Below, piece after piece: positions 1 through 38,234 of a stretch of 38,234 bases of DNA. The notes under the pieces are model-generated. The model was not told the origin of the DNA and did no database searches. It saw nothing but the letters and a program-made list of their open reading frames with translations. The translations under genes were made by a program, and so were the position numbers. This DNA comes from an uncultured bacterium (GTDB taxonomy: Bacteria > Planctomycetota > Phycisphaerae > Sedimentisphaerales > Anaerobacaceae). The DNA is taken from positions 1 through 38,234 of the forward strand of contig CAJVYK010000001.1 in assembly GCA_913009865.1 (NCBI GenBank). The letters run 5' to 3'. Numbering within the stretch: the first letter of the stretch is position 1; every line of letters starts with the position of its first letter.

Positions 1-945
1 CATAGTGGGCAGGGTCAGTGTGGCTGCAGAGCCATTGGCGTTGTAGGTCAAACTAATCGAAAGACTGCTTGCCCCTGCGGTATTATCCGTCAATACAATT
101 TTGCCATTCTCAAGAGTCGCCTTGGCCCTTCCATCAAAGGAGTCATTGATTTCCGAAATAAGATGACTTAGCTTGGTATTACTGGTAATACTGAGATTTA
201 CCTGGGTTATAGTATTTCCATTATGGTCGGTACCGGTTATTTCAATAACTTCGCCGCCTTCGAGGGGGTTGCTTCCGAACTGGTCAAGGTCTTCTATTTT
301 TGAGCTTAGCGTAGCGTTATCACTGCTAACTGTAAAGGCAGTATCAGCTTGCCAGATTTCGGTACTGCTTGCATTAACTGAGATTTTATAATCTGTGCCG
401 GCATCGTTGCCGTTTAGTACCAAATGATAAGCATCGTTGTAGTACAGCAGGCTTGCTGTAACACCGGGATTGTTCGCATCGTTATTGATTAAGCCGACCA
501 TATCTTCCAACGTTGTAGTCGCCGTGGTTGTTATGGATGTTTCCTGCTGGTTATATGAGTAAATAAAGGTGCCGGCGCCGACGTAGTCTTCGGCATATTC
601 CTTGCCGGCGGTATGAACCCAGCGCTCGGCATTGGCCAACTGATTGATTACGACTGTATGATTGCTTTCAAAGGCGTTATAGGACGCTTCGGCGGTCAAT
701 ATGTCCGTATCGCTGGAAGCGGTTGAAAAGGCGCGAAGCTCATCGGCATCGGAGAGAGCTCGAGCAGAGCTTCTTAAAGCATCCAGCTTGGTTTCCAGCG
801 TGCTTAAAGCGTCTTTTTTTTCGTCCCAGACACTTTTACGATCTTCGTACATATTGAGTGTACGACGCTGGGCAGCCATTAACTGGCTGATAAGAGCGCT
901 TGTATCAATGCCTGTGGAAAGGCCTGGAAAACGTAAAGTTGACAT
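1..945 (-). CDS. fliD: Flagellar filament cap protein FliD (HAP2). This is the N-terminal 315 codons; the C-terminus lies beyond the left edge.
   Basis: The frame is open on the minus strand to the window edge, so it has no in-window stop and is missing from the ORF track. My translation from the ATG at 943-945 reads MSTLRFPGLSTGIDTSALISQLMAAQRRTLNMYEDRKSVWDEKKDALSTLETKLDALRSSARALSDADELRAFS, then HTVVINQLANAERWVHTAGKEYAEDYVGAGTF and DANNPGVTASLLYYNDAYHL. This is the typical FliD N-terminal heptad region and central-domain pattern. I checked all 315 codons and found no stop. Confidence 0.85.
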   Translation of the reverse strand, partial: MSTLRFPGLSTGIDTSALISQLMAAQRRTLNMYEDRKSVWDEKKDALSTLETKLDALRSSARALSDADELRAFSTASSDTDILTAEASYNAFESNHTVVINQLANAERWVHTAGKEYAEDYVGAGTFIYSYNQQETSITTTATTTLEDMVGLINNDANNPGVTASLLYYNDAYHLVLNGNDAGTDYKISVNASSTEIWQADTAFTVSSDNATLSSKIEDLDQFGSNPLEGGEVIEITGTDHNGNTITQVNLSITSNTKLSHLISEINDSFDGRAKATLENGKIVLTDNTAGASSLSISLTYNANGSAATLTLPTM

Positions 946-1091
946 CTTTGTCTGCCTTTTTGTCTAAATTTTCACGCTTTTACAAAAAAATTAAATAAAT
1001 ACGGCTAATACATACGCTTTGCGCAACTTTATTATCGTTTAAAGATAGCTTTTGCTTAACTATTTATCTTACTTGCATAGCATATTATTAG

Positions 1092-4000
1092 TTAACAAGC
1101 GGCCTGCTGTACTGTTTCGGCGTATCCGTGCCGAACAAATTCGGATTTTTGTAGTAACTGCTGAACCAGCCGGTTTCCCGGGGCCATTTCAAGACAGTCT
1201 CTTAGCTTTGAACAGGCCTGCTCGAAAGCCGTTTGTGCGTAAACAGGCGCATTTGATTTTATGTAAGCCTGCCCTATTGTAAGGCAAGTTACGGCGGCCA
1301 GGCATTTAGCATGCAATTGCCTTCTTTCGGGGGCTATCCTGTCCCAGGCGACGTCGGGAAACAGCTCGTCCGGCGCAAACGTGTCGGCAAACCGCTCAAC
1401 CACCTCGAAATGAGATTTTGCCTTTCGGGCAGTGAAGTTTCTTGAAAGACTGTCGGTGGTCATTCGGCGCAGATACAACGCCGCCCTCAAGTGATGTATT
1501 TTCAGGCCCTTCTTTACGAATCGCCGCATCATATCGTAGTCTTCAGCCATATCCAACTGCTCATCAAAAAAACCGATTTTATCAAAGACACTTCTTCTAA
1601 TGCAGGTTCTAAACGGCACGACCGGAAAGCCGCAGCGGAACAGGTCCCTGATGAGCAGTTTCCGGTTTGTGTACTCGGGTCGTTCAATTATCCGAATCGA
1701 CTTGCCATCCTCATCAATAAGGTGGTCGTCACAATAAACCAAATCGGTCTCCGGATATTTTTCGAACTCGGTCAGGTGTCTGGCGATAAAATCCGGCGCC
1801 ATAATGTCATCGGAATCGAGTTTGATTAGAAAACTGCCTTTAGATTTTTTTATCCCAACATTATGAGTGGTTGCAAGCCCGGAGTTTTCCTGATAGAAGT
1901 ATTCGATTCTTTCATCTTTGAAGCCGGCGATGATGTCTTTAGTATTGTCTGTCGAGCCGTCATCGATGAGGATAAGCTCAAAATTTCTATAGCTTTGGGT
2001 TAGAACGCTTTCAATCGCCTCTGTAATATACTCAGCGGCGTTGTAGGCGGGCATAATCACCGAAACCAGCGTATTTGTCTGTTCCTTGGCCAGTGTTCTT
2101 CTTATAAGAGCATTTATCTTTGCCTTCTCGCGGGTTAGTCTGCCGATAAAGGCCTTGGTGGTATCGTGGCTCTGTGAGCTTGGCAGTTCTCTGTAGAGGT
2201 ACAGGCACTTATCCACGAACTTCAATTGCGTTACTTCCTCCATTTTGTAACTGATGTCCCTGTCCTCGGCATATAGTATGTCCTCGTCGTAGCCGGAGGT
2301 TTTCAGATAGTCAGCCATCTTGAAAGTCCTGAAAGCGCTTACCAGATGCGCGTCAAGATTGGTCTTGCCTGCCGGTATTTTCGCTCCGAAGCCAATCTGC
2401 CTTGGCGCAAGGTCTTCGTGACAGCACATAAACTGTGAGTATATAAGACCGGCATCGGGGAAATCAACGTGATGTGAGTACATTGTCTCAACAGCATCTT
2501 TTGTAAGACAGTCATCGCTATCCAGGATGCCAAAATACTCTGACTGAACGTTGGCGATACCGCTCTTTAACGCGGCAATATAACCTCTATTCCGCTCATG
2601 CTGAATCAGCCTTATACGCTTATCATCGAGATACCGATTGATTATCGCCACTGAGTTATCAGTCGAGCAATCTTCAATAATGATTAGCTCCCAGTCCTTA
2701 AAAGTTTGGTTCAACACGGATTCTATGGCCTCGGCGATATAGCCGCCATTATTGTAATTGGCCATAATTACGGAGAATTTCGGTATCGAATTTGACTGCT
2801 GTTTACAGTGCTCGATATTACTCGCCTCAGCCGCCGGCTTGTCGCCATTCCTGCGATGAAGCGCCTCGGCCATTGCAAGCTCGGCATATTGATTTTGCGC
2901 TTCAGCTTTTGCGAAAGAAATAGTTCCCGGCCAGTACCTTAATTTGTATAAATATTCTCCCATGTTTCGTATTTCCCCTATTTCGGATAATCGAAGCCAC
3001 AGGTCGTAGTCCTGGGAATACATATATTTTTCATTATACCCTCCGACTTCTATCAGAGAGGTTCTTCGCAGCATTGCCGTCCCGTGAGCAACACAGTTTC
3101 CATCTAACAATCCTGCTTTAATGCCATCAGGTTCTGTTGGCCGTCTGTCATAGGCGCCGCAGATTTCGCCGTTGGAATCTATCCTGGCACACCAGCATCC
3201 CAAAACTGTACAGTTCGGATTTTCATCTAAAAATTTTACCTGTTTTTCAAATCGCTGGGGATGAGAAATATCGTCTGCATCCATTCGGGCAATGTATTCG
3301 CCTCTGCACAACTTCAAGCCAATATTCAAAGATTTCGTCAGGCCGATGTTTTCAGAATTTCTGTAGATAAACGTCCTTGAATCTTTCATCTTAACGAGTA
3401 TCTCAGATGTCCTGTCAGTGCTTGCATCGTCAATTATAATCACCTCGAAATCCTGATATGTCTGGCTGTATATGCTCTTTAACGCCTGTTCGATGAATTT
3501 TTCGGTGTTATAAACAGATATTAATACGCTTATCTTAGGCTTGTCAGTCATATCCTTGTTTTTTTCATTGTCGGGTATATAAGCGTTAAGACCGTCGCCG
3601 TAATAATGTTTAGCTCTGTTATTGTGCCCCTGGAGGTAAACCAGGCCTCTGTCATCGATATATTGATACAGCCGATTATCTAATACGAAGCGATATAAGC
3701 TGCTGTCGGGTATGCCTACAAATACATTGGGCCAAACCACATCTGGCTCTATTTGCTTCAACAGCTCCGCTGTTTCCCTGATATCCGACTCGGTCTCACC
3801 GGGAACCCCAACGACTACGCTCGCTGCTGCTTTTACACCAAATTCATGACACCATTTAAAAGCATTTTTAATCTGTTCGACAGTAATATCTTTCTGTAAT
3901 AAATCCAGTATTCTTTGAGAACCGCTTTCCACTCCGAAATAAAACCCCTTTGCGCCGGCGCGGGCCATCAACTCAACCGTCTCTCTGCTGAGGTTGGAGA

Positions 4001-5816
4001 CCCTTGATTCACAGGCCCAGGATATCTTTATCCCTTTCTCTATAAGCAAATTACAAAATTTGCTCAATCTTTCCTTATTAAGGGTAAAATTATCCTCCCG
4101 GAAATAGATTCCTTTAACTCCGTAATGTTCGATAAGATGTTCAATATCGGAGACAATTCGTTCAGCGCTGAAATATGTATATTTCCTGCCCCAGACAGAG
4201 CAGACAGAGCAGAATGTACATCTAAACGGGCAGCCGCGACTCGTATTCATTGTGAATATAGGGCTGTCCTGAAAAAACTTAACGCTCCAGTCATAGGGTA
4301 AATTAACGAAACAATCCCAGGCGGGCATTGGTAATGCATCCAGATTTTCTATGCGGGGATAATTCACAATTCTTTCGGTAACTTTGCCGTCTGCAATATC
4401 GAGAATTGCACGTTCCCCTTCCCCCTGCACAATGTAATCGACAAAGTCTGGAATGGTATCTGCAGCTACGGTAGTGTGAGGGCCTCCTACGATTATCTTG
4501 CCGACCCATTTGCGTGTTTGTCTCAAATGTTCGAGTTTGTGCAGCATTCGGAGAGTATCGCGGAAGCAAATTGTATTCGCATAAATGCCGACATAATCTA
4601 TTTTGTTTTTCCAAAGGTAGTCTGTATCGAGAAAGTTGGTCGGCTGTAAGTAGTTGTCTATGAAAGATACTTCGTGGCCGGCGTTACGCAGCACGGAAAT
4701 CAGGAACCCGATTCCTATAGGCGGCCTTTTTTCTTTAGTTGAAAATGGCGCCTGGGCCGGGGCGGCGGAGGTCGTAAGCAGAATTCGCTTTCGAGGACTC
4801 TCGCTGTCAGAATGAGATATTCCGGACGGTTCATTTGTTTTTCTTTCCTGATGCGAAAATGTACAACTTATCTTCGGCTGTTCCGGCTGCATCCTGTCTA
4901 ATTCATCGAACATCGCACTTAGTCTTTTCACCCAGGTATGCTCTTTCAATGCCCTGTTATAACCGCAATTCGCTATCTCCATTCGCTTATCATCATTCTT
5001 TAGATAATACGAAATTTTTTCCACCGCTTCGGCAATGTTCTCGAAGCATTCTATTTCCTTACCTATCTGGTAATATTCTTCTAATCCATCGGCATATTCG
5101 GTCAGCAAAAAGCCGCCGCACATCGGCACTTCGAAAACTCTGCCTTTTATCTGTTTGATACCGTCATTCCGGGAGCTGCCGCAAAAGTTAAGATTGATTT
5201 TGCTGGCATTAAATATTTTTATCATATCATCGAATTCGACGAATTTTCCGAACCCTTTTCCAAAAGCAGTAATCGGCACAGCCCTGTTTTCCAGATAAAG
5301 CAGATTTTCCAGCCGTTTCCCATGGCCGCCCCCGATGAAAGTAACATCATAGGCAAATTTGGCGTCGATTTTTTTGTAATAATTCTGATTTGACGCCCAC
5401 TGAGACTTGATAACATTAAGGCCCAATTTTGCATACTTCTCAACGGAATGCTTATCTGTAGTAACCGAGCAAAAAACGTGCCTGGCTACTATTCTCGAAT
5501 AGTCTTCAAACCGCCAGTGGTCATCGGAGAACCAGGCGATTACTTTTGTTCCTAATGTACCAATCGTGTCCAGCGTTTTCATCTCTACCTGGTCCTGGTA
5601 GGTATGGAGCAGAACATAATCGGGCTTTTCTTTTCTTACTGTCTCGATGATTTCTGCATTCATCGATTCCTTGCCGATTTGTTTGATTTTTTCAATGTAA
5701 TTATAGTTGATTACATTTGAAAAAATCTGCTTCAGCGGCTCGTAGAAATTAATATCGCAGTCGTAGTTTATACAGCCTACGGTTAAAAATAGGATTTTTC
5801 GTCCTTCCATAAGCAT
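1092..5816 (-). CDS. 1574-aa multi-enzyme fusion: CgeB-like glycosyltransferase, B12-binding-type radical SAM domain, three GT2 glycosyltransferase modules and a short helical TPR-like tail.
   Basis: N-terminus: SKINLNFCG...GRVFEVPMCGGFLLTEY...ISYYLKNDDKRMEIANCGYNRALKEHTW, matching the CgeB/Glyco_trans_1_2 pattern. Middle: a Rossmann-like stretch IGIGFLISVLRNAGHEV...IIVGGPHTT, followed by the radical-SAM cluster SRGCPFRCTFCSV (CxxxCxxC, DNA about 4205-4235) and GFYFGVESGSQRILD. Three GT2 signatures follow: ISVLISVYNTEKFIEQALKSIYSQTYQDFEVIIIDDASTD; FSVIMANYNNGGYIAEAIESVLNQTFKDWELIIIEDCSTDNS; and VSVIMPAYNAAEYITEAIESVLTQSYRNFELILIDDGSTDNT. Each has a downstream DxD-type motif (MDADD, LDSDD, LDSDD). 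Confidence 0.85.
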   Translation of the reverse strand: MLMEGRKILFLTVGCINYDCDINFYEPLKQIFSNVINYNYIEKIKQIGKESMNAEIIETVRKEKPDYVLLHTYQDQVEMKTLDTIGTLGTKVIAWFSDDHWRFEDYSRIVARHVFCSVTTDKHSVEKYAKLGLNVIKSQWASNQNYYKKIDAKFAYDVTFIGGGHGKRLENLLYLENRAVPITAFGKGFGKFVEFDDMIKIFNASKINLNFCGSSRNDGIKQIKGRVFEVPMCGGFLLTEYADGLEEYYQIGKEIECFENIAEAVEKISYYLKNDDKRMEIANCGYNRALKEHTWVKRLSAMFDELDRMQPEQPKISCTFSHQERKTNEPSGISHSDSESPRKRILLTTSAAPAQAPFSTKEKRPPIGIGFLISVLRNAGHEVSFIDNYLQPTNFLDTDYLWKNKIDYVGIYANTICFRDTLRMLHKLEHLRQTRKWVGKIIVGGPHTTVAADTIPDFVDYIVQGEGERAILDIADGKVTERIVNYPRIENLDALPMPAWDCFVNLPYDWSVKFFQDSPIFTMNTSRGCPFRCTFCSVCSVWGRKYTYFSAERIVSDIEHLIEHYGVKGIYFREDNFTLNKERLSKFCNLLIEKGIKISWACESRVSNLSRETVELMARAGAKGFYFGVESGSQRILDLLQKDITVEQIKNAFKWCHEFGVKAAASVVVGVPGETESDIRETAELLKQIEPDVVWPNVFVGIPDSSLYRFVLDNRLYQYIDDRGLVYLQGHNNRAKHYYGDGLNAYIPDNEKNKDMTDKPKISVLISVYNTEKFIEQALKSIYSQTYQDFEVIIIDDASTDRTSEILVKMKDSRTFIYRNSENIGLTKSLNIGLKLCRGEYIARMDADDISHPQRFEKQVKFLDENPNCTVLGCWCARIDSNGEICGAYDRRPTEPDGIKAGLLDGNCVAHGTAMLRRTSLIEVGGYNEKYMYSQDYDLWLRLSEIGEIRNMGEYLYKLRYWPGTISFAKAEAQNQYAELAMAEALHRRNGDKPAAEASNIEHCKQQSNSIPKFSVIMANYNNGGYIAEAIESVLNQTFKDWELIIIEDCSTDNSVAIINRYLDDKRIRLIQHERNRGYIAALKSGIANVQSEYFGILDSDDCLTKDAVETMYSHHVDFPDAGLIYSQFMCCHEDLAPRQIGFGAKIPAGKTNLDAHLVSAFRTFKMADYLKTSGYDEDILYAEDRDISYKMEEVTQLKFVDKCLYLYRELPSSQSHDTTKAFIGRLTREKAKINALIRRTLAKEQTNTLVSVIMPAYNAAEYITEAIESVLTQSYRNFELILIDDGSTDNTKDIIAGFKDERIEYFYQENSGLATTHNVGIKKSKGSFLIKLDSDDIMAPDFIARHLTEFEKYPETDLVYCDDHLIDEDGKSIRIIERPEYTNRKLLIRDLFRCGFPVVPFRTCIRRSVFDKIGFFDEQLDMAEDYDMMRRFVKKGLKIHHLRAALYLRRMTTDSLSRNFTARKAKSHFEVVERFADTFAPDELFPDVAWDRIAPERRQLHAKCLAAVTCLTIGQAYIKSNAPVYAQTAFEQACSKLRDCLEMAPGNRLVQQLLQKSEFVRHGYAETVQQAAC

Positions 5817-5826
5817 TTTCTTTCCT

Positions 5827-8298
5827 TTAAAGCTTTTTTACCTTTCTCAGGAAACCTGATGGACAGGATGTTATGAGATGTTTCTTCTCTTTTTCTTCAT
5901 CCTGTTCGAAGTCACTTCTCGTGGAGAGGAATTCCTGTATAGCCTCGTAGGGGCCAGGTCCGTATTGTGGGAGTAGTGGGTGCCCGTTTACAGTACCGTC
6001 TTCAACAATCATATAATTTCCTATAGTTACGATGTCAGAATACAACACCATTTCTTTGAGAACATGCCCCTTAGAGTGGTCGCTATCAAGTAGTACCATA
6101 ACCCCGCTGTTGTTGACCATCATCTTTATTTTTTCAACAACTTTAATATCCGTGCTGTCTCCTACGATACAAGTAACCCTCTCTTTGAATACTCTGTGGT
6201 CCGGCATTTCCTTGCTCGTAAGGTCAACTGTGATAACCTTACCTCTGCCTATCAATTCAAAGATTGAAGCAAAGAAAAAAGACGCACCTCCTTTGTTGGT
6301 GCCGCATTCTACTAAATAGTCAGGCTGTCTCTCCCATAGTATTTCAGCAATGGTGAACATATCAACAGGATACTGAAGTATAGGGGCTCCTAACCAGTAT
6401 GTATTTTGAAACGGTTGAACCATTCCCAACTGTTTTGGGTCATAGTAAATTTTATGGAACTCATCAATAATGTTCTTGATGGCCATCTGTTCTTTTTTCT
6501 TTATGTACTGAGTTGTTTTGGCGTAAAAGTGGTTTATGCCTGTTTTGCTTAATTTTTTAGATAAGTTACCTGGAAACTGCCGATTGTACGCAAGCTTTTG
6601 GTCCAAATAGTAAAAGTTTTTGCTTCTTAAAATTCTACACCACATATCAATATCTGCTGCGCTTCCCACGTCAGCGTCGAAAATACCGACCTTTTCAAAA
6701 TCTTCTTTTCGAAACAATATAGATGTCGGCCATCCTACCGGTCTTTTTTGTAAAAGATAATTTTTGATAAATTCTTCACCATTCTCCTTTGTGTTTTTGT
6801 TGAATAACCGATATGGATTATTATTGTTTTTTATGTCGTTATTCTCATCGATGATGTGATAATTACAACAAACGACTCCCACATCAGGACATTCATTTAG
6901 GATTTTTACCTGTTCAGCAATGCAATTATTTTCGAGTATGTCGTCATCTCCCATTATTTTGATATATTCACCCGAAGATAATGACACAGCCTTATTCCAG
7001 TTCTTTATGAATCCTATGTTACGTTCATTTCTGATGAACGTAACATTCTTTATGTTAGAGTAAGCCTCCGAGAGACTTACGGTGTCGTCTGTAGAACAGT
7101 CATCCAAAACTAAAATTTCTACGTTAGGATAAGTTTGATTGACCGCCGAATCTATTGCCATTTTGAGGTAATCGGCTCTATTAAAGGCCGTGATTAGTAT
7201 CGATATCTTTGGGATTTGTCCTTTAGGAACAACAGTTTTACAACTACGAGCAACACAGATTATGAAATCTTTTTTATCGAGATGATCCTCAACGTTATGC
7301 GTCTGGTAGTTCTGGTATTTAAGAAGTTCAGGTATCAGATTATTTGCGGATAACCATTGCTTAATTTTTGCCTCATCAATATAAAACGTCAGATGAAAGC
7401 CCATGTTAATTGCCGCAGGACTCCTCTCCTGTATATAAGGCGTTGAAAGAATAAGCGTTCCGCCAGGTTTAAGTGCACGGCTGAAAATTCCAAACAGTTT
7501 AAGGATATCGTCTTCCTTCAAATGTTCAATTGTCTCAAAGGAAACGATATAATCAAATAAAGATTGGTACTTTAAATCTAATAGATTTGCATGGACAAAT
7601 TCGACGTTCTTCCTGTTTTTGTAACGAACTTTTACTTGTTCTATAACTTTTTCGTCAATATCCACGCCAATTACACGGTCGGATTTTTCTGATAACATAA
7701 TGCTGCCATAGCCTGTCCCACACGCAAAATCTCCGACCGTTTTTCCAGGCGAAATGATAGATTTAGCATACTCATATCTCTTGTAATGACTTTTTTGGGT
7801 CGTACCTAATTCATCAAATTTAACGTCTTCTTTGTAAAATATATCGACACGTTCACCATTACCGTCTAAGTTAGCTTCGGGAGAGCAAAAAGGGGTTTTG
7901 GTCAATACAAAATTTTTATTTGCAGAAACGCTCATCTTCTCCCCTGAAGCTGCAAGGTCGTTAATGGATTCTTCCAATATCTGCTTATCAAATTCGATAA
8001 AACCACTTACAAATAGCAAAAACTTGCCTCTTGCTACCATTGCTGCCTTATTGAATGACTGCTCTTGACTTAAGAATCCACCATGGTCCAAAACCTTTAT
8101 CGCCGGTAAAAACGCCCTTAATTGTCTTTCATCAATCTCCAATCCCCGGCTGTTAACAACCACCAGTTCATAGTCACCCGGCAGCTCCCTCTCGCTCAGT
8201 TTTTGCAGGTACGCACTGAGCTTCGAAGAATCGTTACCGGCGGACAGGATAATCGAGCAGCGCACAGCCGCTTCAACTTGTGCTTCCGTATTTAGCAT
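5827..8298 (-). CDS. 823-aa multi-enzyme fusion: degenerate GT2-like module, class I SAM methyltransferase, GT2 glycosyltransferase and CmcI-family (cephalosporin hydroxylase-like / sugar O-methyltransferase-like) domain.
   Basis: SAM motif I VGDFACGTGYGS, with RVIGVDID and LKPGGTLILSTP. GT2 signature ISILITAFNRADYLKMAIDSAVNQTYPNVEILVLDDCSTDDT, with GDDDIL. C-terminus NTYWLGAPILQYPVDMFTIAEILWERQPDYLVECGTNKGGASFFFASIFELIGRGKVITVDL...IVGDSTD fits the CmcI-type fold pattern. The N-terminal 130 aa look GT2-like, but SGF replaces the DxD. A 10-nt gap separates this ORF from each neighbouring ORF. Confidence 0.8.
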   Translation of the reverse strand: MLNTEAQVEAAVRCSIILSAGNDSSKLSAYLQKLSERELPGDYELVVVNSRGLEIDERQLRAFLPAIKVLDHGGFLSQEQSFNKAAMVARGKFLLFVSGFIEFDKQILEESINDLAASGEKMSVSANKNFVLTKTPFCSPEANLDGNGERVDIFYKEDVKFDELGTTQKSHYKRYEYAKSIISPGKTVGDFACGTGYGSIMLSEKSDRVIGVDIDEKVIEQVKVRYKNRKNVEFVHANLLDLKYQSLFDYIVSFETIEHLKEDDILKLFGIFSRALKPGGTLILSTPYIQERSPAAINMGFHLTFYIDEAKIKQWLSANNLIPELLKYQNYQTHNVEDHLDKKDFIICVARSCKTVVPKGQIPKISILITAFNRADYLKMAIDSAVNQTYPNVEILVLDDCSTDDTVSLSEAYSNIKNVTFIRNERNIGFIKNWNKAVSLSSGEYIKIMGDDDILENNCIAEQVKILNECPDVGVVCCNYHIIDENNDIKNNNNPYRLFNKNTKENGEEFIKNYLLQKRPVGWPTSILFRKEDFEKVGIFDADVGSAADIDMWCRILRSKNFYYLDQKLAYNRQFPGNLSKKLSKTGINHFYAKTTQYIKKKEQMAIKNIIDEFHKIYYDPKQLGMVQPFQNTYWLGAPILQYPVDMFTIAEILWERQPDYLVECGTNKGGASFFFASIFELIGRGKVITVDLTSKEMPDHRVFKERVTCIVGDSTDIKVVEKIKMMVNNSGVMVLLDSDHSKGHVLKEMVLYSDIVTIGNYMIVEDGTVNGHPLLPQYGPGPYEAIQEFLSTRSDFEQDEEKEKKHLITSCPSGFLRKVKKL

Positions 8299-8308
8299 TG
8301 ATACTTCC

Positions 8309-8620
8309 TCAGATATTACTTCGATAAACCTCTATGGTCTTTTTGCCCTTGCGGAGCCGGCTTAACTCTTCGGTGGTTCCGGCTTTTTGAACGGTAACGG
8401 CCAGACATAAATCTTCGTATAATTTTTGCAATTGCTCTTGTCGATTTTTAAATTCCGGCAGTTCGAGAACCCCTGTCTGTGCGATTTTTCCCACAACAGA
8501 ACCGGCTTGCTTGCTTAAAACCTCAACCTTGTTGATGTTACCCTGCCGGGCCAGCTCTATTTGCTTTTCCAGCAGACTCTGAAGCTTATCCAACAGATGT
8601 ATCTGTCTATCCATACTCAT
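8309..8620 (-). CDS. Small 103-aa heptad-rich (coiled-coil) protein. It may be a FlgN/FliT-like chaperone, but the function is unknown.
   Basis: It has a 4-nt ATGA overlap with the upstream TPR ORF (tcat at 8617-8620 on the plus strand). The sequence is helical and heptad-rich (LLDKLQSLLEKQIELARQGNINKVEVL...QEQLQKLYEDL). I recognise no family-specific motif. Confidence 0.5.
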   Translation of the reverse strand: MSMDRQIHLLDKLQSLLEKQIELARQGNINKVEVLSKQAGSVVGKIAQTGVLELPEFKNRQEQLQKLYEDLCLAVTVQKAGTTEELSRLRKGKKTIEVYRSNI

Positions 8621-9264
8621 CCAACCTGAACTCCTGTCCTGCTGCCTTGTCTTGTTTGAGCCAAATTGTGCTCAACTTCCTCCAGAAGATTAGCTGCATC
8701 CTGATGGCCGGCATCCAAAGTTAAAATGTCCAGGAGGATTTTTTTGGACTGCTCAAGCCGGCTGTCTTTCATATATAACGCTGCCAGGGAGAACATAACG
8801 GATATGTCAGCCGGGTGCATATCCAAATACAGCTGCAGATAGTAAATGACCTTTGCGAATGAGCCCATCTGGCAAGAGGCCTGAAACAGTCCCAAAAGAG
8901 CTGTCAGGTTGTCGGTATCTAACTCCAAACACTTTAGATACATCTCAAAGGCCTGCTTGTAATCACATTTTTGTTGTGCGACCATAGCCAGTCCGCAATA
9001 GGCCTTGGCGCAATTGGTGTCCAGCCGAGCCGCGACCCTGAAGGCTACTTCAGCATCATCAAGAAGATTTTCCTGCAGTCCAACTACTCCAAGACCAACG
9101 TATGGACCCGGCTCATCAGGTCCCAGTGATGCCGCTTTTTCGTAGCAGCGCTGTGCCTGTACATAGTTGCCGACGGAGGTGTAACAATCGCCGAGTTCCT
9201 GTAAAACCTCGTAGTGCTGGGTCAAATCGGGCTGTTCAGCAGTATTTTCCTGTGTTATGTCCAT
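8617..9264 (-). CDS. Stand-alone TPR-repeat protein (215 aa).
   Basis: It contains repeated 34-aa TPR-like units, for example LGDCYTSVGNYVQAQRCYEKAASLGPD, AKAYCGLAMVAQQKCDYKQAFEMYLKCLELD and FSLAALYMKDSRLEQSKKILLDIL. It overlaps the upstream ORF by 10 nt. Confidence 0.7.
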   Translation of the reverse strand: MDITQENTAEQPDLTQHYEVLQELGDCYTSVGNYVQAQRCYEKAASLGPDEPGPYVGLGVVGLQENLLDDAEVAFRVAARLDTNCAKAYCGLAMVAQQKCDYKQAFEMYLKCLELDTDNLTALLGLFQASCQMGSFAKVIYYLQLYLDMHPADISVMFSLAALYMKDSRLEQSKKILLDILTLDAGHQDAANLLEEVEHNLAQTRQGSRTGVQVG

Positions 9265-10823
9265 AACAATTCACTTCCTTCAAGTATTTGTTCCGCTCTT
9301 TTGAGTAATTCAATCGCTGAGTTAAAATTTACTTTTTCCCGGCTAACCTTTGCTTCTAACAAGAGTGTATTCACTGTAGGCCGATGCCGGTTGACTTCGC
9401 AACTGAGCTTAGCTGCTTTGGTGTGGCTGCCAGCTTTGAAAAAAGCCTTCGCGGCCAGTGTTTTCATCCATAGCTGGTTCTGGTGATGTTCGGCAATATA
9501 TTCGAATAGCTGGGCTGCCTGGGCCCAGTTACCGTCTTTTTCCGCTGACCGGGCTTGTTGAAGCAACTGGTCAAACTGAAAGGGGATTTCTTCAGGACGC
9601 AATTGTCTTATTACAATACCGGCGGCTTTCAGAGATTCGCAAATTGACAAATGTGGAAAGCTTTCCCGAGCGTACTTTAAGTCATCTTTTTTTACTACCA
9701 CCGCCCAGAGCATATCCGTTGAACCTTCCAGTTCAAATCCTTCGCGAGCATCCGAATTGTTAATCAGAGCGTAAAGCGGGTCCTCTATCCACATTTCCTC
9801 TATGTCAAAGCCGCTTGGTACGATGACAATATACTCGCCATCGCATACGGCCAGGGCTGTATCGATCCGCTTGGTACTGGAGGCGGGAAAGTTGACCGGT
9901 ACGTTGATTATGTTTGGCATATCTGTGTTGAGCTTGTTGAAATCGGTATGCGGCAGCGGAAGATAAATTTTGTACGGATAGAAAGTGTGCCTCCAGATAG
10001 AGCCGATGGTTTTTCCCGCCTGTTTGTTCAGCCGATCCGGAGAAAAAATGATGGACATATCCTTAATCTTTGTCCAGGGCTTGGCCGGCCTTGTGGTTCG
10101 TATCGTCAGAAGGTTCTTTAGATACTCGTTTTCATCTTTGCGCTGCTGAACTGATATTCTGTCGGATTCGCCGACAGGGCTGTAAAATTCGCCCGTGATT
10201 TCGCAGACGTGATGAAAATCCGAAAAGAAAGCCAGCCGACGGGTTATGTCCCAGTCGATTAGAACGTTGAGCTGTTCATTATAAAGACCTGTCTTTTCAA
10301 GCAGGTCTCTGCGGTGCATCAAGCTTACGTGCAGGGCGTGATTGAAGTAGAGCATAAGAAAACGGTCGAAATCACGGCTGATTTCAACGACCTTGCTTAA
10401 GACCTGCCGGCTGCCGTCCGGAGAAACTTTACAATATGCTTTGTACAGGTCGCTGTACGCAACCTGGCAGTCGCTTCTGTTTTCCAGAGCATCAACCAAC
10501 GTTTCGATATGATGGGGATAATATAAATCGTCGTCGTCAAGATAGGCGATGTATTTTCCCTCGGCTCGGGCTAACGCTTCGTTGAGCGAGAAGGCCTTGC
10601 CGTGATTTTCCTTCCTGTTGATAAATATTATCCGTTGGTCGTTAAATGAATTAACTATATCGCTTACGTCTTCACCGCCGTCGTTGATTACAATAACCTG
10701 GAGATTTCTGTAACTCTGGTGCAAAGCGCTTGCCAGAGCCACAGACAGGTACCGGGGCCGATTAAAAGTCGGGACGAGCACGCTGACCATCGGCCCAGTC
10801 TTGCTCTCTATGTCTTTGGCCAT
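9255..10823 (-). CDS. GT2 glycosyltransferase with a C-terminal TPR-like region (522 aa).
   Basis: The N-terminus VSVLVPTFNRPRYLSVALASALHQSYRNLQVIVINDGGED, followed by YLDDDD, is a GT2 signature. The C-terminus has helical TPR-like repeats (NWAQAAQLFEYIAEHHQNQLWMKTLAAKAFFKAGSHTKAAKL...AIELLKRAEQIL). Confidence 0.8.
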   Translation of the reverse strand: MAKDIESKTGPMVSVLVPTFNRPRYLSVALASALHQSYRNLQVIVINDGGEDVSDIVNSFNDQRIIFINRKENHGKAFSLNEALARAEGKYIAYLDDDDLYYPHHIETLVDALENRSDCQVAYSDLYKAYCKVSPDGSRQVLSKVVEISRDFDRFLMLYFNHALHVSLMHRRDLLEKTGLYNEQLNVLIDWDITRRLAFFSDFHHVCEITGEFYSPVGESDRISVQQRKDENEYLKNLLTIRTTRPAKPWTKIKDMSIIFSPDRLNKQAGKTIGSIWRHTFYPYKIYLPLPHTDFNKLNTDMPNIINVPVNFPASSTKRIDTALAVCDGEYIVIVPSGFDIEEMWIEDPLYALINNSDAREGFELEGSTDMLWAVVVKKDDLKYARESFPHLSICESLKAAGIVIRQLRPEEIPFQFDQLLQQARSAEKDGNWAQAAQLFEYIAEHHQNQLWMKTLAAKAFFKAGSHTKAAKLSCEVNRHRPTVNTLLLEAKVSREKVNFNSAIELLKRAEQILEGSELLWT

Positions 10824-10831
10824 ATCAAAAA

Positions 10832-12289
10832 CTATCCAAGTCGATTTTCAACCGGCAATTGGAAATCACCAACAGGCAATTTATCTGAATCCATCTCGGC
10901 TTCAAATTGGGTAAAAATTTCGTTGATTTTGCGCAACTGTTCTTTCAGAGGGTAATTTTCTTCTACGAATCTGCGGTACTTCCGCGGCTCGTATGTACCG
11001 GAGAGAATCTGCTCACAGAATTCTTCGGAAATGTTAAATAGAAACTGCGGCGGGAAAATCTGGTCTGCTCCCGGGAAATTGTGGATAACCGGTTTCAATC
11101 CGCAGGCCATACCTTCCAGCAATCCCATACCCTGAGATTCTGCGATGCTGGCTGAGACGATGTAGTGTTTATTCTCAAGCCAGGAATTTATATCTTCCTG
11201 CCAGCCGTCAAAAAACACCACATCTGTGAGTTCAAGTGCTTTACAGATATGCCTGATATACTGTTCGAGCATTGGGTCCTGGAAAGTTCCCGCAAAGAAC
11301 AGCTTATATTCAGAGTCAATGTAGTGCAGCTTCTGCATACACTGCAGAAGGGATACAGGGTTCTTTCTCATATTCAGATAGCCCACACAGGCCAGATTCT
11401 TGCCGGGCTGTCTCTCAATGAACTTGAACTTATCGAAGTTGACGCCGTTGGGAATCGTGACAACCCGCGTGCGACTTTCGATATCGGGCACTTGTTTAAT
11501 CAGTGCGTCTTTGACAAACGAGTTGCCAACGGTGATGAGTGTATCTATGTTCTCCCACCGGACCCGGCTCGGCCAGTTCTGGTAGGCCTCGAAACGGTGA
11601 AGCCGGACAATATTTTTGCAGACTTTCGGCAGTTTTGAGGCCTCTGCAACTACATCGGTACACCACTCAAACCAGGCTATGTCACTGGCCTTCATTAGTT
11701 CATACATCTGGTCGATACTTTGGTTCCCGGAAAGCTGTACCTGATATCGAGATTCGGTGAATTCGTAAATATCCGTCAGAAACTTTACATCGCCGCTTAA
11801 TCCGCAGAAGAATGCGATTTTGCCTCTTTTAGAGCGAATCACTTCAATCATCGGCTTGAGAATTTCCTGGTCGGGCCAGTTTGTCAGTGAACGGAGCAGC
11901 ATTTCGATGGCGTCGGCCTTATTGTCCTGATTTAGAAATACATTAGCGGTTCTGTTAAGTACATCAGCATTCAATATGCCCATTCGCTCCATATCGTCGA
12001 AAAGCTGTACCGCTTCGTTTGCTCTCCCGAGAGCAAGATATGCCTCTACCAGATTCCAGATTATCTCAGGGCTGTCGCTCTGCAGGGCCCTGGCTTTGAC
12101 AAAATGATTGATGGCTTCGTCCGAGCGGCCCAGGCAGTGGAGAATTGCTCCCGCATCGTTCAGGGCCTGCGCATCATCCGACGCTGTGCGAAGATGTTCT
12201 TGAATACAGTCGAGAGCTTCGCTGTGCCTGCCGGCCTCGGCTAATTCCAAACCTCTCTGGTAATGATTCGATTTTGTCCCCATTGTCAT
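10832..12289 (-). CDS. N-terminal TPR plus C-terminal GT-B (GT4-like) glycosyltransferase. The architecture resembles FlmG-type flagellin glycosyltransferases.
   Basis: N-terminal TPRs: YQRGLELAEAGRHSEALDCIQEHL, LNDAGAILHCLGRSDEAINHFVKARAL and WNLVEAYLALGRANEAVQLF. The C-terminus carries the GT-B/GT4 hallmark ESQGMGLLEGMACGLKPVIHNFPGA. A GGAG RBS lies about 10 nt upstream of the ATG at 12289. Confidence 0.8.
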   Translation of the reverse strand: MTMGTKSNHYQRGLELAEAGRHSEALDCIQEHLRTASDDAQALNDAGAILHCLGRSDEAINHFVKARALQSDSPEIIWNLVEAYLALGRANEAVQLFDDMERMGILNADVLNRTANVFLNQDNKADAIEMLLRSLTNWPDQEILKPMIEVIRSKRGKIAFFCGLSGDVKFLTDIYEFTESRYQVQLSGNQSIDQMYELMKASDIAWFEWCTDVVAEASKLPKVCKNIVRLHRFEAYQNWPSRVRWENIDTLITVGNSFVKDALIKQVPDIESRTRVVTIPNGVNFDKFKFIERQPGKNLACVGYLNMRKNPVSLLQCMQKLHYIDSEYKLFFAGTFQDPMLEQYIRHICKALELTDVVFFDGWQEDINSWLENKHYIVSASIAESQGMGLLEGMACGLKPVIHNFPGADQIFPPQFLFNISEEFCEQILSGTYEPRKYRRFVEENYPLKEQLRKINEIFTQFEAEMDSDKLPVGDFQLPVENRLG

Positions 12290-12375
12290 CTGCCTTACTC
12301 CGTATTTACGTTACAGTCCTTAAAACAAGTTTTCTTTACAGACCTGCGGCTAAATGGCTATATAGCAACCATTAC

Positions 12376-12390
12376 GCAAATTCTGTGCCG
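12376..12390 (-). promoter_or_regulatory. Sigma-54 (-24/-12) type promoter for the glycosylation operon.
   Basis: The plus strand reads gcaaattctgtgccg, so the minus strand reads CGGCAC-AGAAT-TTGC. GG-N10-GC spacing is correct against the consensus TGGCAC-N5-TTGC. It lies about 87 nt upstream of the ATG at 12289, in the 222-bp gap after flgL. Confidence 0.55.
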
Positions 12391-12511
12391 TCAGCCGAGA
12401 CGGGTATTTATTTGCGATTTCGCAGGTCCAAGTGCAAAATTTGTATAAATATCAAACATATATGTTGTTCAAACAATCATCTCTGAAGTTTTTCACGTTT
12501 ATCCTCAGCGG

Positions 12512-13699
12512 CTATCTGAGGAAATCCAGCAGCGACATAGACATAAGTTTTCCAGCTACGGACAACGACATCTGGTAAAGAACCTGACGGCGAGACATAT
12601 CTATTGCTATTTGAGCAATGTCAGCTTCCTGCAAACGAGTTACTTCATCCTCAGTGTCGTACTTCAGATTTTTTAGACTATCTTTGAGATTGTCCAGGAA
12701 ACCAATTTTTGACCCCGCAGAAACAGATTTTTGTAACAAAAGATTGCTTATCTCTTTCAGTGAATCCAACGAATTATCCTGTAGCTGCTGCAATTGAGCA
12801 TCGGAAAGCTCTCTATCGTTCTCAAGTATGTCCCGGATGGTAATAAGCGTATTGAATGCGTCATAAGTTCCGGGTATGCGTACCAACTCAACTCCCGTAC
12901 TGTTTATTCCGGTAGTGTCAACGTAGAGAACCTGTCCGGTTCGCGAATCCGTTACAAGCTGGTTGGTCTCTCCGCCGGCGGGGACGGTTATGTAGCTGGC
13001 TCCATCGTCAATAGAGAGTTTGTAATTGCTGCCATCGTGGATTACCGTCAGCCAGACATCGCCGGTAACACTCGGTGTCCCCGTGCCGGCTTTGGCGCCG
13101 GTATCACCCGGAAAGATGGGGCTGCTGCGATTGCTCGAACGAAAAATATTATCGCCTACATAAAGAGCACTGGACTGCACTCCGGGGGCCACCTCAATAT
13201 TGCGACCCTCGAGACTGCCCTGGTAGGTTACGCTGGTGATTTTCCCGTTAGTGCGCTCCACGGTATAGGGCGCCGAGGCCGTATCGCTTCCCCCAAAAAG
13301 GTATTGGTTATTATGTTTGGTATTAGCCAGTGAAACTATCTGCTCTAATATATCGTTGATACCCTCTGCTGTCCTTTCTCGTGCCTGGTCGTCATAGATG
13401 CCGCCGGAGATTTGAACCAGACGTAATTTCGTCTCCGCCAGAGATGACATCATATTCTCGATAATGGTGGAGGAAAGCTCCAGCGTACTAACAAGCTCCG
13501 AGAGGCCGTCTATATAATTTTCCATAGACCTTTGCTGAGAGTCGAGCCCTAAAACCTGGTACGCCGCAGATGGGTCATCAGAGGCCCGATTTATCCGCGA
13601 GCCGGTAGATGCCTGTTCCTGCAGGCGAGCCATCGCCTCGGCTTGAAAATTCAAAGAAAAGCTGATATTATTGTAAATATTACTCAGTGTTCCGCTCAT
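12512..13699 (-). CDS. flgL: Flagellar hook-associated protein 3 (hook-filament junction) FlgL.
   Basis: It has a flagellin-type N-terminus, ASTGSRINRASDDPSAAYQVLGL. It lies immediately downstream of flgK. The C-terminal helical region is EADIAQIAIDMSRRQVLYQMSLSVAGKLMSMSLLDFL. Confidence 0.85.
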   Translation of the reverse strand: MSGTLSNIYNNISFSLNFQAEAMARLQEQASTGSRINRASDDPSAAYQVLGLDSQQRSMENYIDGLSELVSTLELSSTIIENMMSSLAETKLRLVQISGGIYDDQARERTAEGINDILEQIVSLANTKHNNQYLFGGSDTASAPYTVERTNGKITSVTYQGSLEGRNIEVAPGVQSSALYVGDNIFRSSNRSSPIFPGDTGAKAGTGTPSVTGDVWLTVIHDGSNYKLSIDDGASYITVPAGGETNQLVTDSRTGQVLYVDTTGINSTGVELVRIPGTYDAFNTLITIRDILENDRELSDAQLQQLQDNSLDSLKEISNLLLQKSVSAGSKIGFLDNLKDSLKNLKYDTEDEVTRLQEADIAQIAIDMSRRQVLYQMSLSVAGKLMSMSLLDFLR

Positions 13700-13726
13700 T
13701 GAGACCCCTGGAATAAACTCGGCTGT

Positions 13727-15691
13727 TTATATCAGTTCCATAATAGCTGATATTGACGATTGAATTGTGTTCATATATTTGGCCATTGCCTGGAACATCT
13801 GTTGGAAAATCAATAGCTGGGCAGCTTCATCGTTGATGTTGACACCGCTTATCTCGCTTTGCTGATTAGCGAGGTTTTGGACTAAGCCGGCGATGTTGTC
13901 CTGGCGCATCTGTTTAACGGAAAGCTGTTGACCGAGATTTGCAATCAGCCGGCGATAAAACTCTCCGGTCGTCAAGCCGTCCAAACTGCTCAGGGCTTCG
14001 TCCCTGGCGCCAACCAGCCGTAAAGCGTTGGCGTTATCCGTCATATCCGCACCCAGAGCCGTTGCTATAAGAGCCGGCGAATCGCTTATGTCCGAACAAA
14101 CCGCTATGTTCAGGGCGCTGTTGCCGGAAAAAAAGGTATTGATTCCAGCCGCAGCCAATACTCCCGAAGTATCGGTATTAGCAAACACATCGACCTCGAA
14201 GGTGTCGTTCGCGTTTAAGTCTCCGGTGCTAAGAGATATTCTGATTCCATCGCCTATATCGAGCATATCGCCCGCTGCATAACCTGCGCCGACATTGAGA
14301 GTAGTAACCACCTGGCCGTCACCGTTTTTCACCTCAAGCTGTAAGGTGCCATTGCCGACCGAACCGGTACCTATCACCGTAAACTGGAAAGTCTGGTTCT
14401 TCGTACCCGTGTAAATGCCGGAGGCAGATATAGTCGGCGGTGATGTCCCTGTAAGATTGCTTGCCGTCGGCGCAGACAGAACTGCGGGAAGGAAATCAAA
14501 TTTATAGTTTGTATCGGCCTGGATATGCAGCTTCGAAGAGGCCACCGAAGCAGTCAGGCCGGTAATGTTGTTCGTAATGTATGTGGCTATGGTGGTTAAT
14601 GAATCTGCCGATGCATCAATGTCAATTTCGTGGCGGGTTATCGCTCCAGTGCTGGTGTTCGTAACTCTTACGTATATTTTACCGTCAGTTACGGATGGAT
14701 TGAAATCGGCTAAATTTTCACTTGTCATTGTCCAGCCGGTCAGTTCGGTGAACGAGCCTTGTGAACCTACCGCCTGAACGTGGTATTGATTTATTTGCTG
14801 TATTATCCCACTTGCTAAATCGTCCATGTCGTTTTGAATTTCAGTGATAAGTTCATTTTTCAACGATAGTAATCCGCCGAGCCGACCGCCTTGCACGTCA
14901 CTGTTTACATTGTTGGCGCCGGTAACGGTAATGCCCAGACTGCCGTCTTCTTTTAGCCCCACCTCCAGTGCGGTAGCAGAAGCGCCTATCACTACAGGTG
15001 TTCCGGCAACGACGACATCGACCACGCCATAGTCTCTGTTCTGGGTCTGGACGCCAACCAATTCAGACAGTTCTGCTATGCACTGGTCCCTTTGGTCCCG
15101 CAAATTGTTGGCCTGTCCGCCACCTATTGACATCCTTTCTATGTTGTCGTTGAGTTCGGCAATCTGACTTGTCAGCGTGTTAATTCGTTCGACGGTATTT
15201 TCGGCTTCTAATTTAATCCGGGTTTGAAGCGAGGTCAGAAATTCTCCTAATGTTCTGAATTGACCAGCCATAGTCTGGCCAGCGGTTACAGCTTGATTTT
15301 GCCAAATGGTCTCTGTCGGGTGAGCGCTGAGGTCGCCCAACGCGTTGAAAAATTCGTCTATTGCTGCGTTCAAACCGTCTCCGGCTGAAAGCTCTCCAAA
15401 TGCGCTTTCAACGGTACGCAGCGTGGTAAATTCCTGTGAGACCTGCTCTAATGACGACTGCTGTCGGAGAATCTCCTGCTCCAAAAGGCCGTCTATTATC
15501 CTGGTAACGCTGGCAATATTGACGCCTCCCCCCAATAAAACAGGGCCGGCCTGTGATGAGTACGCAGGAGTCATATTTAATCTCTGGCGGTGATAGCCGT
15601 CAGTAGCCGCATTGGCAATATTATTGCCGATTATGTCAAGGGCTTTCTGGGCTGCATCAAGGCCGCTGATACCTATGGAGTAGTTCGACAT
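13727..15691 (-). CDS. flgK: Flagellar hook-associated protein 1 FlgK.
   Basis: The N-terminus is ISGLDAAQKALDIIGNNIANAATDGYHRQ. The C-terminus is INDEAAQLLIFQQMFQAMAKYMNTIQSSISAIMELI. At 654 aa it is a typical length for FlgK. Confidence 0.9.
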   Translation of the reverse strand: MSNYSIGISGLDAAQKALDIIGNNIANAATDGYHRQRLNMTPAYSSQAGPVLLGGGVNIASVTRIIDGLLEQEILRQQSSLEQVSQEFTTLRTVESAFGELSAGDGLNAAIDEFFNALGDLSAHPTETIWQNQAVTAGQTMAGQFRTLGEFLTSLQTRIKLEAENTVERINTLTSQIAELNDNIERMSIGGGQANNLRDQRDQCIAELSELVGVQTQNRDYGVVDVVVAGTPVVIGASATALEVGLKEDGSLGITVTGANNVNSDVQGGRLGGLLSLKNELITEIQNDMDDLASGIIQQINQYHVQAVGSQGSFTELTGWTMTSENLADFNPSVTDGKIYVRVTNTSTGAITRHEIDIDASADSLTTIATYITNNITGLTASVASSKLHIQADTNYKFDFLPAVLSAPTASNLTGTSPPTISASGIYTGTKNQTFQFTVIGTGSVGNGTLQLEVKNGDGQVVTTLNVGAGYAAGDMLDIGDGIRISLSTGDLNANDTFEVDVFANTDTSGVLAAAGINTFFSGNSALNIAVCSDISDSPALIATALGADMTDNANALRLVGARDEALSSLDGLTTGEFYRRLIANLGQQLSVKQMRQDNIAGLVQNLANQQSEISGVNINDEAAQLLIFQQMFQAMAKYMNTIQSSISAIMELI

Positions 15692-15720
15692 TTCTTAACT
15701 CCGTTTAGATTGGAAATTTT

Positions 15721-16242
15721 TCAAAAGCGCAAATTTACAAAAGCTGTGTCAGTCTGCCGTTTGGCGGCCCCGTTGGAATTGTAGTAAACTATCCCGGTGC
15801 CGCCGAGGTCGAAAATACTTTTCAAAAGCAGGCCGTTGAATCTGGCACAATCTGACAAAAGCAGTGCCGTGCTTAAATGCTCTTTCTTAAGCTCCTCAGT
15901 CAATACTCTTAATTTTGCCTTCCTCTCGGCTACTTGAGCTTTTTTTTCTTTTGGCAACGCAGCTTCGAGTCTGGACAGGGTCATTTGCCCGGGGTTACAG
16001 CCGAAAGCAATCGCCAATTCTTTTCGTAACGACTGTCGTTGTGATTCGCAGCTTCTGTAACGCTCCGAGGCAACCCGAATAGTCTCGAGCAGTTTACCCA
16101 GAGAGGTATCGTTACGCTTAACGACCAGACTGCGCAGTTCGTTCAATCGCAACGAACACTCTTGTATATGCTGAATGTCTTTGTCGAGACAAGTGAGCAG
16201 TTCGTCGATTTTATCTTCTATTTCAATAACCGCCTCTTTCAT
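15721..16242 (-). CDS. flgN: FlgN-like export chaperone. The assignment rests mainly on position.
   Basis: This 173-aa helical protein sits directly upstream of flgK, the classical flgN position. It has an ATGA-type overlap with the preceding rod-binding gene. Sequence-level support is weak. Confidence 0.55.
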   Translation of the reverse strand: MKEAVIEIEDKIDELLTCLDKDIQHIQECSLRLNELRSLVVKRNDTSLGKLLETIRVASERYRSCESQRQSLRKELAIAFGCNPGQMTLSRLEAALPKEKKAQVAERKAKLRVLTEELKKEHLSTALLLSDCARFNGLLLKSIFDLGGTGIVYYNSNGAAKRQTDTAFVNLRF

Positions 16243-16583
16243 ATATTCTTATCCAGTGACTGTGTCGTTGTTTTTGCCTGGCTCGAATCGGTTAAAAATT
16301 TGTATATGTCCTTCCACATCCCGAAGCCGCCGTTGTTTGCGATGTCGCGGGCCAGGTACAGCCAGAATATCCCCTGAACCTGTCCGGATGCGCCATCTTT
16401 GTCAAAGCCCCAGTCCCCGATAGTATTTTTCATCTCGTTCAGCAGTTTATTGATAAAAACCGACTCAAAATCTTTGGCTATTTGTTTCTTCTTCTCTTCC
16501 GAAATACCATCGAGCTTGCCTAAATCCCGCAGGGGACTCGGCGGTGAAACGGCTCCGGTTAATATCAATTTGGCGCTATCCAT
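16239..16583 (-). CDS. flgJ: Rod-binding protein, equivalent to the FlgJ N-terminal domain only, with no muramidase domain.
   Basis: The motif KDFESVFINKLLNEMKNT, followed by ...GGFGMWKDIYKFL, matches the Rod_binding pattern (FEa.fl.qmlk.M ... GG.GlA). The protein is only 114 aa. Confidence 0.75.
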   Translation of the reverse strand: MDSAKLILTGAVSPPSPLRDLGKLDGISEEKKKQIAKDFESVFINKLLNEMKNTIGDWGFDKDGASGQVQGIFWLYLARDIANNGGFGMWKDIYKFLTDSSQAKTTTQSLDKNI

Positions 16584-16615
16584 TAGAGTTACTCCGCCGT
16601 AAGGCGTCCTGTGGC

Positions 16616-17785
16616 CTACATTATTTCCAGCTTAGCTTGAAGAGCGCCGGCTTTTTTCAAGGCGTTGAATATCGCTATGAGGTCTGTTGGCGTCGCTCCT
16701 ATGGCATTGAGGGTTTTAGCCAGGTCTGAGACGGTAACCGTCCGTGGCACAGAAATCAGAAATCCTTCCGGCTCTTCGACTCCTATTATTGTTTCCGGGA
16801 CAACTTCGGTCGTGCCGGCATCAGAGAAAGGCGCTGTGGGCTGGGAGACGTTTGCGGTTTCTTTGATTTTTACAACAAGACTGCCCTGGGAAATCGCCAC
16901 CGCCGATATGCCGACGTTCTCTCCGACCACAATGGTGCCGGTGCGTTCGTTAATAACCACTACCGCAGGGATATCGACCTTCACTTCAAACTTTGTAATA
17001 TCATCGATAAAGCCGGCTATACCTGTCTGACTGATTTCGCTGGGCACTTTGATTTTGATAGTGCCGGGGTCAACTACTGCTGTACTGTCCGGGAAGAGTC
17101 GATTAACGGCTATTCTGATTCGCTCGGCAGTTGAAAAATCATTGTTTCTAAGGTTAAGCGTGATAAACCTGTGGCCCGCAATGTATTCGACAAAGCTGGC
17201 AATTTCGGCCTTTTCAACGATTGCGCCGGAAGGTATTCGGCCGACCGTCTGGTGATTTTTCGTAATCGAGGACTTGTCACCCGATGCCGTCCAGCCGCCA
17301 ATCGAGACGCCTCCCTGAGCTACAGCATATACCTGGCCGTCAAGACCTTTTAGTGGCGTTGCCAAAAGCATTCCGCCCTGAAGACTTTTGGCATCTGCTA
17401 CAGAAGAGACGTCAACATCTATGCGAGATCCCTGGCGGGCAAAAGGCCCCAGTTCTGTCGTTACCATAACAATTGCGATGTTACCGCCGGTCAAATCGCC
17501 GGGAGAAAGAACCAGTCCGGAATCTCTGAATATGTTCGTCAGCATTTGCTGCGACGGCAGGGTGCTGTCACCAGTGCCGGCCAGACCTATAACCAGGCCG
17601 AGACCGGTGAGCGGGTTACCGCGAATCCCTTGAATGTCAACAATGTCTTTTATTCGCTCGCACCGCCCAGTTCCAACTGCACTTAGTAAGATTAAAAACA
17701 AAAGCGTAAAATTGATTATTGATAATTGATTATAGATTTTTCTGCTCTTCACTTTTCGTTTCCTAAAATGGCCGAATGATGTCAA
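16616..17785 (-). CDS. flgI: Flagellar P-ring protein FlgI.
   Basis: It carries RIKDIVDIQGIRGNPLTGLGLVIGLAGTGD, the hallmark FlgI N-terminus after the signal peptide. The C-terminus is DLIAIFNALKKAGALQAKLEI. The start overlaps flgH by 23 nt, so the exact start is uncertain. Confidence 0.92.
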   Translation of the reverse strand: MTSFGHFRKRKVKSRKIYNQLSIINFTLLFLILLSAVGTGRCERIKDIVDIQGIRGNPLTGLGLVIGLAGTGDSTLPSQQMLTNIFRDSGLVLSPGDLTGGNIAIVMVTTELGPFARQGSRIDVDVSSVADAKSLQGGMLLATPLKGLDGQVYAVAQGGVSIGGWTASGDKSSITKNHQTVGRIPSGAIVEKAEIASFVEYIAGHRFITLNLRNNDFSTAERIRIAVNRLFPDSTAVVDPGTIKIKVPSEISQTGIAGFIDDITKFEVKVDIPAVVVINERTGTIVVGENVGISAVAISQGSLVVKIKETANVSQPTAPFSDAGTTEVVPETIIGVEEPEGFLISVPRTVTVSDLAKTLNAIGATPTDLIAIFNALKKAGALQAKLEIM

Positions 17786-18380
17786 ATATTCTGCCGAGCC
17801 AGCCGGGCCTGTTAAATGGCTCCGCTACACCGCCGTTTCTGCTGACAATGCGAAAGTCCGCAATCCGTTCGCTTTTAACGGTATTGTCGAATGCAATGTC
17901 GCTTGTCCGGACTATGCCGCTTACCTCGATGATTTGCTTATCACCTGCGATATTACGGTTGCGAGTCCCCATAACCACAAGATTGCCGTTCGGCAGGATG
18001 TCTATCACCACTACCGTAACCGAATCGATGAAGCTGCGTTCGTCTTTGAAATCGGCTTTACCTTTCAGCTCGTTACTGGATTTGGCCGTCATATTAAAAC
18101 CGGGGATGCTGGGCAGAATATGGTCAATCCCCAGTTTCCCATCGAAGGTTGTTGACCGGTCGGTTTCTTTTTTAAGGTCTCTTTTTGCCTTGTTTTCGAC
18201 CTTGCTGTCTTCGGTAATCGTAATGGTCAGGATGTCGCCTATGTGGCGAGCTACATCGTCGGCGTATAAATCCGGCATATTCCTGTCTCTCCTGGCCCAG
18301 ATGGAGCCGGCCTGCGAGACAGCCGGCGAGGCAAGTAGAAAAGCTATTAAAACAAGCGCTGAAACCATTCTATTGTTCAT
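17763..18380 (-). CDS. flgH: Flagellar L-ring protein FlgH.
   Basis: GSIWARRDRNMPDLYADDVARHIGDILTITITE matches the FlgH core pattern (lf.D.rA..vGDilTV.i.E), and NGNLVVMGTRNRNIAGDKQIIEVSGIVR is also present. An N-terminal signal peptide is present, but the protein contains no cysteine at all. Confidence 0.9.
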   Translation of the reverse strand: MNNRMVSALVLIAFLLASPAVSQAGSIWARRDRNMPDLYADDVARHIGDILTITITEDSKVENKAKRDLKKETDRSTTFDGKLGIDHILPSIPGFNMTAKSSNELKGKADFKDERSFIDSVTVVVIDILPNGNLVVMGTRNRNIAGDKQIIEVSGIVRTSDIAFDNTVKSERIADFRIVSRNGGVAEPFNRPGWLGRIFDIIRPF

Positions 18381-18391
18381 TGTTTCTCCTT

Positions 18392-19378
18392 TTAAAAAAC
18401 AGGCTCTACAGTTCCATCTTCATTGACTTTTGCAAAAATTATCCGGCGTGAGTCCACGTTTCGCACTTTTATATATTCACCTGCCCTGGCCTTTTGCATA
18501 GTTTTTCCGATGGCTGTAATCAGAAGTCCCGGTCTTTCAAGTCGAATGACGACGGTTTGATTTCGGTTAAGCAGAATCGGCGGCTTCACAGCCCCTGCCA
18601 TATTCGGACGAATCACAGTGTTGGCTCCCAGTCGGCGTTTGGTGATAAGACCATAAGGAGGGCTCCAGTTGGCAGGCTCGGGATAGTTTTCAATGCTCTT
18701 TTCTATCCTGACATTCTCAGGGCTGATGACCGTACCTGCGTCGAGTTCGGCCAGTGTTACCACTCTGCGGTAATTGTATTTCAACCGGAAAGTTATTTCA
18801 CGAGTCCCTATCTGTTTGCCGTCGGCAAGTACTGCAATCCGAACCCCGGCCTGGTTTGCAGCACTGCTTCCGGCCAGACGTGGGGACAATTTTATATCTT
18901 TGCTCGCTGTGGGTACGACTAAATCTGCCGGTATCCGTATCGGATTCAGTTGGCAAACAGAATCAGCAGGCGGATTTTTTTCCAGAAAGAGTAAAGCCAG
19001 CTCAACGAATTTGCCGCCCTTGATGATTTGCTGCTGCTGTTTTATCGTTATTTTTTCGGCGCCGGTTAATGTTACTTTAGAAGCCGGGATTCCATTGGAG
19101 GCCAATCTGCTAAGAACAGTCGGCCGGTCAATTATCATTTTCTGACCTGGAACTGAAATCCGCCCTAAGGCAATCTCACCTGCCCTGGCTACGAGAGATT
19201 CTTCGCCCCTGATTATGCCGACCCTGCCCAGACGGACGGTATTGTCCTTAACTGTAACTTCTCTGAGCAGATAAACCTCTATCGTATTGCGCGTATTTTC
19301 GCACAACGCATCGGATGCAGTGCACAACGAATACAGCAGGGAAGTAATTAAGATAAGCCGGATTGTTTTACCGCTCAT
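18392..19378 (-). CDS. flgA: P-ring assembly chaperone FlgA (long form, 328 aa).
   Basis: It has a signal peptide (MSGKTIRLILITSLLYSLCTA). The C-terminus GEYIKVRNVDSRRIIFAKVNEDGTVEPVF is FlgA-typical. It sits between flgG and flgH. Confidence 0.75.
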   Translation of the reverse strand: MSGKTIRLILITSLLYSLCTASDALCENTRNTIEVYLLREVTVKDNTVRLGRVGIIRGEESLVARAGEIALGRISVPGQKMIIDRPTVLSRLASNGIPASKVTLTGAEKITIKQQQQIIKGGKFVELALLFLEKNPPADSVCQLNPIRIPADLVVPTASKDIKLSPRLAGSSAANQAGVRIAVLADGKQIGTREITFRLKYNYRRVVTLAELDAGTVISPENVRIEKSIENYPEPANWSPPYGLITKRRLGANTVIRPNMAGAVKPPILLNRNQTVVIRLERPGLLITAIGKTMQKARAGEYIKVRNVDSRRIIFAKVNEDGTVEPVF

Positions 19379-19387
19379 AATGTTCCT

Positions 19388-20173
19388 TTATCTGACTATT
19401 TGATTTGCCGTTCGAAGCATATCGTCACCTGCCTTTATTGCGCGGGAGTTTATCTCGTATGCTCGTTGGGCGGTTATAAGATTGACCAGTTCGGTTACCA
19501 TTTGGACATTGGATTTCTCCAGAAACCCCGACTGGATAGCGCCGAAGCCGTTTTCTCCGGCTGTGCCGGTCGTAGGTGTGCCGCTTGCCCCGGTTTCGGT
19601 CAGCAGGTTGTCTCCTTCACTGGAAAGCCCCGACGGGTTGGGAAAACGTGCCAACTGAATAGTACCTACAACTGATTGTGTCCCCGCAGCATCAGTAATA
19701 TTGACACTTCCATCCTTGCCGATATCAACCGAGGTGGCATCTGTCGGAATGCTGATAGCCGGTTCTATAGAATAACCGATGGCTGTAACTAACTGGCCGT
19801 CAGCGTTCATTTGCAGCGCTCCGTCGCGGGTATAATTTATGTCTCCGGTTGGCATACTTACCTGAAGGAAGCCGTCCCCTCTAATGGCTATATCGAGTTT
19901 TCGGCCGGTGTTCTGAAACTCGCCGGCTGTAAAAACCTTTACCGTAGAGGCGGCACGGACTCCGCTTCCTATTTCCATACCGCCCGGAGAGGTTATACCT
20001 GAAACCACCTCTGTGCCGGCCTCCCTCATCTTGACATAAAGCAAATCCTGGAAGTCAATCTGGCTTCGCTTGAAGCCGGTGGTGTTGATGTTGGCAAGGT
20101 TATTGGCGATAACATCCACCATCATTTGCTGTGCTGTCATACCTGTCGCTGCGGTTGAAAATGCTCTCAACAT
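19388..20173 (-). CDS. flgG: Distal rod protein FlgG.
   Basis: The N-terminus is MLRAFSTAATGMTAQQMMVDVIANNLANINTTGFKRSQIDFQDLLY. The C-terminus is LEKSNVQMVTELVNLITAQRAYEINSRAIKAGDDML. The length is 261 aa. Confidence 0.92.
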   Translation of the reverse strand: MLRAFSTAATGMTAQQMMVDVIANNLANINTTGFKRSQIDFQDLLYVKMREAGTEVVSGITSPGGMEIGSGVRAASTVKVFTAGEFQNTGRKLDIAIRGDGFLQVSMPTGDINYTRDGALQMNADGQLVTAIGYSIEPAISIPTDATSVDIGKDGSVNITDAAGTQSVVGTIQLARFPNPSGLSSEGDNLLTETGASGTPTTGTAGENGFGAIQSGFLEKSNVQMVTELVNLITAQRAYEINSRAIKAGDDMLRTANQIVR

Positions 20174-20195
20174 AATACCATTCTCCTTATCTTAT

Positions 20196-20224
20196 TAGCG
20201 GATAAGAGAAAAAACTATCCGCTA
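20196..20224 (-). other. Hairpin in the flgF-flgG spacer, possibly an mRNA stability or processing element.
   Basis: The sequence tagcggat...atccgcta forms an 8-bp stem with a 13-nt loop. There is no U-run, so it is not an obvious terminator. Confidence 0.25.
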
Positions 20225-20235
20225 TACGCTGTAAA

Positions 20236-20970
20236 TTAGCCCATGGCTACACTCATAAGACTGCTGCCGGCTTCTTTTTTGGCTGAGATGAATTTCATAT
20301 TCGCTTCGTAGAGCCGGGAGACCATTATCATATTTACTAACTCGTCAACCATCTTAACGTTGGATGACTCCTGGTAGCCCTGTTTTACAACTATATGTTC
20401 GGCTGCAACCGGCTTTATATTCTCCGGCATCCGAAAGCAGCTTGCCCCTGCAGGGACAAGTTTGTTTTCGCTCTTTTCGAAATCGACAAGTTTGAATTTG
20501 CCTATAGTTACGCCGTCTGCACTGATGCTTCCATTACTTGAGACATTCAGTTGTGAAAGCCCAATGCCGGTCGGTATCATAATTGGGCCTGCTTCGCCCG
20601 CTACACTTCTTCCCTGAGAATCCACTATCTGGCCATTTTGGTTCGTGCGGAATGTACCATTGCGGGTGTAAAGCGGCCCCTGGGGTGTTTCTATCACGAA
20701 AAAACCTTTGCCGTACATCGCAAAATCCAACGGTCGGCCTGTCTCCACAATACTGCCCTGGGAGAAATCAAAGGTCGCATTCAAGGCAACTGTGCCGGGT
20801 GATTCTGTTCCCGCCGGCGCCTCTTCTTGGGCCTTAAGGGATTTTGAAAATGCGTTGCATCTACGCTTGTATCCGACCGTACTTACGTTGGCCAGATTGT
20901 GCGTAATGATATTAAATTCCCGCATTAACGTATTAATGCTTGAACTGACCTGGGCTCCTAATTCTGCCAT
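20236..20970 (-). CDS. flgF: Proximal rod protein FlgF.
   Basis: It has the rod-family N-terminus INTLMREFNIITHNLANVSTVGYKR and C-terminus ESSNVKMVDELVNMIMVSRLYEANMKF. It is 244 aa and lies upstream of flgG. Confidence 0.8.
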   Translation of the reverse strand: MAELGAQVSSSINTLMREFNIITHNLANVSTVGYKRRCNAFSKSLKAQEEAPAGTESPGTVALNATFDFSQGSIVETGRPLDFAMYGKGFFVIETPQGPLYTRNGTFRTNQNGQIVDSQGRSVAGEAGPIMIPTGIGLSQLNVSSNGSISADGVTIGKFKLVDFEKSENKLVPAGASCFRMPENIKPVAAEHIVVKQGYQESSNVKMVDELVNMIMVSRLYEANMKFISAKKEAGSSLMSVAMG

Positions 20971-20971
20971 T

Positions 20972-22264
20972 TTAGACTCCCTGCACCGCCGTGGGTTCCT
21001 GAGCGACTCCTTCCGCCCCCTGCTTGTTGCCGGCGGGGGACGGAATATCCTGACCTTCGGGGCCGGTTCTTAAAGAAGCTGCGTTGGTATCGCAGATTAG
21101 CTCATTAACGTCTGAGTCGTTTAGGCCTATTAATTCAACTGCTATTGACAAACCATTTTGTATAGCTTTGGCGTGCCTGACTTCGCCAATATCTTCTACC
21201 ATTTTTGATGCCGCCGTTTCTTCGCCCAATCTAAACACTACCAACACTCTATCACCTACCTCTACCTCTACCTCTAACGGAACCTCCATACGTAAACCAG
21301 GACCAGCCAGCTCGGTAACAACTGCGGGGACAAATTCCGGTGGTCCCCAGGGGCAGCCGGAAGTTACCTGCTTACTGCCGGCAGGGACTTGCTCCGCCTC
21401 GGAACCGGCTTTGCTGCTATCACCATCTCCGACAAGCGTCCTTGTGAAAGGAAAGCGTGCGATGAAGGCCGGCTTGTTTACCGCAACACGCAGGAAACGG
21501 CGGCGATTAATGAATCGAACGTTATCGCTGTGATTCAATACCAATATGTTACCGCTGGAGCCGGCCACGGAGGCATCAAACTCCCAGACCGACGCACCAA
21601 AATAATAACGCGCACGCCAAAACTCTCCGGGCGTACTTTCCAATGGTGTTGTTAATTTAAGCGTCAGCTCTGTATCATTATTTTTTATGACGGTGGACTC
21701 CATATTGCCCGAATTACGATTTATACGACGTGTTATATGAAGTTTTTTACCTATGGGAATCTGTCTGCTGCTTAACTTTTTCAGCTTCGTTGTCGAGCCT
21801 ATCGAGGCGAGAAGCTGTTTTCTAAACCCGAGCTTTTCACGCAGGAAAGACAGTTCGGTTCTCAACATGTTGCTTCCGTCAACACCATTCCGGGCGATAC
21901 TTTCTTCTATCATTTTGGAGGCTCCACGGTCAAATGCGCTGCCCAGAGCGAAAATCGCTTCGCTTCGCTTCAACCCTGCTTTACTTGCTGTATCCAGCAG
22001 AATTTGACGTTCACGCCTGCTCAGCCCCCTCTTCTCAGCATACTCGGCAAATAGCTGGCTGGTAACCTTCAGTTCCTGCGCTGTTCTACGTTTGCTAACC
22101 ACAAAAAACAGTACGACTAATATGATTATGGCAGCCGCACATCCTATAATAAACCACTCTTCGGCTATAGGATTGCTATCGAACTGGCGTGCGGCCTGCC
22201 ACCGTTGGACAGGCGTCATCGCCAAAAAGAAACTAAAAGCTGAAAAGTGAAAGCTAAAAGTCAT
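20972..22264 (-). CDS. Membrane-anchored YcgR-like PilZ-domain protein, a candidate c-di-GMP-responsive flagellar brake.
   Basis: It has one TM helix (WFIIGCAAAIIILVVLFFVV). A PilZN-like beta region (IPIGKKLHITRR...TELTLKLTTP) follows. The PilZ motif 1 is NRRRFLRV (RxxxR), and a motif-2-like sequence VTELAGPGLRMEV (compare D/NxSxxG) follows after an unusually long insert. The annotated start lies inside an AT-rich repeat, so an alternative start at M16 (22219) is likely. Confidence 0.65.
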   Translation of the reverse strand: MTFSFHFSAFSFFLAMTPVQRWQAARQFDSNPIAEEWFIIGCAAAIIILVVLFFVVSKRRTAQELKVTSQLFAEYAEKRGLSRRERQILLDTASKAGLKRSEAIFALGSAFDRGASKMIEESIARNGVDGSNMLRTELSFLREKLGFRKQLLASIGSTTKLKKLSSRQIPIGKKLHITRRINRNSGNMESTVIKNNDTELTLKLTTPLESTPGEFWRARYYFGASVWEFDASVAGSSGNILVLNHSDNVRFINRRRFLRVAVNKPAFIARFPFTRTLVGDGDSSKAGSEAEQVPAGSKQVTSGCPWGPPEFVPAVVTELAGPGLRMEVPLEVEVEVGDRVLVVFRLGEETAASKMVEDIGEVRHAKAIQNGLSIAVELIGLNDSDVNELICDTNAASLRTGPEGQDIPSPAGNKQGAEGVAQEPTAVQGV

Positions 22265-22296
22265 AATGTAAAATTCAAAATTAATCTTTGATTTTT
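22241..22296. repeat. AT-rich intergenic repeat module (copy X) between the flgE stop and the PilZ gene.
   Basis: About 28 of 36 positions are identical between 22247-22282 and 29554-29589. It also shares tgaaaagtga (22241-22250 = 36759-36768), aatgtaaaatt (22265-22275, the reverse complement of 36888-36898) and atctttgattttt (22284-22296, the reverse complement of the first 13 nt of the 62-nt element). Confidence 0.45.
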
Positions 22297-23977
22297 ATCT
22301 GATTAGACTGGTCAGTTCCCGCAGTATTTCGTTGGCAACTCTGATGGTTCTGGCATTGGCCTGGAAGCCGTTTTGGGCCTGAATCATATTGACGAACTCG
22401 ATTGCCACATCGGCGTTGGATTTTTCCAATGCTCCACCGTGAATAGAGCCGGCGCCGCCGGTCATAGCCTGGGTGGCTACCGCCTCACCTGAGTTGGCCG
22501 ACGGAGTGAAGTATCCACCACCGACGCTTTCCAGGCCTGCTGTATTTTGAAACAACGCTATCTGTATGGTGGCAATGTTTTTCTTGATACCGTTGGAGAA
22601 AGCGCCGATAAGTACACCTTCGTTATTAACCGAGACGGTGGAAAGCCGGCCTGCCTCGTAGCCGTCCTGCTCCCTTGCCACTGCGGTAGAGTTTCCGGCA
22701 AACTGTGTCAGGCCGTCCAGCTGGCCTGTGGTACCCATCGATATTGCAATAGATTGTGGACTCGATGTATCATGTGCAAACGTTACTTCAAATTGGGCCA
22801 AATCACCGATGGTAGCGTTTAAACCGGAGTAAGAACCATCGCCGGCATCGAATTCTATACCCCTGATTCGCCGATTATCGAGAGTTATATCATTGATATT
22901 GCCGGTGATTGAGGTAAGTACCATATCCCATGTATTGGCGGTGTCCGCTCGGACGAATGCACCGGAAAGAACATGTTTGCCTCCCTGAGAATCGTAAACT
23001 GTAATGTTGATGGTTTTGACTTCATCTCCACCGACAGTGGTTACCTCGAAATAGGACGGCATCGTCAGTGAAGCGCTGCCATCATCCGCAAACGCCAGCT
23101 TTATATCCGACAGGCTATAACCGCTGTCCACATCGGTTATGCGTATTTTGCCATTGACCAAAGATGCCGCCTGCTCAGTGGAGGTAAGAACATTGTTATT
23201 CAAATGGTCAATAACGTCCTGCAAAGTAGTAGCCCCGGTAACAGTCAGGCCTGTGTCGCTTAAAGCATTGCCGCTTGGGTCGTAACCGGAGGCCGTAATC
23301 GTGGTAGTTGTACCAAACGTTCCGCTGAATTGGTCGAGCTGGTCGAGTTCTGTGCTGCCGATAGCTGTGGTGCCGTTGTTTGTTGTATAAGCTATATTGG
23401 AAGTCAGCATATTTGTTTGTGTTGCAGGAAGTGTCGCATCGGCACTTAGGTTGCCGGCTACTTTCACTGCTGATGTGGCATTTGCCGCCATTGCTACATC
23501 GTAAGGAACGTTAATATCGCTGTTGCCGGCAGTCTGAAAACCGTCACTTTCACCTACTGAACCGATACGCTGGATGGTATAGCCCGTAGCAGGGTCGACC
23601 AGATTCGAGTTTGCGTCAACCGCGAACACACCTGCACGAGTGTAGAGACTTTGTGAACCGTCACTCAATACAAAATAGCCTTCTCCTTCTAACGCCAGGT
23701 CCAGGGGATTGCCTGTATTTACGATATTGCCCTGTGCCATATTGGGGGCTATACCGCTTACCCCAACACCGCTGCCCATCTGCTGAGGATTGGTGCCGCC
23801 GACGGTAGCCGTTGCCTGCGACGCCTTTTTTATCGTCTCACTCAGCAGCTCCGAGAAGGTTATCCTGCTGGCCTTAAAAGCGGTAGTATTGACATTGGCC
23901 AGATTGTTGCCGGCTATATCAAGCATTTTTTGGTGGGCTTGTAACCCGGTAACTCCAGATGACAATGCAAAACTCAT
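22295..23977 (-). CDS. flgE: Flagellar hook protein FlgE.
   Basis: The N-terminus is MSFALSSGVTGLQAHQKMLDIAGNNLANVNTTAFKASRITFSELL. The C-terminus is LEKSNADVAIEFVNMIQAQNGFQANARTIRVANEILRELTSLI. The length is 560 aa. Confidence 0.9.
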   Translation of the reverse strand: MSFALSSGVTGLQAHQKMLDIAGNNLANVNTTAFKASRITFSELLSETIKKASQATATVGGTNPQQMGSGVGVSGIAPNMAQGNIVNTGNPLDLALEGEGYFVLSDGSQSLYTRAGVFAVDANSNLVDPATGYTIQRIGSVGESDGFQTAGNSDINVPYDVAMAANATSAVKVAGNLSADATLPATQTNMLTSNIAYTTNNGTTAIGSTELDQLDQFSGTFGTTTTITASGYDPSGNALSDTGLTVTGATTLQDVIDHLNNNVLTSTEQAASLVNGKIRITDVDSGYSLSDIKLAFADDGSASLTMPSYFEVTTVGGDEVKTINITVYDSQGGKHVLSGAFVRADTANTWDMVLTSITGNINDITLDNRRIRGIEFDAGDGSYSGLNATIGDLAQFEVTFAHDTSSPQSIAISMGTTGQLDGLTQFAGNSTAVAREQDGYEAGRLSTVSVNNEGVLIGAFSNGIKKNIATIQIALFQNTAGLESVGGGYFTPSANSGEAVATQAMTGGAGSIHGGALEKSNADVAIEFVNMIQAQNGFQANARTIRVANEILRELTSLIR

Positions 23978-24025
23978 TTTTCTTTCTCCTTATATTCCTG
24001 GAACATTTAGAATCTCAATTTGACT

Positions 24026-24406
24026 TTAGTTTTTGACCGACATTACCTCTTCTATACCGACCATATAGCTGCCTACTACCAGAAGGTTTTCTCCATCTTC
24101 TTTGTAAACCTGCTCAACTACACCGCTGGTGATATCTTTGGCGCCTGTCTCTGTTTCCGTGATGAATGAAACCTGCTTGCCTATCAGCGAATTGGCGTAG
24201 GTGCTGTTGGCAACGGCAAGGACCTCCGCGAAGTTCGAATTCATTGACTCAAGCTGCTGCAGTTGCGAGAACTGCGCCAGTTGAGAAGCCATTTCGTTAT
24301 TATCCAACGGTTCAAGAGGATTCTGGTTTTGTAACTGCGTTACCAGAAGTTTCATATAATCCATCTGGGCGCTGCTTGCTGTCGCTGTTGGTGATAATTG
24401 CTCCAT
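24026..24406 (-). CDS. flgD: Hook capping/assembly protein FlgD (short, 126 aa).
   Basis: It carries DYMKLLVTQLQNQNPLEPLDNNEMASQLAQFSQLQQLESMN, the FlgD N-terminal signature. An AAGGTGG RBS lies upstream. Confidence 0.85.
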   Translation of the reverse strand: MEQLSPTATASSAQMDYMKLLVTQLQNQNPLEPLDNNEMASQLAQFSQLQQLESMNSNFAEVLAVANSTYANSLIGKQVSFITETETGAKDITSGVVEQVYKEDGENLLVVGSYMVGIEEVMSVKN

Positions 24407-24513
24407 AAGTTTTCCACCTTCTTAAATTAAAAAGACCAAAAACCAAACAAGGTTTCTTTTCGAAACGATGCTGCTCGATGCCATACTGGCACAAGTCAGC
24501 AATCAATGAGTGA

Positions 24514-24528
24514 GCAATTGGTGTGCCA
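24514..24528 (-). promoter_or_regulatory. Sigma-54 promoter for the flgD-to-flgL operon.
   Basis: The plus strand reads gcaattggtgtgcca, so the minus strand reads TGGCAC-ACCAA-TTGC. This is an exact match to TGGCAC-N5-TTGC. It lies about 108 nt upstream of the flgD ATG. Confidence 0.7.
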
Positions 24529-24546
24529 CATTGAAGCCATTAATTG

Positions 24547-24696
24547 TTGATTATTGACTATTAACCATTGGCCTTGTCGGTTTTGTGATGGATAACTTCT
24601 TTTTAGAACAGACGTTAAGGGAGTTTGAAAATTGATTGCTGATTATTGATTGTCAAACTGCCGGTCATTAATTACCAATTATCGGTTATCAATAAG
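24547..24696. promoter_or_regulatory. Cluster of TTGATTATTGA-type repeats upstream of the flgD sigma-54 promoter, a candidate enhancer (UAS) for a sigma-54 activator.
   Basis: The repeats are ttgattattgac (24547-24558), attgattgctgattattgattgtcaa (24631-24656) and cattaattaccaattatcggttatcaataag (24666-24696). They lie 20-170 bp upstream of the -24 box, relative to the minus strand. TTGAC/GTCAA half-sites are present. Confidence 0.3.
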
Positions 24697-24980
24697 AAGT
24701 TGTTGTGGAGGATAAATTTTCCTACAACCAGAAAATTTTGCCGGGTCTGGTTTGATAGTTGTGCCGTTTTTTTTGTTTCGGCCTACCTGGTGACATTGAA
24801 CTTTTACTTGAGCGAAGCGAAGCAACGTCCTATAAAAATTGATACTGTGTCTTTGTTGGTTTTGGTTTTTTGTTTTGCTAAAATGTCCGATAAAATTATG
24901 GCAGAAGATTAATTCGTTCTTGGGTTGATAAAACGGTGACATTATTGGCCGGTCCCATAAAAAATTAAAGTTGTCGCAGC

Positions 24981-25009
24981 TTTTTGTCGATTTGTCGGAT
25001 AGCTATAAT
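24981..25009 (+). promoter_or_regulatory. Possible sigma-70-type promoter for the first activator gene.
   Basis: A perfect TATAAT lies at 25004-25009. It sits 17 nt downstream of a weak -35-like tttttg, within a triple ttgtcg repeat (24971-24997). It is about 170 nt upstream of the ATG at 25178. Confidence 0.25.
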
Positions 25010-25177
25010 CCATATAGCCTATATAACCTGTACGATGAAAAACGATTTGGATTTGATATTCTCTCTTTACACTTTGTGTTCTCTATGGCGGAAAAGAGTA
25101 AGAAGTAAAAAAGCCGCAGAGCGCATAAGTGAAAAAATAACACCTTTGGGATAAAACTTATAGTTTAGGGGCCAAGG

Positions 25178-26617
25178 ATGGTCTTACGTAGAATTGTTGC
25201 GGTAAGCAGGGATACAGAAATTCAACGATTGGCTCGGCGGGTTGGCCGGGAAATATTTGTGGCTGACGACTTGGCCGAGACCCTGGACATCATTAAGACA
25301 GTCGGACCTGATTTGGTTATTTTTGATGATAGGTTTGGTCCGGGTCATACCCACAAATTCCTTGATACAGTTGGTAAAAATTCAATAAATGTTCCCATCG
25401 TAATAGTTGATGACGGTGAGAACGGGACCGGCTCGTCTGCAGAGTTTATACGGATGGGGGCCGTGGACTGTCTACAGGGCAAGGGCGATTACAGCCGGCT
25501 GGAACAGATTGCAAGCCGAATAAAAAATAAATCCGAACCAGCCGGCGCTGAAAGAGGCACTCTAAAAACCTTCTTTGCTGAAGACTATGCCGCTTCTGTC
25601 GCTATGGTCGGGCGGAGTAAAGCGATACTGGACAAGCTCAAAATGATTAGACTTGTCGCTGCCAGCCGGTGCAATCCGGTTTTGATTGTCGGAGAAACGG
25701 GCACGGGCAAAGAATTAGCGGCTAAGGCAATACATATTCTAAGGCACCGCAATGAAGCGTTTGTAGCTGTAAATTGTGCGGCACTGACGGCTAATCTGCT
25801 GGAAAGTGAACTTTTTGGCCACGTGAAGGGCTCTTTTACAGGGGCTGACAGCGAAAAAATGGGGCTCCTGGAGCTGGCGGGGGCCGGCACGCTCTTTCTT
25901 GATGAGATTTCTGAAATGCCAATGGACCTGCAGGCCAAGCTGCTGCGTGTCATCCAGGAAAAAAACTTCCGAAAAGTCGGAGGTATCAAGAATATCGCCT
26001 GCAAAGCTACGATAATGGCCTCGAGTAATCGCAATCTCTATAAAGAAAGCAGAGCCAATCGCTTCCGGAGTGACCTCTATTATCGGCTGAGTATATGTCC
26101 TATTACTATCGCCCCCCTTAGAACACCTGAGCGAAGAGAAGATATTCCGCTTCTGGCTGAATATTTCCTTGAGACATCAACTATATGCCCGGAAAAAAAA
26201 GGTAAGATAACCTCACTGACTAAATTGGCTGTTGAAGCCCTGCAAAGGCATAACTGGCCGGGCAATGTCCGCGAACTGCGTAATGTTATTGAAAGGGCAA
26301 TACTGCTGGAAACAACAGACAAAATCGGCCTAAGCAGTATTGCAATCAACTCCCTCGAATGTGGTGAGCTATCGGAAGCTGGGCCGGCTGGCAACATCAA
26401 AGATTTTTCACTGGAAAAGGCCGAACGTGAGCTGATTGCCCGGGCCCTGCAGGAAACGGGCTGGCAGAAAACCAGAGCGGCCGGGCTTCTTGGCATAACC
26501 AGGGCAACCCTCTACGCAAAGGTCAAGCAGTACAACATCGAAAAAGGTTCGTATGTTGCAAAAGGATTGCAAAACGAATTCTTAGCGCCGTCCCTGCCTC
26601 AGCTCGTAACGATGTAA
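25178..26617 (+). CDS. Sigma-54-dependent transcriptional activator (bacterial enhancer-binding protein) of FleQ/FlrA type, with a degenerate receiver-like N-terminus.
   Basis: Motifs present are Walker A GETGTGKE, the sigma-54 contact loop GSFTGA (a GAFTGA variant), Walker B LFLDEI, NVRELRN and the Fis-type HTH TRAAGLLGITRATLYAKVKQY. The N-terminus IVAVSRDTE lacks the acidic DD pocket of canonical receivers. Confidence 0.85.
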   Translation: MVLRRIVAVSRDTEIQRLARRVGREIFVADDLAETLDIIKTVGPDLVIFDDRFGPGHTHKFLDTVGKNSINVPIVIVDDGENGTGSSAEFIRMGAVDCLQGKGDYSRLEQIASRIKNKSEPAGAERGTLKTFFAEDYAASVAMVGRSKAILDKLKMIRLVAASRCNPVLIVGETGTGKELAAKAIHILRHRNEAFVAVNCAALTANLLESELFGHVKGSFTGADSEKMGLLELAGAGTLFLDEISEMPMDLQAKLLRVIQEKNFRKVGGIKNIACKATIMASSNRNLYKESRANRFRSDLYYRLSICPITIAPLRTPERREDIPLLAEYFLETSTICPEKKGKITSLTKLAVEALQRHNWPGNVRELRNVIERAILLETTDKIGLSSIAINSLECGELSEAGPAGNIKDFSLEKAERELIARALQETGWQKTRAAGLLGITRATLYAKVKQYNIEKGSYVAKGLQNEFLAPSLPQLVTM

Positions 26618-26822
26618 GGTAGCAATTCTCCAAAACCTCTCCTGAGTGAAGTCGAACGGGCCAGATTCTTTTTTGGTTGAATTGTCGAATTTTGGTTTGT
26701 TCAAAATGTGAAATTTTTAAAAAAGAGTTTTTAAAACTTTTATTTCAGACGCAATAAAGCAGAACACTGATTTCTGTCAGAAAATCTGCCGGCTCGTCTA
26801 AAATACTGACACCTTCCATATC

Positions 26823-26849
26823 TCATAAAGTATATTTCATAAAGCATAT
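26823..26849 (+). promoter_or_regulatory. Direct repeat TCATAAAG(T/C)ATAT x2 upstream of the sigma-54 promoter, a candidate activator or IHF-type site.
   Basis: The copies are tcataaagtatat (26823-26835) and tcataaagcatat (26837-26849), with a 14-nt period. They lie about 50-75 bp upstream of the -24 box and are followed by cgcTTCACGcttcaggTTTCACG. Confidence 0.3.
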
Positions 26850-26896
26850 CCGGTTTTTCGCTTCACGCTTCAGGTTTCACGATTCAAACACAACTC

Positions 26897-26911
26897 TGGC
26901 ACAATTGTTGC
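26897..26911 (+). promoter_or_regulatory. Sigma-54 promoter driving the TPR-TPR-activator operon.
   Basis: The sequence is tggcac-aattg-ttgc(t), an exact match to the TGGCAC-N5-TTGCW consensus. It overlaps the ORF-track start at 26905, so the real start of the downstream CDS must lie further downstream. Confidence 0.7.
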
Positions 26912-27036
26912 TATATGTTGGGAATGCGGGCTACCATTTTGCAATTTGCCGCAGAATAGGGGATGCGTTAGCTCTCCGTCAGGAGTCCATAGGACTGCTA
27001 CAGGTAAACGCTAAGCTGAGGGCGAAGTCGGAATTT

Positions 27037-29544
27037 ATGGCCACAGAAAAACAACCTATTATCGAAAAGAACTCTTCCGAAGTACCTTCGGACAGCGAAT
27101 TATCTGCAGGAGAACCGCTGAGCGAATCGCAGATACCAGAACGTGAAGTGTTTGACGAAGACGAAGATTTTTACAAATATGAGGCGGATTCGGAACAGCA
27201 TGCGACGGTGCAAATTGGGCGTAAGCATTTTTCGACCGTCCAGAAAGTCCTCGTTGTCGGTATCGTTGTGATTGTGGCAGCGCTGCTGTATGCCTTGTTG
27301 AAATCTCCATCAACACCTGCCGGCGGAGAAACAGCTCTCGGTCAACAAAGACCTGCTCCTGAACCGCTGGTTGAAAATGCCGCACAGGCAGTATCGCAGC
27401 AAATCATAAAATTATCCCCTGCCAACCCGGCAGGTGTCCCGATGACGATACAGCCGTTGTCTTTGAAAGTTGCTCAGGACTTCTATTCAGAAGGAGATTA
27501 CCAGAAGGCCTATGCCGCCTATAACCAGCTTCGCCAAAATCTTCCCGCAGGCACGGAAGCAGAATCGCTGAGGGATTTTCTTCAGCTTGAAATGGCTCTC
27601 TGTATGAAGAAAGCCGGCGATTACGACCAGGCCGGCCGTCTGTTCAGAAGGGCTTCGAAAAGCCGATCACCTGTTGTAAGGGTGGTGGCCAATTACCACC
27701 GCAGCCTGCTCGAAATGCGGAAAAAGCAATATCTAAGAGCACGAACCAGAGCTTATCAAACAATCGCCTTAATTGACGCAGTGGATTTGGGCCGAGATTG
27801 GGCTTTGTCGCTGAAGCGGGATTGTTACTTCCTGGTTGCTGAGTGCTTGAGCCGTAATGTCCTTTCGCTTTGCGACGCCGATAAAGAGCTTCCAGATGAT
27901 TTGTGGAGCAATCCCGGCGCACCGGAAGAACTCTTCACCAACCTAAGCGAAGTACAACTGCGAACCGTTTTGAATTCCGGCTCAGAGCAGTTAAGTAAAG
28001 GGCTGCTTGGCCCACAAATTCAGAAACTCGGGCGAGTGAGCGGCTCGCCTCGTTGGTCTGTTACCTGCCGCGGAGCATCGATTGAGGAACTGTTGGCCAG
28101 ATTTGCCGCTAATGCCGGCCTTGATATTCGCTTCTCTTTCGGCGGCGACTCGGCCCTGAAAGGGGCAGACGGTATTCGCAAAAGGCCGGTGAGCTTGTTT
28201 CTGACGGCGGCAACGGTGCAGCAATTCGTCACTGTGGCAGCAGGCGGCGTTGGGTTGGTGGCACGTCTGGATGAGCAAAGAGGTGTAATAAGTATTTTCA
28301 ATCCGGAAAACTATTCGTCTTTATCAGAACATATATCTTTGCTCAGTCAGGAAGCTGTTTCACTTTGGCAAAGATTTTTACTTACGTTTCCCGACGATGA
28401 ACGCAGCACTAATGTTCATTTTGCCATGGGACTTTTGAAAGCGCAAAGAGGCCGGCTAACAGAATCAATCGCAGAATACAAATTGGTGACTAATCGCTCT
28501 TCCGGGACATCCTTGGCACCATTTGCCTTATTACAATCGAGTAAGTTGAAAACCAGCCTGCGGGACTATTCCGGCGCCAGGGAGGATTTGAGTCTGCTCG
28601 TGGAGCAATATCCCGATGTCGAGATTGCCGAGAAGGCCTATTTGTATCTCGCTGATGCTACAATGAAGGCCGGACTTTTGCGACAGGCAGGGAGAGTCTA
28701 TCGAAAAGTTTACAATCTTGATTTGTCCACGGAATCACAGAAGGCGGCAGCACTCGGAGCTGCCAGGTGTTTTTATGAAGAAAAAGACTATGAAACCGCG
28801 GCCAAATGGATGACTCGATACATCGGCTTCGCCAAGAACAGCGCAGGCGGGGATTTGTACTCCGCATATTTTCTACTGGGTAAAACGTTAGCGGCTTTAG
28901 GAAAACCAGAAGCCGCTAACGATGCTTTCCTAAACGCACTGGCGGGAAGTCGGCCTTTGGCAAAAGGAACGCAAAACGGATACCCGACGCAGCTTTCCAG
29001 AGAAGAATATGTGGAAACCGTCTCGGCTCTGGTTAAAGGGTATGTGCGGCAGGAACGCTTCGTCGATGCCCTTGATGTATTGGCGAACATACGCTCAGGG
29101 GTCTTATCCCAGAAAGAATCTGTCGAGATTTTACTACTCAAAAGCGAAATCCTTCGGGCGATGGGGCTGGTTGATAAAGCGGTTGCGGCTCTTGGCGACA
29201 GGACGCAATATTTGTCCGAACCACAATTAAAGGCGAGAATATTATTCGAATTAACCAAATGCTACATCGCTGAAGGGAAATTGGAACTTGCCCGCAGGAA
29301 GTTAACCGAAATTCTTGTTCTCGTCGAACCAGGGCCTTTGGCGGACCAGGTCGCTGTCAAGCTGGCTGGTGTTTGTTTGAAGCTGGGGCAAAATTCCCAA
29401 ACTATTTCTGTTTGTTCGCAGCTTTTAGATTCGGGACCATCAGAGGCGATTAGGCAAAAAGCCCTGGAGCTGTTAGCGACAGCATATAACCGGCAGAAAA
29501 ATTATGACAGGGCGGTATCGGCTCTTTTGGGCAGGTGGAAATAA
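27037..29544 (+). CDS. 835-aa single-pass membrane protein with an acidic N-terminal tail and a TPR-rich extracytoplasmic region. An internal module resembles the secretin-N0/STN fold.
   Basis: I moved the start to ATG 27037 (M45 of the track ORF) because the sigma-54 promoter sits at 26897-26911. The TM helix is VLVVGIVVIVAALLYALL. TPR-like units include AQDFYSEGDYQKAYAAYNQLRQNL, AALGAARCFYEEKDYETAAKWMTRYI and ELLATAYNRQKNYDRAVSALLG. The internal stretch WSVTCRGASIEELLARFAANAGLDIRF...PVSLFLTAATVQQFVTVAAGGVGLVARLDEQRGVISIF resembles the STN/N0 pattern. Confidence 0.75.
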   Translation: MATEKQPIIEKNSSEVPSDSELSAGEPLSESQIPEREVFDEDEDFYKYEADSEQHATVQIGRKHFSTVQKVLVVGIVVIVAALLYALLKSPSTPAGGETALGQQRPAPEPLVENAAQAVSQQIIKLSPANPAGVPMTIQPLSLKVAQDFYSEGDYQKAYAAYNQLRQNLPAGTEAESLRDFLQLEMALCMKKAGDYDQAGRLFRRASKSRSPVVRVVANYHRSLLEMRKKQYLRARTRAYQTIALIDAVDLGRDWALSLKRDCYFLVAECLSRNVLSLCDADKELPDDLWSNPGAPEELFTNLSEVQLRTVLNSGSEQLSKGLLGPQIQKLGRVSGSPRWSVTCRGASIEELLARFAANAGLDIRFSFGGDSALKGADGIRKRPVSLFLTAATVQQFVTVAAGGVGLVARLDEQRGVISIFNPENYSSLSEHISLLSQEAVSLWQRFLLTFPDDERSTNVHFAMGLLKAQRGRLTESIAEYKLVTNRSSGTSLAPFALLQSSKLKTSLRDYSGAREDLSLLVEQYPDVEIAEKAYLYLADATMKAGLLRQAGRVYRKVYNLDLSTESQKAAALGAARCFYEEKDYETAAKWMTRYIGFAKNSAGGDLYSAYFLLGKTLAALGKPEAANDAFLNALAGSRPLAKGTQNGYPTQLSREEYVETVSALVKGYVRQERFVDALDVLANIRSGVLSQKESVEILLLKSEILRAMGLVDKAVAALGDRTQYLSEPQLKARILFELTKCYIAEGKLELARRKLTEILVLVEPGPLADQVAVKLAGVCLKLGQNSQTISVCSQLLDSGPSEAIRQKALELLATAYNRQKNYDRAVSALLGRWK

Positions 29545-29609
29545 AGATTAAAACTGAAAGCTCAAAGTGAAAAACTACAATTCAAAATTCAAAACTTGCA
29601 AATTTTACG
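29545..29609. repeat. AT-rich intergenic repeat module (copy Y) at the junction of the two TPR genes.
   Basis: About 28 of 36 positions in 29554-29589 are identical to 22247-22282. It also contains aattttac (29601-29608), which is shared with 36888-36895. Confidence 0.4.
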
Positions 29610-30586
29610 CTGCCGTTTTGCATTTACCACTCCGCACTTTAAGCTTTTCGTTTTTAGTTTTTTGCCTGCCGGCATCCGCAGGACGCGCGGAAATTTCATC
29701 GGAACAACTCGACCCGATTAATCTTATAGCACCCTATTTAGCTAAAATATCGCAAGATGTGAATACGCCGAATACCGTGATGCATGTTGCCACGTTTCAA
29801 CAGGAGCGCCAGTCCGGAAGACGCCTGACGGCGAAGCAGTCGCAAAGCGGTAGTGATATTGCTTCTGTAAACTTCGCAGCTCAGATTGATGAAAAATTGC
29901 CGCAAAGTAGTTTTACCATTGCAGGAAACCCGCATAGTGACCTCGAACGCCAATTGTGGCGGGCCGGGATTAGTATTCCTGAAAGCAAAGAAGATGAGGG
30001 TGGTAAAAATGAACTTCAGCGGATAATCGAGCAAATCCGCTCCGTTGAGTTTAAGCCGGCAAACCGGCCCACCGAACCTGCCGTTGTCGTTGAGCCGACA
30101 CCAATAACCGAAAATGATGAAATTTCAGCAGTTACGGAAACAGAAACAGCCCAGGGGCCTGATAAAATCGAATCCGAATTGCCATATAATCCTGTAAGCG
30201 GCCAAACTTTGCATAAGCTCGAGAACCTATCGCAATATCCTGACCGGCTGGACAATCCTCTTAAGTTGGGAGAGGTTTTGTTTCTCAGCGGACGGCTGAA
30301 AGAAGCGGTGGTGTTTTACAAAGATGCCCTCAAACGCAAAAGTCCGAACGAGGCCGACTCGGCTCCCCTATGGGGCAGGCAGGACAGGGCCTGGATTCTG
30401 TTTCAAATAGGTAACTGCATGAGGGATAGAGACCGGCCAACGGCTATGAAGATGTACAGGCGGCTAATTACAGAATATCCCGATTCGCCGTGGACAGATT
30501 TGGCGAAGGCCAGGAACAAATTAATCGATTGGTATCAGAAAGACAAACCTCGTGAGTTAATTGTCGAAAACAGGGATGAAAATTGA
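29567..30586 (+). CDS. Secreted/periplasmic protein with a C-terminal YbgF/CpoB-like TPR domain.
   Basis: It has a signal peptide (LRTLSFSFLVFCLPASA/GRAE). The C-terminus is LKLGEVLFLSGRLKEAVVFYKDALKR...WILFQIGNCMRDRDRPTAMKMYRRLITEYPDSPWTDLAKARNKL. The GTG start at 29567 lies in the AT-rich repeat, and the in-frame TTG at 29618 gives a cleaner signal peptide (MHLPLRTLSF...). Confidence 0.65.
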   Translation: MKNYNSKFKTCKFYAAVLHLPLRTLSFSFLVFCLPASAGRAEISSEQLDPINLIAPYLAKISQDVNTPNTVMHVATFQQERQSGRRLTAKQSQSGSDIASVNFAAQIDEKLPQSSFTIAGNPHSDLERQLWRAGISIPESKEDEGGKNELQRIIEQIRSVEFKPANRPTEPAVVVEPTPITENDEISAVTETETAQGPDKIESELPYNPVSGQTLHKLENLSQYPDRLDNPLKLGEVLFLSGRLKEAVVFYKDALKRKSPNEADSAPLWGRQDRAWILFQIGNCMRDRDRPTAMKMYRRLITEYPDSPWTDLAKARNKLIDWYQKDKPRELIVENRDEN

Positions 30587-32165
30587 AATATGGAGTGTGT
30601 TAGAAGTGAATAAAACAGAAATAAACGATGTAAAGCAAGACCGTCAGAAAAGCGGTATTGCAAATGTATTGATAGTTGACAGCGACCCTGAACCGGCTCG
30701 ATTAATACTTGAGATTTTAGCTCGCAAAGGGATTAGCGCCAATCTTGCTAACGATAAAAAAACCGCTGTTGACTTTATGGACAAAGGCGATTACGACCTT
30801 GTGTTCACCGGCGATAAAATAAGTCGGCAGACGGACCTCTCCGGGCAGTCACAGGACGGTTTCGAACTGCTTGCCAAAATCAGGGCGAATTCGCCTGAAC
30901 TGCCGGTGATTATGGTAGCGAAAGCCCAAAAGCGAGGCCCGGAAAACCGGCGGCAAACTATCGAGACAGCCGTCAAGGCCATTCGGGCGGGCTGTTGCGA
31001 TTTCCTAATCAAACCGCTGAACCGTAAAAAAATAGAGGGCCTGCTGGATACCTTCCTGCCTAACCACAGAATTTCAACGCAGGCCGGCGCCGACGAGGGC
31101 GGCCGAAGTCTCTACAGAATTGTGGGCAGAAGCGCCAAACTGTTTCAAACCGTTAATCTGGCTAAAAGAATAGCGCCCACCTCGGCACCGGTTTTGATAA
31201 GCGGTGAAAGCGGGACGGGCAAGGAGCTGATTTCTTTTCTTATCCATCATAAGAGCAAAAGGGCACAGGGGCCATACATCAAAATCAATTGTGCGGCGCT
31301 GAGCGATACGCTTCTTGAAAGTGAGCTGTTCGGCCATGAGAAAGGCGCCTTCACCGGCGCACACATTCGGCGCAGGGGACGATTCGAGATGGCACATGGC
31401 GGGACTTTGCTGCTGGACGAAATCAGCGAAACACCCATAAAATTTCAGGCCAAGCTGCTGCGGGTACTCGAGCAGCAGGATTTCGAACGCGTCGGCGGGA
31501 ATGAAAATGTCAAAGTCAATGTTCGGATAATAAGTACTACCAACAGGGATTTATTACAAGAGGTTTCGGAAGGACGATTCCGTCAGGACCTTTACTACCG
31601 GCTGAGCGGGGTAAGGTTGGTTATCTCGCCTCTGAGAGAACGCTCACAGGATTTGCCTGACCTCGTATGGCATTTTGTCAACCTTTACGTCCGCGAAACG
31701 CAGCGTCGTATCACTAAACTTGACCCTGCGATGATGGATATTTTTGCTAAATACTATTGGCCCGGCAATGTCCGGCAATTGCGAAATGTTGTGTTGACAT
31801 CACTGATTCTGGGAGTCGGCCAAACCCTGTCATTAGCTGATGTCTCCTGGCTTTTCGATGAACTACAGCCACTGCCGGAAATAGCGGACAGCGGGCAGCG
31901 GACAGCGGATAGTAATAGCATAGGGCGCATAGAAAAAGAAAAACTGAACGCTAAACGCTATATGCTAACTCTGCCACAGGTAAACGCTAATTCCGGGCTG
32001 GGGGGAGTGCCGCTTGTGCAGGTAGAGCAGCGGGCGATTTTGGATACTTTACGCCAGACATCGGGCAATCAGACGAAAGCTGCAAACCTGTTGGGTATCA
32101 GTGACAGAACGCTGCGCGGCAAAATACGCCGATACAGGCAGGAAGGCGCTTTGCAGCCGGCCTGA
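30576..32165 (+). CDS. Sigma-54-dependent response-regulator-type activator (NtrC/FleR/FlrC-like).
   Basis: The receiver-like N-terminus reads VLIVDSDPEP...DLVFTGD...FLIKP and contains two loop insertions. Other motifs are Walker A GESGTGKE, GAFTGA, LLLDEI, NVRQLRN and the Fis-type HTH TKAANLLGISDRTLRGKIRRY. I prefer the ATG at 30576, which overlaps the upstream stop at 30584-30586, over the TTG at 30561. Confidence 0.85.
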   Translation: MKIEIWSVLEVNKTEINDVKQDRQKSGIANVLIVDSDPEPARLILEILARKGISANLANDKKTAVDFMDKGDYDLVFTGDKISRQTDLSGQSQDGFELLAKIRANSPELPVIMVAKAQKRGPENRRQTIETAVKAIRAGCCDFLIKPLNRKKIEGLLDTFLPNHRISTQAGADEGGRSLYRIVGRSAKLFQTVNLAKRIAPTSAPVLISGESGTGKELISFLIHHKSKRAQGPYIKINCAALSDTLLESELFGHEKGAFTGAHIRRRGRFEMAHGGTLLLDEISETPIKFQAKLLRVLEQQDFERVGGNENVKVNVRIISTTNRDLLQEVSEGRFRQDLYYRLSGVRLVISPLRERSQDLPDLVWHFVNLYVRETQRRITKLDPAMMDIFAKYYWPGNVRQLRNVVLTSLILGVGQTLSLADVSWLFDELQPLPEIADSGQRTADSNSIGRIEKEKLNAKRYMLTLPQVNANSGLGGVPLVQVEQRAILDTLRQTSGNQTKAANLLGISDRTLRGKIRRYRQEGALQPA

Positions 32166-32203
32166 TAATTACTCAAACTGACCGATGGCCAGTTTGAAAA
32201 ATT

Positions 32204-32310
32204 AAAAATCAAAGATACCTATACCTAAGGCACAGGTGGCATAAATTAAAAAACAAAATTGCGGAACCCCGACAAAGTCGGGATGGCTTTTTGATTGTTT
32301 TTTGTTTTAC
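32204..32310. repeat. Copy A of a conserved 62-nt element plus GC hairpin and T-rich tail (terminator-like).
   Basis: Positions 32204-32265 match 36798-36859 at 60 of 62 positions, including an exact 49-mer: aaaaatcaaagatacctatacctaaggcacaggtggcataaattaaaaa. A hairpin cccgac-aaa-gtcggg (32268-32282) follows, then atggctttttgattgttttttgtttt. Confidence 0.7.
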
Positions 32311-32429
32311 GGAACATATTATTAAATAATGAGTTATAGCAATTTTGGGCCGTAAATCGGTTAGTTTGAGTAATAACTTCGTTGTCCGTGTGGCATCGTG
32401 AAAAAAATACAGTAGTGCGAGGTTGAAAA

Positions 32430-33020
32430 ATGGCAGATAAAAAAGCAGATAAAAAAGAAGTAGAGAAACAAGAAGATTCAAAGGCGGAAAAGAGTGATGG
32501 GAAAGGCCTGGTGAGCCGGTTTTTGCCGTTGATAATAATGGCTGTCGTAGTGGTTGTTTGCGCCGGCGCCGGCTTCGGACTGAGTCGATTACTGGCCGGC
32601 CCCGGTACAGACCAGACGGCAGAGCCGGCTCAAAAAGACGAACCGGCCCAGGCAGAGGACCTGAAAGCCGATGACAGCTCGGCGGCAGAGCATCAAAAAT
32701 CCTGGTATTATGATTTAGAGCCGGTTGTGGCAAATCTCGATGAACCCGGCGTAACACGCTATGTTCGAGCGACGCTGACGCTGGAAATCAGTCCTGAAGT
32801 GGACCAAAAAAAGGGTATCGCTTTTATCGAGGAGAAGAAACCCCTCCTGACAAACTGGCTTACTATTTACCTTGCAGGGCTGGGACTTGAAGATATCAGA
32901 GGGGACAGGAACCTGAAGCATATTCAATTACAAATACTCGACGCCTTTAACGAAAGACTGTTCCCGGATGCCAGGCCCGGCGTTAAGAAAATTCTTTTTA
33001 AGGAATTCGCTATACAATGA
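32430..33020 (+). CDS. fliL: Flagellar basal-body-associated protein FliL.
   Basis: It has a Lys-rich N-terminus and a single TM helix (LPLIIMAVVVVVCAGAGFGL). YYDLEPVVANLDEPGVTRYVRATLTLEI is the typical FliL core. It lies directly upstream of fliM with an ATGA overlap. Confidence 0.85.
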   Translation: MADKKADKKEVEKQEDSKAEKSDGKGLVSRFLPLIIMAVVVVVCAGAGFGLSRLLAGPGTDQTAEPAQKDEPAQAEDLKADDSSAAEHQKSWYYDLEPVVANLDEPGVTRYVRATLTLEISPEVDQKKGIAFIEEKKPLLTNWLTIYLAGLGLEDIRGDRNLKHIQLQILDAFNERLFPDARPGVKKILFKEFAIQ

Positions 33021-34078
33021 GCGACACACTTACTGACAATCCCGCCCTCGAGCGCAGCGAAGGGTTGAGCAGAGAGAAGATACAGCAACTCCTTGCCGCT
33101 GTTGGTTCCCAGGTATCAGAGGATACCACACAAATAGAAGCTGTTGAATACAATTGGCGTCAGCCCCGCTATTTCGATAGCGGCCAGCTCAAAAAACTTG
33201 ACGATTTCACAAAAAAAGCCGCTGCAACGATAGCTGAGAAATTTGCCGCTTTGTGCCATAGTGATTTCGATGTGATAATTACTTCAACCACCCAGCACTT
33301 TGCCGCTGAACTTCTGGAGCAGAACTTAGAGGATATGCAAAACGATTATTACCTGACTTTCGGCGCAGACCGGGAACGTCCGTACGGGCTGGTTGGAATA
33401 GCTCCTCGCACTGCGACTACCTGGGCGAGACAACTGCTTGGAGATACCGAGTCCGAAAAAGATTCAGACGGTAATTTATCGCAATTGGAGGAATCGCTTT
33501 TACTGGATTTCGCCTCTGCCATTGTCAGGGCATTTGCCGAATCCGGCCCGTTGTCAACCGCTGTGGTGCGGAACGATTTCCAGACGGCCAAAGGCATTGT
33601 CAGGGGACAGCCCCGCCTGCTGCTGACAGGGGTAGAGGGTATGGAGGAACTCTGCAAGATTAGTTTCAGCGTTGAAAAGGCCGGCTCCGAAGAAGCGGGA
33701 ACGACAGCACCAGCGAAAGCGGGGGCAGAAAACGGCCCTGAAGCTTACCTCTTAATACCCTGCGGCAGACTGGAACTGTTGATTGATGCCGGCAGAGGAA
33801 AAAGACCCGGCGCTACCAACGCATTTTCAGCCGAGGATGTTTCGAAAGTAATCCTTGAGCATTTACAGGAAATGTCGGTTTCTGTTACCGCTCAACTGGC
33901 TTCCACGGTGCTTACTTTCGAAGAGATAATGGGGCTTGGCGTTGATGATATATTGTTACTTGATAAGAGAATCGATGAGCCGGTTGAACTGATTGTCGAA
34001 GGCCGAACGGTTTTTCGCGGCCGACCTGCGAAATCAGCCGGTAAGTATGCTGTGGTAATTACAGAACTGGGTTCGTAG
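33017..34078 (+). CDS. fliM: Flagellar motor switch protein FliM.
   Basis: The N-terminal LSREKIQQLLAAVG resembles the LSQxEIDxLL CheY-P-binding motif. The C-terminal SpoA-type domain is VDDILLLDKRIDEPVELIVEGRTVFRGRPAKSAGKYAVVITEL. Confidence 0.9.
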   Translation: MSDTLTDNPALERSEGLSREKIQQLLAAVGSQVSEDTTQIEAVEYNWRQPRYFDSGQLKKLDDFTKKAAATIAEKFAALCHSDFDVIITSTTQHFAAELLEQNLEDMQNDYYLTFGADRERPYGLVGIAPRTATTWARQLLGDTESEKDSDGNLSQLEESLLLDFASAIVRAFAESGPLSTAVVRNDFQTAKGIVRGQPRLLLTGVEGMEELCKISFSVEKAGSEEAGTTAPAKAGAENGPEAYLLIPCGRLELLIDAGRGKRPGATNAFSAEDVSKVILEHLQEMSVSVTAQLASTVLTFEEIMGLGVDDILLLDKRIDEPVELIVEGRTVFRGRPAKSAGKYAVVITELGS

Positions 34079-34108
34079 TTATGAGTTCATAGTTCATAGA
34101 CTACGAAC
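34071..34108 (+). other. Hairpin spanning the fliM stop codon in the fliM-fliN spacer.
   Basis: The arms gttcgtagt (34071-34079) and actacgaac (34100-34108) form a 9-bp stem with a 20-nt loop. The loop contains the tandem gttcata gttcata. Confidence 0.3.
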
Positions 34109-34133
34109 TAAATAATTAAAAGGAAGTGAAAAT

Positions 34134-34541
34134 ATGGCAGAGACAACTGAAGCTGTGGAAGAAAAGGCCGAAGAAAAACAGGAACAGCAAAACGATACTG
34201 AGCAGGCGGACTCGAAAACACAGGTACAATCTGTTGAATTTCCCGAAGCCGCCGGGCCGAAGGTTGGCGGTTCCGGGGGAAGCATTGACATTCTGCTTGA
34301 TATGAACATACCTGTTACGGTTGCTGTCGGTAAAAAACAGATGCCGATACGGCGGCTTTTACAGCTTGGTCCCGGCTCGGTATTGAAGCTCGATAAACCT
34401 GTTGATGCACCGGCGGAGTTGTACCTGAAGGACACTAAGTTTGCCACTGGAAATGTGGTAGTGGTGGACGGCTGTTTCGCTATCAGAATAAAACAGGTTC
34501 TTGGCCTTGAAGATTCGGCTGCGAAGACAGACGCAACATAA
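34134..34541 (+). CDS. fliN: Flagellar motor switch protein FliN.
   Basis: IDILLDMNIPVTVAVGKKQMPIRRLLQLGPGSVLKLDKPVDAPAELYLKDTKFATGNVVVVDGCFAIRIKQVL is a SpoA/FliN domain. An AGGAAG RBS is present. Confidence 0.9.
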   Translation: MAETTEAVEEKAEEKQEQQNDTEQADSKTQVQSVEFPEAAGPKVGGSGGSIDILLDMNIPVTVAVGKKQMPIRRLLQLGPGSVLKLDKPVDAPAELYLKDTKFATGNVVVVDGCFAIRIKQVLGLEDSAAKTDAT

Positions 34542-34566
34542 GCATAAATTAGACGTTGTACGAGAA

Positions 34567-34584
34567 ACGCGATGAGTATCGCGT
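34567..34584 (+). terminator. Weak terminator/attenuator-like hairpin between fliN and flhA.
   Basis: The sequence acgcgat-gagt-atcgcgt forms a 7-bp stem with a 4-nt loop, followed by atattttac. Confidence 0.3.
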
Positions 34585-34611
34585 ATATTTTACGGAATAC
34601 GAAACACGAAA

Positions 34612-36744
34612 ATGGCAGCTTCTGATAAATCAAACTATAGAGGATTGCTGAGCGGCTCTTCGGAATCCCACAGCAATGCCATTCTGGTTGTGGGTATGGC
34701 GACGATTCTTGCCACACTTATAATCCCTCTGCCCACGTTGTTGCTGGATATGCTTCTGGCTTGCAGTATATCACTGGCGGTGGCGGTTTTAGTAATTACA
34801 CTGTCGGCAAAAGAGGCGCTGGATTTATCTACCTTCCCTTCGCTGCTGCTCTTCGTAACGCTGTTCCGACTTTCTCTTAACGTGGCCTCGACCAGACTGA
34901 TACTGCTACAGGCCGATGCCGGTAAAATTATCCAGACCTTCGGTGATTTCGTTGCCGGCGGAAGCGTAGTCGTAGGGTTGGTGATATTCTTAATCCTTGT
35001 CGTTATCCAGTTTATAGTAATCACAAAAGGCGCCGAGCGGATAAGCGAAGTTACCGCCCGTTTTACCCTCGATGCTATGCCCGGCAAACAAATGGCAATT
35101 GACGCAGACCTTAACGCAGGAACCATTACCGATGCCCAGGCCAACGAACGCAGAGGAAAAATTGTCAAGGAAAGCGAGTTCTATGGTGCAATGGATGGCG
35201 CCAGTAAGTTCATTCGCGGCGATGCCAAGGCAGGACTGATAATCACCGCCGTCAACCTCGTTGGCGGTATAGCTATAGGTTATTCACATGGTATGACGGT
35301 GGCTTCGGCCATAAAGACTTATTCTATTCTTTCCGTTGGCGATGGACTTGTCAGCCAGATACCGTCCATAATAATCTCCATAAGCTCGGGCTTTCTGGTA
35401 ACTAAAATATCATCGCGACACAGCGTTGGCCATGACCTTTCAAGGCAGTTTCTTAAGACCAGCCAGCCATTGATAATGGCATCTGTAATCATTGCTGCGA
35501 TGGCACTGGTGCCCGGCCTGCCTAAAATACCATTTTTATTGCTGGCCGCAGGCGCCGCCTTCGCCGGACGAGGCGTGGCTAAGCAGGAAAAGGGCCGTGA
35601 GAAAAAACTCGAAACACCATCTCAGCAGGCAAAAGCGGAGAAACAGCCGGTCGAGGAATTGCTGGATATCGATAGAATTTCTGTGAACGTCGGCGTGCGG
35701 CTGATTAGTATGGTTGACCCGCGTAAAAACGGCACTATCTTCGAGCGTATCGGGGCGCTGAGGAGAAGATTTGCCCAACAGCTCGGTATCATTATTCCTC
35801 TGGTTCGGCTGCGGGACAATATCAATCTCGAACCTACCGCTTACGAAATTAAGCTTATGGATATACCGGTGGCGAAGGGACGATTAGAGCCCGATATGTT
35901 CCTCGCTATGGATTCCGGTACCGTTCAAAGCAAAGTTGAGGGTATGGAAACCACCGAACCTGTTTACGGCCTGCCCGCTTTATGGATTACACCGGCCAGC
36001 AGGGAAAAAGCCGAATTAAACGGATACACCGTTATCGACCCGGAATCTGTCTTTATTACACATCTGTCCGAAACACTGAAAAAACACGCTGATGAATTAT
36101 TGACCCGCGAAGATGTTCAACTTCTCGTTGACCGGCTCCGCAAAACTCAGCCGTCACTGGTCGGAGAAGTTGTTAGCGCCGACGGCCAGGTTACTATCGG
36201 ACTGCTGCAACGCGTGCTTAGAAACCTCTTAAAGGATGGAATACCGGTTCGTGAATTAACCGCCATACTCGAATCACTGGGAGAAAATGCTTCAAAAACC
36301 AAAAATACCGCCGCTTTAACGGAGATGGTTCGCAAGTCCTTAAGCAGAACCATTACCGAGCAGTACAAAGACAAAGCCGGTAAAATTTCAGCCGTAACGC
36401 TGGAACCGGCGCTCGAACATCAGATGACCTCAACCCTCAGACAGGAAGCAGATGGAATGAGTATGGCTTTACCGGCTGATACGGCAATGGATGTAAGCAG
36501 AAAAATCGCACAGGCCTGGAAAACGGCGATGGACAACGGTAAGGAGCAGGTGATTTTGCTGTGCGATTCGAGATTACGCTCAGCGTTGGCGGCGATGCTG
36601 TCACGAACGGTGCCGCCGTTGCCGGTTATAGCTTATGACGAGGTCGTACTCGGCACCGAAGTAGAACCGATAGAAACCATATCCGTCGAGCGGGCAGGTA
36701 CTGTAACGTCTCAAGAACAACAGCTTGTCGGGACTTCAAAGTGA
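34612..36744 (+). CDS. flhA: Flagellar type III export gate protein FlhA.
   Basis: It carries FPSLLLFVTLFRLSLNVASTRLILL and DAMPGKQMAIDADLNAG, both near-invariant FlhA motifs. The length is 710 aa and there are multiple N-terminal TM helices. Confidence 0.95.
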   Translation: MAASDKSNYRGLLSGSSESHSNAILVVGMATILATLIIPLPTLLLDMLLACSISLAVAVLVITLSAKEALDLSTFPSLLLFVTLFRLSLNVASTRLILLQADAGKIIQTFGDFVAGGSVVVGLVIFLILVVIQFIVITKGAERISEVTARFTLDAMPGKQMAIDADLNAGTITDAQANERRGKIVKESEFYGAMDGASKFIRGDAKAGLIITAVNLVGGIAIGYSHGMTVASAIKTYSILSVGDGLVSQIPSIIISISSGFLVTKISSRHSVGHDLSRQFLKTSQPLIMASVIIAAMALVPGLPKIPFLLLAAGAAFAGRGVAKQEKGREKKLETPSQQAKAEKQPVEELLDIDRISVNVGVRLISMVDPRKNGTIFERIGALRRRFAQQLGIIIPLVRLRDNINLEPTAYEIKLMDIPVAKGRLEPDMFLAMDSGTVQSKVEGMETTEPVYGLPALWITPASREKAELNGYTVIDPESVFITHLSETLKKHADELLTREDVQLLVDRLRKTQPSLVGEVVSADGQVTIGLLQRVLRNLLKDGIPVRELTAILESLGENASKTKNTAALTEMVRKSLSRTITEQYKDKAGKISAVTLEPALEHQMTSTLRQEADGMSMALPADTAMDVSRKIAQAWKTAMDNGKEQVILLCDSRLRSALAAMLSRTVPPLPVIAYDEVVLGTEVEPIETISVERAGTVTSQEQQLVGTSK

Positions 36745-36797
36745 TGTGTTGCGAAACGTGAAAAGTGAGGCACAAAGGCACCGCAGAGAAGAAATGC

Positions 36798-36939
36798 AAA
36801 AATCAAAGATACCTATACCTAAGGCACAGGTGGCATAAATTAAAAATCAAAATTGTGGAATCGCCCCTAAGGGGCGATGACTTCCTTAATTTTACATTTT
36901 GATATTTGATTTTTAATATCTTTGATGCTTTGTGCCTTA
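36798..36939. repeat. Copy B of the 62-nt element, embedded in a long imperfect palindrome.
   Basis: Positions 36798-36859 match copy A. The apical hairpin is atcgcccc-taa-ggggcgat (36860-36878). The inner stem pairs attaaaaatcaaa (36839-36851) with tttgatttttaat (36905-36917). The outer stem pairs taaggcaca (36820-36828) with tgtgcctta (36931-36939). Confidence 0.7.
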
Positions 36940-36956
36940 CGAAATACGAGGTAATT

Positions 36957-37208
36957 ATGCTGTTACACGTTCGGTCAATTGCTATAAGCATTGCTGTGAT
37001 ATGTTTTTTCAGCGTTAGCTTAATCGGCTGGTTCAGCGGCCTTTCGCCGTTTACCTGCTGCAAAAGGGCCTTGACAGGGGCAGTGTTTGCGTATGTAGCG
37101 GCAGCTTTGGCTGTAAAAGCAATTAACGCTGTTTTGACGGATGCGATGATTACAAACCTTTATAAAAAGAAGCGACAAGAGGAAAAAAGCAGTGGCTCCG
37201 GAGACTAA
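36957..37208 (+). CDS. Small (83-aa) predicted 2-TM membrane protein of unknown function.
   Basis: I moved the start to ATG 36957 (M18 of the track ORF), which has a GAGG RBS 6 nt upstream; the track start lies inside the palindromic repeat. Two hydrophobic segments are present (IAISIAVICFFSVSLIGWF and GAVFAYVAAALAVKAI), plus a basic tail. It overlaps the fliA ORF by 17 nt. Confidence 0.5.
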   Translation: MLLHVRSIAISIAVICFFSVSLIGWFSGLSPFTCCKRALTGAVFAYVAAALAVKAINAVLTDAMITNLYKKKRQEEKSSGSGD

Positions 37209-38046
37209 AAAATTTGCAGGGGGGGCTGGACAGCAGCTTGTTAAGGACGGGCCCTGCACCAGAGCGGTACAGGGCGGGATTGTCAAAGATAGTCCAAAGC
37301 ATCTGAAGACAGTCGCTGTGCGCGCATACTCTAACCAAAAAAAACAGTCGGTTGAGAATGAGCAAATAGAGCGGTTTCTGCCTATGGTTCAAAAAATAGT
37401 TCAGCGGGTGATAACGTATCTAAAGCCCCCATTATCGTTCGAGGATTTGGTCTCGGCGGGGACTATCGGGCTGGTTAAGGCCGCCCGTGATTACGAGCCG
37501 TCTCACAGGGCTGAGTTCAAAACTTATGCATATATCAGAGTCAGAGGAGCTATTCTCGATGAACTGAGAAGCTTCTCACCGCTGCCTGCAAATCTGTCCA
37601 GGCAAGTTCACAATGCTCTTAAACTCAGCCAGGAAATCATCGGTCAAACAGGCACTACACCTTCTGATGCTGAGTTAGCTGACAAACTTGGAATAACTAT
37701 TGATAAACTTTATGAAACATTCGAGAATGCCCGCGCTCTGCATTTTATTTCAATCGATGGCTGTGGAGACAACGGTACCGCCCTGGGAAATCTTTTGGCG
37801 GCGGCCAACGCCACCAGACCTGATGAGCAGCTCGAACAAACCGAGCTTATAGATGAATTAGCCGAGGCGATAAAGCAATTGCCCGAGAGACAGCGGCAGA
37901 TTATTCTGCTTTATTATCAGCAGCACCTGACGATGAAGCAGATTGCCAAGGTTTTCAAAATCACCGAGCCGCGTATCAGCCAACTACACGCAAGCGCTCT
38001 ATTTAACCTGTCTGTAAAATTGAGGCAATGGGATGATAGCAGATAA
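37192..38046 (+). CDS. fliA: Flagellar sigma factor FliA (sigma-28).
   Basis: Region 2 reads FLPMVQKIVQRV...DLVSAGTIGLVKAARDYEP...FKTYAYIRVRGAILDELR. Region 4 reads LPERQRQIILLYYQQHLTMKQIAKVFKITEPRISQLHASALFNL. The GTG start at 37192 has AAGAGGA 8 nt upstream, but the exact start is uncertain. Confidence 0.9.
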   Translation: MAPETKKFAGGAGQQLVKDGPCTRAVQGGIVKDSPKHLKTVAVRAYSNQKKQSVENEQIERFLPMVQKIVQRVITYLKPPLSFEDLVSAGTIGLVKAARDYEPSHRAEFKTYAYIRVRGAILDELRSFSPLPANLSRQVHNALKLSQEIIGQTGTTPSDAELADKLGITIDKLYETFENARALHFISIDGCGDNGTALGNLLAAANATRPDEQLEQTELIDELAEAIKQLPERQRQIILLYYQQHLTMKQIAKVFKITEPRISQLHASALFNLSVKLRQWDDSR

Positions 38047-38234
38047 TGATTTTAATATAATAAAGCCGGTAGAAAGTTTGCAAAACATCGCAGGTTTGGC
38101 CCCCACAAGACGCCGTGAACAGAGAAAACGCCGAAAGGACCTGCACGAAGAGAAAAAAGGAGAATCCGAACAGGGGCCGGACAACTCTGTTGGCGAACAG
38201 GAACTCAGCGATGAACTTATTGAAAACGCCGAAG
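38033..38234 (+). CDS. Partial ORF (67 or more codons, running off the right edge) encoding a highly charged protein. The function is unknown, and an anti-sigma-28 role is only a guess.
   Basis: It is not in the ORF track. The ATG at 38033 has a GAGG RBS 7 nt upstream and overlaps the fliA stop. My translation is MIADNDFNIIKPVESLQNIAGLAPTRRREQRKRRKDLHEEKKGESEQGPDNSVGEQELSDELIENAE, with no stop before the window ends. Confidence 0.45.
   Translation, partial: MIADNDFNIIKPVESLQNIAGLAPTRRREQRKRRKDLHEEKKGESEQGPDNSVGEQELSDELIENAE

Follow-up and report, generated by a model that had tools for sequence, protein, structure and literature searches.

Conserved TPR/glycosyltransferase core and variable tailoring cassette between flgL and fliD of a marine planctomycete: a probable flagellar O-glycosylation system

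Most of what is known about flagellar glycosylation comes from Proteobacteria, Campylobacterota, and Firmicutes, and it mostly concerns nonulosonic acids added via Maf or FlmG. [quoted passage not shown] Listeria GmaR, with a GT-A domain followed by TPRs, adds O-GlcNAc to flagellin and has a second, noncatalytic function (PMC9638930). Regarding gene organization, Pseudomonas islands sit in the flgL-to-fliD interval (PMC3927599), and enterobacterial flagellin glycosylation islands (FGIs) are marked by low G+C content, extreme variability, and a mix of GT, sugar biosynthesis, and methyltransferase genes (PMC4875605). Our literature searches returned nothing relevant on flagellin glycosylation in Planctomycetes, Sedimentisphaerales, or Phycisphaerae, nor on radical SAM enzymes in flagellin glycosylation.

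The locus studied here lies in the flgL-fliD interval of an uncultured marine planctomycete (Sedimentisphaerales), within a 38,234-nt stretch of DNA that was analyzed as a whole (the window). We consider it probable that it specifies an O-glycosylation system for a flagellar substrate, built like FlmG, Maf-GlfM, or GmaR but with different enzymes. Pfam confirmed both flanks named in the initial annotation: upstream, flgL for the hook-filament junction protein (13699..12512; Flagellin_N and Flagellin_C), which comes after flgK (15691..13727, also called by Pfam), and downstream, the filament cap gene fliD (1..945; FliD_N and Flagellin_IN), incomplete at the window end; the full-length FliD orthologue has 787 amino acids and includes FliD_C. 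All these genes and the six in between (A to F) are on the minus strand, and the coordinates agree with the tight packing described before, i.e., an 8-nt gap at the A/B junction, overlaps of 10 and 4 nt at B/C and C/D, and 10-nt gaps at D/E and E/F. A terminator scan returned no convincing terminator in the flgL-A or F-fliD intervals. The maximum 19-residue Kyte-Doolittle score of the six proteins is 1.34, and therefore no transmembrane helices are predicted, as previously claimed. No Wzx/Wzy/ABC export domains were found in the window with Pfam and NCBIfam, in line with the earlier reading, and the same searches detected no NeuB/Pse/Leg or Maf (DUF115) domains. Profile searches also supported every GT, methyltransferase, and radical SAM assignment, including two SAM methyltransferases, one B12-type radical SAM domain, and the TPR modules. 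Only the count of eight GT-type modules needed revision: the GT4-type GT-B, the CgeB-like module, and the five intact GT2 domains, all five with the DxD motif (B, E, and three in F), were recovered, but two modules rather than one are degenerate and GT-A-like (residues 13-118 of E and 256-410 of B), which raises the total to nine.

Gene A (12289..10832; 485 amino acids) resembles Caulobacter/Brevundimonas FlmG in architecture, as a soluble protein with an N-terminal TPR region (approximately residues 1-150; Pfam TPR_1/2/16) and a C-terminal GT-B domain. The latter is a Glycos_transf_1 domain of GT4 type (residues 287-412), in which it differs from FlmG. Furthermore, the sugar transferred by FlmG is pseudaminic or legionaminic acid, with the biosynthesis genes alongside, whereas the window carries none of these. 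The EX7E motif of A (ESQGMGLLE, residue 384) is present in most of 72 orthologues, and identity averages 0.68 over the TPR part and 0.70 over the GT C-lobe. A homologue search with A yielded 1147 matches, the best 120 of which share 68-91% identity; its matches in the PDB were TPR proteins only.

Gene B (10823..9255; 522 amino acids) starts with a GT2 (GT-A) domain that looks active from its sequence (Glycos_transf_2, residues 14-119) and ends in a six-helix, TPR-like domain (residues 416-515) with weak Pfam TPR matches, TPR_19 being just under threshold. Residues 256-410 form a degenerate GT-A-like domain with a Rossmann-like fold in the AF2 model, which is confident for residues 256-515 and poor for 117-251. 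By hhalign, this middle domain matches GT2 weakly (33-47%); we call it a putative pseudo-GT-A because of the AF2 model and the top Foldseek matches, the tandem GT-A polymerases PmHS2 and K4CP. The GT2 domain is the best conserved part of B (0.75 identity, 47 invariant columns). At least 481 species-level genomes contain relatives of B, and full-length ones reach down to 34% identity, the named ones belonging to Phycisphaerae or Planctomycetota. The GT2-to-TPR-like layout of B and the hint of a noncatalytic role in its pseudoenzyme lineages parallel the layout and second role of GmaR, although there is no antirepressor domain here. A closer relationship of B or F to GmaR was rejected, the similarity being generic to GT2: the GT domain of GmaR (PDB 22ao) gave no match to gene B at an E value of ≤0.01 and matched the third GT2 of F at 3e-6, with over 20 other GT2 structures ranked higher.

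Two small genes complete this group. Gene C (9264..8617; 215 amino acids) encodes a free-standing TPR protein that matches multiple TPR families in Pfam and has no catalytic domain, which makes it a candidate substrate-binding or adaptor subunit; its match to SycD/LcrH-type TPR chaperones is weak (47 bits, under the cutoff). Gene D (8620..8309; 103 amino acids) has homologues that mostly carry a precomputed PF05400 (FliT) match. A FliT profile scan matched 6 of 40 D homologues (best E value, 9e-5), and the D protein of the window gave no match at an E value of ≤0.01. The AF2 model of D (pLDDT 83.6) predicts helices at residues 3-26, 29-49, and 55-102, and its best TM-score (0.62/0.69; rmsd 2.7) was obtained with Bordetella FliT (3h3m), although no Foldseek match was significant (E value, ~0.9); the Yersinia and Salmonella FliT proteins come next. 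The model is thus suggestive of a FliT-like/GlfM-like three-helix protein that may resemble an adaptor or a chaperone of flagellar export rather than an enzyme. Its assignment as FlgN, based on a weak Pfam match, was overruled by hhalign, which scored 0.3% against the lineage's own FlgN alignment. C and D would match the roles of the Maf-1 TPR domain and GlfM. However, the three-helix protein is encoded here after a TPR gene and GlfM beside a maf gene, and the six proteins have no MAF_flag10/DUF115 domain in Pfam, their GTs being of the GT2 and GT4 types.

Comparison with about 80 related Phycisphaerae genomes (85 loci from species-level genomes) indicates, at the level of sequence conservation, that the locus is two things: an ancestral conserved module, A-D, and a variable island comprising E-F only. 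The gene order flgI-flgJ'-flgN-flgK-flgL-A-B-C-D-[variable]-fliD recurs in nearly all 85 loci, and A-D follows flgK-flgL with few exceptions among the 80 related genomes. The core adjoins flgKL also in distant Phycisphaerae devoid of the island, so the neighborhood comparison suggested in the initial annotation came out in favor of flagellar linkage. Mean identities to the window across ~70 species are 0.65 for A, 0.68 for B, 0.71 for C (the most conserved core member; 76 species), 0.49 for D, 0.66 for FlgL, and 0.64 for FlgK, i.e., by sequence the core is conserved to the same degree as FlgK and FlgL. Hence, the locus is not the single wedged-in operon proposed before, because A-D are ancestral and only E-F are island-like. 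The flagellin gene anticipated beyond fliD did not materialize either. In relatives, the ORFs after fliD are flhB and fliR in convergent orientation. The window lacks a flagellin gene, and none came up within 10 kb of the core in any of the 85 loci, whose ORFs were all searched by blastp with approximate E. coli FliC termini and with FlgL of the window; this search retrieved true FlgL only. Physical linkage is therefore with the junction and cap genes, not with flagellin, and the glycosylated target is thus a predicted one. Position, soluble GTs and methyltransferases, hypervariability, and the GC dip of E all sustain the original reading of a flagellin glycosylation island, which is thereby supported in part.

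The P. aeruginosa a-type and P. syringae viosamine islands are alike in combining soluble GTs, methyltransferases, and a sugar-modifying block in the flgL-fliD interval (PMC3927599); their glycans contain rhamnose and methylated sugars, and the islands differ among strains. In contrast to the planctomycete locus, they abut fliC, bring their own dTDP-sugar genes, and have neither a TPR-GT/TPR/FliT-like core nor a B12 radical SAM domain, whereas here flagellin is not encoded nearby and the four-gene core is kept across the whole class. The E-F region shares the hallmarks of enterobacterial FGIs (PMC4875605), but the latter occupy the fliC-fliA interval, have a patchy distribution, and lack a conserved recognition core.

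Domains of gene E (8298..5827; 823 amino acids) were called from Pfam, NCBIfam, and hhalign, and those of gene F (5816..1092; 1574 amino acids) from Pfam and NCBIfam. E consists of a degenerate GT2 half (7849-8298; residues 13-118, matched to GT2 by hhalign at 95.5%, with VSG in place of DxD), a class I SAM methyltransferase (7279-7821; Methyltransf_25, residues 183-302), a GT2 (6499-7236; Glycos_transf_2, residues 366-537), and a rhamnosyl-O-methyltransferase/CmcI-type methyltransferase (5830-6471; RMNT_CmcI, residues 631-819, 192 bits). Its GC content is 39.0% and its GC3 0.40, versus 47-49% and 0.52-0.56 in A-C and flgKL. F opens with a CgeB-like GT-B part (4797-5816; Glyco_trans_1_2, residues 181-303) and a B12-binding radical SAM part (3597-4769; B12-binding residues 365-472, Radical_SAM 523-686), followed by three Glycos_transf_2 domains, namely, GT2a (2847-3569), GT2b (2097-2819), and GT2c with a helical tail (1095-2084). 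A TPR assignment of this tail was unsupported, with a faint ARM match only. The radical SAM part scores 47.6 bits with PF02310 (cutoff, 32.1) and 97.5 bits with PF04055, has the CxxxCxxC motif CPFRCTFC at residue 529, and classifies as a class B radical SAM enzyme. AprD4 is the closest solved structure to its core (E value, 3.5e-21), and none of the characterized NCBIfam subfamilies compared (PhpK, ApyD, ladderane, HpnJ, and BchE) came anywhere near its cutoff.

The cassette is mosaic. Modules of E are reshuffled in relatives (E1+E2 in L020, L026, and L048; E2+E3 in L007), the CgeB and radical SAM parts of F form a separate 764-amino-acid protein in L014 (79-80% identity), and at least 10 of 16 complete loci end, on the fliD side, with GT2c and its tail (60-72% identity), which in L064 make up a protein of their own (404 amino acids). 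Variable regions of relatives contain GT2, GT1, SAM methyltransferase, NDP-sugar epimerase/dehydratase, RmlD, B12 radical SAM, and TPP-enzyme genes, and the E-F slot often holds sugar-nucleotide genes instead, or fusion proteins of 2000-3000 amino acids. Thus, the reported lack of sugar-nucleotide (Pse/Leg-type) and Maf genes is true of the window, whose island has no donor-sugar genes, but sugar-nucleotide genes do occur in the same slot of relatives. Pse/Leg/NeuB families are absent from the 25 most frequent of 65 families in the sampled variable regions.

Predicted transcriptional signals further tie the locus to the flagellar hierarchy. A sigma-54-type promoter, cGGCACagaatTTGCg (12390..12375, minus strand; CGGCAC-N5-TTGC at 12390..12376), lies ~87 nt 5' of the gene A start codon, with its -24 GGCAC and -12 TTGC elements in the GG-N10-GC spacing of sigma-54 promoters. 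Of 72 related loci, 67 have the element (consensus, ACGGCACGGAATTTGCA) 40-180 nt 5' of A, while the remaining intergenic DNA around it has diverged, in line with the sigma-54-fronted operon of the initial annotation. GGCAC-N5-TTGC occurs five times in the window versus 0.32 expected, with further copies before flgD (24514-24527) and before a TPR/FlrC-like operon (26898-26911). The window encodes two candidate sigma-54 activators; rpoN is absent from it. The 3' boundary of the glyco-operon is the sigma-28-like promoter of fliD, TAAG-N15-AACGATAA (1032..1058, minus strand), an (A/T/G)CGATAA element upstream of fliD being kept in ~12 of 17 loci, and the window has a gene for a FliA-like sigma factor (37192-38046). 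The sigma-54 promoter would transcribe the whole A-F set along with the flagellar genes of the middle class (hook and junction), ahead of sigma-28-driven fliD and presumably of flagellin. Such an earlier promoter would have the enzymes ready by the time their substrates appear; FlmG, as predicted for A, is expressed ahead of the late flagellar step.

As to target protein, sugars, reaction order, and radical SAM chemistry, we infer the following. A cytoplasmic system would O-glycosylate a flagellar type III export substrate, most likely flagellin, with FliD, FlgK, and FlgL as alternatives, and the decoration would be a complex methylated glycan. The first tier, A-D, may act as a conserved core for recognition and initiation, in which A would be a TPR-tethered GT4-type GT-B of the same design as flagellin binding by FlmG, B an intact GT2 coupled to the pseudo-GT-A and TPR-like tail, C a free TPR adaptor, and D a small FliT/GlfM-like helical protein bridging the enzymes to the unfolded substrate or to its chaperone. 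The second tier, E-F, would be an exchangeable cassette for glycan elaboration. Its four further GT2 domains and the CgeB-like GT would extend the chain, and the two SAM methyltransferases, one of the rhamnosyl-O-methyltransferase type, would O-methylate the glycan. The B12-dependent radical SAM domain would introduce a radical modification of a sugar, with C-methylation as the default guess.

Alternatively, A-D could be mainly a flagellar assembly, chaperone, or regulatory complex, whose GT folds bind late substrates (FliD or junction proteins) or moonlight as in GmaR, glycosyl transfer being secondary or lineage specific and E-F separate cargo in a permissive gap before fliD. In three distant lineages (L086, L087, and L088), B has lost the DxD and nucleotide-binding motifs; A of L088 also misses the second Glu of EX7E, and L087 has neither A nor the island, yet B-C-D are kept next to flgKL. 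This persistence hints that part of the selected function of the core is noncatalytic. Consistent with such a role, noncatalytic C retains 57% identity in a lineage whose B has dropped to 34%, D could simply be FliT, the chaperone of FliD (PMC8036289), and GmaR provides the precedent of a flagellin GT with a second, regulatory role (PMC9638930). We nonetheless regard this explanation as unlikely, since catalytic residues would be expected to drift if binding alone mattered. The DxD of B is intact in all 83 aligned Sedimentisphaerales-level homologues (LDDDD or the LGDDD/IDDDD variants), in a domain more conserved than the rest of the protein, and most A orthologues retain EX7E. In addition, B is intact in the island-less lineage L089, whose A' carries additional GT domains, and the cassette always starts directly after D and would share the promoter of the core.

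Two other readings detach the locus, or part of it, from the flagellum. Multidomain GT fusions resemble ABC-dependent O-antigen polymerases, and polysaccharide loci typically comprise GT2, GT4, methyltransferase, and NDP-sugar genes; in NCBIfam and the PDB, the GT2 domains come closest to EpsE, TuaG, WcaA, chondroitin synthase, and heparosan synthase. An ordinary cell surface polysaccharide operon (EPS, LPS, or capsule type), with GTs acting on a lipid carrier or growing polymer, export genes elsewhere, and a flagellar position due to historical accident or coregulation, is nevertheless improbable. Neither the window nor the sampled variable regions contain an initiating phosphoglycosyltransferase, flippase, polymerase, ABC transporter, or membrane segment, flgKL synteny is near-invariant in at least 80 species plus distant lineages, a flagellar-type sigma-54 promoter is predicted to drive the locus, and the TPR and FliT-like partners suggest a protein substrate. 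It is still harder to believe that E-F serve to build a small molecule with glycosyl and methyl groups or to modify a peptide, in the manner of B12 radical SAM natural product pathways unrelated to the flagellum. The best family-level matches of the radical SAM domain do include the P-methyltransferase PhpK, the RiPP radical SAM enzyme ApyD, AprD4, and HpnJ, but all such family matches fall far under cutoffs, a precursor peptide, scaffold synthase, and transporter are lacking, and the domain is fused in frame with GT domains and recurs in this flagellar slot in 13 or more relatives. We therefore rate this last possibility as highly improbable.

Returning to the favored glycosylation system, maintenance of B-C-D where catalysis motifs are lost means that pure glycosylation is no full explanation of the core. 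More speculatively, A-D could be a class-wide accessory complex of flagellar export in Phycisphaerae, i.e., a substrate-handling or chaperone unit that couples glycosylation to type III export, with GT folds active in Sedimentisphaerales and pseudoenzymes elsewhere. In that case, the essential function would lie in assembly, with glycosylation added on top, and the cassette would be a recombination hotspot for flagellar glycan diversity, including radical SAM-modified sugars of a kind not known from any flagellum; we entertain this scenario only tentatively. Natural pseudoenzyme variants could separate catalytic from chaperone-like roles, and the TPR domains and the FliT-like adaptor are testable candidates for the recognition of type III substrates by soluble GTs.

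The locus would extend the theme of flagellar glycosylation to Planctomycetota with a different enzyme set. Its two-tier design is unusually clean, with a core conserved in at least 80 species beside a shuffled cassette that includes fusion enzymes of up to ~3000 amino acids. Recurring B12 radical SAM domains in such a cassette were not encountered in our searches of the literature on flagellin glycosylation, and the cassette may be a source of new sugar-tailoring chemistry. In exact look-ups, no sequence identical to the F protein was retrieved, and the only match of the E protein was an identical copy on a 3.6-kb contig of a marine metagenome.

The 38-kb window is a flagellar supercluster. 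On the minus strand, flgD, flgE, a 430-aa gene, flgF, flgG, flgA, flgH, flgI, a short FlgJ-like gene, flgN, flgK and flgL are followed by six genes, here A to F (12289..1092), and then by fliD, which runs off the window. By the protein names of near homologues, the source belongs to uncultured Sedimentisphaerales (Phycisphaerae, Planctomycetota); the contig derives from a marine metagenome. The plus strand carries genes for a FleQ-like sigma-54 activator, two TPR proteins, an FlrC-like response regulator and FliL, followed by a gene with a FliM/FliN-type C-ring domain, flhA and a FliA-like sigma factor gene. As the initial annotation described, A to F are separated by gaps of 8-10 nt or overlap by 4-10 nt, and its glycosyltransferase (GT), methyltransferase and radical SAM (rSAM) assignments are backed by Pfam and NCBIfam profile searches. 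These assign TPR and Glycos_transf_1 to A, Glycos_transf_2 to B and TPR to C. E combines a class I SAM methyltransferase, a GT2 and a rhamnosyl-O-methyltransferase/CmcI-type methyltransferase, and F a CgeB-like Glyco_trans_1_2, a B12-binding domain, a radical SAM core and three GT2 domains (GT2a to GT2c). All five GT2 domains carry the catalytic DxD motif, and the CxxxCxxC radical SAM motif lies at F residue 529. The nearest solved core to this rSAM domain is the sugar-modifying enzyme AprD4; among NCBIfam models it fits no characterised subfamily. No membrane helix was detected in A to F, again as claimed (maximum Kyte-Doolittle score of 1.34 over 19-residue windows).

A single degenerate GT-A-like module had been claimed, whereas we counted two. 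E residues 13-118 resemble the N-terminal half of a GT2 (95.5% probability), with VSG at the DxD position, and B residues 256-410 form a second Rossmann/GT-A-like domain in the confident part of the AF2 model. Whole B finds its best Foldseek matches in the tandem-GT-A polymerases PmHS2 and K4CP. Its C-terminal 100 residues are modeled as six helices (AF2), with sub-threshold TPR scores.

A precomputed FliT match (PF05400) is attached to most homologues of gene D, and our own scan recovered FliT at E <= 0.01 in 6 of 40 family members. The AF2 model of D is a three-helix bundle (pLDDT 83.6) with best PDB TM-scores to FliT of Bordetella (0.62/0.69), Yersinia and Salmonella; Foldseek returned no significant match. 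Together, profile matches, helical model and TM-scores suggest that D is a FliT-like chaperone or adaptor-type protein. A weak FlgN match was rejected, the profile-profile probability against the lineage's own FlgN being 0.3%. A similar description has been given of GlfM, the adaptor required by Maf-2 for flagellin glycosylation, which is a FliS/FliT-like helical bundle of 89 residues (bioRxiv 10.1101/2023.12.03.569772).

The sigma-54 promoter proposed ahead of A proved well founded. The element, cGGCACagaatTTGCg (12390..12375, minus strand), has canonical -24/-12 spacing, and the GGCAC-N5-TTGC pattern has five copies in the window where 0.32 would be expected, two of the others standing before flgD and before the TPR/FlrC-like operon (26898-26911 for the latter). 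In 67 of 72 related loci, an element with the consensus ACGGCACGGAATTTGCA precedes A at a distance of 40-180 nt; its retention amid diverged intergenic sequence is decisive evidence for the promoter. It still directly precedes A in four loci with an extra gene between flgL and A, which is an A-paralogue of ~630 aa (33-37% identical) in L013, L014 and L021 and a methyltransferase+GT9 protein in L003 (8445-9833). F itself contains a perfect GGCAC-N5-TTGC (5469-5482, minus strand), ~334 nt from the start of its coding sequence, perhaps by chance or perhaps as an internal sigma-54 promoter. fliD has its own sigma-28-like promoter, TAAG-N15-AACGATAA (1058..1032, minus strand), ~87 nt upstream, and the (A/T/G)CGATAA -10 element is kept in about 12 of 17 related loci. 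The glyco-genes thus belong to a sigma-54 unit, and fliD to a separate late one. Since no terminator was found ahead of fliD, read-through from the glyco-genes may occur.

The initial annotation had asked whether such operons are consistently linked to flagellar genes, which holds for A to D in nearly all related loci. Mapping the window proteins onto all ORFs of 85 loci returned the near-invariant order flgI, FlgJ-like, flgN, flgK, flgL, A, B, C, D, variable region, fliD. A has more than 1000 homologues, the best 120 being 68-91% identical, and B relatives occur in at least 481 genomes in a scan of one genome per species. The best 80 of these genomes carry planctomycete MAG labels, save one Aegiribacteria and one "uncultured bacterium". 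Across about 70 species, mean identity to the window is 0.65 for A, 0.68 for B, 0.71 for C and 0.49 for D, with FlgL, FlgK and FlgN at 0.66, 0.64 and 0.55 in the same comparison. The GT2 domain is the most conserved part of B (identity 0.75).

E and F, in turn, are not conserved as units across related loci. The slot between D and fliD spans 4.3-8.8 kb in the 16 loci with fliD inside the fetched flank and is longer in others. Some slots hold genes for NDP-sugar epimerase/dehydratase, RmlC-like, RmlD-like and UDP-GlcNAc 2-epimerase proteins, and others a single fusion protein of 1300-2986 aa. The largest fusions (L008, 2986 aa; L010, 2731 aa; L007, 2556 aa; L063, 2542 aa) are built from multiple GT2, GT1, methyltransferase, TPR and radical SAM modules. 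Among 81 slot proteins from 22 regions, a Pfam census counted 17 GT2, 16 SAM methyltransferases, 13 epimerase/dehydratases, 9 radical SAM, 9 RmlD, 5 B12-binding, 5-6 TPP-dependent enzymes and 5-7 GT1. At module level, E and F of the window are mosaics: the CgeB-like and rSAM modules form a separate 764-aa protein in L014 (79-80% identity), L046 and L079 share the rSAM-GT2a combination, and the first two modules of E recur together in L020, L026 and L048. In at least 10 of the 16 complete loci, the final module ahead of fliD is GT2c with its helical tail (60-72% identity), which stands alone as a 404-aa protein in L064. From 5' to 3', the locus passes from a conserved core through a shuffled middle to a semi-conserved GT2 module. 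Composition also sets E apart, at 39.0% GC and a GC3 of 0.40 versus 47-49% and 0.52-0.56 for A to C and flgKL. The TPP-dependent enzymes (transketolase, E1 and DXP-synthase-like domains; islands of L013, L017, L027, L041, L058 and others) suggest two-carbon branched sugars. A second, standalone B12 radical SAM family, 25-30% identical to the F domain, occurs in L009, L012, L017, L025, L027, L029, L067, L082 and L085.

Exhaustive HMMER searches against 50%-identity representatives recovered full-length B relatives down to 34% identity, the named ones labelled Phycisphaerae or Planctomycetota. Among the distant loci, L087 reads flgK-flgL-B-C-D followed by unrelated genes, without A or an island; L088 has flgK-flgL, two unrelated genes, A-B-C-D and then unrelated genes; and L089 has flgK-flgL, one gene, A' (908 aa, TPR+GT1+GT9), B-C-D and then TPR-TPR-kinase-FlrC-flgBC-fliEFG. 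The presence of the core beside flgKL in these loci marks it as ancestral to the flagellar cluster of Phycisphaerae and not as an insertion, so that the view of a wedged-in operon does not hold for A to D. B lacks DxD in L086, L087 and L088 (LEPHA, LDDRV and LDGES, respectively), where the PTFNRP motif is also lost, and A of L088 has lost the second Glu of its catalytic EX7E motif (degraded B/A genes at L086 246-1823, L087 10001-11686, and L088 10001-11527 and 8559-10004). Judged by these motifs, the genes resemble naturally occurring pseudoenzyme forms of the core. C is ~57% identical in L086, where B is degraded. Catalytic motifs are intact in L089, and DxD is kept in B of all 83 Sedimentisphaerales-level homologues aligned.

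The observation of a glycosyl/methyl-transfer operon is thus borne out, and its interpretation as flagellin glycosylation is supported in part and refined. Flagellin was expected beyond fliD, but in relatives convergent flhB and fliR lie there instead (L020, 19358-21298; L036, 20603-21502; L053, 9430-12036, with a FHIPEP-like ORF too). Neither the window nor the 10 kb around B in any of the 85 loci contains a flagellin gene; hence, the glycosylation target cannot be read from gene order. Soluble enzymes, type-III substrate neighbours, TPR/FliT-like partners and transcription with middle flagellar genes favour the reading that a flagellar export substrate is O-glycosylated in the cytoplasm prior to its secretion, which is the best supported and a probable one. 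A to D would recognise the substrate and add the first sugars, the four GT2 domains and the CgeB-like GT of the cassette would extend the chain, the two methyltransferases, one of rhamnosyl type, would O-methylate it, and the B12-rSAM domain would add a radical modification. In distant lineages B, C and D stay linked to flgKL although the catalytic motifs of B are degraded and, in L087, A is missing. This argues for the main rival, in which the core additionally serves a purpose other than catalysis, be it chaperoning, targeting or regulation. A lipid-linked polysaccharide pathway, to which glycosyltransferases of this kind could belong, is unlikely given the near-invariant flagellar synteny and the absence of an initiating transferase, flippase, polymerase and transporter from the window and the variable regions sampled.

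Flagellar glycosylation islands are already known as a kind of system. The design principles of A to F match those of FlmG, whose TPR binds flagellin and whose GT-B selects the donor (PMC7591256), of Maf-1 and Maf-2/GlfM (bioRxiv 10.1101/2023.12.03.569772) and of GmaR, which joins a GT to a TPR and also moonlights (PMC9638930). Likewise, the hallmarks of the island match enterobacterial FGIs (PMC4875605) and Pseudomonas islands, located in the flgL-fliD interval (PMC3927599). Membership of the FlmG, Maf or GmaR families finds no support, as Pse/Leg genes and DUF115 are absent and similarity to GmaR is generic only. We found no literature on flagellar glycosylation systems of this kind in Planctomycetota. 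New are the enzyme complement, a TPR/GT/FliT-like core conserved across the class, its putative pseudoenzyme variants, the giant fusion enzymes with their shuffled modules, and B12 radical SAM modules that recur between loci.

Several flanking genes also deserve mention. The 430-aa ORF between flgE and flgF (20972-22264, minus strand) has no Pfam or NCBIfam match; its position is kept in relatives (428 aa in L002; present in L087), and it could encode a divergent hook-length or other flagellar protein. The 114-aa protein in the flgI/flgN gap (16239-16583, minus strand), kept in all related loci, matches the FlgJ rod-binding N-terminal part only and lacks the muramidase domain. TPR proteins of 879 and 339 aa (26905-32165, plus strand) precede the FlrC-like sigma-54 response regulator; no kinase gene was seen in the window, and in distant L089 this TPR-TPR set follows D immediately, accompanied by a small histidine kinase. 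FliD is unusually long (about 787 aa), and FlgL measures 395 aa in Sedimentisphaerales versus 475-480 aa in the distant lineages L087-L089.

Follow-up and report, generated by a model that had tools for sequence, protein, structure and literature searches.

The substrates of known class-B radical SAM enzymes are peptides, antibiotics, lipids or cofactors; two of these enzymes, GenK and GenD1, are sugar C-methylases that methylate unactivated sugar carbons. We know of no class-B enzyme in flagellin or O-polysaccharide glycan synthesis, nor of one fused to a GT2 glycosyltransferase. The nearest pairing of the two activities is found in hopanoid cyclitol ether synthesis, where HpnJ is proposed to contract a sugar ring after the GT2 enzyme HpnI has acted. 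The giant protein described here, encoded in 38,234 nucleotides of DNA from an uncultured member of the Planctomycetota (the window), resembles that pair in that a GT2 and a B12-type radical SAM enzyme would act successively on one sugar. HpnI and HpnJ, however, are separate proteins with a lipid acceptor and another genetic context, and the giant protein scores far below the HpnJ cut-off of 577.6 bits. It shares a B12-type Rossmann domain and a barrel bearing CxxxCxxC with the class-B enzymes MgmA/QCMT (9ccb), TsrM, OxsB, TokK and CysS, but it matches no curated family and its cobalamin binding is a prediction. AprD4 likewise joins a Rossmann-like N-terminal domain to a radical SAM barrel, is of similar size and acts on a sugar; in contrast to our protein, it is a stand-alone enzyme of an antibiotic (apramycin) pathway with no fused glycosyltransferase and no cobalamin (PMC12931638), and the two are 19-20% identical.

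Several glycosyltransferase active sites on one soluble polypeptide are also known from KfoC (the E. coli K4 chondroitin polymerase, K4CP), from heparosan synthase and from multidomain O-antigen enzymes that belong to ABC-transporter pathways. The best PDB match of the first GT2 unit of our protein, GT2a, is the C-terminal GT2 of K4CP (5e-29), and relatives of the protein in split form adjoin Wzm/Wzt genes. These multi-GT2 polymerases, however, have no radical SAM domain, and the locus in the window has no transporter.

Flagellin glycans bear on filament assembly and surface properties as well as on recognition by phages and the immune system; to our knowledge, their described biosynthesis uses conventional sugar chemistry only. 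The glycosyltransferases of flagellin glycosylation include TPR proteins such as Listeria GmaR (GT2 plus TPR) and Caulobacter FlmG (TPR plus GT-B). As in the GmaR and FlmG islands, the window places glycosyltransferase genes among late flagellar genes, and these encode a GT2-TPR and a TPR-GT4 protein. GmaR itself is absent from the matches of the GT2-TPR protein and matches GT2a only weakly (5.5e-05). Since both TPR-bearing proteins gave generic GT2/TPR matches in the PDB, with no specific similarity to GmaR or OGT, this comparison is one of architecture. In the literature on described flagellin islands, we found no report of a radical SAM enzyme or of proteins with four glycosyltransferase domains.

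Domain plan of the giant protein

The ORF list and translation give a 1574-aa frame that opens with ATG and is free of stops throughout. From the N terminus it runs through a CgeB-like GT-B domain, a B12-type Rossmann domain, a radical SAM core, three GT2 units and a helical tail (Table 1), and it contains no transmembrane-like or hydrophobic segment (maximum Kyte-Doolittle 19-residue mean 1.2). The original prediction, made from the DNA letters, had seen five catalytic-type modules in one frame, and Pfam and the open frame bear this out. Its domain order stands as well. Its GT2 limits do not: the units occupy about aa 758-1000, 1005-1240 and 1245-1480, some 40 residues upstream of its estimate, and the Rossmann and radical SAM block that it set at 350-790 is present with limits corrected to about aa 345-757.

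Table 1. Features of the giant gene and its flagellar neighbourhood (positions in the window)
Feature	Position	Strand	Basis and remarks
Whole giant gene	1092..5816	(-)	1574-aa soluble multidomain protein; ORF list and translation, Pfam
CgeB-like GT-B glycosyltransferase domain, aa 1-320	4857..5816	(-)	accessory, variable among relatives
Ser/Pro/Glu-rich linker, aa 321-344	4785..4856	(-)	translation; poorly conserved
B12-binding-type Rossmann domain, aa 345-480	4377..4784	(-)	PF02310
Radical SAM core, aa 481-700	3717..4376	(-)	PF04055; CxxxCxxC at 4209-4232
Radical SAM C-terminal extension and short variable linker to GT2a, aa 701-757	3546..3716	(-)	DDRG...H motif
GT2a, aa 758-1000	2817..3545	(-)	PF00535; follows radical SAM part directly
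GT2b, aa 1001-1240	2097..2816	(-)	PF00535; accessory
GT2c, aa 1241-1480	1377..2096	(-)	PF00535/PF10111/PF13641 at aa 1251-1455; accessory
Helical C-terminal tail, aa 1481-1574 and stop	1092..1376	(-)	travels with GT2c
823-aa gene: class-I methyltransferase, GT2 and CmcI/rhamnosyl-O-methyltransferase-like domain	5827..8298	(-)	Pfam/NCBIfam
103-aa protein, conserved island gene	8309-8620	(-)	29-72% identity in syntenic loci
215-aa TPR protein, conserved island gene	8617-9264	(-)	Pfam TPR; 57-78% identity in syntenic loci
GT2 with C-terminal TPR, 522 aa	9255..10823	(-)	Pfam; 52-76% identity in syntenic loci
N-terminal TPR with GT4 (GT-B), 485 aa, first operon gene	10832..12289	(-)	Pfam; synteny after flgL conserved
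flgL	12512-13699	(-)	NCBIfam FlgL, 188.8 bits (cut-off 127.2)
flgK	13727-15691	(-)	NCBIfam FlgK, 283.9 bits (cut-off 170.75)
fliD (filament cap), N-terminal 315 codons, cut by window end	1..945	(-)	PF02465 FliD_N, 3.8e-21

The N-terminal domain matches PF13524 (Glyco_trans_1_2, CgeB-type) at aa 181-303 with 100.1 bits against a cut-off of 25 (E 1.4e-28). A PDB sequence search with it found no solved relative and its AF2 model is poor (pLDDT 60, built from 11 sequences, and below 50 at aa 312-340), so the GT-B assignment comes mainly from Pfam; with the same model of aa 1-320, Foldseek returned weak GT-B matches (LpxB, GlgM, MshA and PglA, TM about 0.4-0.5).

The Rossmann domain matches the B12-binding family PF02310 at aa 365-472 (47.6 bits, cut-off 32.1). 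No other part of the protein is as conserved: it shows 64-87% identity in relatives that carry the block, with an invariant EKRPPxGxG loop and invariant GGP and GEGE motifs. On its own it drew only chance matches from PDB sequences (for example PilT and COX8), with no solved relative. The barrel that follows matches PF04055 at aa 523-686 (97.5 bits, cut-off 29.5, E 1.3e-27). The motif quoted in the original prediction, SRGCPFRCTFCSV, is present in the protein, where C529, C533 and C536 form the sole CxxxCxxC and are invariant across 25 aligned relatives, together with polar barrel residues (YFREDNFT, CExR, ESG, DDRG and H). A C-terminal extension, 41-84% conserved in relatives, keeps D377, D378, R379, G380 and H387 (module numbering) invariant. 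The AF2 model of the radical SAM module is confident (pLDDT 87.7, pTM 0.86) and shows a barrel and a Rossmann fold of five strands and five helices. With its CxxxCxxC and partial TIM barrel, the protein belongs to the radical SAM superfamily, as the cysteine cluster had led the original prediction to propose. Pfam, the model and the fold matches also agree on the B12-type, class-B-like layout that it proposed, with an N-terminal Rossmann domain ahead of the barrel.

All three GT2 units match Glycos_transf_2 (PF00535; three stretches, 337.9 bits in total, E 1.4e-101) and belong to GT2 by this match and by their DxD motifs. The DxD claimed for each is indeed there (DAD846, DSD1099 and DSD1334), and each also has a later (Q/E)DxD, such as EDRD1185 in GT2b and EDYD1426 in GT2c. 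Mutually the units are 27-31% identical and are therefore not recent duplicates. The tail found no Pfam match.

Candidate radical chemistries

Foldseek placed the radical SAM model closest to AprD4, TsrM, MgmA, OxsB and CysS. Curated models were distant: PhpK, ApyD, ladderane radical SAM, HpnJ, BchE, QCMT and AprD4 gave 93-137 bits against cut-offs of 360-750. Within this range PhpK scored 136 bits (cut-off 600), the NCBIfam equivalogs HpnJ, BchE, ladderane radical SAM and ApyD 127-136 (cut-offs 360-750), QCMT 105 (cut-off 360) and the AprD4 model NF033070 93.4 (cut-off 500); a RiPP C-methyltransferase model reached 100 bits (cut-off 281.85). Because no curated model approaches its cut-off, homology does not give the reaction type.

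Of the chemistries considered, we tentatively put cobalamin-dependent methylation of an unactivated sugar carbon first, though at somewhat less than even odds. The B12-type architecture has support from the second-best PDB match by sequence, the cobalamin-dependent C-methylase MgmA/QCMT (9ccb), whose alignment extends into the Rossmann domain; class-B enzymes matched the fold at E 1e-16 to 1e-18. C-methylation had been suggested in the original prediction; it is plausible, but sequence and fold alike point first to a cobalamin-free dehydratase. That enzyme, AprD4, dehydrates a sugar 1,2-diol and, although it groups with class-B enzymes, does not bind cobalamin (PMC12931638). It has the same layout, and no sequence motif decides cobalamin binding.

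It is conceivable, if unlikely, that our enzyme is an AprD4-like, cobalamin-independent dehydratase or deoxygenase in which the Rossmann domain is structural only. It would abstract hydrogen from a carbinol carbon, and elimination of the neighbouring hydroxyl would leave a deoxy-keto sugar in the glycan or its donor. AprD4 leads the PDB matches both by sequence (6fd2, E 5.2e-22) and by fold (E 1e-20, TMq 0.77/TMt 0.71 over 443 columns), and the sizes are alike (454 aa, against 416 aa for the module and 417-497 aa for its stand-alone relatives); it also groups with class-B enzymes while lacking cobalamin (PMC12931638). Against this, identity is only 19-20%, the sequence alignment covers the barrel and leaves out the Rossmann domain, and the curated AprD4 model scores below the P- and C-methylase models. 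The strong conservation of the Rossmann domain would also be unexpected for a vestigial cofactor domain.

We give a similarly low probability to another radical rearrangement of the sugar, such as epimerisation, formation of a C-C bond, or contraction of the ring to a carbocycle as proposed for HpnJ or as in OxsB. No rSAM model clearly outscores that of HpnJ (130 bits), the OxsB fold matches strongly (TMq 0.75) and the HpnI/HpnJ order of GT2 and then B12-type radical SAM enzyme is a precedent, but HpnJ stays far short of its cut-off and no positive feature favours such chemistry.

The module in other genomes and its flagellar setting

Among the 120 best database relatives, only one lacks the contiguous B12-radical SAM-GT2a block; in the others its B12/radical SAM part is 61-87% identical and its GT2a 40-74%, and the domains that flank it vary. 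The CgeB domain is present in only about 12 of the 120. GT2b (63-81% identity) has only about 10 relatives, all close, and GT2c (59-79%) about 20, always with the tail alongside; wherever GT2c has an ortholog, the tail is 40-68% identical. The same constant block with variable flanks recurs in 46 fused genome loci. In split loci, a GT2a-type ORF lies directly downstream of a stand-alone radical SAM gene, or one gene later, in about 24 of 33. These comparisons indicate that the conserved unit is the radical SAM enzyme plus the first GT2 and not the five-domain string, with CgeB, GT2b and GT2c as swappable additions, and that inheritance has kept the module together across phyla.

At E<=1e-10 the block forms 211 clusters, and a species-level genome collection has it at 131 places, mainly in metagenome-assembled genomes (MAGs) of anaerobic lineages. 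The arrangement had been called unusual; this is true among characterised proteins, but not of anaerobe metagenomes, where the block is common. Carriers include Planctomycetota, Desulfobacterota-type and Nitrospirota-type lineages and others. One is cultured, Desulfoferrobacter suflitae DRH4, which has the split form next to Wzm/Wzt genes (L068); Desulfuromonas sp. KJ2020, whose name resembles a strain designation, also carries the module, in fused form at the flagellar locus L082. An apparently archaeal relative (P0060) was rejected as archaeal evidence, its contig being a bacterial flagellar locus and probably mis-binned. We found neither a curated model nor a paper on the module. Our literature searches returned no relevant report of fusions of radical SAM enzymes to glycosyltransferases, of radical SAM enzymes in flagellin glycosylation or glycosylation islands, or of C-methylated sugars in O-antigens; a paper on C. 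jejuni HS:19 mentions a radical SAM gene in the capsule locus, which is unrelated.

The main clue to function, the flagellar context, was missed by the original prediction. Genes in the window run flgD, E, F, G, A, H, I, N, K, L, then an island (1092-12289), then fliD. The giant gene is the last of six in the island's operon, 10 nt from the 823-aa gene upstream, and all gaps between island genes are 8-10 nt or overlaps. Besides the giant gene, the operon encodes three further glycosyltransferase domains and two methyltransferase domains. The flgK and flgL genes that flank the island are hook-filament junction genes. FliD is 63-83% identical to its counterparts in syntenic Planctomycetota-type loci and 45% in the Kuenenia locus L011, and the TPR protein is conserved on a par with FlgK, FlgL and FliD. 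The 823-aa gene is a low-GC outlier (0.39 against 0.47 for the window). A scan of the island for sigma-70 promoters and terminators gave no enrichment over shuffled sequence; a candidate site resembling a sigma-54 promoter lies at 12375-12390.

Glycosyltransferase genes embedded among late flagellar genes recur elsewhere. One locus (L081) is syntenic with the window. In Desulfuromonas (L082) the module adjoins flgM-N-K-L, flagellin, flaG, fliD and fliS; in L084 and L085 it lies directly upstream of flagellin; and in Pelobacter (L086) it adjoins flagellin, flaF and flbT, so that flagellin is adjacent in all four. Of 39 loci of the fused form, 16 have flagellar genes of at least two kinds within 10 kb. 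Neither flagellar nor Wzm/Wzt genes were detected at 22 of the 39, a probe-based count in which at least one locus is a false negative. Genes of Wzm/Wzt ABC transporters for polysaccharide accompany the split form at 10 of 25 loci, and the module stands in such a locus in L083 too. The fused form is thus enriched at flagellar loci and the split form at Wzm/Wzt polysaccharide loci.

We regard it as improbable that the gene came to lie between flgL and fliD merely through an insertion-tolerant site and that its product builds a surface polysaccharide or S-layer glycan rather than a flagellin glycan. The relatives in Wzm/Wzt loci, three relatives in Fibrobacteres and Chitinispirillaceae MAGs (L028, L030, L031) with no flagellar genes detected nearby, and the slightly higher AT content of the island relative to the flagellar genes would fit such an origin. 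So would the lack of a flagellin gene in the 38-kb window, where the sole Flagellin_N protein is FlgL. The flagellar linkage, however, recurs in differing gene orders (Planctomycetota-type, Desulfuromonas, Pelobacter and the L084/L085 lineage), and in the Planctomycetota-type island the TPR-glycosyltransferase genes and the TPR protein are about as conserved as FlgK, FlgL and FliD. The TPR-glycosyltransferase architectures suggest a protein acceptor, and the window holds no transporter, flippase or lipid-carrier priming gene.

Assembly or annotation might have joined ordinary single-domain genes into one long frame, a possibility raised only by the probable metagenomic origin of the sequence, but this can be set aside with near certainty: contig L001, from an independent assembly, aligns to window positions 1407-6552 at 99.1% nucleotide identity and, despite 43 nucleotide differences across the 5147-nt alignment, keeps the same frame open over 1470 shared codons (0 stops, 0 indels, 21 amino-acid changes), and the junctions CgeB-B12, radical SAM-GT2a, GT2a-GT2b and GT2c-tail reappear in many unrelated assemblies. 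Frame continuity thus has independent support. Module shuffling among relatives is real, as is a local variable tract, as seen in the relatives and in the comparison with L001. GC mosaicism, considered as a mark of recent fusion, did not hold up. The five hand-counted 60-nt values were correct (0.35, 0.367, 0.40, 0.50 and 0.55), but the standard deviation across 60-nt lines of the gene (0.075) is near binomial sampling noise (0.064) and not significant; by domain, GC ranges only from 0.41 to 0.53.

Proposed role and significance

The functional heart of the giant protein is the pair of B12-type radical SAM domain and GT2a. On balance we favour the view that the protein is a soluble cytoplasmic enzyme that helps to build a flagellar-filament glycan, its radical SAM domain tailoring the sugar of GT2a. 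The TPR-bearing glycosyltransferases of the operon would probably recognise flagellin, the presumed acceptor, and start the glycan, which the 823-aa and 1574-aa multidomain proteins would then extend and decorate. A 5'-deoxyadenosyl radical from the radical SAM domain, perhaps with cobalamin, would tailor the sugar of GT2a immediately before GT2a transfers it or immediately afterwards; the tether would hand the intermediate on without release, and the CgeB-like domain, GT2b and GT2c would add more sugars. These accessory domains are interchangeable and differ between strains and species, which would diversify the glycan.

The assembly line envisaged in the original prediction fits this soluble protein and the further glycosyltransferase and methyltransferase domains of its operon. 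Its other suggestion was radical chemistry on the protein acceptor, which the use of the module in Wzm/Wzt polysaccharide loci as well makes unlikely. Those loci, and the action of the closest solved relative, AprD4, on a sugar, point to a sugar substrate. We put forward, as a tentative proposal, that the radical SAM-GT2a pair is an undescribed glycan-tailoring module that edits the sugar on the growing flagellin or polysaccharide chain and not on the nucleotide sugar. At an unactivated carbon, the edit could be C-methylation, deoxygenation or a rearrangement of the ring. The module is also present in Kuenenia MAGs (L011, L013), and the Kuenenia S-layer O-glycan is heavily methylated (PMC5088730); as that paper names no genes and mass spectrometry is blind to C-methyl versus O-methyl, this is a lead only.

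The module, at about 650 aa, is a compact target for enzymology with a substrate clue built in. The shuffling of its partners indicates that glycan diversity can arise by swapping catalytic modules within giant genes. If the proposed role is correct, no earlier radical SAM step would be known in bacterial protein glycosylation, and it would predict a new sugar structure, an unfamiliar sugar that many anaerobic lineages carry on their flagella and surface polysaccharides. Radical chemistry would then reach everyday cell-surface glycoconjugates.

A five-domain protein in a single frame

The gene of the 1574-aa protein (the giant) is one ATG-initiated frame of 1574 codons, stop-free in both the ORF list and the translation, and together with the Pfam domains in the table this bears out the original prediction of five catalytic-type modules in one frame. 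As no hydrophobic segment was found in its sequence, the giant is a soluble protein. Continuity of the frame, proposed as a check, holds in an independent assembly: locus L001 aligns to window 1407-6552 with 99.1% nucleotide identity (43 mismatches) and has zero stops and zero indels over 1470 shared codons, which rules out an assembly artefact. Nineteen of the 21 amino-acid differences between the two proteins lie in a 133-residue tract covering the C-terminal half of the first GT2 unit (GT2a) and the start of the second (GT2b), which resembles a patch of local recombination or else an acceptor-binding region that evolves fast.

The motif quoted in the prediction, SRGCPFRCTFCSV, is present in the translation, and the sole CxxxCxxC (C529/C533/C536) falls, as anticipated, within the radical SAM (rSAM) match. 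Each GT2 unit has the expected DxD-type motif (DAD846, DSD1099 and DSD1334) and, further downstream, one of the (Q/E)DxD type; the unit boundaries, first placed about 40 residues too far downstream, are revised in the table. With 27-31% identity to one another, the GT2 units are not recent duplicates. Among PDB sequences GT2a comes closest to the C-terminal GT2 of K4 chondroitin polymerase from E. coli (5e-29), an enzyme that likewise is soluble, has several GT2 domains and extends chains. For the N-terminal domain the PF13524 match is strong, whereas its AF2 model is poor (pLDDT 60) and yields only weak GT-B fold matches.

The gene had also been described as compositionally mosaic. The five hand counts behind that claim are correct, but the mosaic is not established: the standard deviation of GC among 60-nt lines (0.075) barely exceeds binomial noise (0.064), and domains range over 0.41-0.53 in GC and 0.44-0.55 in GC3. 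The clear compositional outlier is the neighbouring 823-aa gene (GC 0.39, GC3 0.40; window 0.47). The mosaicism that is real concerns the proteins, through shuffling of modules among relatives.

Table. Features of the window and domains of the giant
Feature	Position	Strand	Remark
TPR+GT4	10832-12289	-	island gene 1
GT2+TPR	9255-10823	-	island gene 2
TPR protein, 215 aa	8617-9264	-	island gene 3
103-aa protein	8309-8620	-	island gene 4; faint FlgN/DUF6435 similarity
Methyltransferase+GT2+CmcI-like methyltransferase, 823 aa	5827-8298	-	island gene 5
1574-aa giant	1092-5816	-	island gene 6, last
Glyco_trans_1_2 (CgeB-type)	aa 181-303		Pfam E 1.4e-28
B12-binding	aa 365-472		Pfam 47.6 bits, cut-off 32.1
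Radical_SAM	aa 523-686		Pfam E 1.3e-27
Glycos_transf_2, three stretches (GT2a, GT2b, GT2c)	aa 758-1000, 1005-1240, 1245-1480		Pfam E 1.4e-101; revised limits
Variable tract	aa 897-1029 (about 2730-3128)		
ORFs without Pfam match, inside or near flagellar operons	20972-22264, 16239-16583, 32209-32757	-	
Perfect sigma-54 site	24513-24528	-	107 nt upstream of flgD
Perfect sigma-54 site	26897-26912	+	overlaps listed TTG start of ORF 26905-29544
Sigma-54-like site, CGGCACAGAATTTGCG	12375-12390	-	two mismatches; flgL/TPR-GT4 gap
Sigma-28-like site, TAAG-N15-AACGATAA	1032-1058	-	three mismatches to TAAA-N15-GCCGATAA

A conserved rSAM-GT2a unit

A full-length search with the giant returned 211 clusters at E<=1e-10, and the best 120, all scoring above 950 bits, bear no functional name more specific than 'glycosyltransferase', 'EpsE' or 'O-antigen biosynthesis protein'. 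When the giant was cut into pieces and each was BLASTed against these 120, all but one (P0021) contained a contiguous block of B12 domain, rSAM, rSAM C-extension and GT2a, with identities of 64-87% (B12), 61-84% (rSAM) and 40-74% (GT2a). A second GT2 nearly always follows, and minimal members of 877-1053 aa consist of B12-rSAM-GT2-GT2 only. Around the block, the CgeB domain occurs in about 12 of the 120, GT2b is limited to close relatives and GT2c co-occurs with the helical C-terminal tail; other variable accessories are class-I methyltransferases, TPR arrays, GT4, carbamoyltransferase and fucosyl- or heptosyl-transferase domains. In P0021 the CgeB domain, GT2b and GT2c are present (74-77% identity), the B12 domain is partial and the rSAM is missing, so modules are shuffled between genes.

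A one-genome-per-species scan found 131 stretches encoding a relative. Of the predicted domain order, the rSAM-GT2a block recurs in other genomes, whereas CgeB, GT2b and GT2c vary. The unit is conserved across phyla: carriers include Planctomycetota (Sedimentisphaerales, Phycisphaerae, 'Pirellulales', Kuenenia), Nitrospiraceae, Thermodesulfovibrionales, Syntrophales, Desulfobaccales, Pelobacter, Fibrobacteres, Omnitrophota, Anaerolineae, Acidobacteriota and others, most being MAGs whose taxonomic labels can be wrong; Desulfoferrobacter suflitae DRH4 is an isolate. Among 80 kept loci, 46 encode the fused block, the longest protein reaching 4064 aa, and 33 a stand-alone rSAM of 417-497 aa (49-58% identical; 32 in the context census, the contig-end locus L055 being dropped). 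In about 24 of these 33, an ORF matching GT2a over GT2b and GT2c (38-46% identity) lies directly downstream or one gene away. The rSAM and GT2a belong together, whether fused or adjacent, and by the Rosetta-stone argument would act on the same substrate.

A search of 1.84 billion representatives with a profile of the rSAM module placed about 28 clusters, formed at 50% identity, above 729 bits, below which scores grade continuously into the class-B superfamily (13,470 proteins at E<=1e-30). Four distant relatives of 2000-2300 aa (P0169, P0174, P0185 and P0235) have four or five rSAM-module matches per polypeptide.

Flagellar and polysaccharide settings

The giant gene closes a glycosylation operon inserted among late flagellar genes, the classical site of flagellin glycosylation islands. 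The minus strand reads flgD, flgE, a 430-aa ORF without a Pfam match, flgF, flgG, flgA, flgH, flgI, a 114-aa ORF, flgN, flgK and flgL; after a 222-nt gap come six packed island genes (gaps of 8-10 nt or overlaps) and, 146 nt past the giant, fliD, cut by the window end. The plus strand carries sigma-54 activators, a fliM/N-like gene, flhA and a fliA-like sigma factor, and no flagellin gene lies within the 38-kb window. The 103-aa protein and the 215-aa TPR protein, both retained in Planctomycetota-type flagellar loci, may be flagellin-handling adaptors. Two sites match the sigma-54 -24/-12 consensus (TGGCAC-N5-TTGCT) perfectly, and the overlap of one with a TTG start places the true start of that ORF probably further downstream. 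The sigma-54-like site 85 nt upstream of the glycosylation operon belongs to a set of matches (up to two mismatches) whose total is not above chance; the sigma-28-like site lies in the gap upstream of fliD.

Flagellar linkage recurs. Locus L081 is syntenic with the window (flgK, flgL, TPR-GT4, GT2, TPR, a 105-aa gene, methyltransferase protein, rSAM-GT protein, fliD, export genes). In Desulfuromonas sp. KJ2020 (L082) the relative follows nucleotide-sugar and further rSAM genes and precedes flgM, flgN, flgK, flgL, csrA, fliW, TPR-GT41, GT2, flagellin, flaG, fliD and fliS; in a Pelobacter MAG (L086) 5 kb separate it from flagellin, flaF and flbT; and the P0060 gene (L084/L085) is directly upstream of flagellin in a bacterial flagellar locus. 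The public record labels the P0060 contig 'Thermoplasmata archaeon', although the contig has the full flagellar gene set of a bacterium (flgM, N, K, L, fliW, csrA, flagellin); the MAG was probably mis-binned.

The unit is also used in polysaccharide loci. The minimal Syntrophorhabdus protein (L083) adjoins Wzy_C, Wzm/Wzt, methyltransferase, GT and Bac_transf genes, an ABC-transporter polysaccharide locus. In a probe-based census (loci >=12 kb, genes within 10 kb), at least two kinds of flagellar gene accompany 16/39 fused and 0/25 split forms, and Wzm+Wzt 1/39 and 10/25, respectively; the probes are of limited sensitivity and undercount flagellar contexts, L025 (the same locus as L086) being scored 'neither'.

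Across Planctomycetota-type loci conservation of the TPR-GT4, GT2-TPR and TPR genes (mostly 52-78% identity) is roughly that of FlgK/FlgL/FliD (52-83%), both being lower in Kuenenia L011; identities for the 103-aa gene spread more widely (29-72%). The flagellar proteins indicate that the window comes from Planctomycetota. The methyltransferase-GT2 gene and the giant's accessory domains vary among syntenic loci, the 823-aa protein being the least conserved island product (25-37%, except a 61% partial match in L081 and near-identity in L001). The front of the island is thus conserved, whereas its back end, which elaborates the glycan, is variable.

Several extra rSAM genes flank nucleotide-sugar genes in the flagellar islands of L082 (4766-7406) and L086 (83-9859) and in the sugar-gene locus L088 (7241-8818), where no flagellar gene was seen within 10 kb. 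They comprise a separate B12-type rSAM of 525-550 aa and, in L082 and L086, SPASM-type rSAMs; a TylC3-type C-methyltransferase is a further gene of L088. Radical chemistry is generally abundant in these islands.

Candidate chemistry of the rSAM module

By architecture the module is, as predicted, of the B12 type, with a Pfam B12-binding match above cut-off and an AF2 model (aa 345-760, 25 aligned sequences; pLDDT 87.7, pTM 0.86) of a 5-strand/5-helix Rossmann domain plus barrel. The top fold match in Foldseek is AprD4 (E 1e-20, TMq 0.77, TMt 0.71, 19% identity), followed by TsrM, MgmA, OxsB (TMq 0.75), CysS and then MiaB/RimO. Among PDB sequences AprD4 matches the barrel only (E 5.2e-22); the alignment to MgmA/QCMT (9ccb; E 1.8e-17), a cobalamin-dependent glutamine C-methylase (PMC11796369), extends into the Rossmann domain; TsrM, OxsB and TokK follow at 1e-3 to 1e-4. 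All curated NCBIfam rSAM models score far below their cut-offs (93-137 bits against 360-750 for PhpK, ApyD, ladderane rSAM, HpnJ, BchE, QCMT and AprD4), so homology settles neither cofactor use nor reaction, and the module is class-B-like in architecture and a member of no named family.

Cobalamin binding has no simple marker motif, and AprD4 sits inside class-B similarity networks yet does not bind cobalamin (2026 review, PMC12931638). Two features lean towards a real cofactor site: no part of the giant is more conserved than the Rossmann domain, and in this domain the GGP and GEGE motifs and the long loop that follows strand 1 (EKRPPxGxG) are invariant. Cobalamin-dependent C-methylation is our tentative choice. 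An AprD4-like dehydration or deoxygenation, for which the fold ranking speaks and the barrel-only alignment does not, is unlikely; another radical rearrangement is just as improbable, and anything else takes what is left.

Anammox bacteria are among the carriers: in Candidatus Kuenenia MAGs (L011, L013) the module occurs in a flagellar locus and a second time in a 3095-aa protein encoded elsewhere. The Kuenenia S-layer O-glycan is reported to bear up to five methyl groups on six sugars, with positions assigned by mass only (PMC5088730), which makes C-methylation compatible with the data; a link to the module is speculative.

The position of the giant gene, its TPR-GT partners and the repeated flagellar linkage point to flagellin as the acceptor of the glycan it would build. 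The rSAM probably acts on sugar rather than protein, since lipid-linked polysaccharide pathways use the unit as well and the solved enzyme closest to it is sugar-acting, and fusion may channel the modified sugar between rSAM and GT2a. The domain families and flagellin glycosylation islands are already known; we found no curated NCBIfam model for the rSAM-glycosyltransferase module and, in a search that most subscription journals lay outside, no literature on it or on radical SAM in flagellin glycosylation. The module, not categorically new, is a good experimental target.

Follow-up and report, generated by a model that had tools for sequence, protein, structure and literature searches.

Results

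Organization and conservation of the locus

The window, by which we mean the whole 38,234-nt stretch of DNA analyzed here, comes from an uncultured planctomycete of the class Phycisphaerae (Sedimentisphaerales type) and is the regulatory core of this organism's flagellar regulon. Two sigma-54 activators (EBP1 and EBP2) flank two genes for TPR proteins (TPR1 and TPR2), and a same-strand block from fliL to fliA lies downstream (Table 1). EBP1, a sigma-54 promoter, TPR1, TPR2 and EBP2 were found at the positions given by the first-pass annotation, which had missed one member of the cluster, fliN. The divergent operon comprises flgD, flgE, a gene for a 430-aa unknown membrane protein, flgF, flgG, flgA, flgH and flgI, followed by a 114-aa FlgJ-like rod-binding ORF, flgN, flgK and flgL; with its hook, rod, ring and hook-associated genes it is class III-like. 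Other flagellar genes (fliE-K, fliO-R, flhB, flgBC, motAB) lie outside the window.

The gene order EBP1-TPR1-TPR2-EBP2-fliL-fliM-fliN-flhA-fliA was found again in about 20 related Phycisphaerae/Sedimentisphaerales loci, and the arrangement EBP1-TPR1-TPR2-EBP2 is far beyond chance. In relatives, 36-180 nt separate EBP2 from fliL; in the window this gap is widened by a strain-specific 86-nt repeat. TPR2 and EBP2 are closely linked or overlapping in many loci. It had been claimed that the EBP2 ATG overlaps the preceding stop codon; the genes do overlap, by 11 nt, but the ATG (30576) lies 8 nt ahead of the TPR2 stop (30584-30586), which rules out an ATGA junction.

Table 1. Coordinates of genes, operons and regulatory elements in the window
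Feature	Position	Strand	Basis or remark
Divergent flagellar operon, flgD to flgL	12512-24406	-	Pfam and NCBIfam matches; order kept in relatives
Sigma-54 (-24/-12) promoter TGGCACACCAATTGC	24514-24528	-	exact; 5' of flgD
flgD-promoter upstream element, two adjacent dyads CCGGCAAAATTTTCTGG and AGGAAAATTTATCCT (minus-strand reading)	24709-24744		
EBP1, sigma-54 activator, 479 aa	25178-26617	+	domain scans
TPR1-promoter upstream element, inverted repeat TGTCAG-N25-CTGACA	26775-26811		
Sigma-54 promoter TGGCACAATTGTTGC	26897-26911	+	exact; 126 nt 5' of TPR1 ATG
TPR1, 835-aa bitopic membrane protein	27037 (ATG)-29544	+	
TPR2, 339 aa	29567-30586	+	signal-like N-terminus; TPR_6 repeats
EBP2, sigma-54 activator, atypical receiver	30576-32165	+	
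Downstream same-strand block, fliL to fliA	32430-38046	+	
fliL	32430-33020	+	Pfam/NCBIfam domain match; synteny in relatives
fliM-like	33017-34078	+	domain match; synteny in relatives
fliN	34134-34541	+	domain match; synteny in relatives
flhA	34612-36744	+	domain match; synteny in relatives
fliA/sigma-28	37192-38046	+	domain match; synteny in relatives

Two conserved sigma-54 promoters with distinct upstream elements

Exact matches to the sigma-54 consensus occur twice in the window, against 0.06 expected from shuffles. The first follows EBP1, as had been proposed, and is kept as TGGCACA[AG]TT[AG]TTGC in every one of the 14 relatives whose sequence covers the EBP1-TPR1 intergenic region. The second, upstream of flgD, is present at the equivalent site in 8 of the 8 relatives checked (L002, L003, L004, L006, L007, L008, L016 and L018).

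Each promoter has a distinct conserved dyad upstream. The inverted repeat TGTCAG-N25-CTGACA has its center about 105 bp 5' of the -24 GG of the TPR1 promoter and is nearly invariant across 12 aligned upstream regions. The flgD element combines two dyads of different types (consensus CCGG-N9-CYGG and AGGA-N7-TCCT) and is the most conserved block in an alignment of nine upstream regions. Both elements have a single occurrence in the window.

The two activators and the question of a histidine kinase

EBP1 begins with MVLRRIVAVSRDTE and carries Sigma54_activat, AAA lid and HTH_8 (Fis-type HTH) domains with a GSFTGA loop. Its N-terminal domain is weakly receiver-like (Response_reg, 19.9 bits; cutoff 30.2) and, in agreement with the earlier reading, has no acidic pocket, the DD, T/S and K residues all being absent; the Pfam FleQ N-domain gave no match in EBP1. 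With its defunct receiver-like N-domain, EBP1 is a candidate master regulator that resembles FleQ/FlrA.

EBP2 has a GAFTGA loop and its own DNA-binding domain, a Fis-type HTH (HTH_8), and scored 337 bits against the NCBIfam FlbD model (cutoff 750). The oddities previously noted in its receiver (DSD, VIMVAKA and two insertions) were all present. The insertions are family-specific; one falls in the beta3-alpha3 loop and the other in the beta4-alpha4 loop, and both loops border the active site. The key residues of the receiver are D35-S36-D37, D80, A115 and K146.

No HisKA or HATPase domain was detected in Pfam scans of 34 ORFs, every long ORF included, which bears out the claim that the window lacks one, and no kinase was found within 10 kb in any of the approximately 20 syntenic loci. 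The accompanying idea that the TPR genes occupy the slot of FleS was not supported: it presupposes a gammaproteobacterial ancestor, and we saw no sign of one here.

An orphan kinase of the FlrB/FleS/FlgS type, cytoplasmic and encoded elsewhere, might phosphorylate EBP2 at D80, with the TPR genes as unrelated passengers. The window EBP2 favors this view, since D35, D37, D80 and K146-P147 occupy their canonical positions in an intact (beta-alpha)5 fold predicted with confidence, and the closest solved receiver is that of NtrX, a phosphorylatable regulator. The view from 38 kb also leaves room for such a gene, with many flagellar genes located elsewhere. Among 39 EBP2 orthologues, however, the phospho-acceptor column holds Asp in 20, Glu in 9 and a non-acidic residue in 10, with hydrophobic residues, Asn, Ser and Thr among the replacements. 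Ala replaces T/S in 24 of the 39, Ser, Asn or Gly stands at the second, Mg-binding acidic position in 29, and the Lys is missing in 4. Together with the kinase-free neighborhoods of the syntenic loci, these substitutions make an orphan kinase unlikely, though an explanation to be taken seriously. Because just 20 of 39 orthologues have the acceptor Asp, canonical phosphotransfer is not required family-wide. The suggestion of non-canonical control of EBP2 stands to that extent, but the window protein keeps Asp80 and Lys146, and its phosphorylation by an orphan kinase is possible in this organism.

TPR1 and TPR2 as putative flagellar envelope components

The 835-aa protein previously described as a TM-TPR protein is TPR1, which has a single TM helix (residues 67-88). 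Its two periplasmic TPR arrays (143-323 and 429-830) are separated by a small alpha/beta domain (329-421). The acidic cytoplasmic tail bears the conserved motif E-[LV]-F-A-G-D-E-D-F-Y-K, and an invariant F-S-x-x-Q-K directly precedes the TM helix. TPR2 had been described as a secreted YbgF-like TPR protein. Its hydrophobic, signal-like N-terminus and TPR repeats agree with this, and its C-terminal TPR domain (about 120 aa) is conserved, but the similarity to YbgF/CpoB falls in TPR1 (residues ~439-545) and not in TPR2.

To our knowledge, large TPR proteins of flagellar loci are structural in every studied case. It has been previously reported that pairs of TPR proteins act with FliL as periplasmic stator scaffolds in other phyla: PflA/PflB in Campylobacterota, FlcA/FlcB in spirochaetes and MotC/MotK in Alphaproteobacteria (PMC12222027, PMC13023049). 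Like TPR1 and TPR2, these are TPR-rich envelope protein pairs tied to the flagellar system, with a functional link to FliL and stators, and one large, inner-membrane-anchored partner of ~800 aa resembles TPR1; such scaffolds may, it has been suggested, be evolutionarily linked to TPR proteins of the YbgF/CpoB type (PMC12222027, PMC13023049). We found no specific sequence or fold match of the window's TPR proteins to PflA/PflB, FlcA or MotC, and only generic TPR matches, among which a C. jejuni scaffold chain ranked 21 (TM-score 0.22). Judged by published descriptions, the acidic cytoplasmic motif and central alpha/beta domain set TPR1 apart from the known scaffolds. TPR1 and TPR2 are most likely flagellar envelope components and, since TPR1 would sit in the inner membrane and TPR2 in the periplasm, a stator or collar scaffold with FliL appears their likeliest role. 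The conserved acidic motif is not accounted for by a purely periplasmic scaffold role.

That motif is part of the case for TPR1, with TPR2, as a transmembrane protein that would sense the state of the envelope or of flagellar assembly and replace a histidine kinase, its tail binding and switching the EBP2 receiver. Such a device would be a membrane-spanning analogue of FliX-FlbD, a precedent in which a partner protein controls a flagellar activator (PMC3096577). The bitopic topology with its conserved juxtamembrane sequence, the tight TPR2-EBP2 linkage, and the loop insertions beside a degenerate phospho-site are all consistent with it. There is also weak co-variation: tail motif and Asp occur together in 12 loci, while the motif-less L012 and L017 have Ser or Glu. 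This co-variation is confounded by phylogeny, however, and L018 keeps the motif with Thr at the phospho-site. In L021, EBP2 is present but TPR1 is cut down to a 254-aa C-terminal remnant with neither tail nor TM helix, possibly a MAG assembly artefact. Furthermore, the checkpoint known to control the second tier in polar flagellates lies not in the periplasm but in the cytoplasmic MS ring, rotor and export gate (PMC7064773). Given also the structural role of such proteins wherever studied, we consider a sensor function distinctly improbable.

Discussion

The reading that we find on balance probable, if narrowly so, is a kinase-independent sigma-54 cascade. EBP1 would bind TGTCAG-N25-CTGACA and fire the promoter at 26897, driving a class II-like operon of TPR1, TPR2 and EBP2 that in most relatives probably runs on into fliL, fliM and fliN. 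Newly made EBP2 would then activate the divergent promoter of the flgD-flgL hook/rod/ring operon, alone or jointly with EBP1, and FliA (sigma-28) would serve the final tier. TPR1 and TPR2 would be envelope parts of the flagellar machine that incidentally share the operon of EBP2. A cascade through the sigma-54 promoter had been suggested before; conservation of that promoter and the differing upstream elements make it plausible, although the pairing of activators with promoters is something we infer, and EBP1 and EBP2 could have each other's roles or share them.

It is normal for a second-tier activator to be co-transcribed with structural genes, and flbD is located in the fliF operon. FleT lacks a DNA-binding domain and acts as a heteromer with FleQ. 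A similar scheme, in which the TPR1 promoter needs only EBP1 and the flgD promoter is fired by an EBP1/EBP2 hetero-oligomer, would suit the two unlike flgD dyads, which could seat two HTH dimers, but it is the slimmest prospect of all, EBP2 having its own HTH_8, unlike FleT. Its precedent is the Fla1 system of Cereibacter (Rhodobacter) sphaeroides, where, as here, two sigma-54 activators operate with no histidine kinase (PMC7277832). There FleQ, as master, drives a sigma-54 operon of fleT and the structural genes fliEFGHIJ (PMC7277832). Class III, which comprises hook/basal-body genes as in our proposal and also fliA, is next switched on by FleQ/FleT (PMC7277832). In contrast to FleT, EBP2 carries a receiver-like domain plus an HTH of its own; the genes transcribed together with it would be the two TPR genes and fliLMN instead of fliEFGHIJ, and the phyla differ.

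Caulobacter crescentus FlbD, like EBP2, is a second-tier sigma-54 flagellar activator with a divergent receiver; key phosphorylation residues are missing, it is active when unphosphorylated, no kinase is known for it, and a partner tied to assembly, FliX, sets its activity (PMC3096577). In contrast, the window has no FliX-family match, and CtrA, which is no sigma-54 activator, heads the hierarchy in Caulobacter. FleQ-FleSR of Pseudomonas and FlrA-FlrBC of Vibrio likewise begin with a master sigma-54 activator whose N-domain cannot be phosphorylated; a second activator, of the NtrC type, then serves the rod and hook genes, flhA and fliA belong to the early tier and sigma-28 acts in the last (PMC7064773). 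Here, unlike in those systems, there is no adjacent kinase, the second activator's receiver is degenerate family-wide, and flhF/flhG are not found between flhA and fliA. X. campestris is without a flagellum-associated two-component system (PMC7064773).

Under the cascade that we favor, EBP2 activity would be governed chiefly by synthesis of the protein, with a partner protein perhaps contributing, and phosphotransfer would not be obligatory. Taken together, the locus looks like the known kinase-free flagellar cascades in a new layout, rather than a new kind of signalling.

Gene content and conservation of the flagellar cluster

The window proved to be a 38-kb flagellar gene cluster whose TPR protein has its named homologues in metagenome-assembled genomes (MAGs) of Phycisphaerae/Sedimentisphaerales in the Planctomycetota. 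Exact-protein look-ups with FlhA and the large glycosyltransferase gave no match, and the window appears to span the full 38,234-nt contig. The first-pass annotation had described two sigma-54 activators (EBP1 and EBP2) that enclose two TPR envelope proteins (TPR1 and TPR2) with no kinase nearby, and every element of that description was found. The EBP2 start, said to overlap the preceding stop, does so by 11 nt, its ATG (30576) preceding the TPR2 stop (30584-30586). Likewise, Pfam scans of 34 window ORFs returned neither HisKA nor HATPase_c domains, as claimed for the whole 38 kb, and no kinase lies within 10 kb on either side in syntenic loci, including the two distant contigs L022 and L023. 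The FleQ-FleSR and FlrA-FlrBC systems differ in that a sensor kinase with both domains is encoded beside the second activator.

Coordinates of genes and sequence elements in the window
Feature	Position	Strand	Detail
Glycosyltransferase, methyltransferase and radical-SAM genes	1092-12289	minus	flagellin-glycosylation type
1574-aa multidomain protein	1092-5816	minus	GT1-like, B12-binding radical-SAM and three GT2 domains
Near-consensus sigma-54 promoter	12376-12390	minus	CGGCACAGAATTTGC, one mismatch; between flgL and TPR-glycosyltransferase gene
flgL, flgK, flgN, 114-aa ORF, flgI, flgH, flgA, flgG, flgF, 430-aa ORF, flgE, flgD		minus	in this order after the glycosylation genes
114-aa ORF	16239-16583	minus	between flgI and flgN
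430-aa ORF	20972-22264	minus	between flgE and flgF; N-terminal TM helix
flgD sigma-54 promoter	24514-24528	minus	exact match
flgD promoter upstream element	24709-24744		two adjacent dyads, CCGGCAAAATTTTCTGG and AGGAAAATTTATCCT
EBP1	25178-26617	plus	
TPR1 promoter upstream element	26775-26811		37-bp inverted repeat TGTCAG-N25-CTGACA; centre about 105 bp from the -24 element
TPR1 sigma-54 promoter	26897-26911		TGGCACAATTGTTGC, exact match
TPR1	27037-29544	plus	
TPR2	29567-30586	plus	
EBP2	30576-32165	plus	
86-nt repeat, first copy	32204-32289		after EBP2
fliL, fliM-like, fliN, flhA, fliA		plus	in this order after EBP2
fliN	34134-34541	plus	
86-nt repeat, second copy	36798-36883		after flhA
Small hydrophobic ORF	36906-37208	plus	between flhA and fliA; about 80-100 aa depending on start codon

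We mapped the window proteins onto 21 related loci, obtained from a scan that took one genome per species. Wherever a contig reaches, the order is flgI through flgD with a divergent EBP1-TPR1-TPR2-EBP2-fliL-fliM-flhA-fliA, and every TPR locus mapped has a flagellar context. The more distant contigs L022 and L023 keep the plus-strand order from EBP1 to flhA; in L022, Rnf genes adjoin EBP1 in place of the flg operon. Several genes are split in both contigs, with EBP2 called as separate receiver and AAA+/HTH genes, and in L022 the splits extend to EBP1, TPR1, FlhA and apparently the sigma factor. These are probably frameshift errors of long-read assemblies; a real separation of the EBP2 receiver from its ATPase is the less probable explanation.

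The gap between EBP2 and fliL measures 36-180 nt in most relatives and is wider in the window owing to an 86-nt repeat; the TPR genes are thus probably the first in a motor-gene operon. The two direct copies of this repeat are 87% identical, and each consists of an imperfect 5' hairpin and a GC-rich 3' hairpin, whose stem differs between copies with its pairing kept. The first copy is followed by a terminator-like T-run. No related locus has the repeat, not even the closest (L020), and Rfam gave no match, so we consider it a strain-specific intergenic repeat and rejected a role as promoter or small RNA.

Several other features accompany the flagellar genes. The 430-aa ORF holds the same position in 13 relatives (45-60% identity) and has no match in Pfam or NCBIfam. 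It carries an RRRFLR motif that recalls PilZ domains (unconfirmed); the idea of a PilZ/YcgR-like brake found no support in either database and was dropped. The 114-aa ORF contains FESVFINKLLNEMK, similar to the FlgJ rod-binding motif, with no Pfam match and no muramidase domain. The small hydrophobic ORF, which has no family assignment, occupies the site between flhA and fliA at which Vibrio and Pseudomonas carry flhF/flhG, genes that are missing from this position in the window. Adjoining the gene of the 1574-aa protein is one for an 823-aa protein that joins methyltransferase, GT2 and CmcI-type O-methyltransferase domains; together they form a glycan-modification module of unusual size, attached to the flagellar cluster.

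Two sigma-54 promoters with distinct upstream elements

An exact sigma-54 promoter had been placed ahead of TPR1, and it holds up: TGGCAC-N5-TTGC is matched exactly at two places in the window, against 0.06 expected from shuffled sequences, one being this promoter and the other lying upstream of flgD. The TPR1 promoter is kept as TGGCACA[AG]TT[AG]TTGC in 14 of 14 relatives holding that intergenic region, and the flgD promoter is conserved in relatives as well. No sigma-54 consensus was found upstream of fliL, flhA or fliA. Sigma-54 promoters before early and middle flagellar operons are likewise a trait of the FleQ-FleSR and FlrA-FlrBC systems.

Alignment of the upstream regions revealed one sharply conserved block per promoter, an inverted repeat at TPR1 and paired dyads at flgD, each found only once in the window. 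That the promoters carry distinct enhancers fits control by two separate activators, and with it a cascade. The cascade that we infer, in which EBP1 would drive the TPR1 operon (TPR1, TPR2, EBP2 and fliLMN) and EBP2 in turn the operon from flgD to flgL, is well supported, with the individual elements assigned to EBP1 and EBP2 by inference. Separately, the near-consensus promoter downstream of flgL may put the putative flagellin-glycosylation genes under sigma-54 control too.

Divergent receiver domains in both activators

EBP1 comprises a sigma-54 interaction domain, an AAA lid and a Fis-type HTH. Pfam detected no FleQ domain in it, and the N-terminus is faintly receiver-like, giving a sub-threshold Response_reg match (19.9 bits versus a cutoff of 30.2); its best solved match is LuxO (E = 0.004). 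This domain had been described as receiver-like and lacking the acidic pocket, and indeed the acidic pair is missing from all 13 orthologues, as are the T/S residue and the Lys (Gly instead), while the Asp after beta3 is mostly kept. The activator loop reads GSFTGA in EBP1 and GAFTGA in EBP2, and EBP2 carries an HTH_8 domain (residues 486-525 of the 534-aa ORF translation, E = 2.8e-12). Neither protein reaches the cutoff of any NCBIfam equivalog: EBP2 and EBP1 score 336.9 and 268.9 bits with the FlbD model (NF050807) and 245 and 232 bits with the FlgR model, the cutoff being 750 for both.

Among solved receivers, that of Brucella NtrX is nearest to EBP2's (E = 2e-8). With 17 aligned sequences as input, AlphaFold2 predicts the (beta-alpha)5 fold to be intact, at core pLDDT values around 90. 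In this model D80 directly follows strand beta3 (residues 75-79), A115 ends beta4 and K146-P147 end beta5; the beta3-alpha3 loop (residues 80-93) is predicted to be lengthened, at low confidence, and a second insertion to lengthen helix alpha4. The atypical features reported for this receiver, namely D-S-D at the acidic pair, Ala for the T/S residue and two insertions, are all present. With the modelled fold intact and D80 and K146 in place, the window's EBP2 could in principle accept a phosphoryl group.

The wider family presents a different picture. We pooled the translations of 19 loci with 20 mostly fragmentary database proteins, recovered in a search that had only the EBP2 receiver as query, and compared the four key columns in these 39 orthologues. 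The phospho-acceptor position (D80) holds Asp in 20, Glu in nine, and Ile, Thr, Asn, Val, Ser or Ala in the remaining ten. In E. coli NtrC, replacing this Asp with Glu gives partly constitutive activity. The T/S column (A115) is mostly Ala (24; Thr 10, Ser 1), the second acidic column (S36) is divided among Asn (16), Ser (12) and Asp (8), and the Lys column (K146) is the best kept (Lys 31, Glu 2, Arg 2). Because hydrophobic residues are tolerated at the phospho-site, the receiver family apparently cannot depend on phosphotransfer, and the loss of Asp in 19 of 39 sequences suggests that EBP2 activity is independent of phosphorylation. In contrast, the second activator of the FleQ-FleSR and FlrA-FlrBC systems has a conserved canonical receiver, with acidic pair, phospho-Asp, T/S and Lys. 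The earlier suggestion that EBP2 may work without canonical phosphotransfer is thus supported for the family; in this particular genome, which keeps D80 and K146, either mode may apply. Natural replacements of this Asp by Glu, Asn, Ser, Thr, Val or Ile provide a ready series on the change from receiver to pseudo-receiver.

TPR1 and TPR2 as probable flagellar components

TPR1 (835 aa from the ATG at 27037) has one predicted TM helix (residues 67-88) and more than 580 homologues, the best 120 of which are 52-79% identical over nearly the full length. TPR2 combines a hydrophobic signal-like N-terminus with TPR_6 repeats. A model of TPR1 (mean pLDDT 72.9) predicts a disordered acidic cytoplasmic tail, the TM helix, a TPR array (143-323), a small alpha/beta domain with floppy loops (329-421) and a long TPR superhelix (429-830). 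By eye the alpha/beta domain resembles secretin-N/STN; this idea was dropped, since Pfam gave only TcpQ at E = 0.22. In the alignment, the tail is variable save for a short motif, E-[LV]-F-A-G-[DN]-E-D-F-Y-K, and an invariant F-S-x-x-Q-K just before the membrane. Another ELFAG copy often stands ahead of the short motif, of which one homologue has several repeats. Conservation of the tail motif implies a cytoplasmic partner.

Foldseek searches with the TPR1 model returned generic TPR superhelices, and the fold search cannot tell a scaffold from a sensor; a periplasmic flagellar scaffold chain of Campylobacter jejuni (9hmf_K) appeared at rank 21 with a TM-score of 0.22, which shows nothing specific. 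A profile search of PDB sequences gave only CpoB (E = 1e-4 for TPR1) and designed TPR proteins, with no homology to PflA/PflB, FlcA or MotC. TPR1 scores 69.3 bits against the YbgF/CpoB equivalog TIGR02795 (cutoff 90.1), which TPR2 does not match. TPR2 had been called secreted and YbgF-like: the signal-like N-terminus agrees with the first term, but the YbgF/CpoB similarity resides in TPR1. Moreover, YbgF/CpoB belongs to a tol-pal context, whereas that of TPR1 and TPR2 is flagellar and TPR1 falls below the equivalog cutoff.

PflA/PflB, FlcA/FlcB and MotC/MotK are TPR pairs that cooperate with FliL as scaffolds of the stator or collar type (PMC12222027, PMC13023049). TPR1 and TPR2 share with the PflA/PflB type the trait of TPR-rich envelope proteins encoded with flagellar genes, as judged by their TPR matches, TM helix and signal-like N-terminus, and we regard them as a conserved, uncharacterised pair of probable flagellar components.

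The first-pass annotation had instead suggested a sensory role for them. TPR1 would then be a kinase-free transmembrane transducer whose periplasmic TPR array, with TPR2, reports the state of the envelope or nascent flagellum, and whose acidic motif (E[LV]FAGDEDFYK) docks on the aspartate-optional EBP2 receiver, gating sigma-54 transcription of hook, rod and ring genes. The conserved cytoplasmic motif is the best point in its favor, and if true, such a sensor would be a new way of coupling periplasmic assembly to an enhancer-binding protein. We nevertheless consider it unlikely, a minority possibility. The TPR genes probably lead the motor-gene operon, given the short EBP2-fliL gap of most relatives; TPR pairs are established periplasmic scaffolds; and co-transcription with structural genes is routine for second-tier flagellar activators (PMC7277832). 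Furthermore, a complete-chromosome MAG (L021, CP070830.1) keeps TPR2-EBP2-fliL-fliM-flhA-fliA intact, with Asn at the EBP2 phospho-site, yet retains only a 254-aa C-terminal fragment of TPR1 (9842-10606), and fucosidase, ECF sigma factor and chaperone genes upstream replace EBP1 and the flg operon; this remnant reflects either a rearrangement or an assembly chimera. Finally, the tail motif and the receiver Asp co-vary only weakly, and phylogeny confounds the pattern: both occur in 12 loci and neither in L012 and L017, while L018 has the motif with Thr at the phospho-site.

A probable kinase-independent flagellar hierarchy in the Planctomycetota

Taken together, these results confirm the arrangement noted in the first-pass annotation and show that it is strongly conserved. 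By analogy, its logic appears to match three kinase-free precedents: FleQ/FleT, FlbD-FliX and Xanthomonas campestris, which is without any flagellum-associated two-component system (PMC7064773). In Cereibacter sphaeroides, fleT and fliEFGHIJ share a sigma-54 operon that is driven by FleQ, after which FleQ/FleT switch on class III (PMC7277832). Here too a second activator lies with structural genes, and no kinase, in what would be the sigma-54 operon of the first; the window's genes and conserved promoter fit this scheme, control by EBP1 being predicted. FleT is not known to have a DNA-binding domain or to act other than as a heteromer, whereas EBP2 has a receiver-like domain and its own HTH.

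FliX controls Caulobacter FlbD, whose receiver is divergent and for which no kinase is known (PMC3096577). FliX is encoded with that system, whereas the window ORFs have no Pfam match to the FliX family. In addition, EBP2 is not an equivalog of FlbD by NCBIfam, and the Caulobacter master regulator, unlike EBP1, is not a sigma-54 activator.

We classify the locus as a sigma-54 flagellar hierarchy with two activators and apparent kinase independence, in a phylum whose flagellar regulation is unstudied: we found no experimental study of flagellar gene control in Planctomycetota in the literature. The prediction that sigma-54 controls motility genes in Planctomycetia comes from a recent computational survey, which does not describe the arrangement seen here (PMC12316311). 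The TPR pair, of which TPR1 has more than 580 homologues in metagenomes, is a candidate for new flagellar components. The locus offers a concrete wiring diagram, conserved across the lineage, of two activators and two promoters, each promoter with an upstream element of its own, and it adds an independent, non-proteobacterial case of a second-tier sigma-54 flagellar activator apparently freed of kinase dependence.
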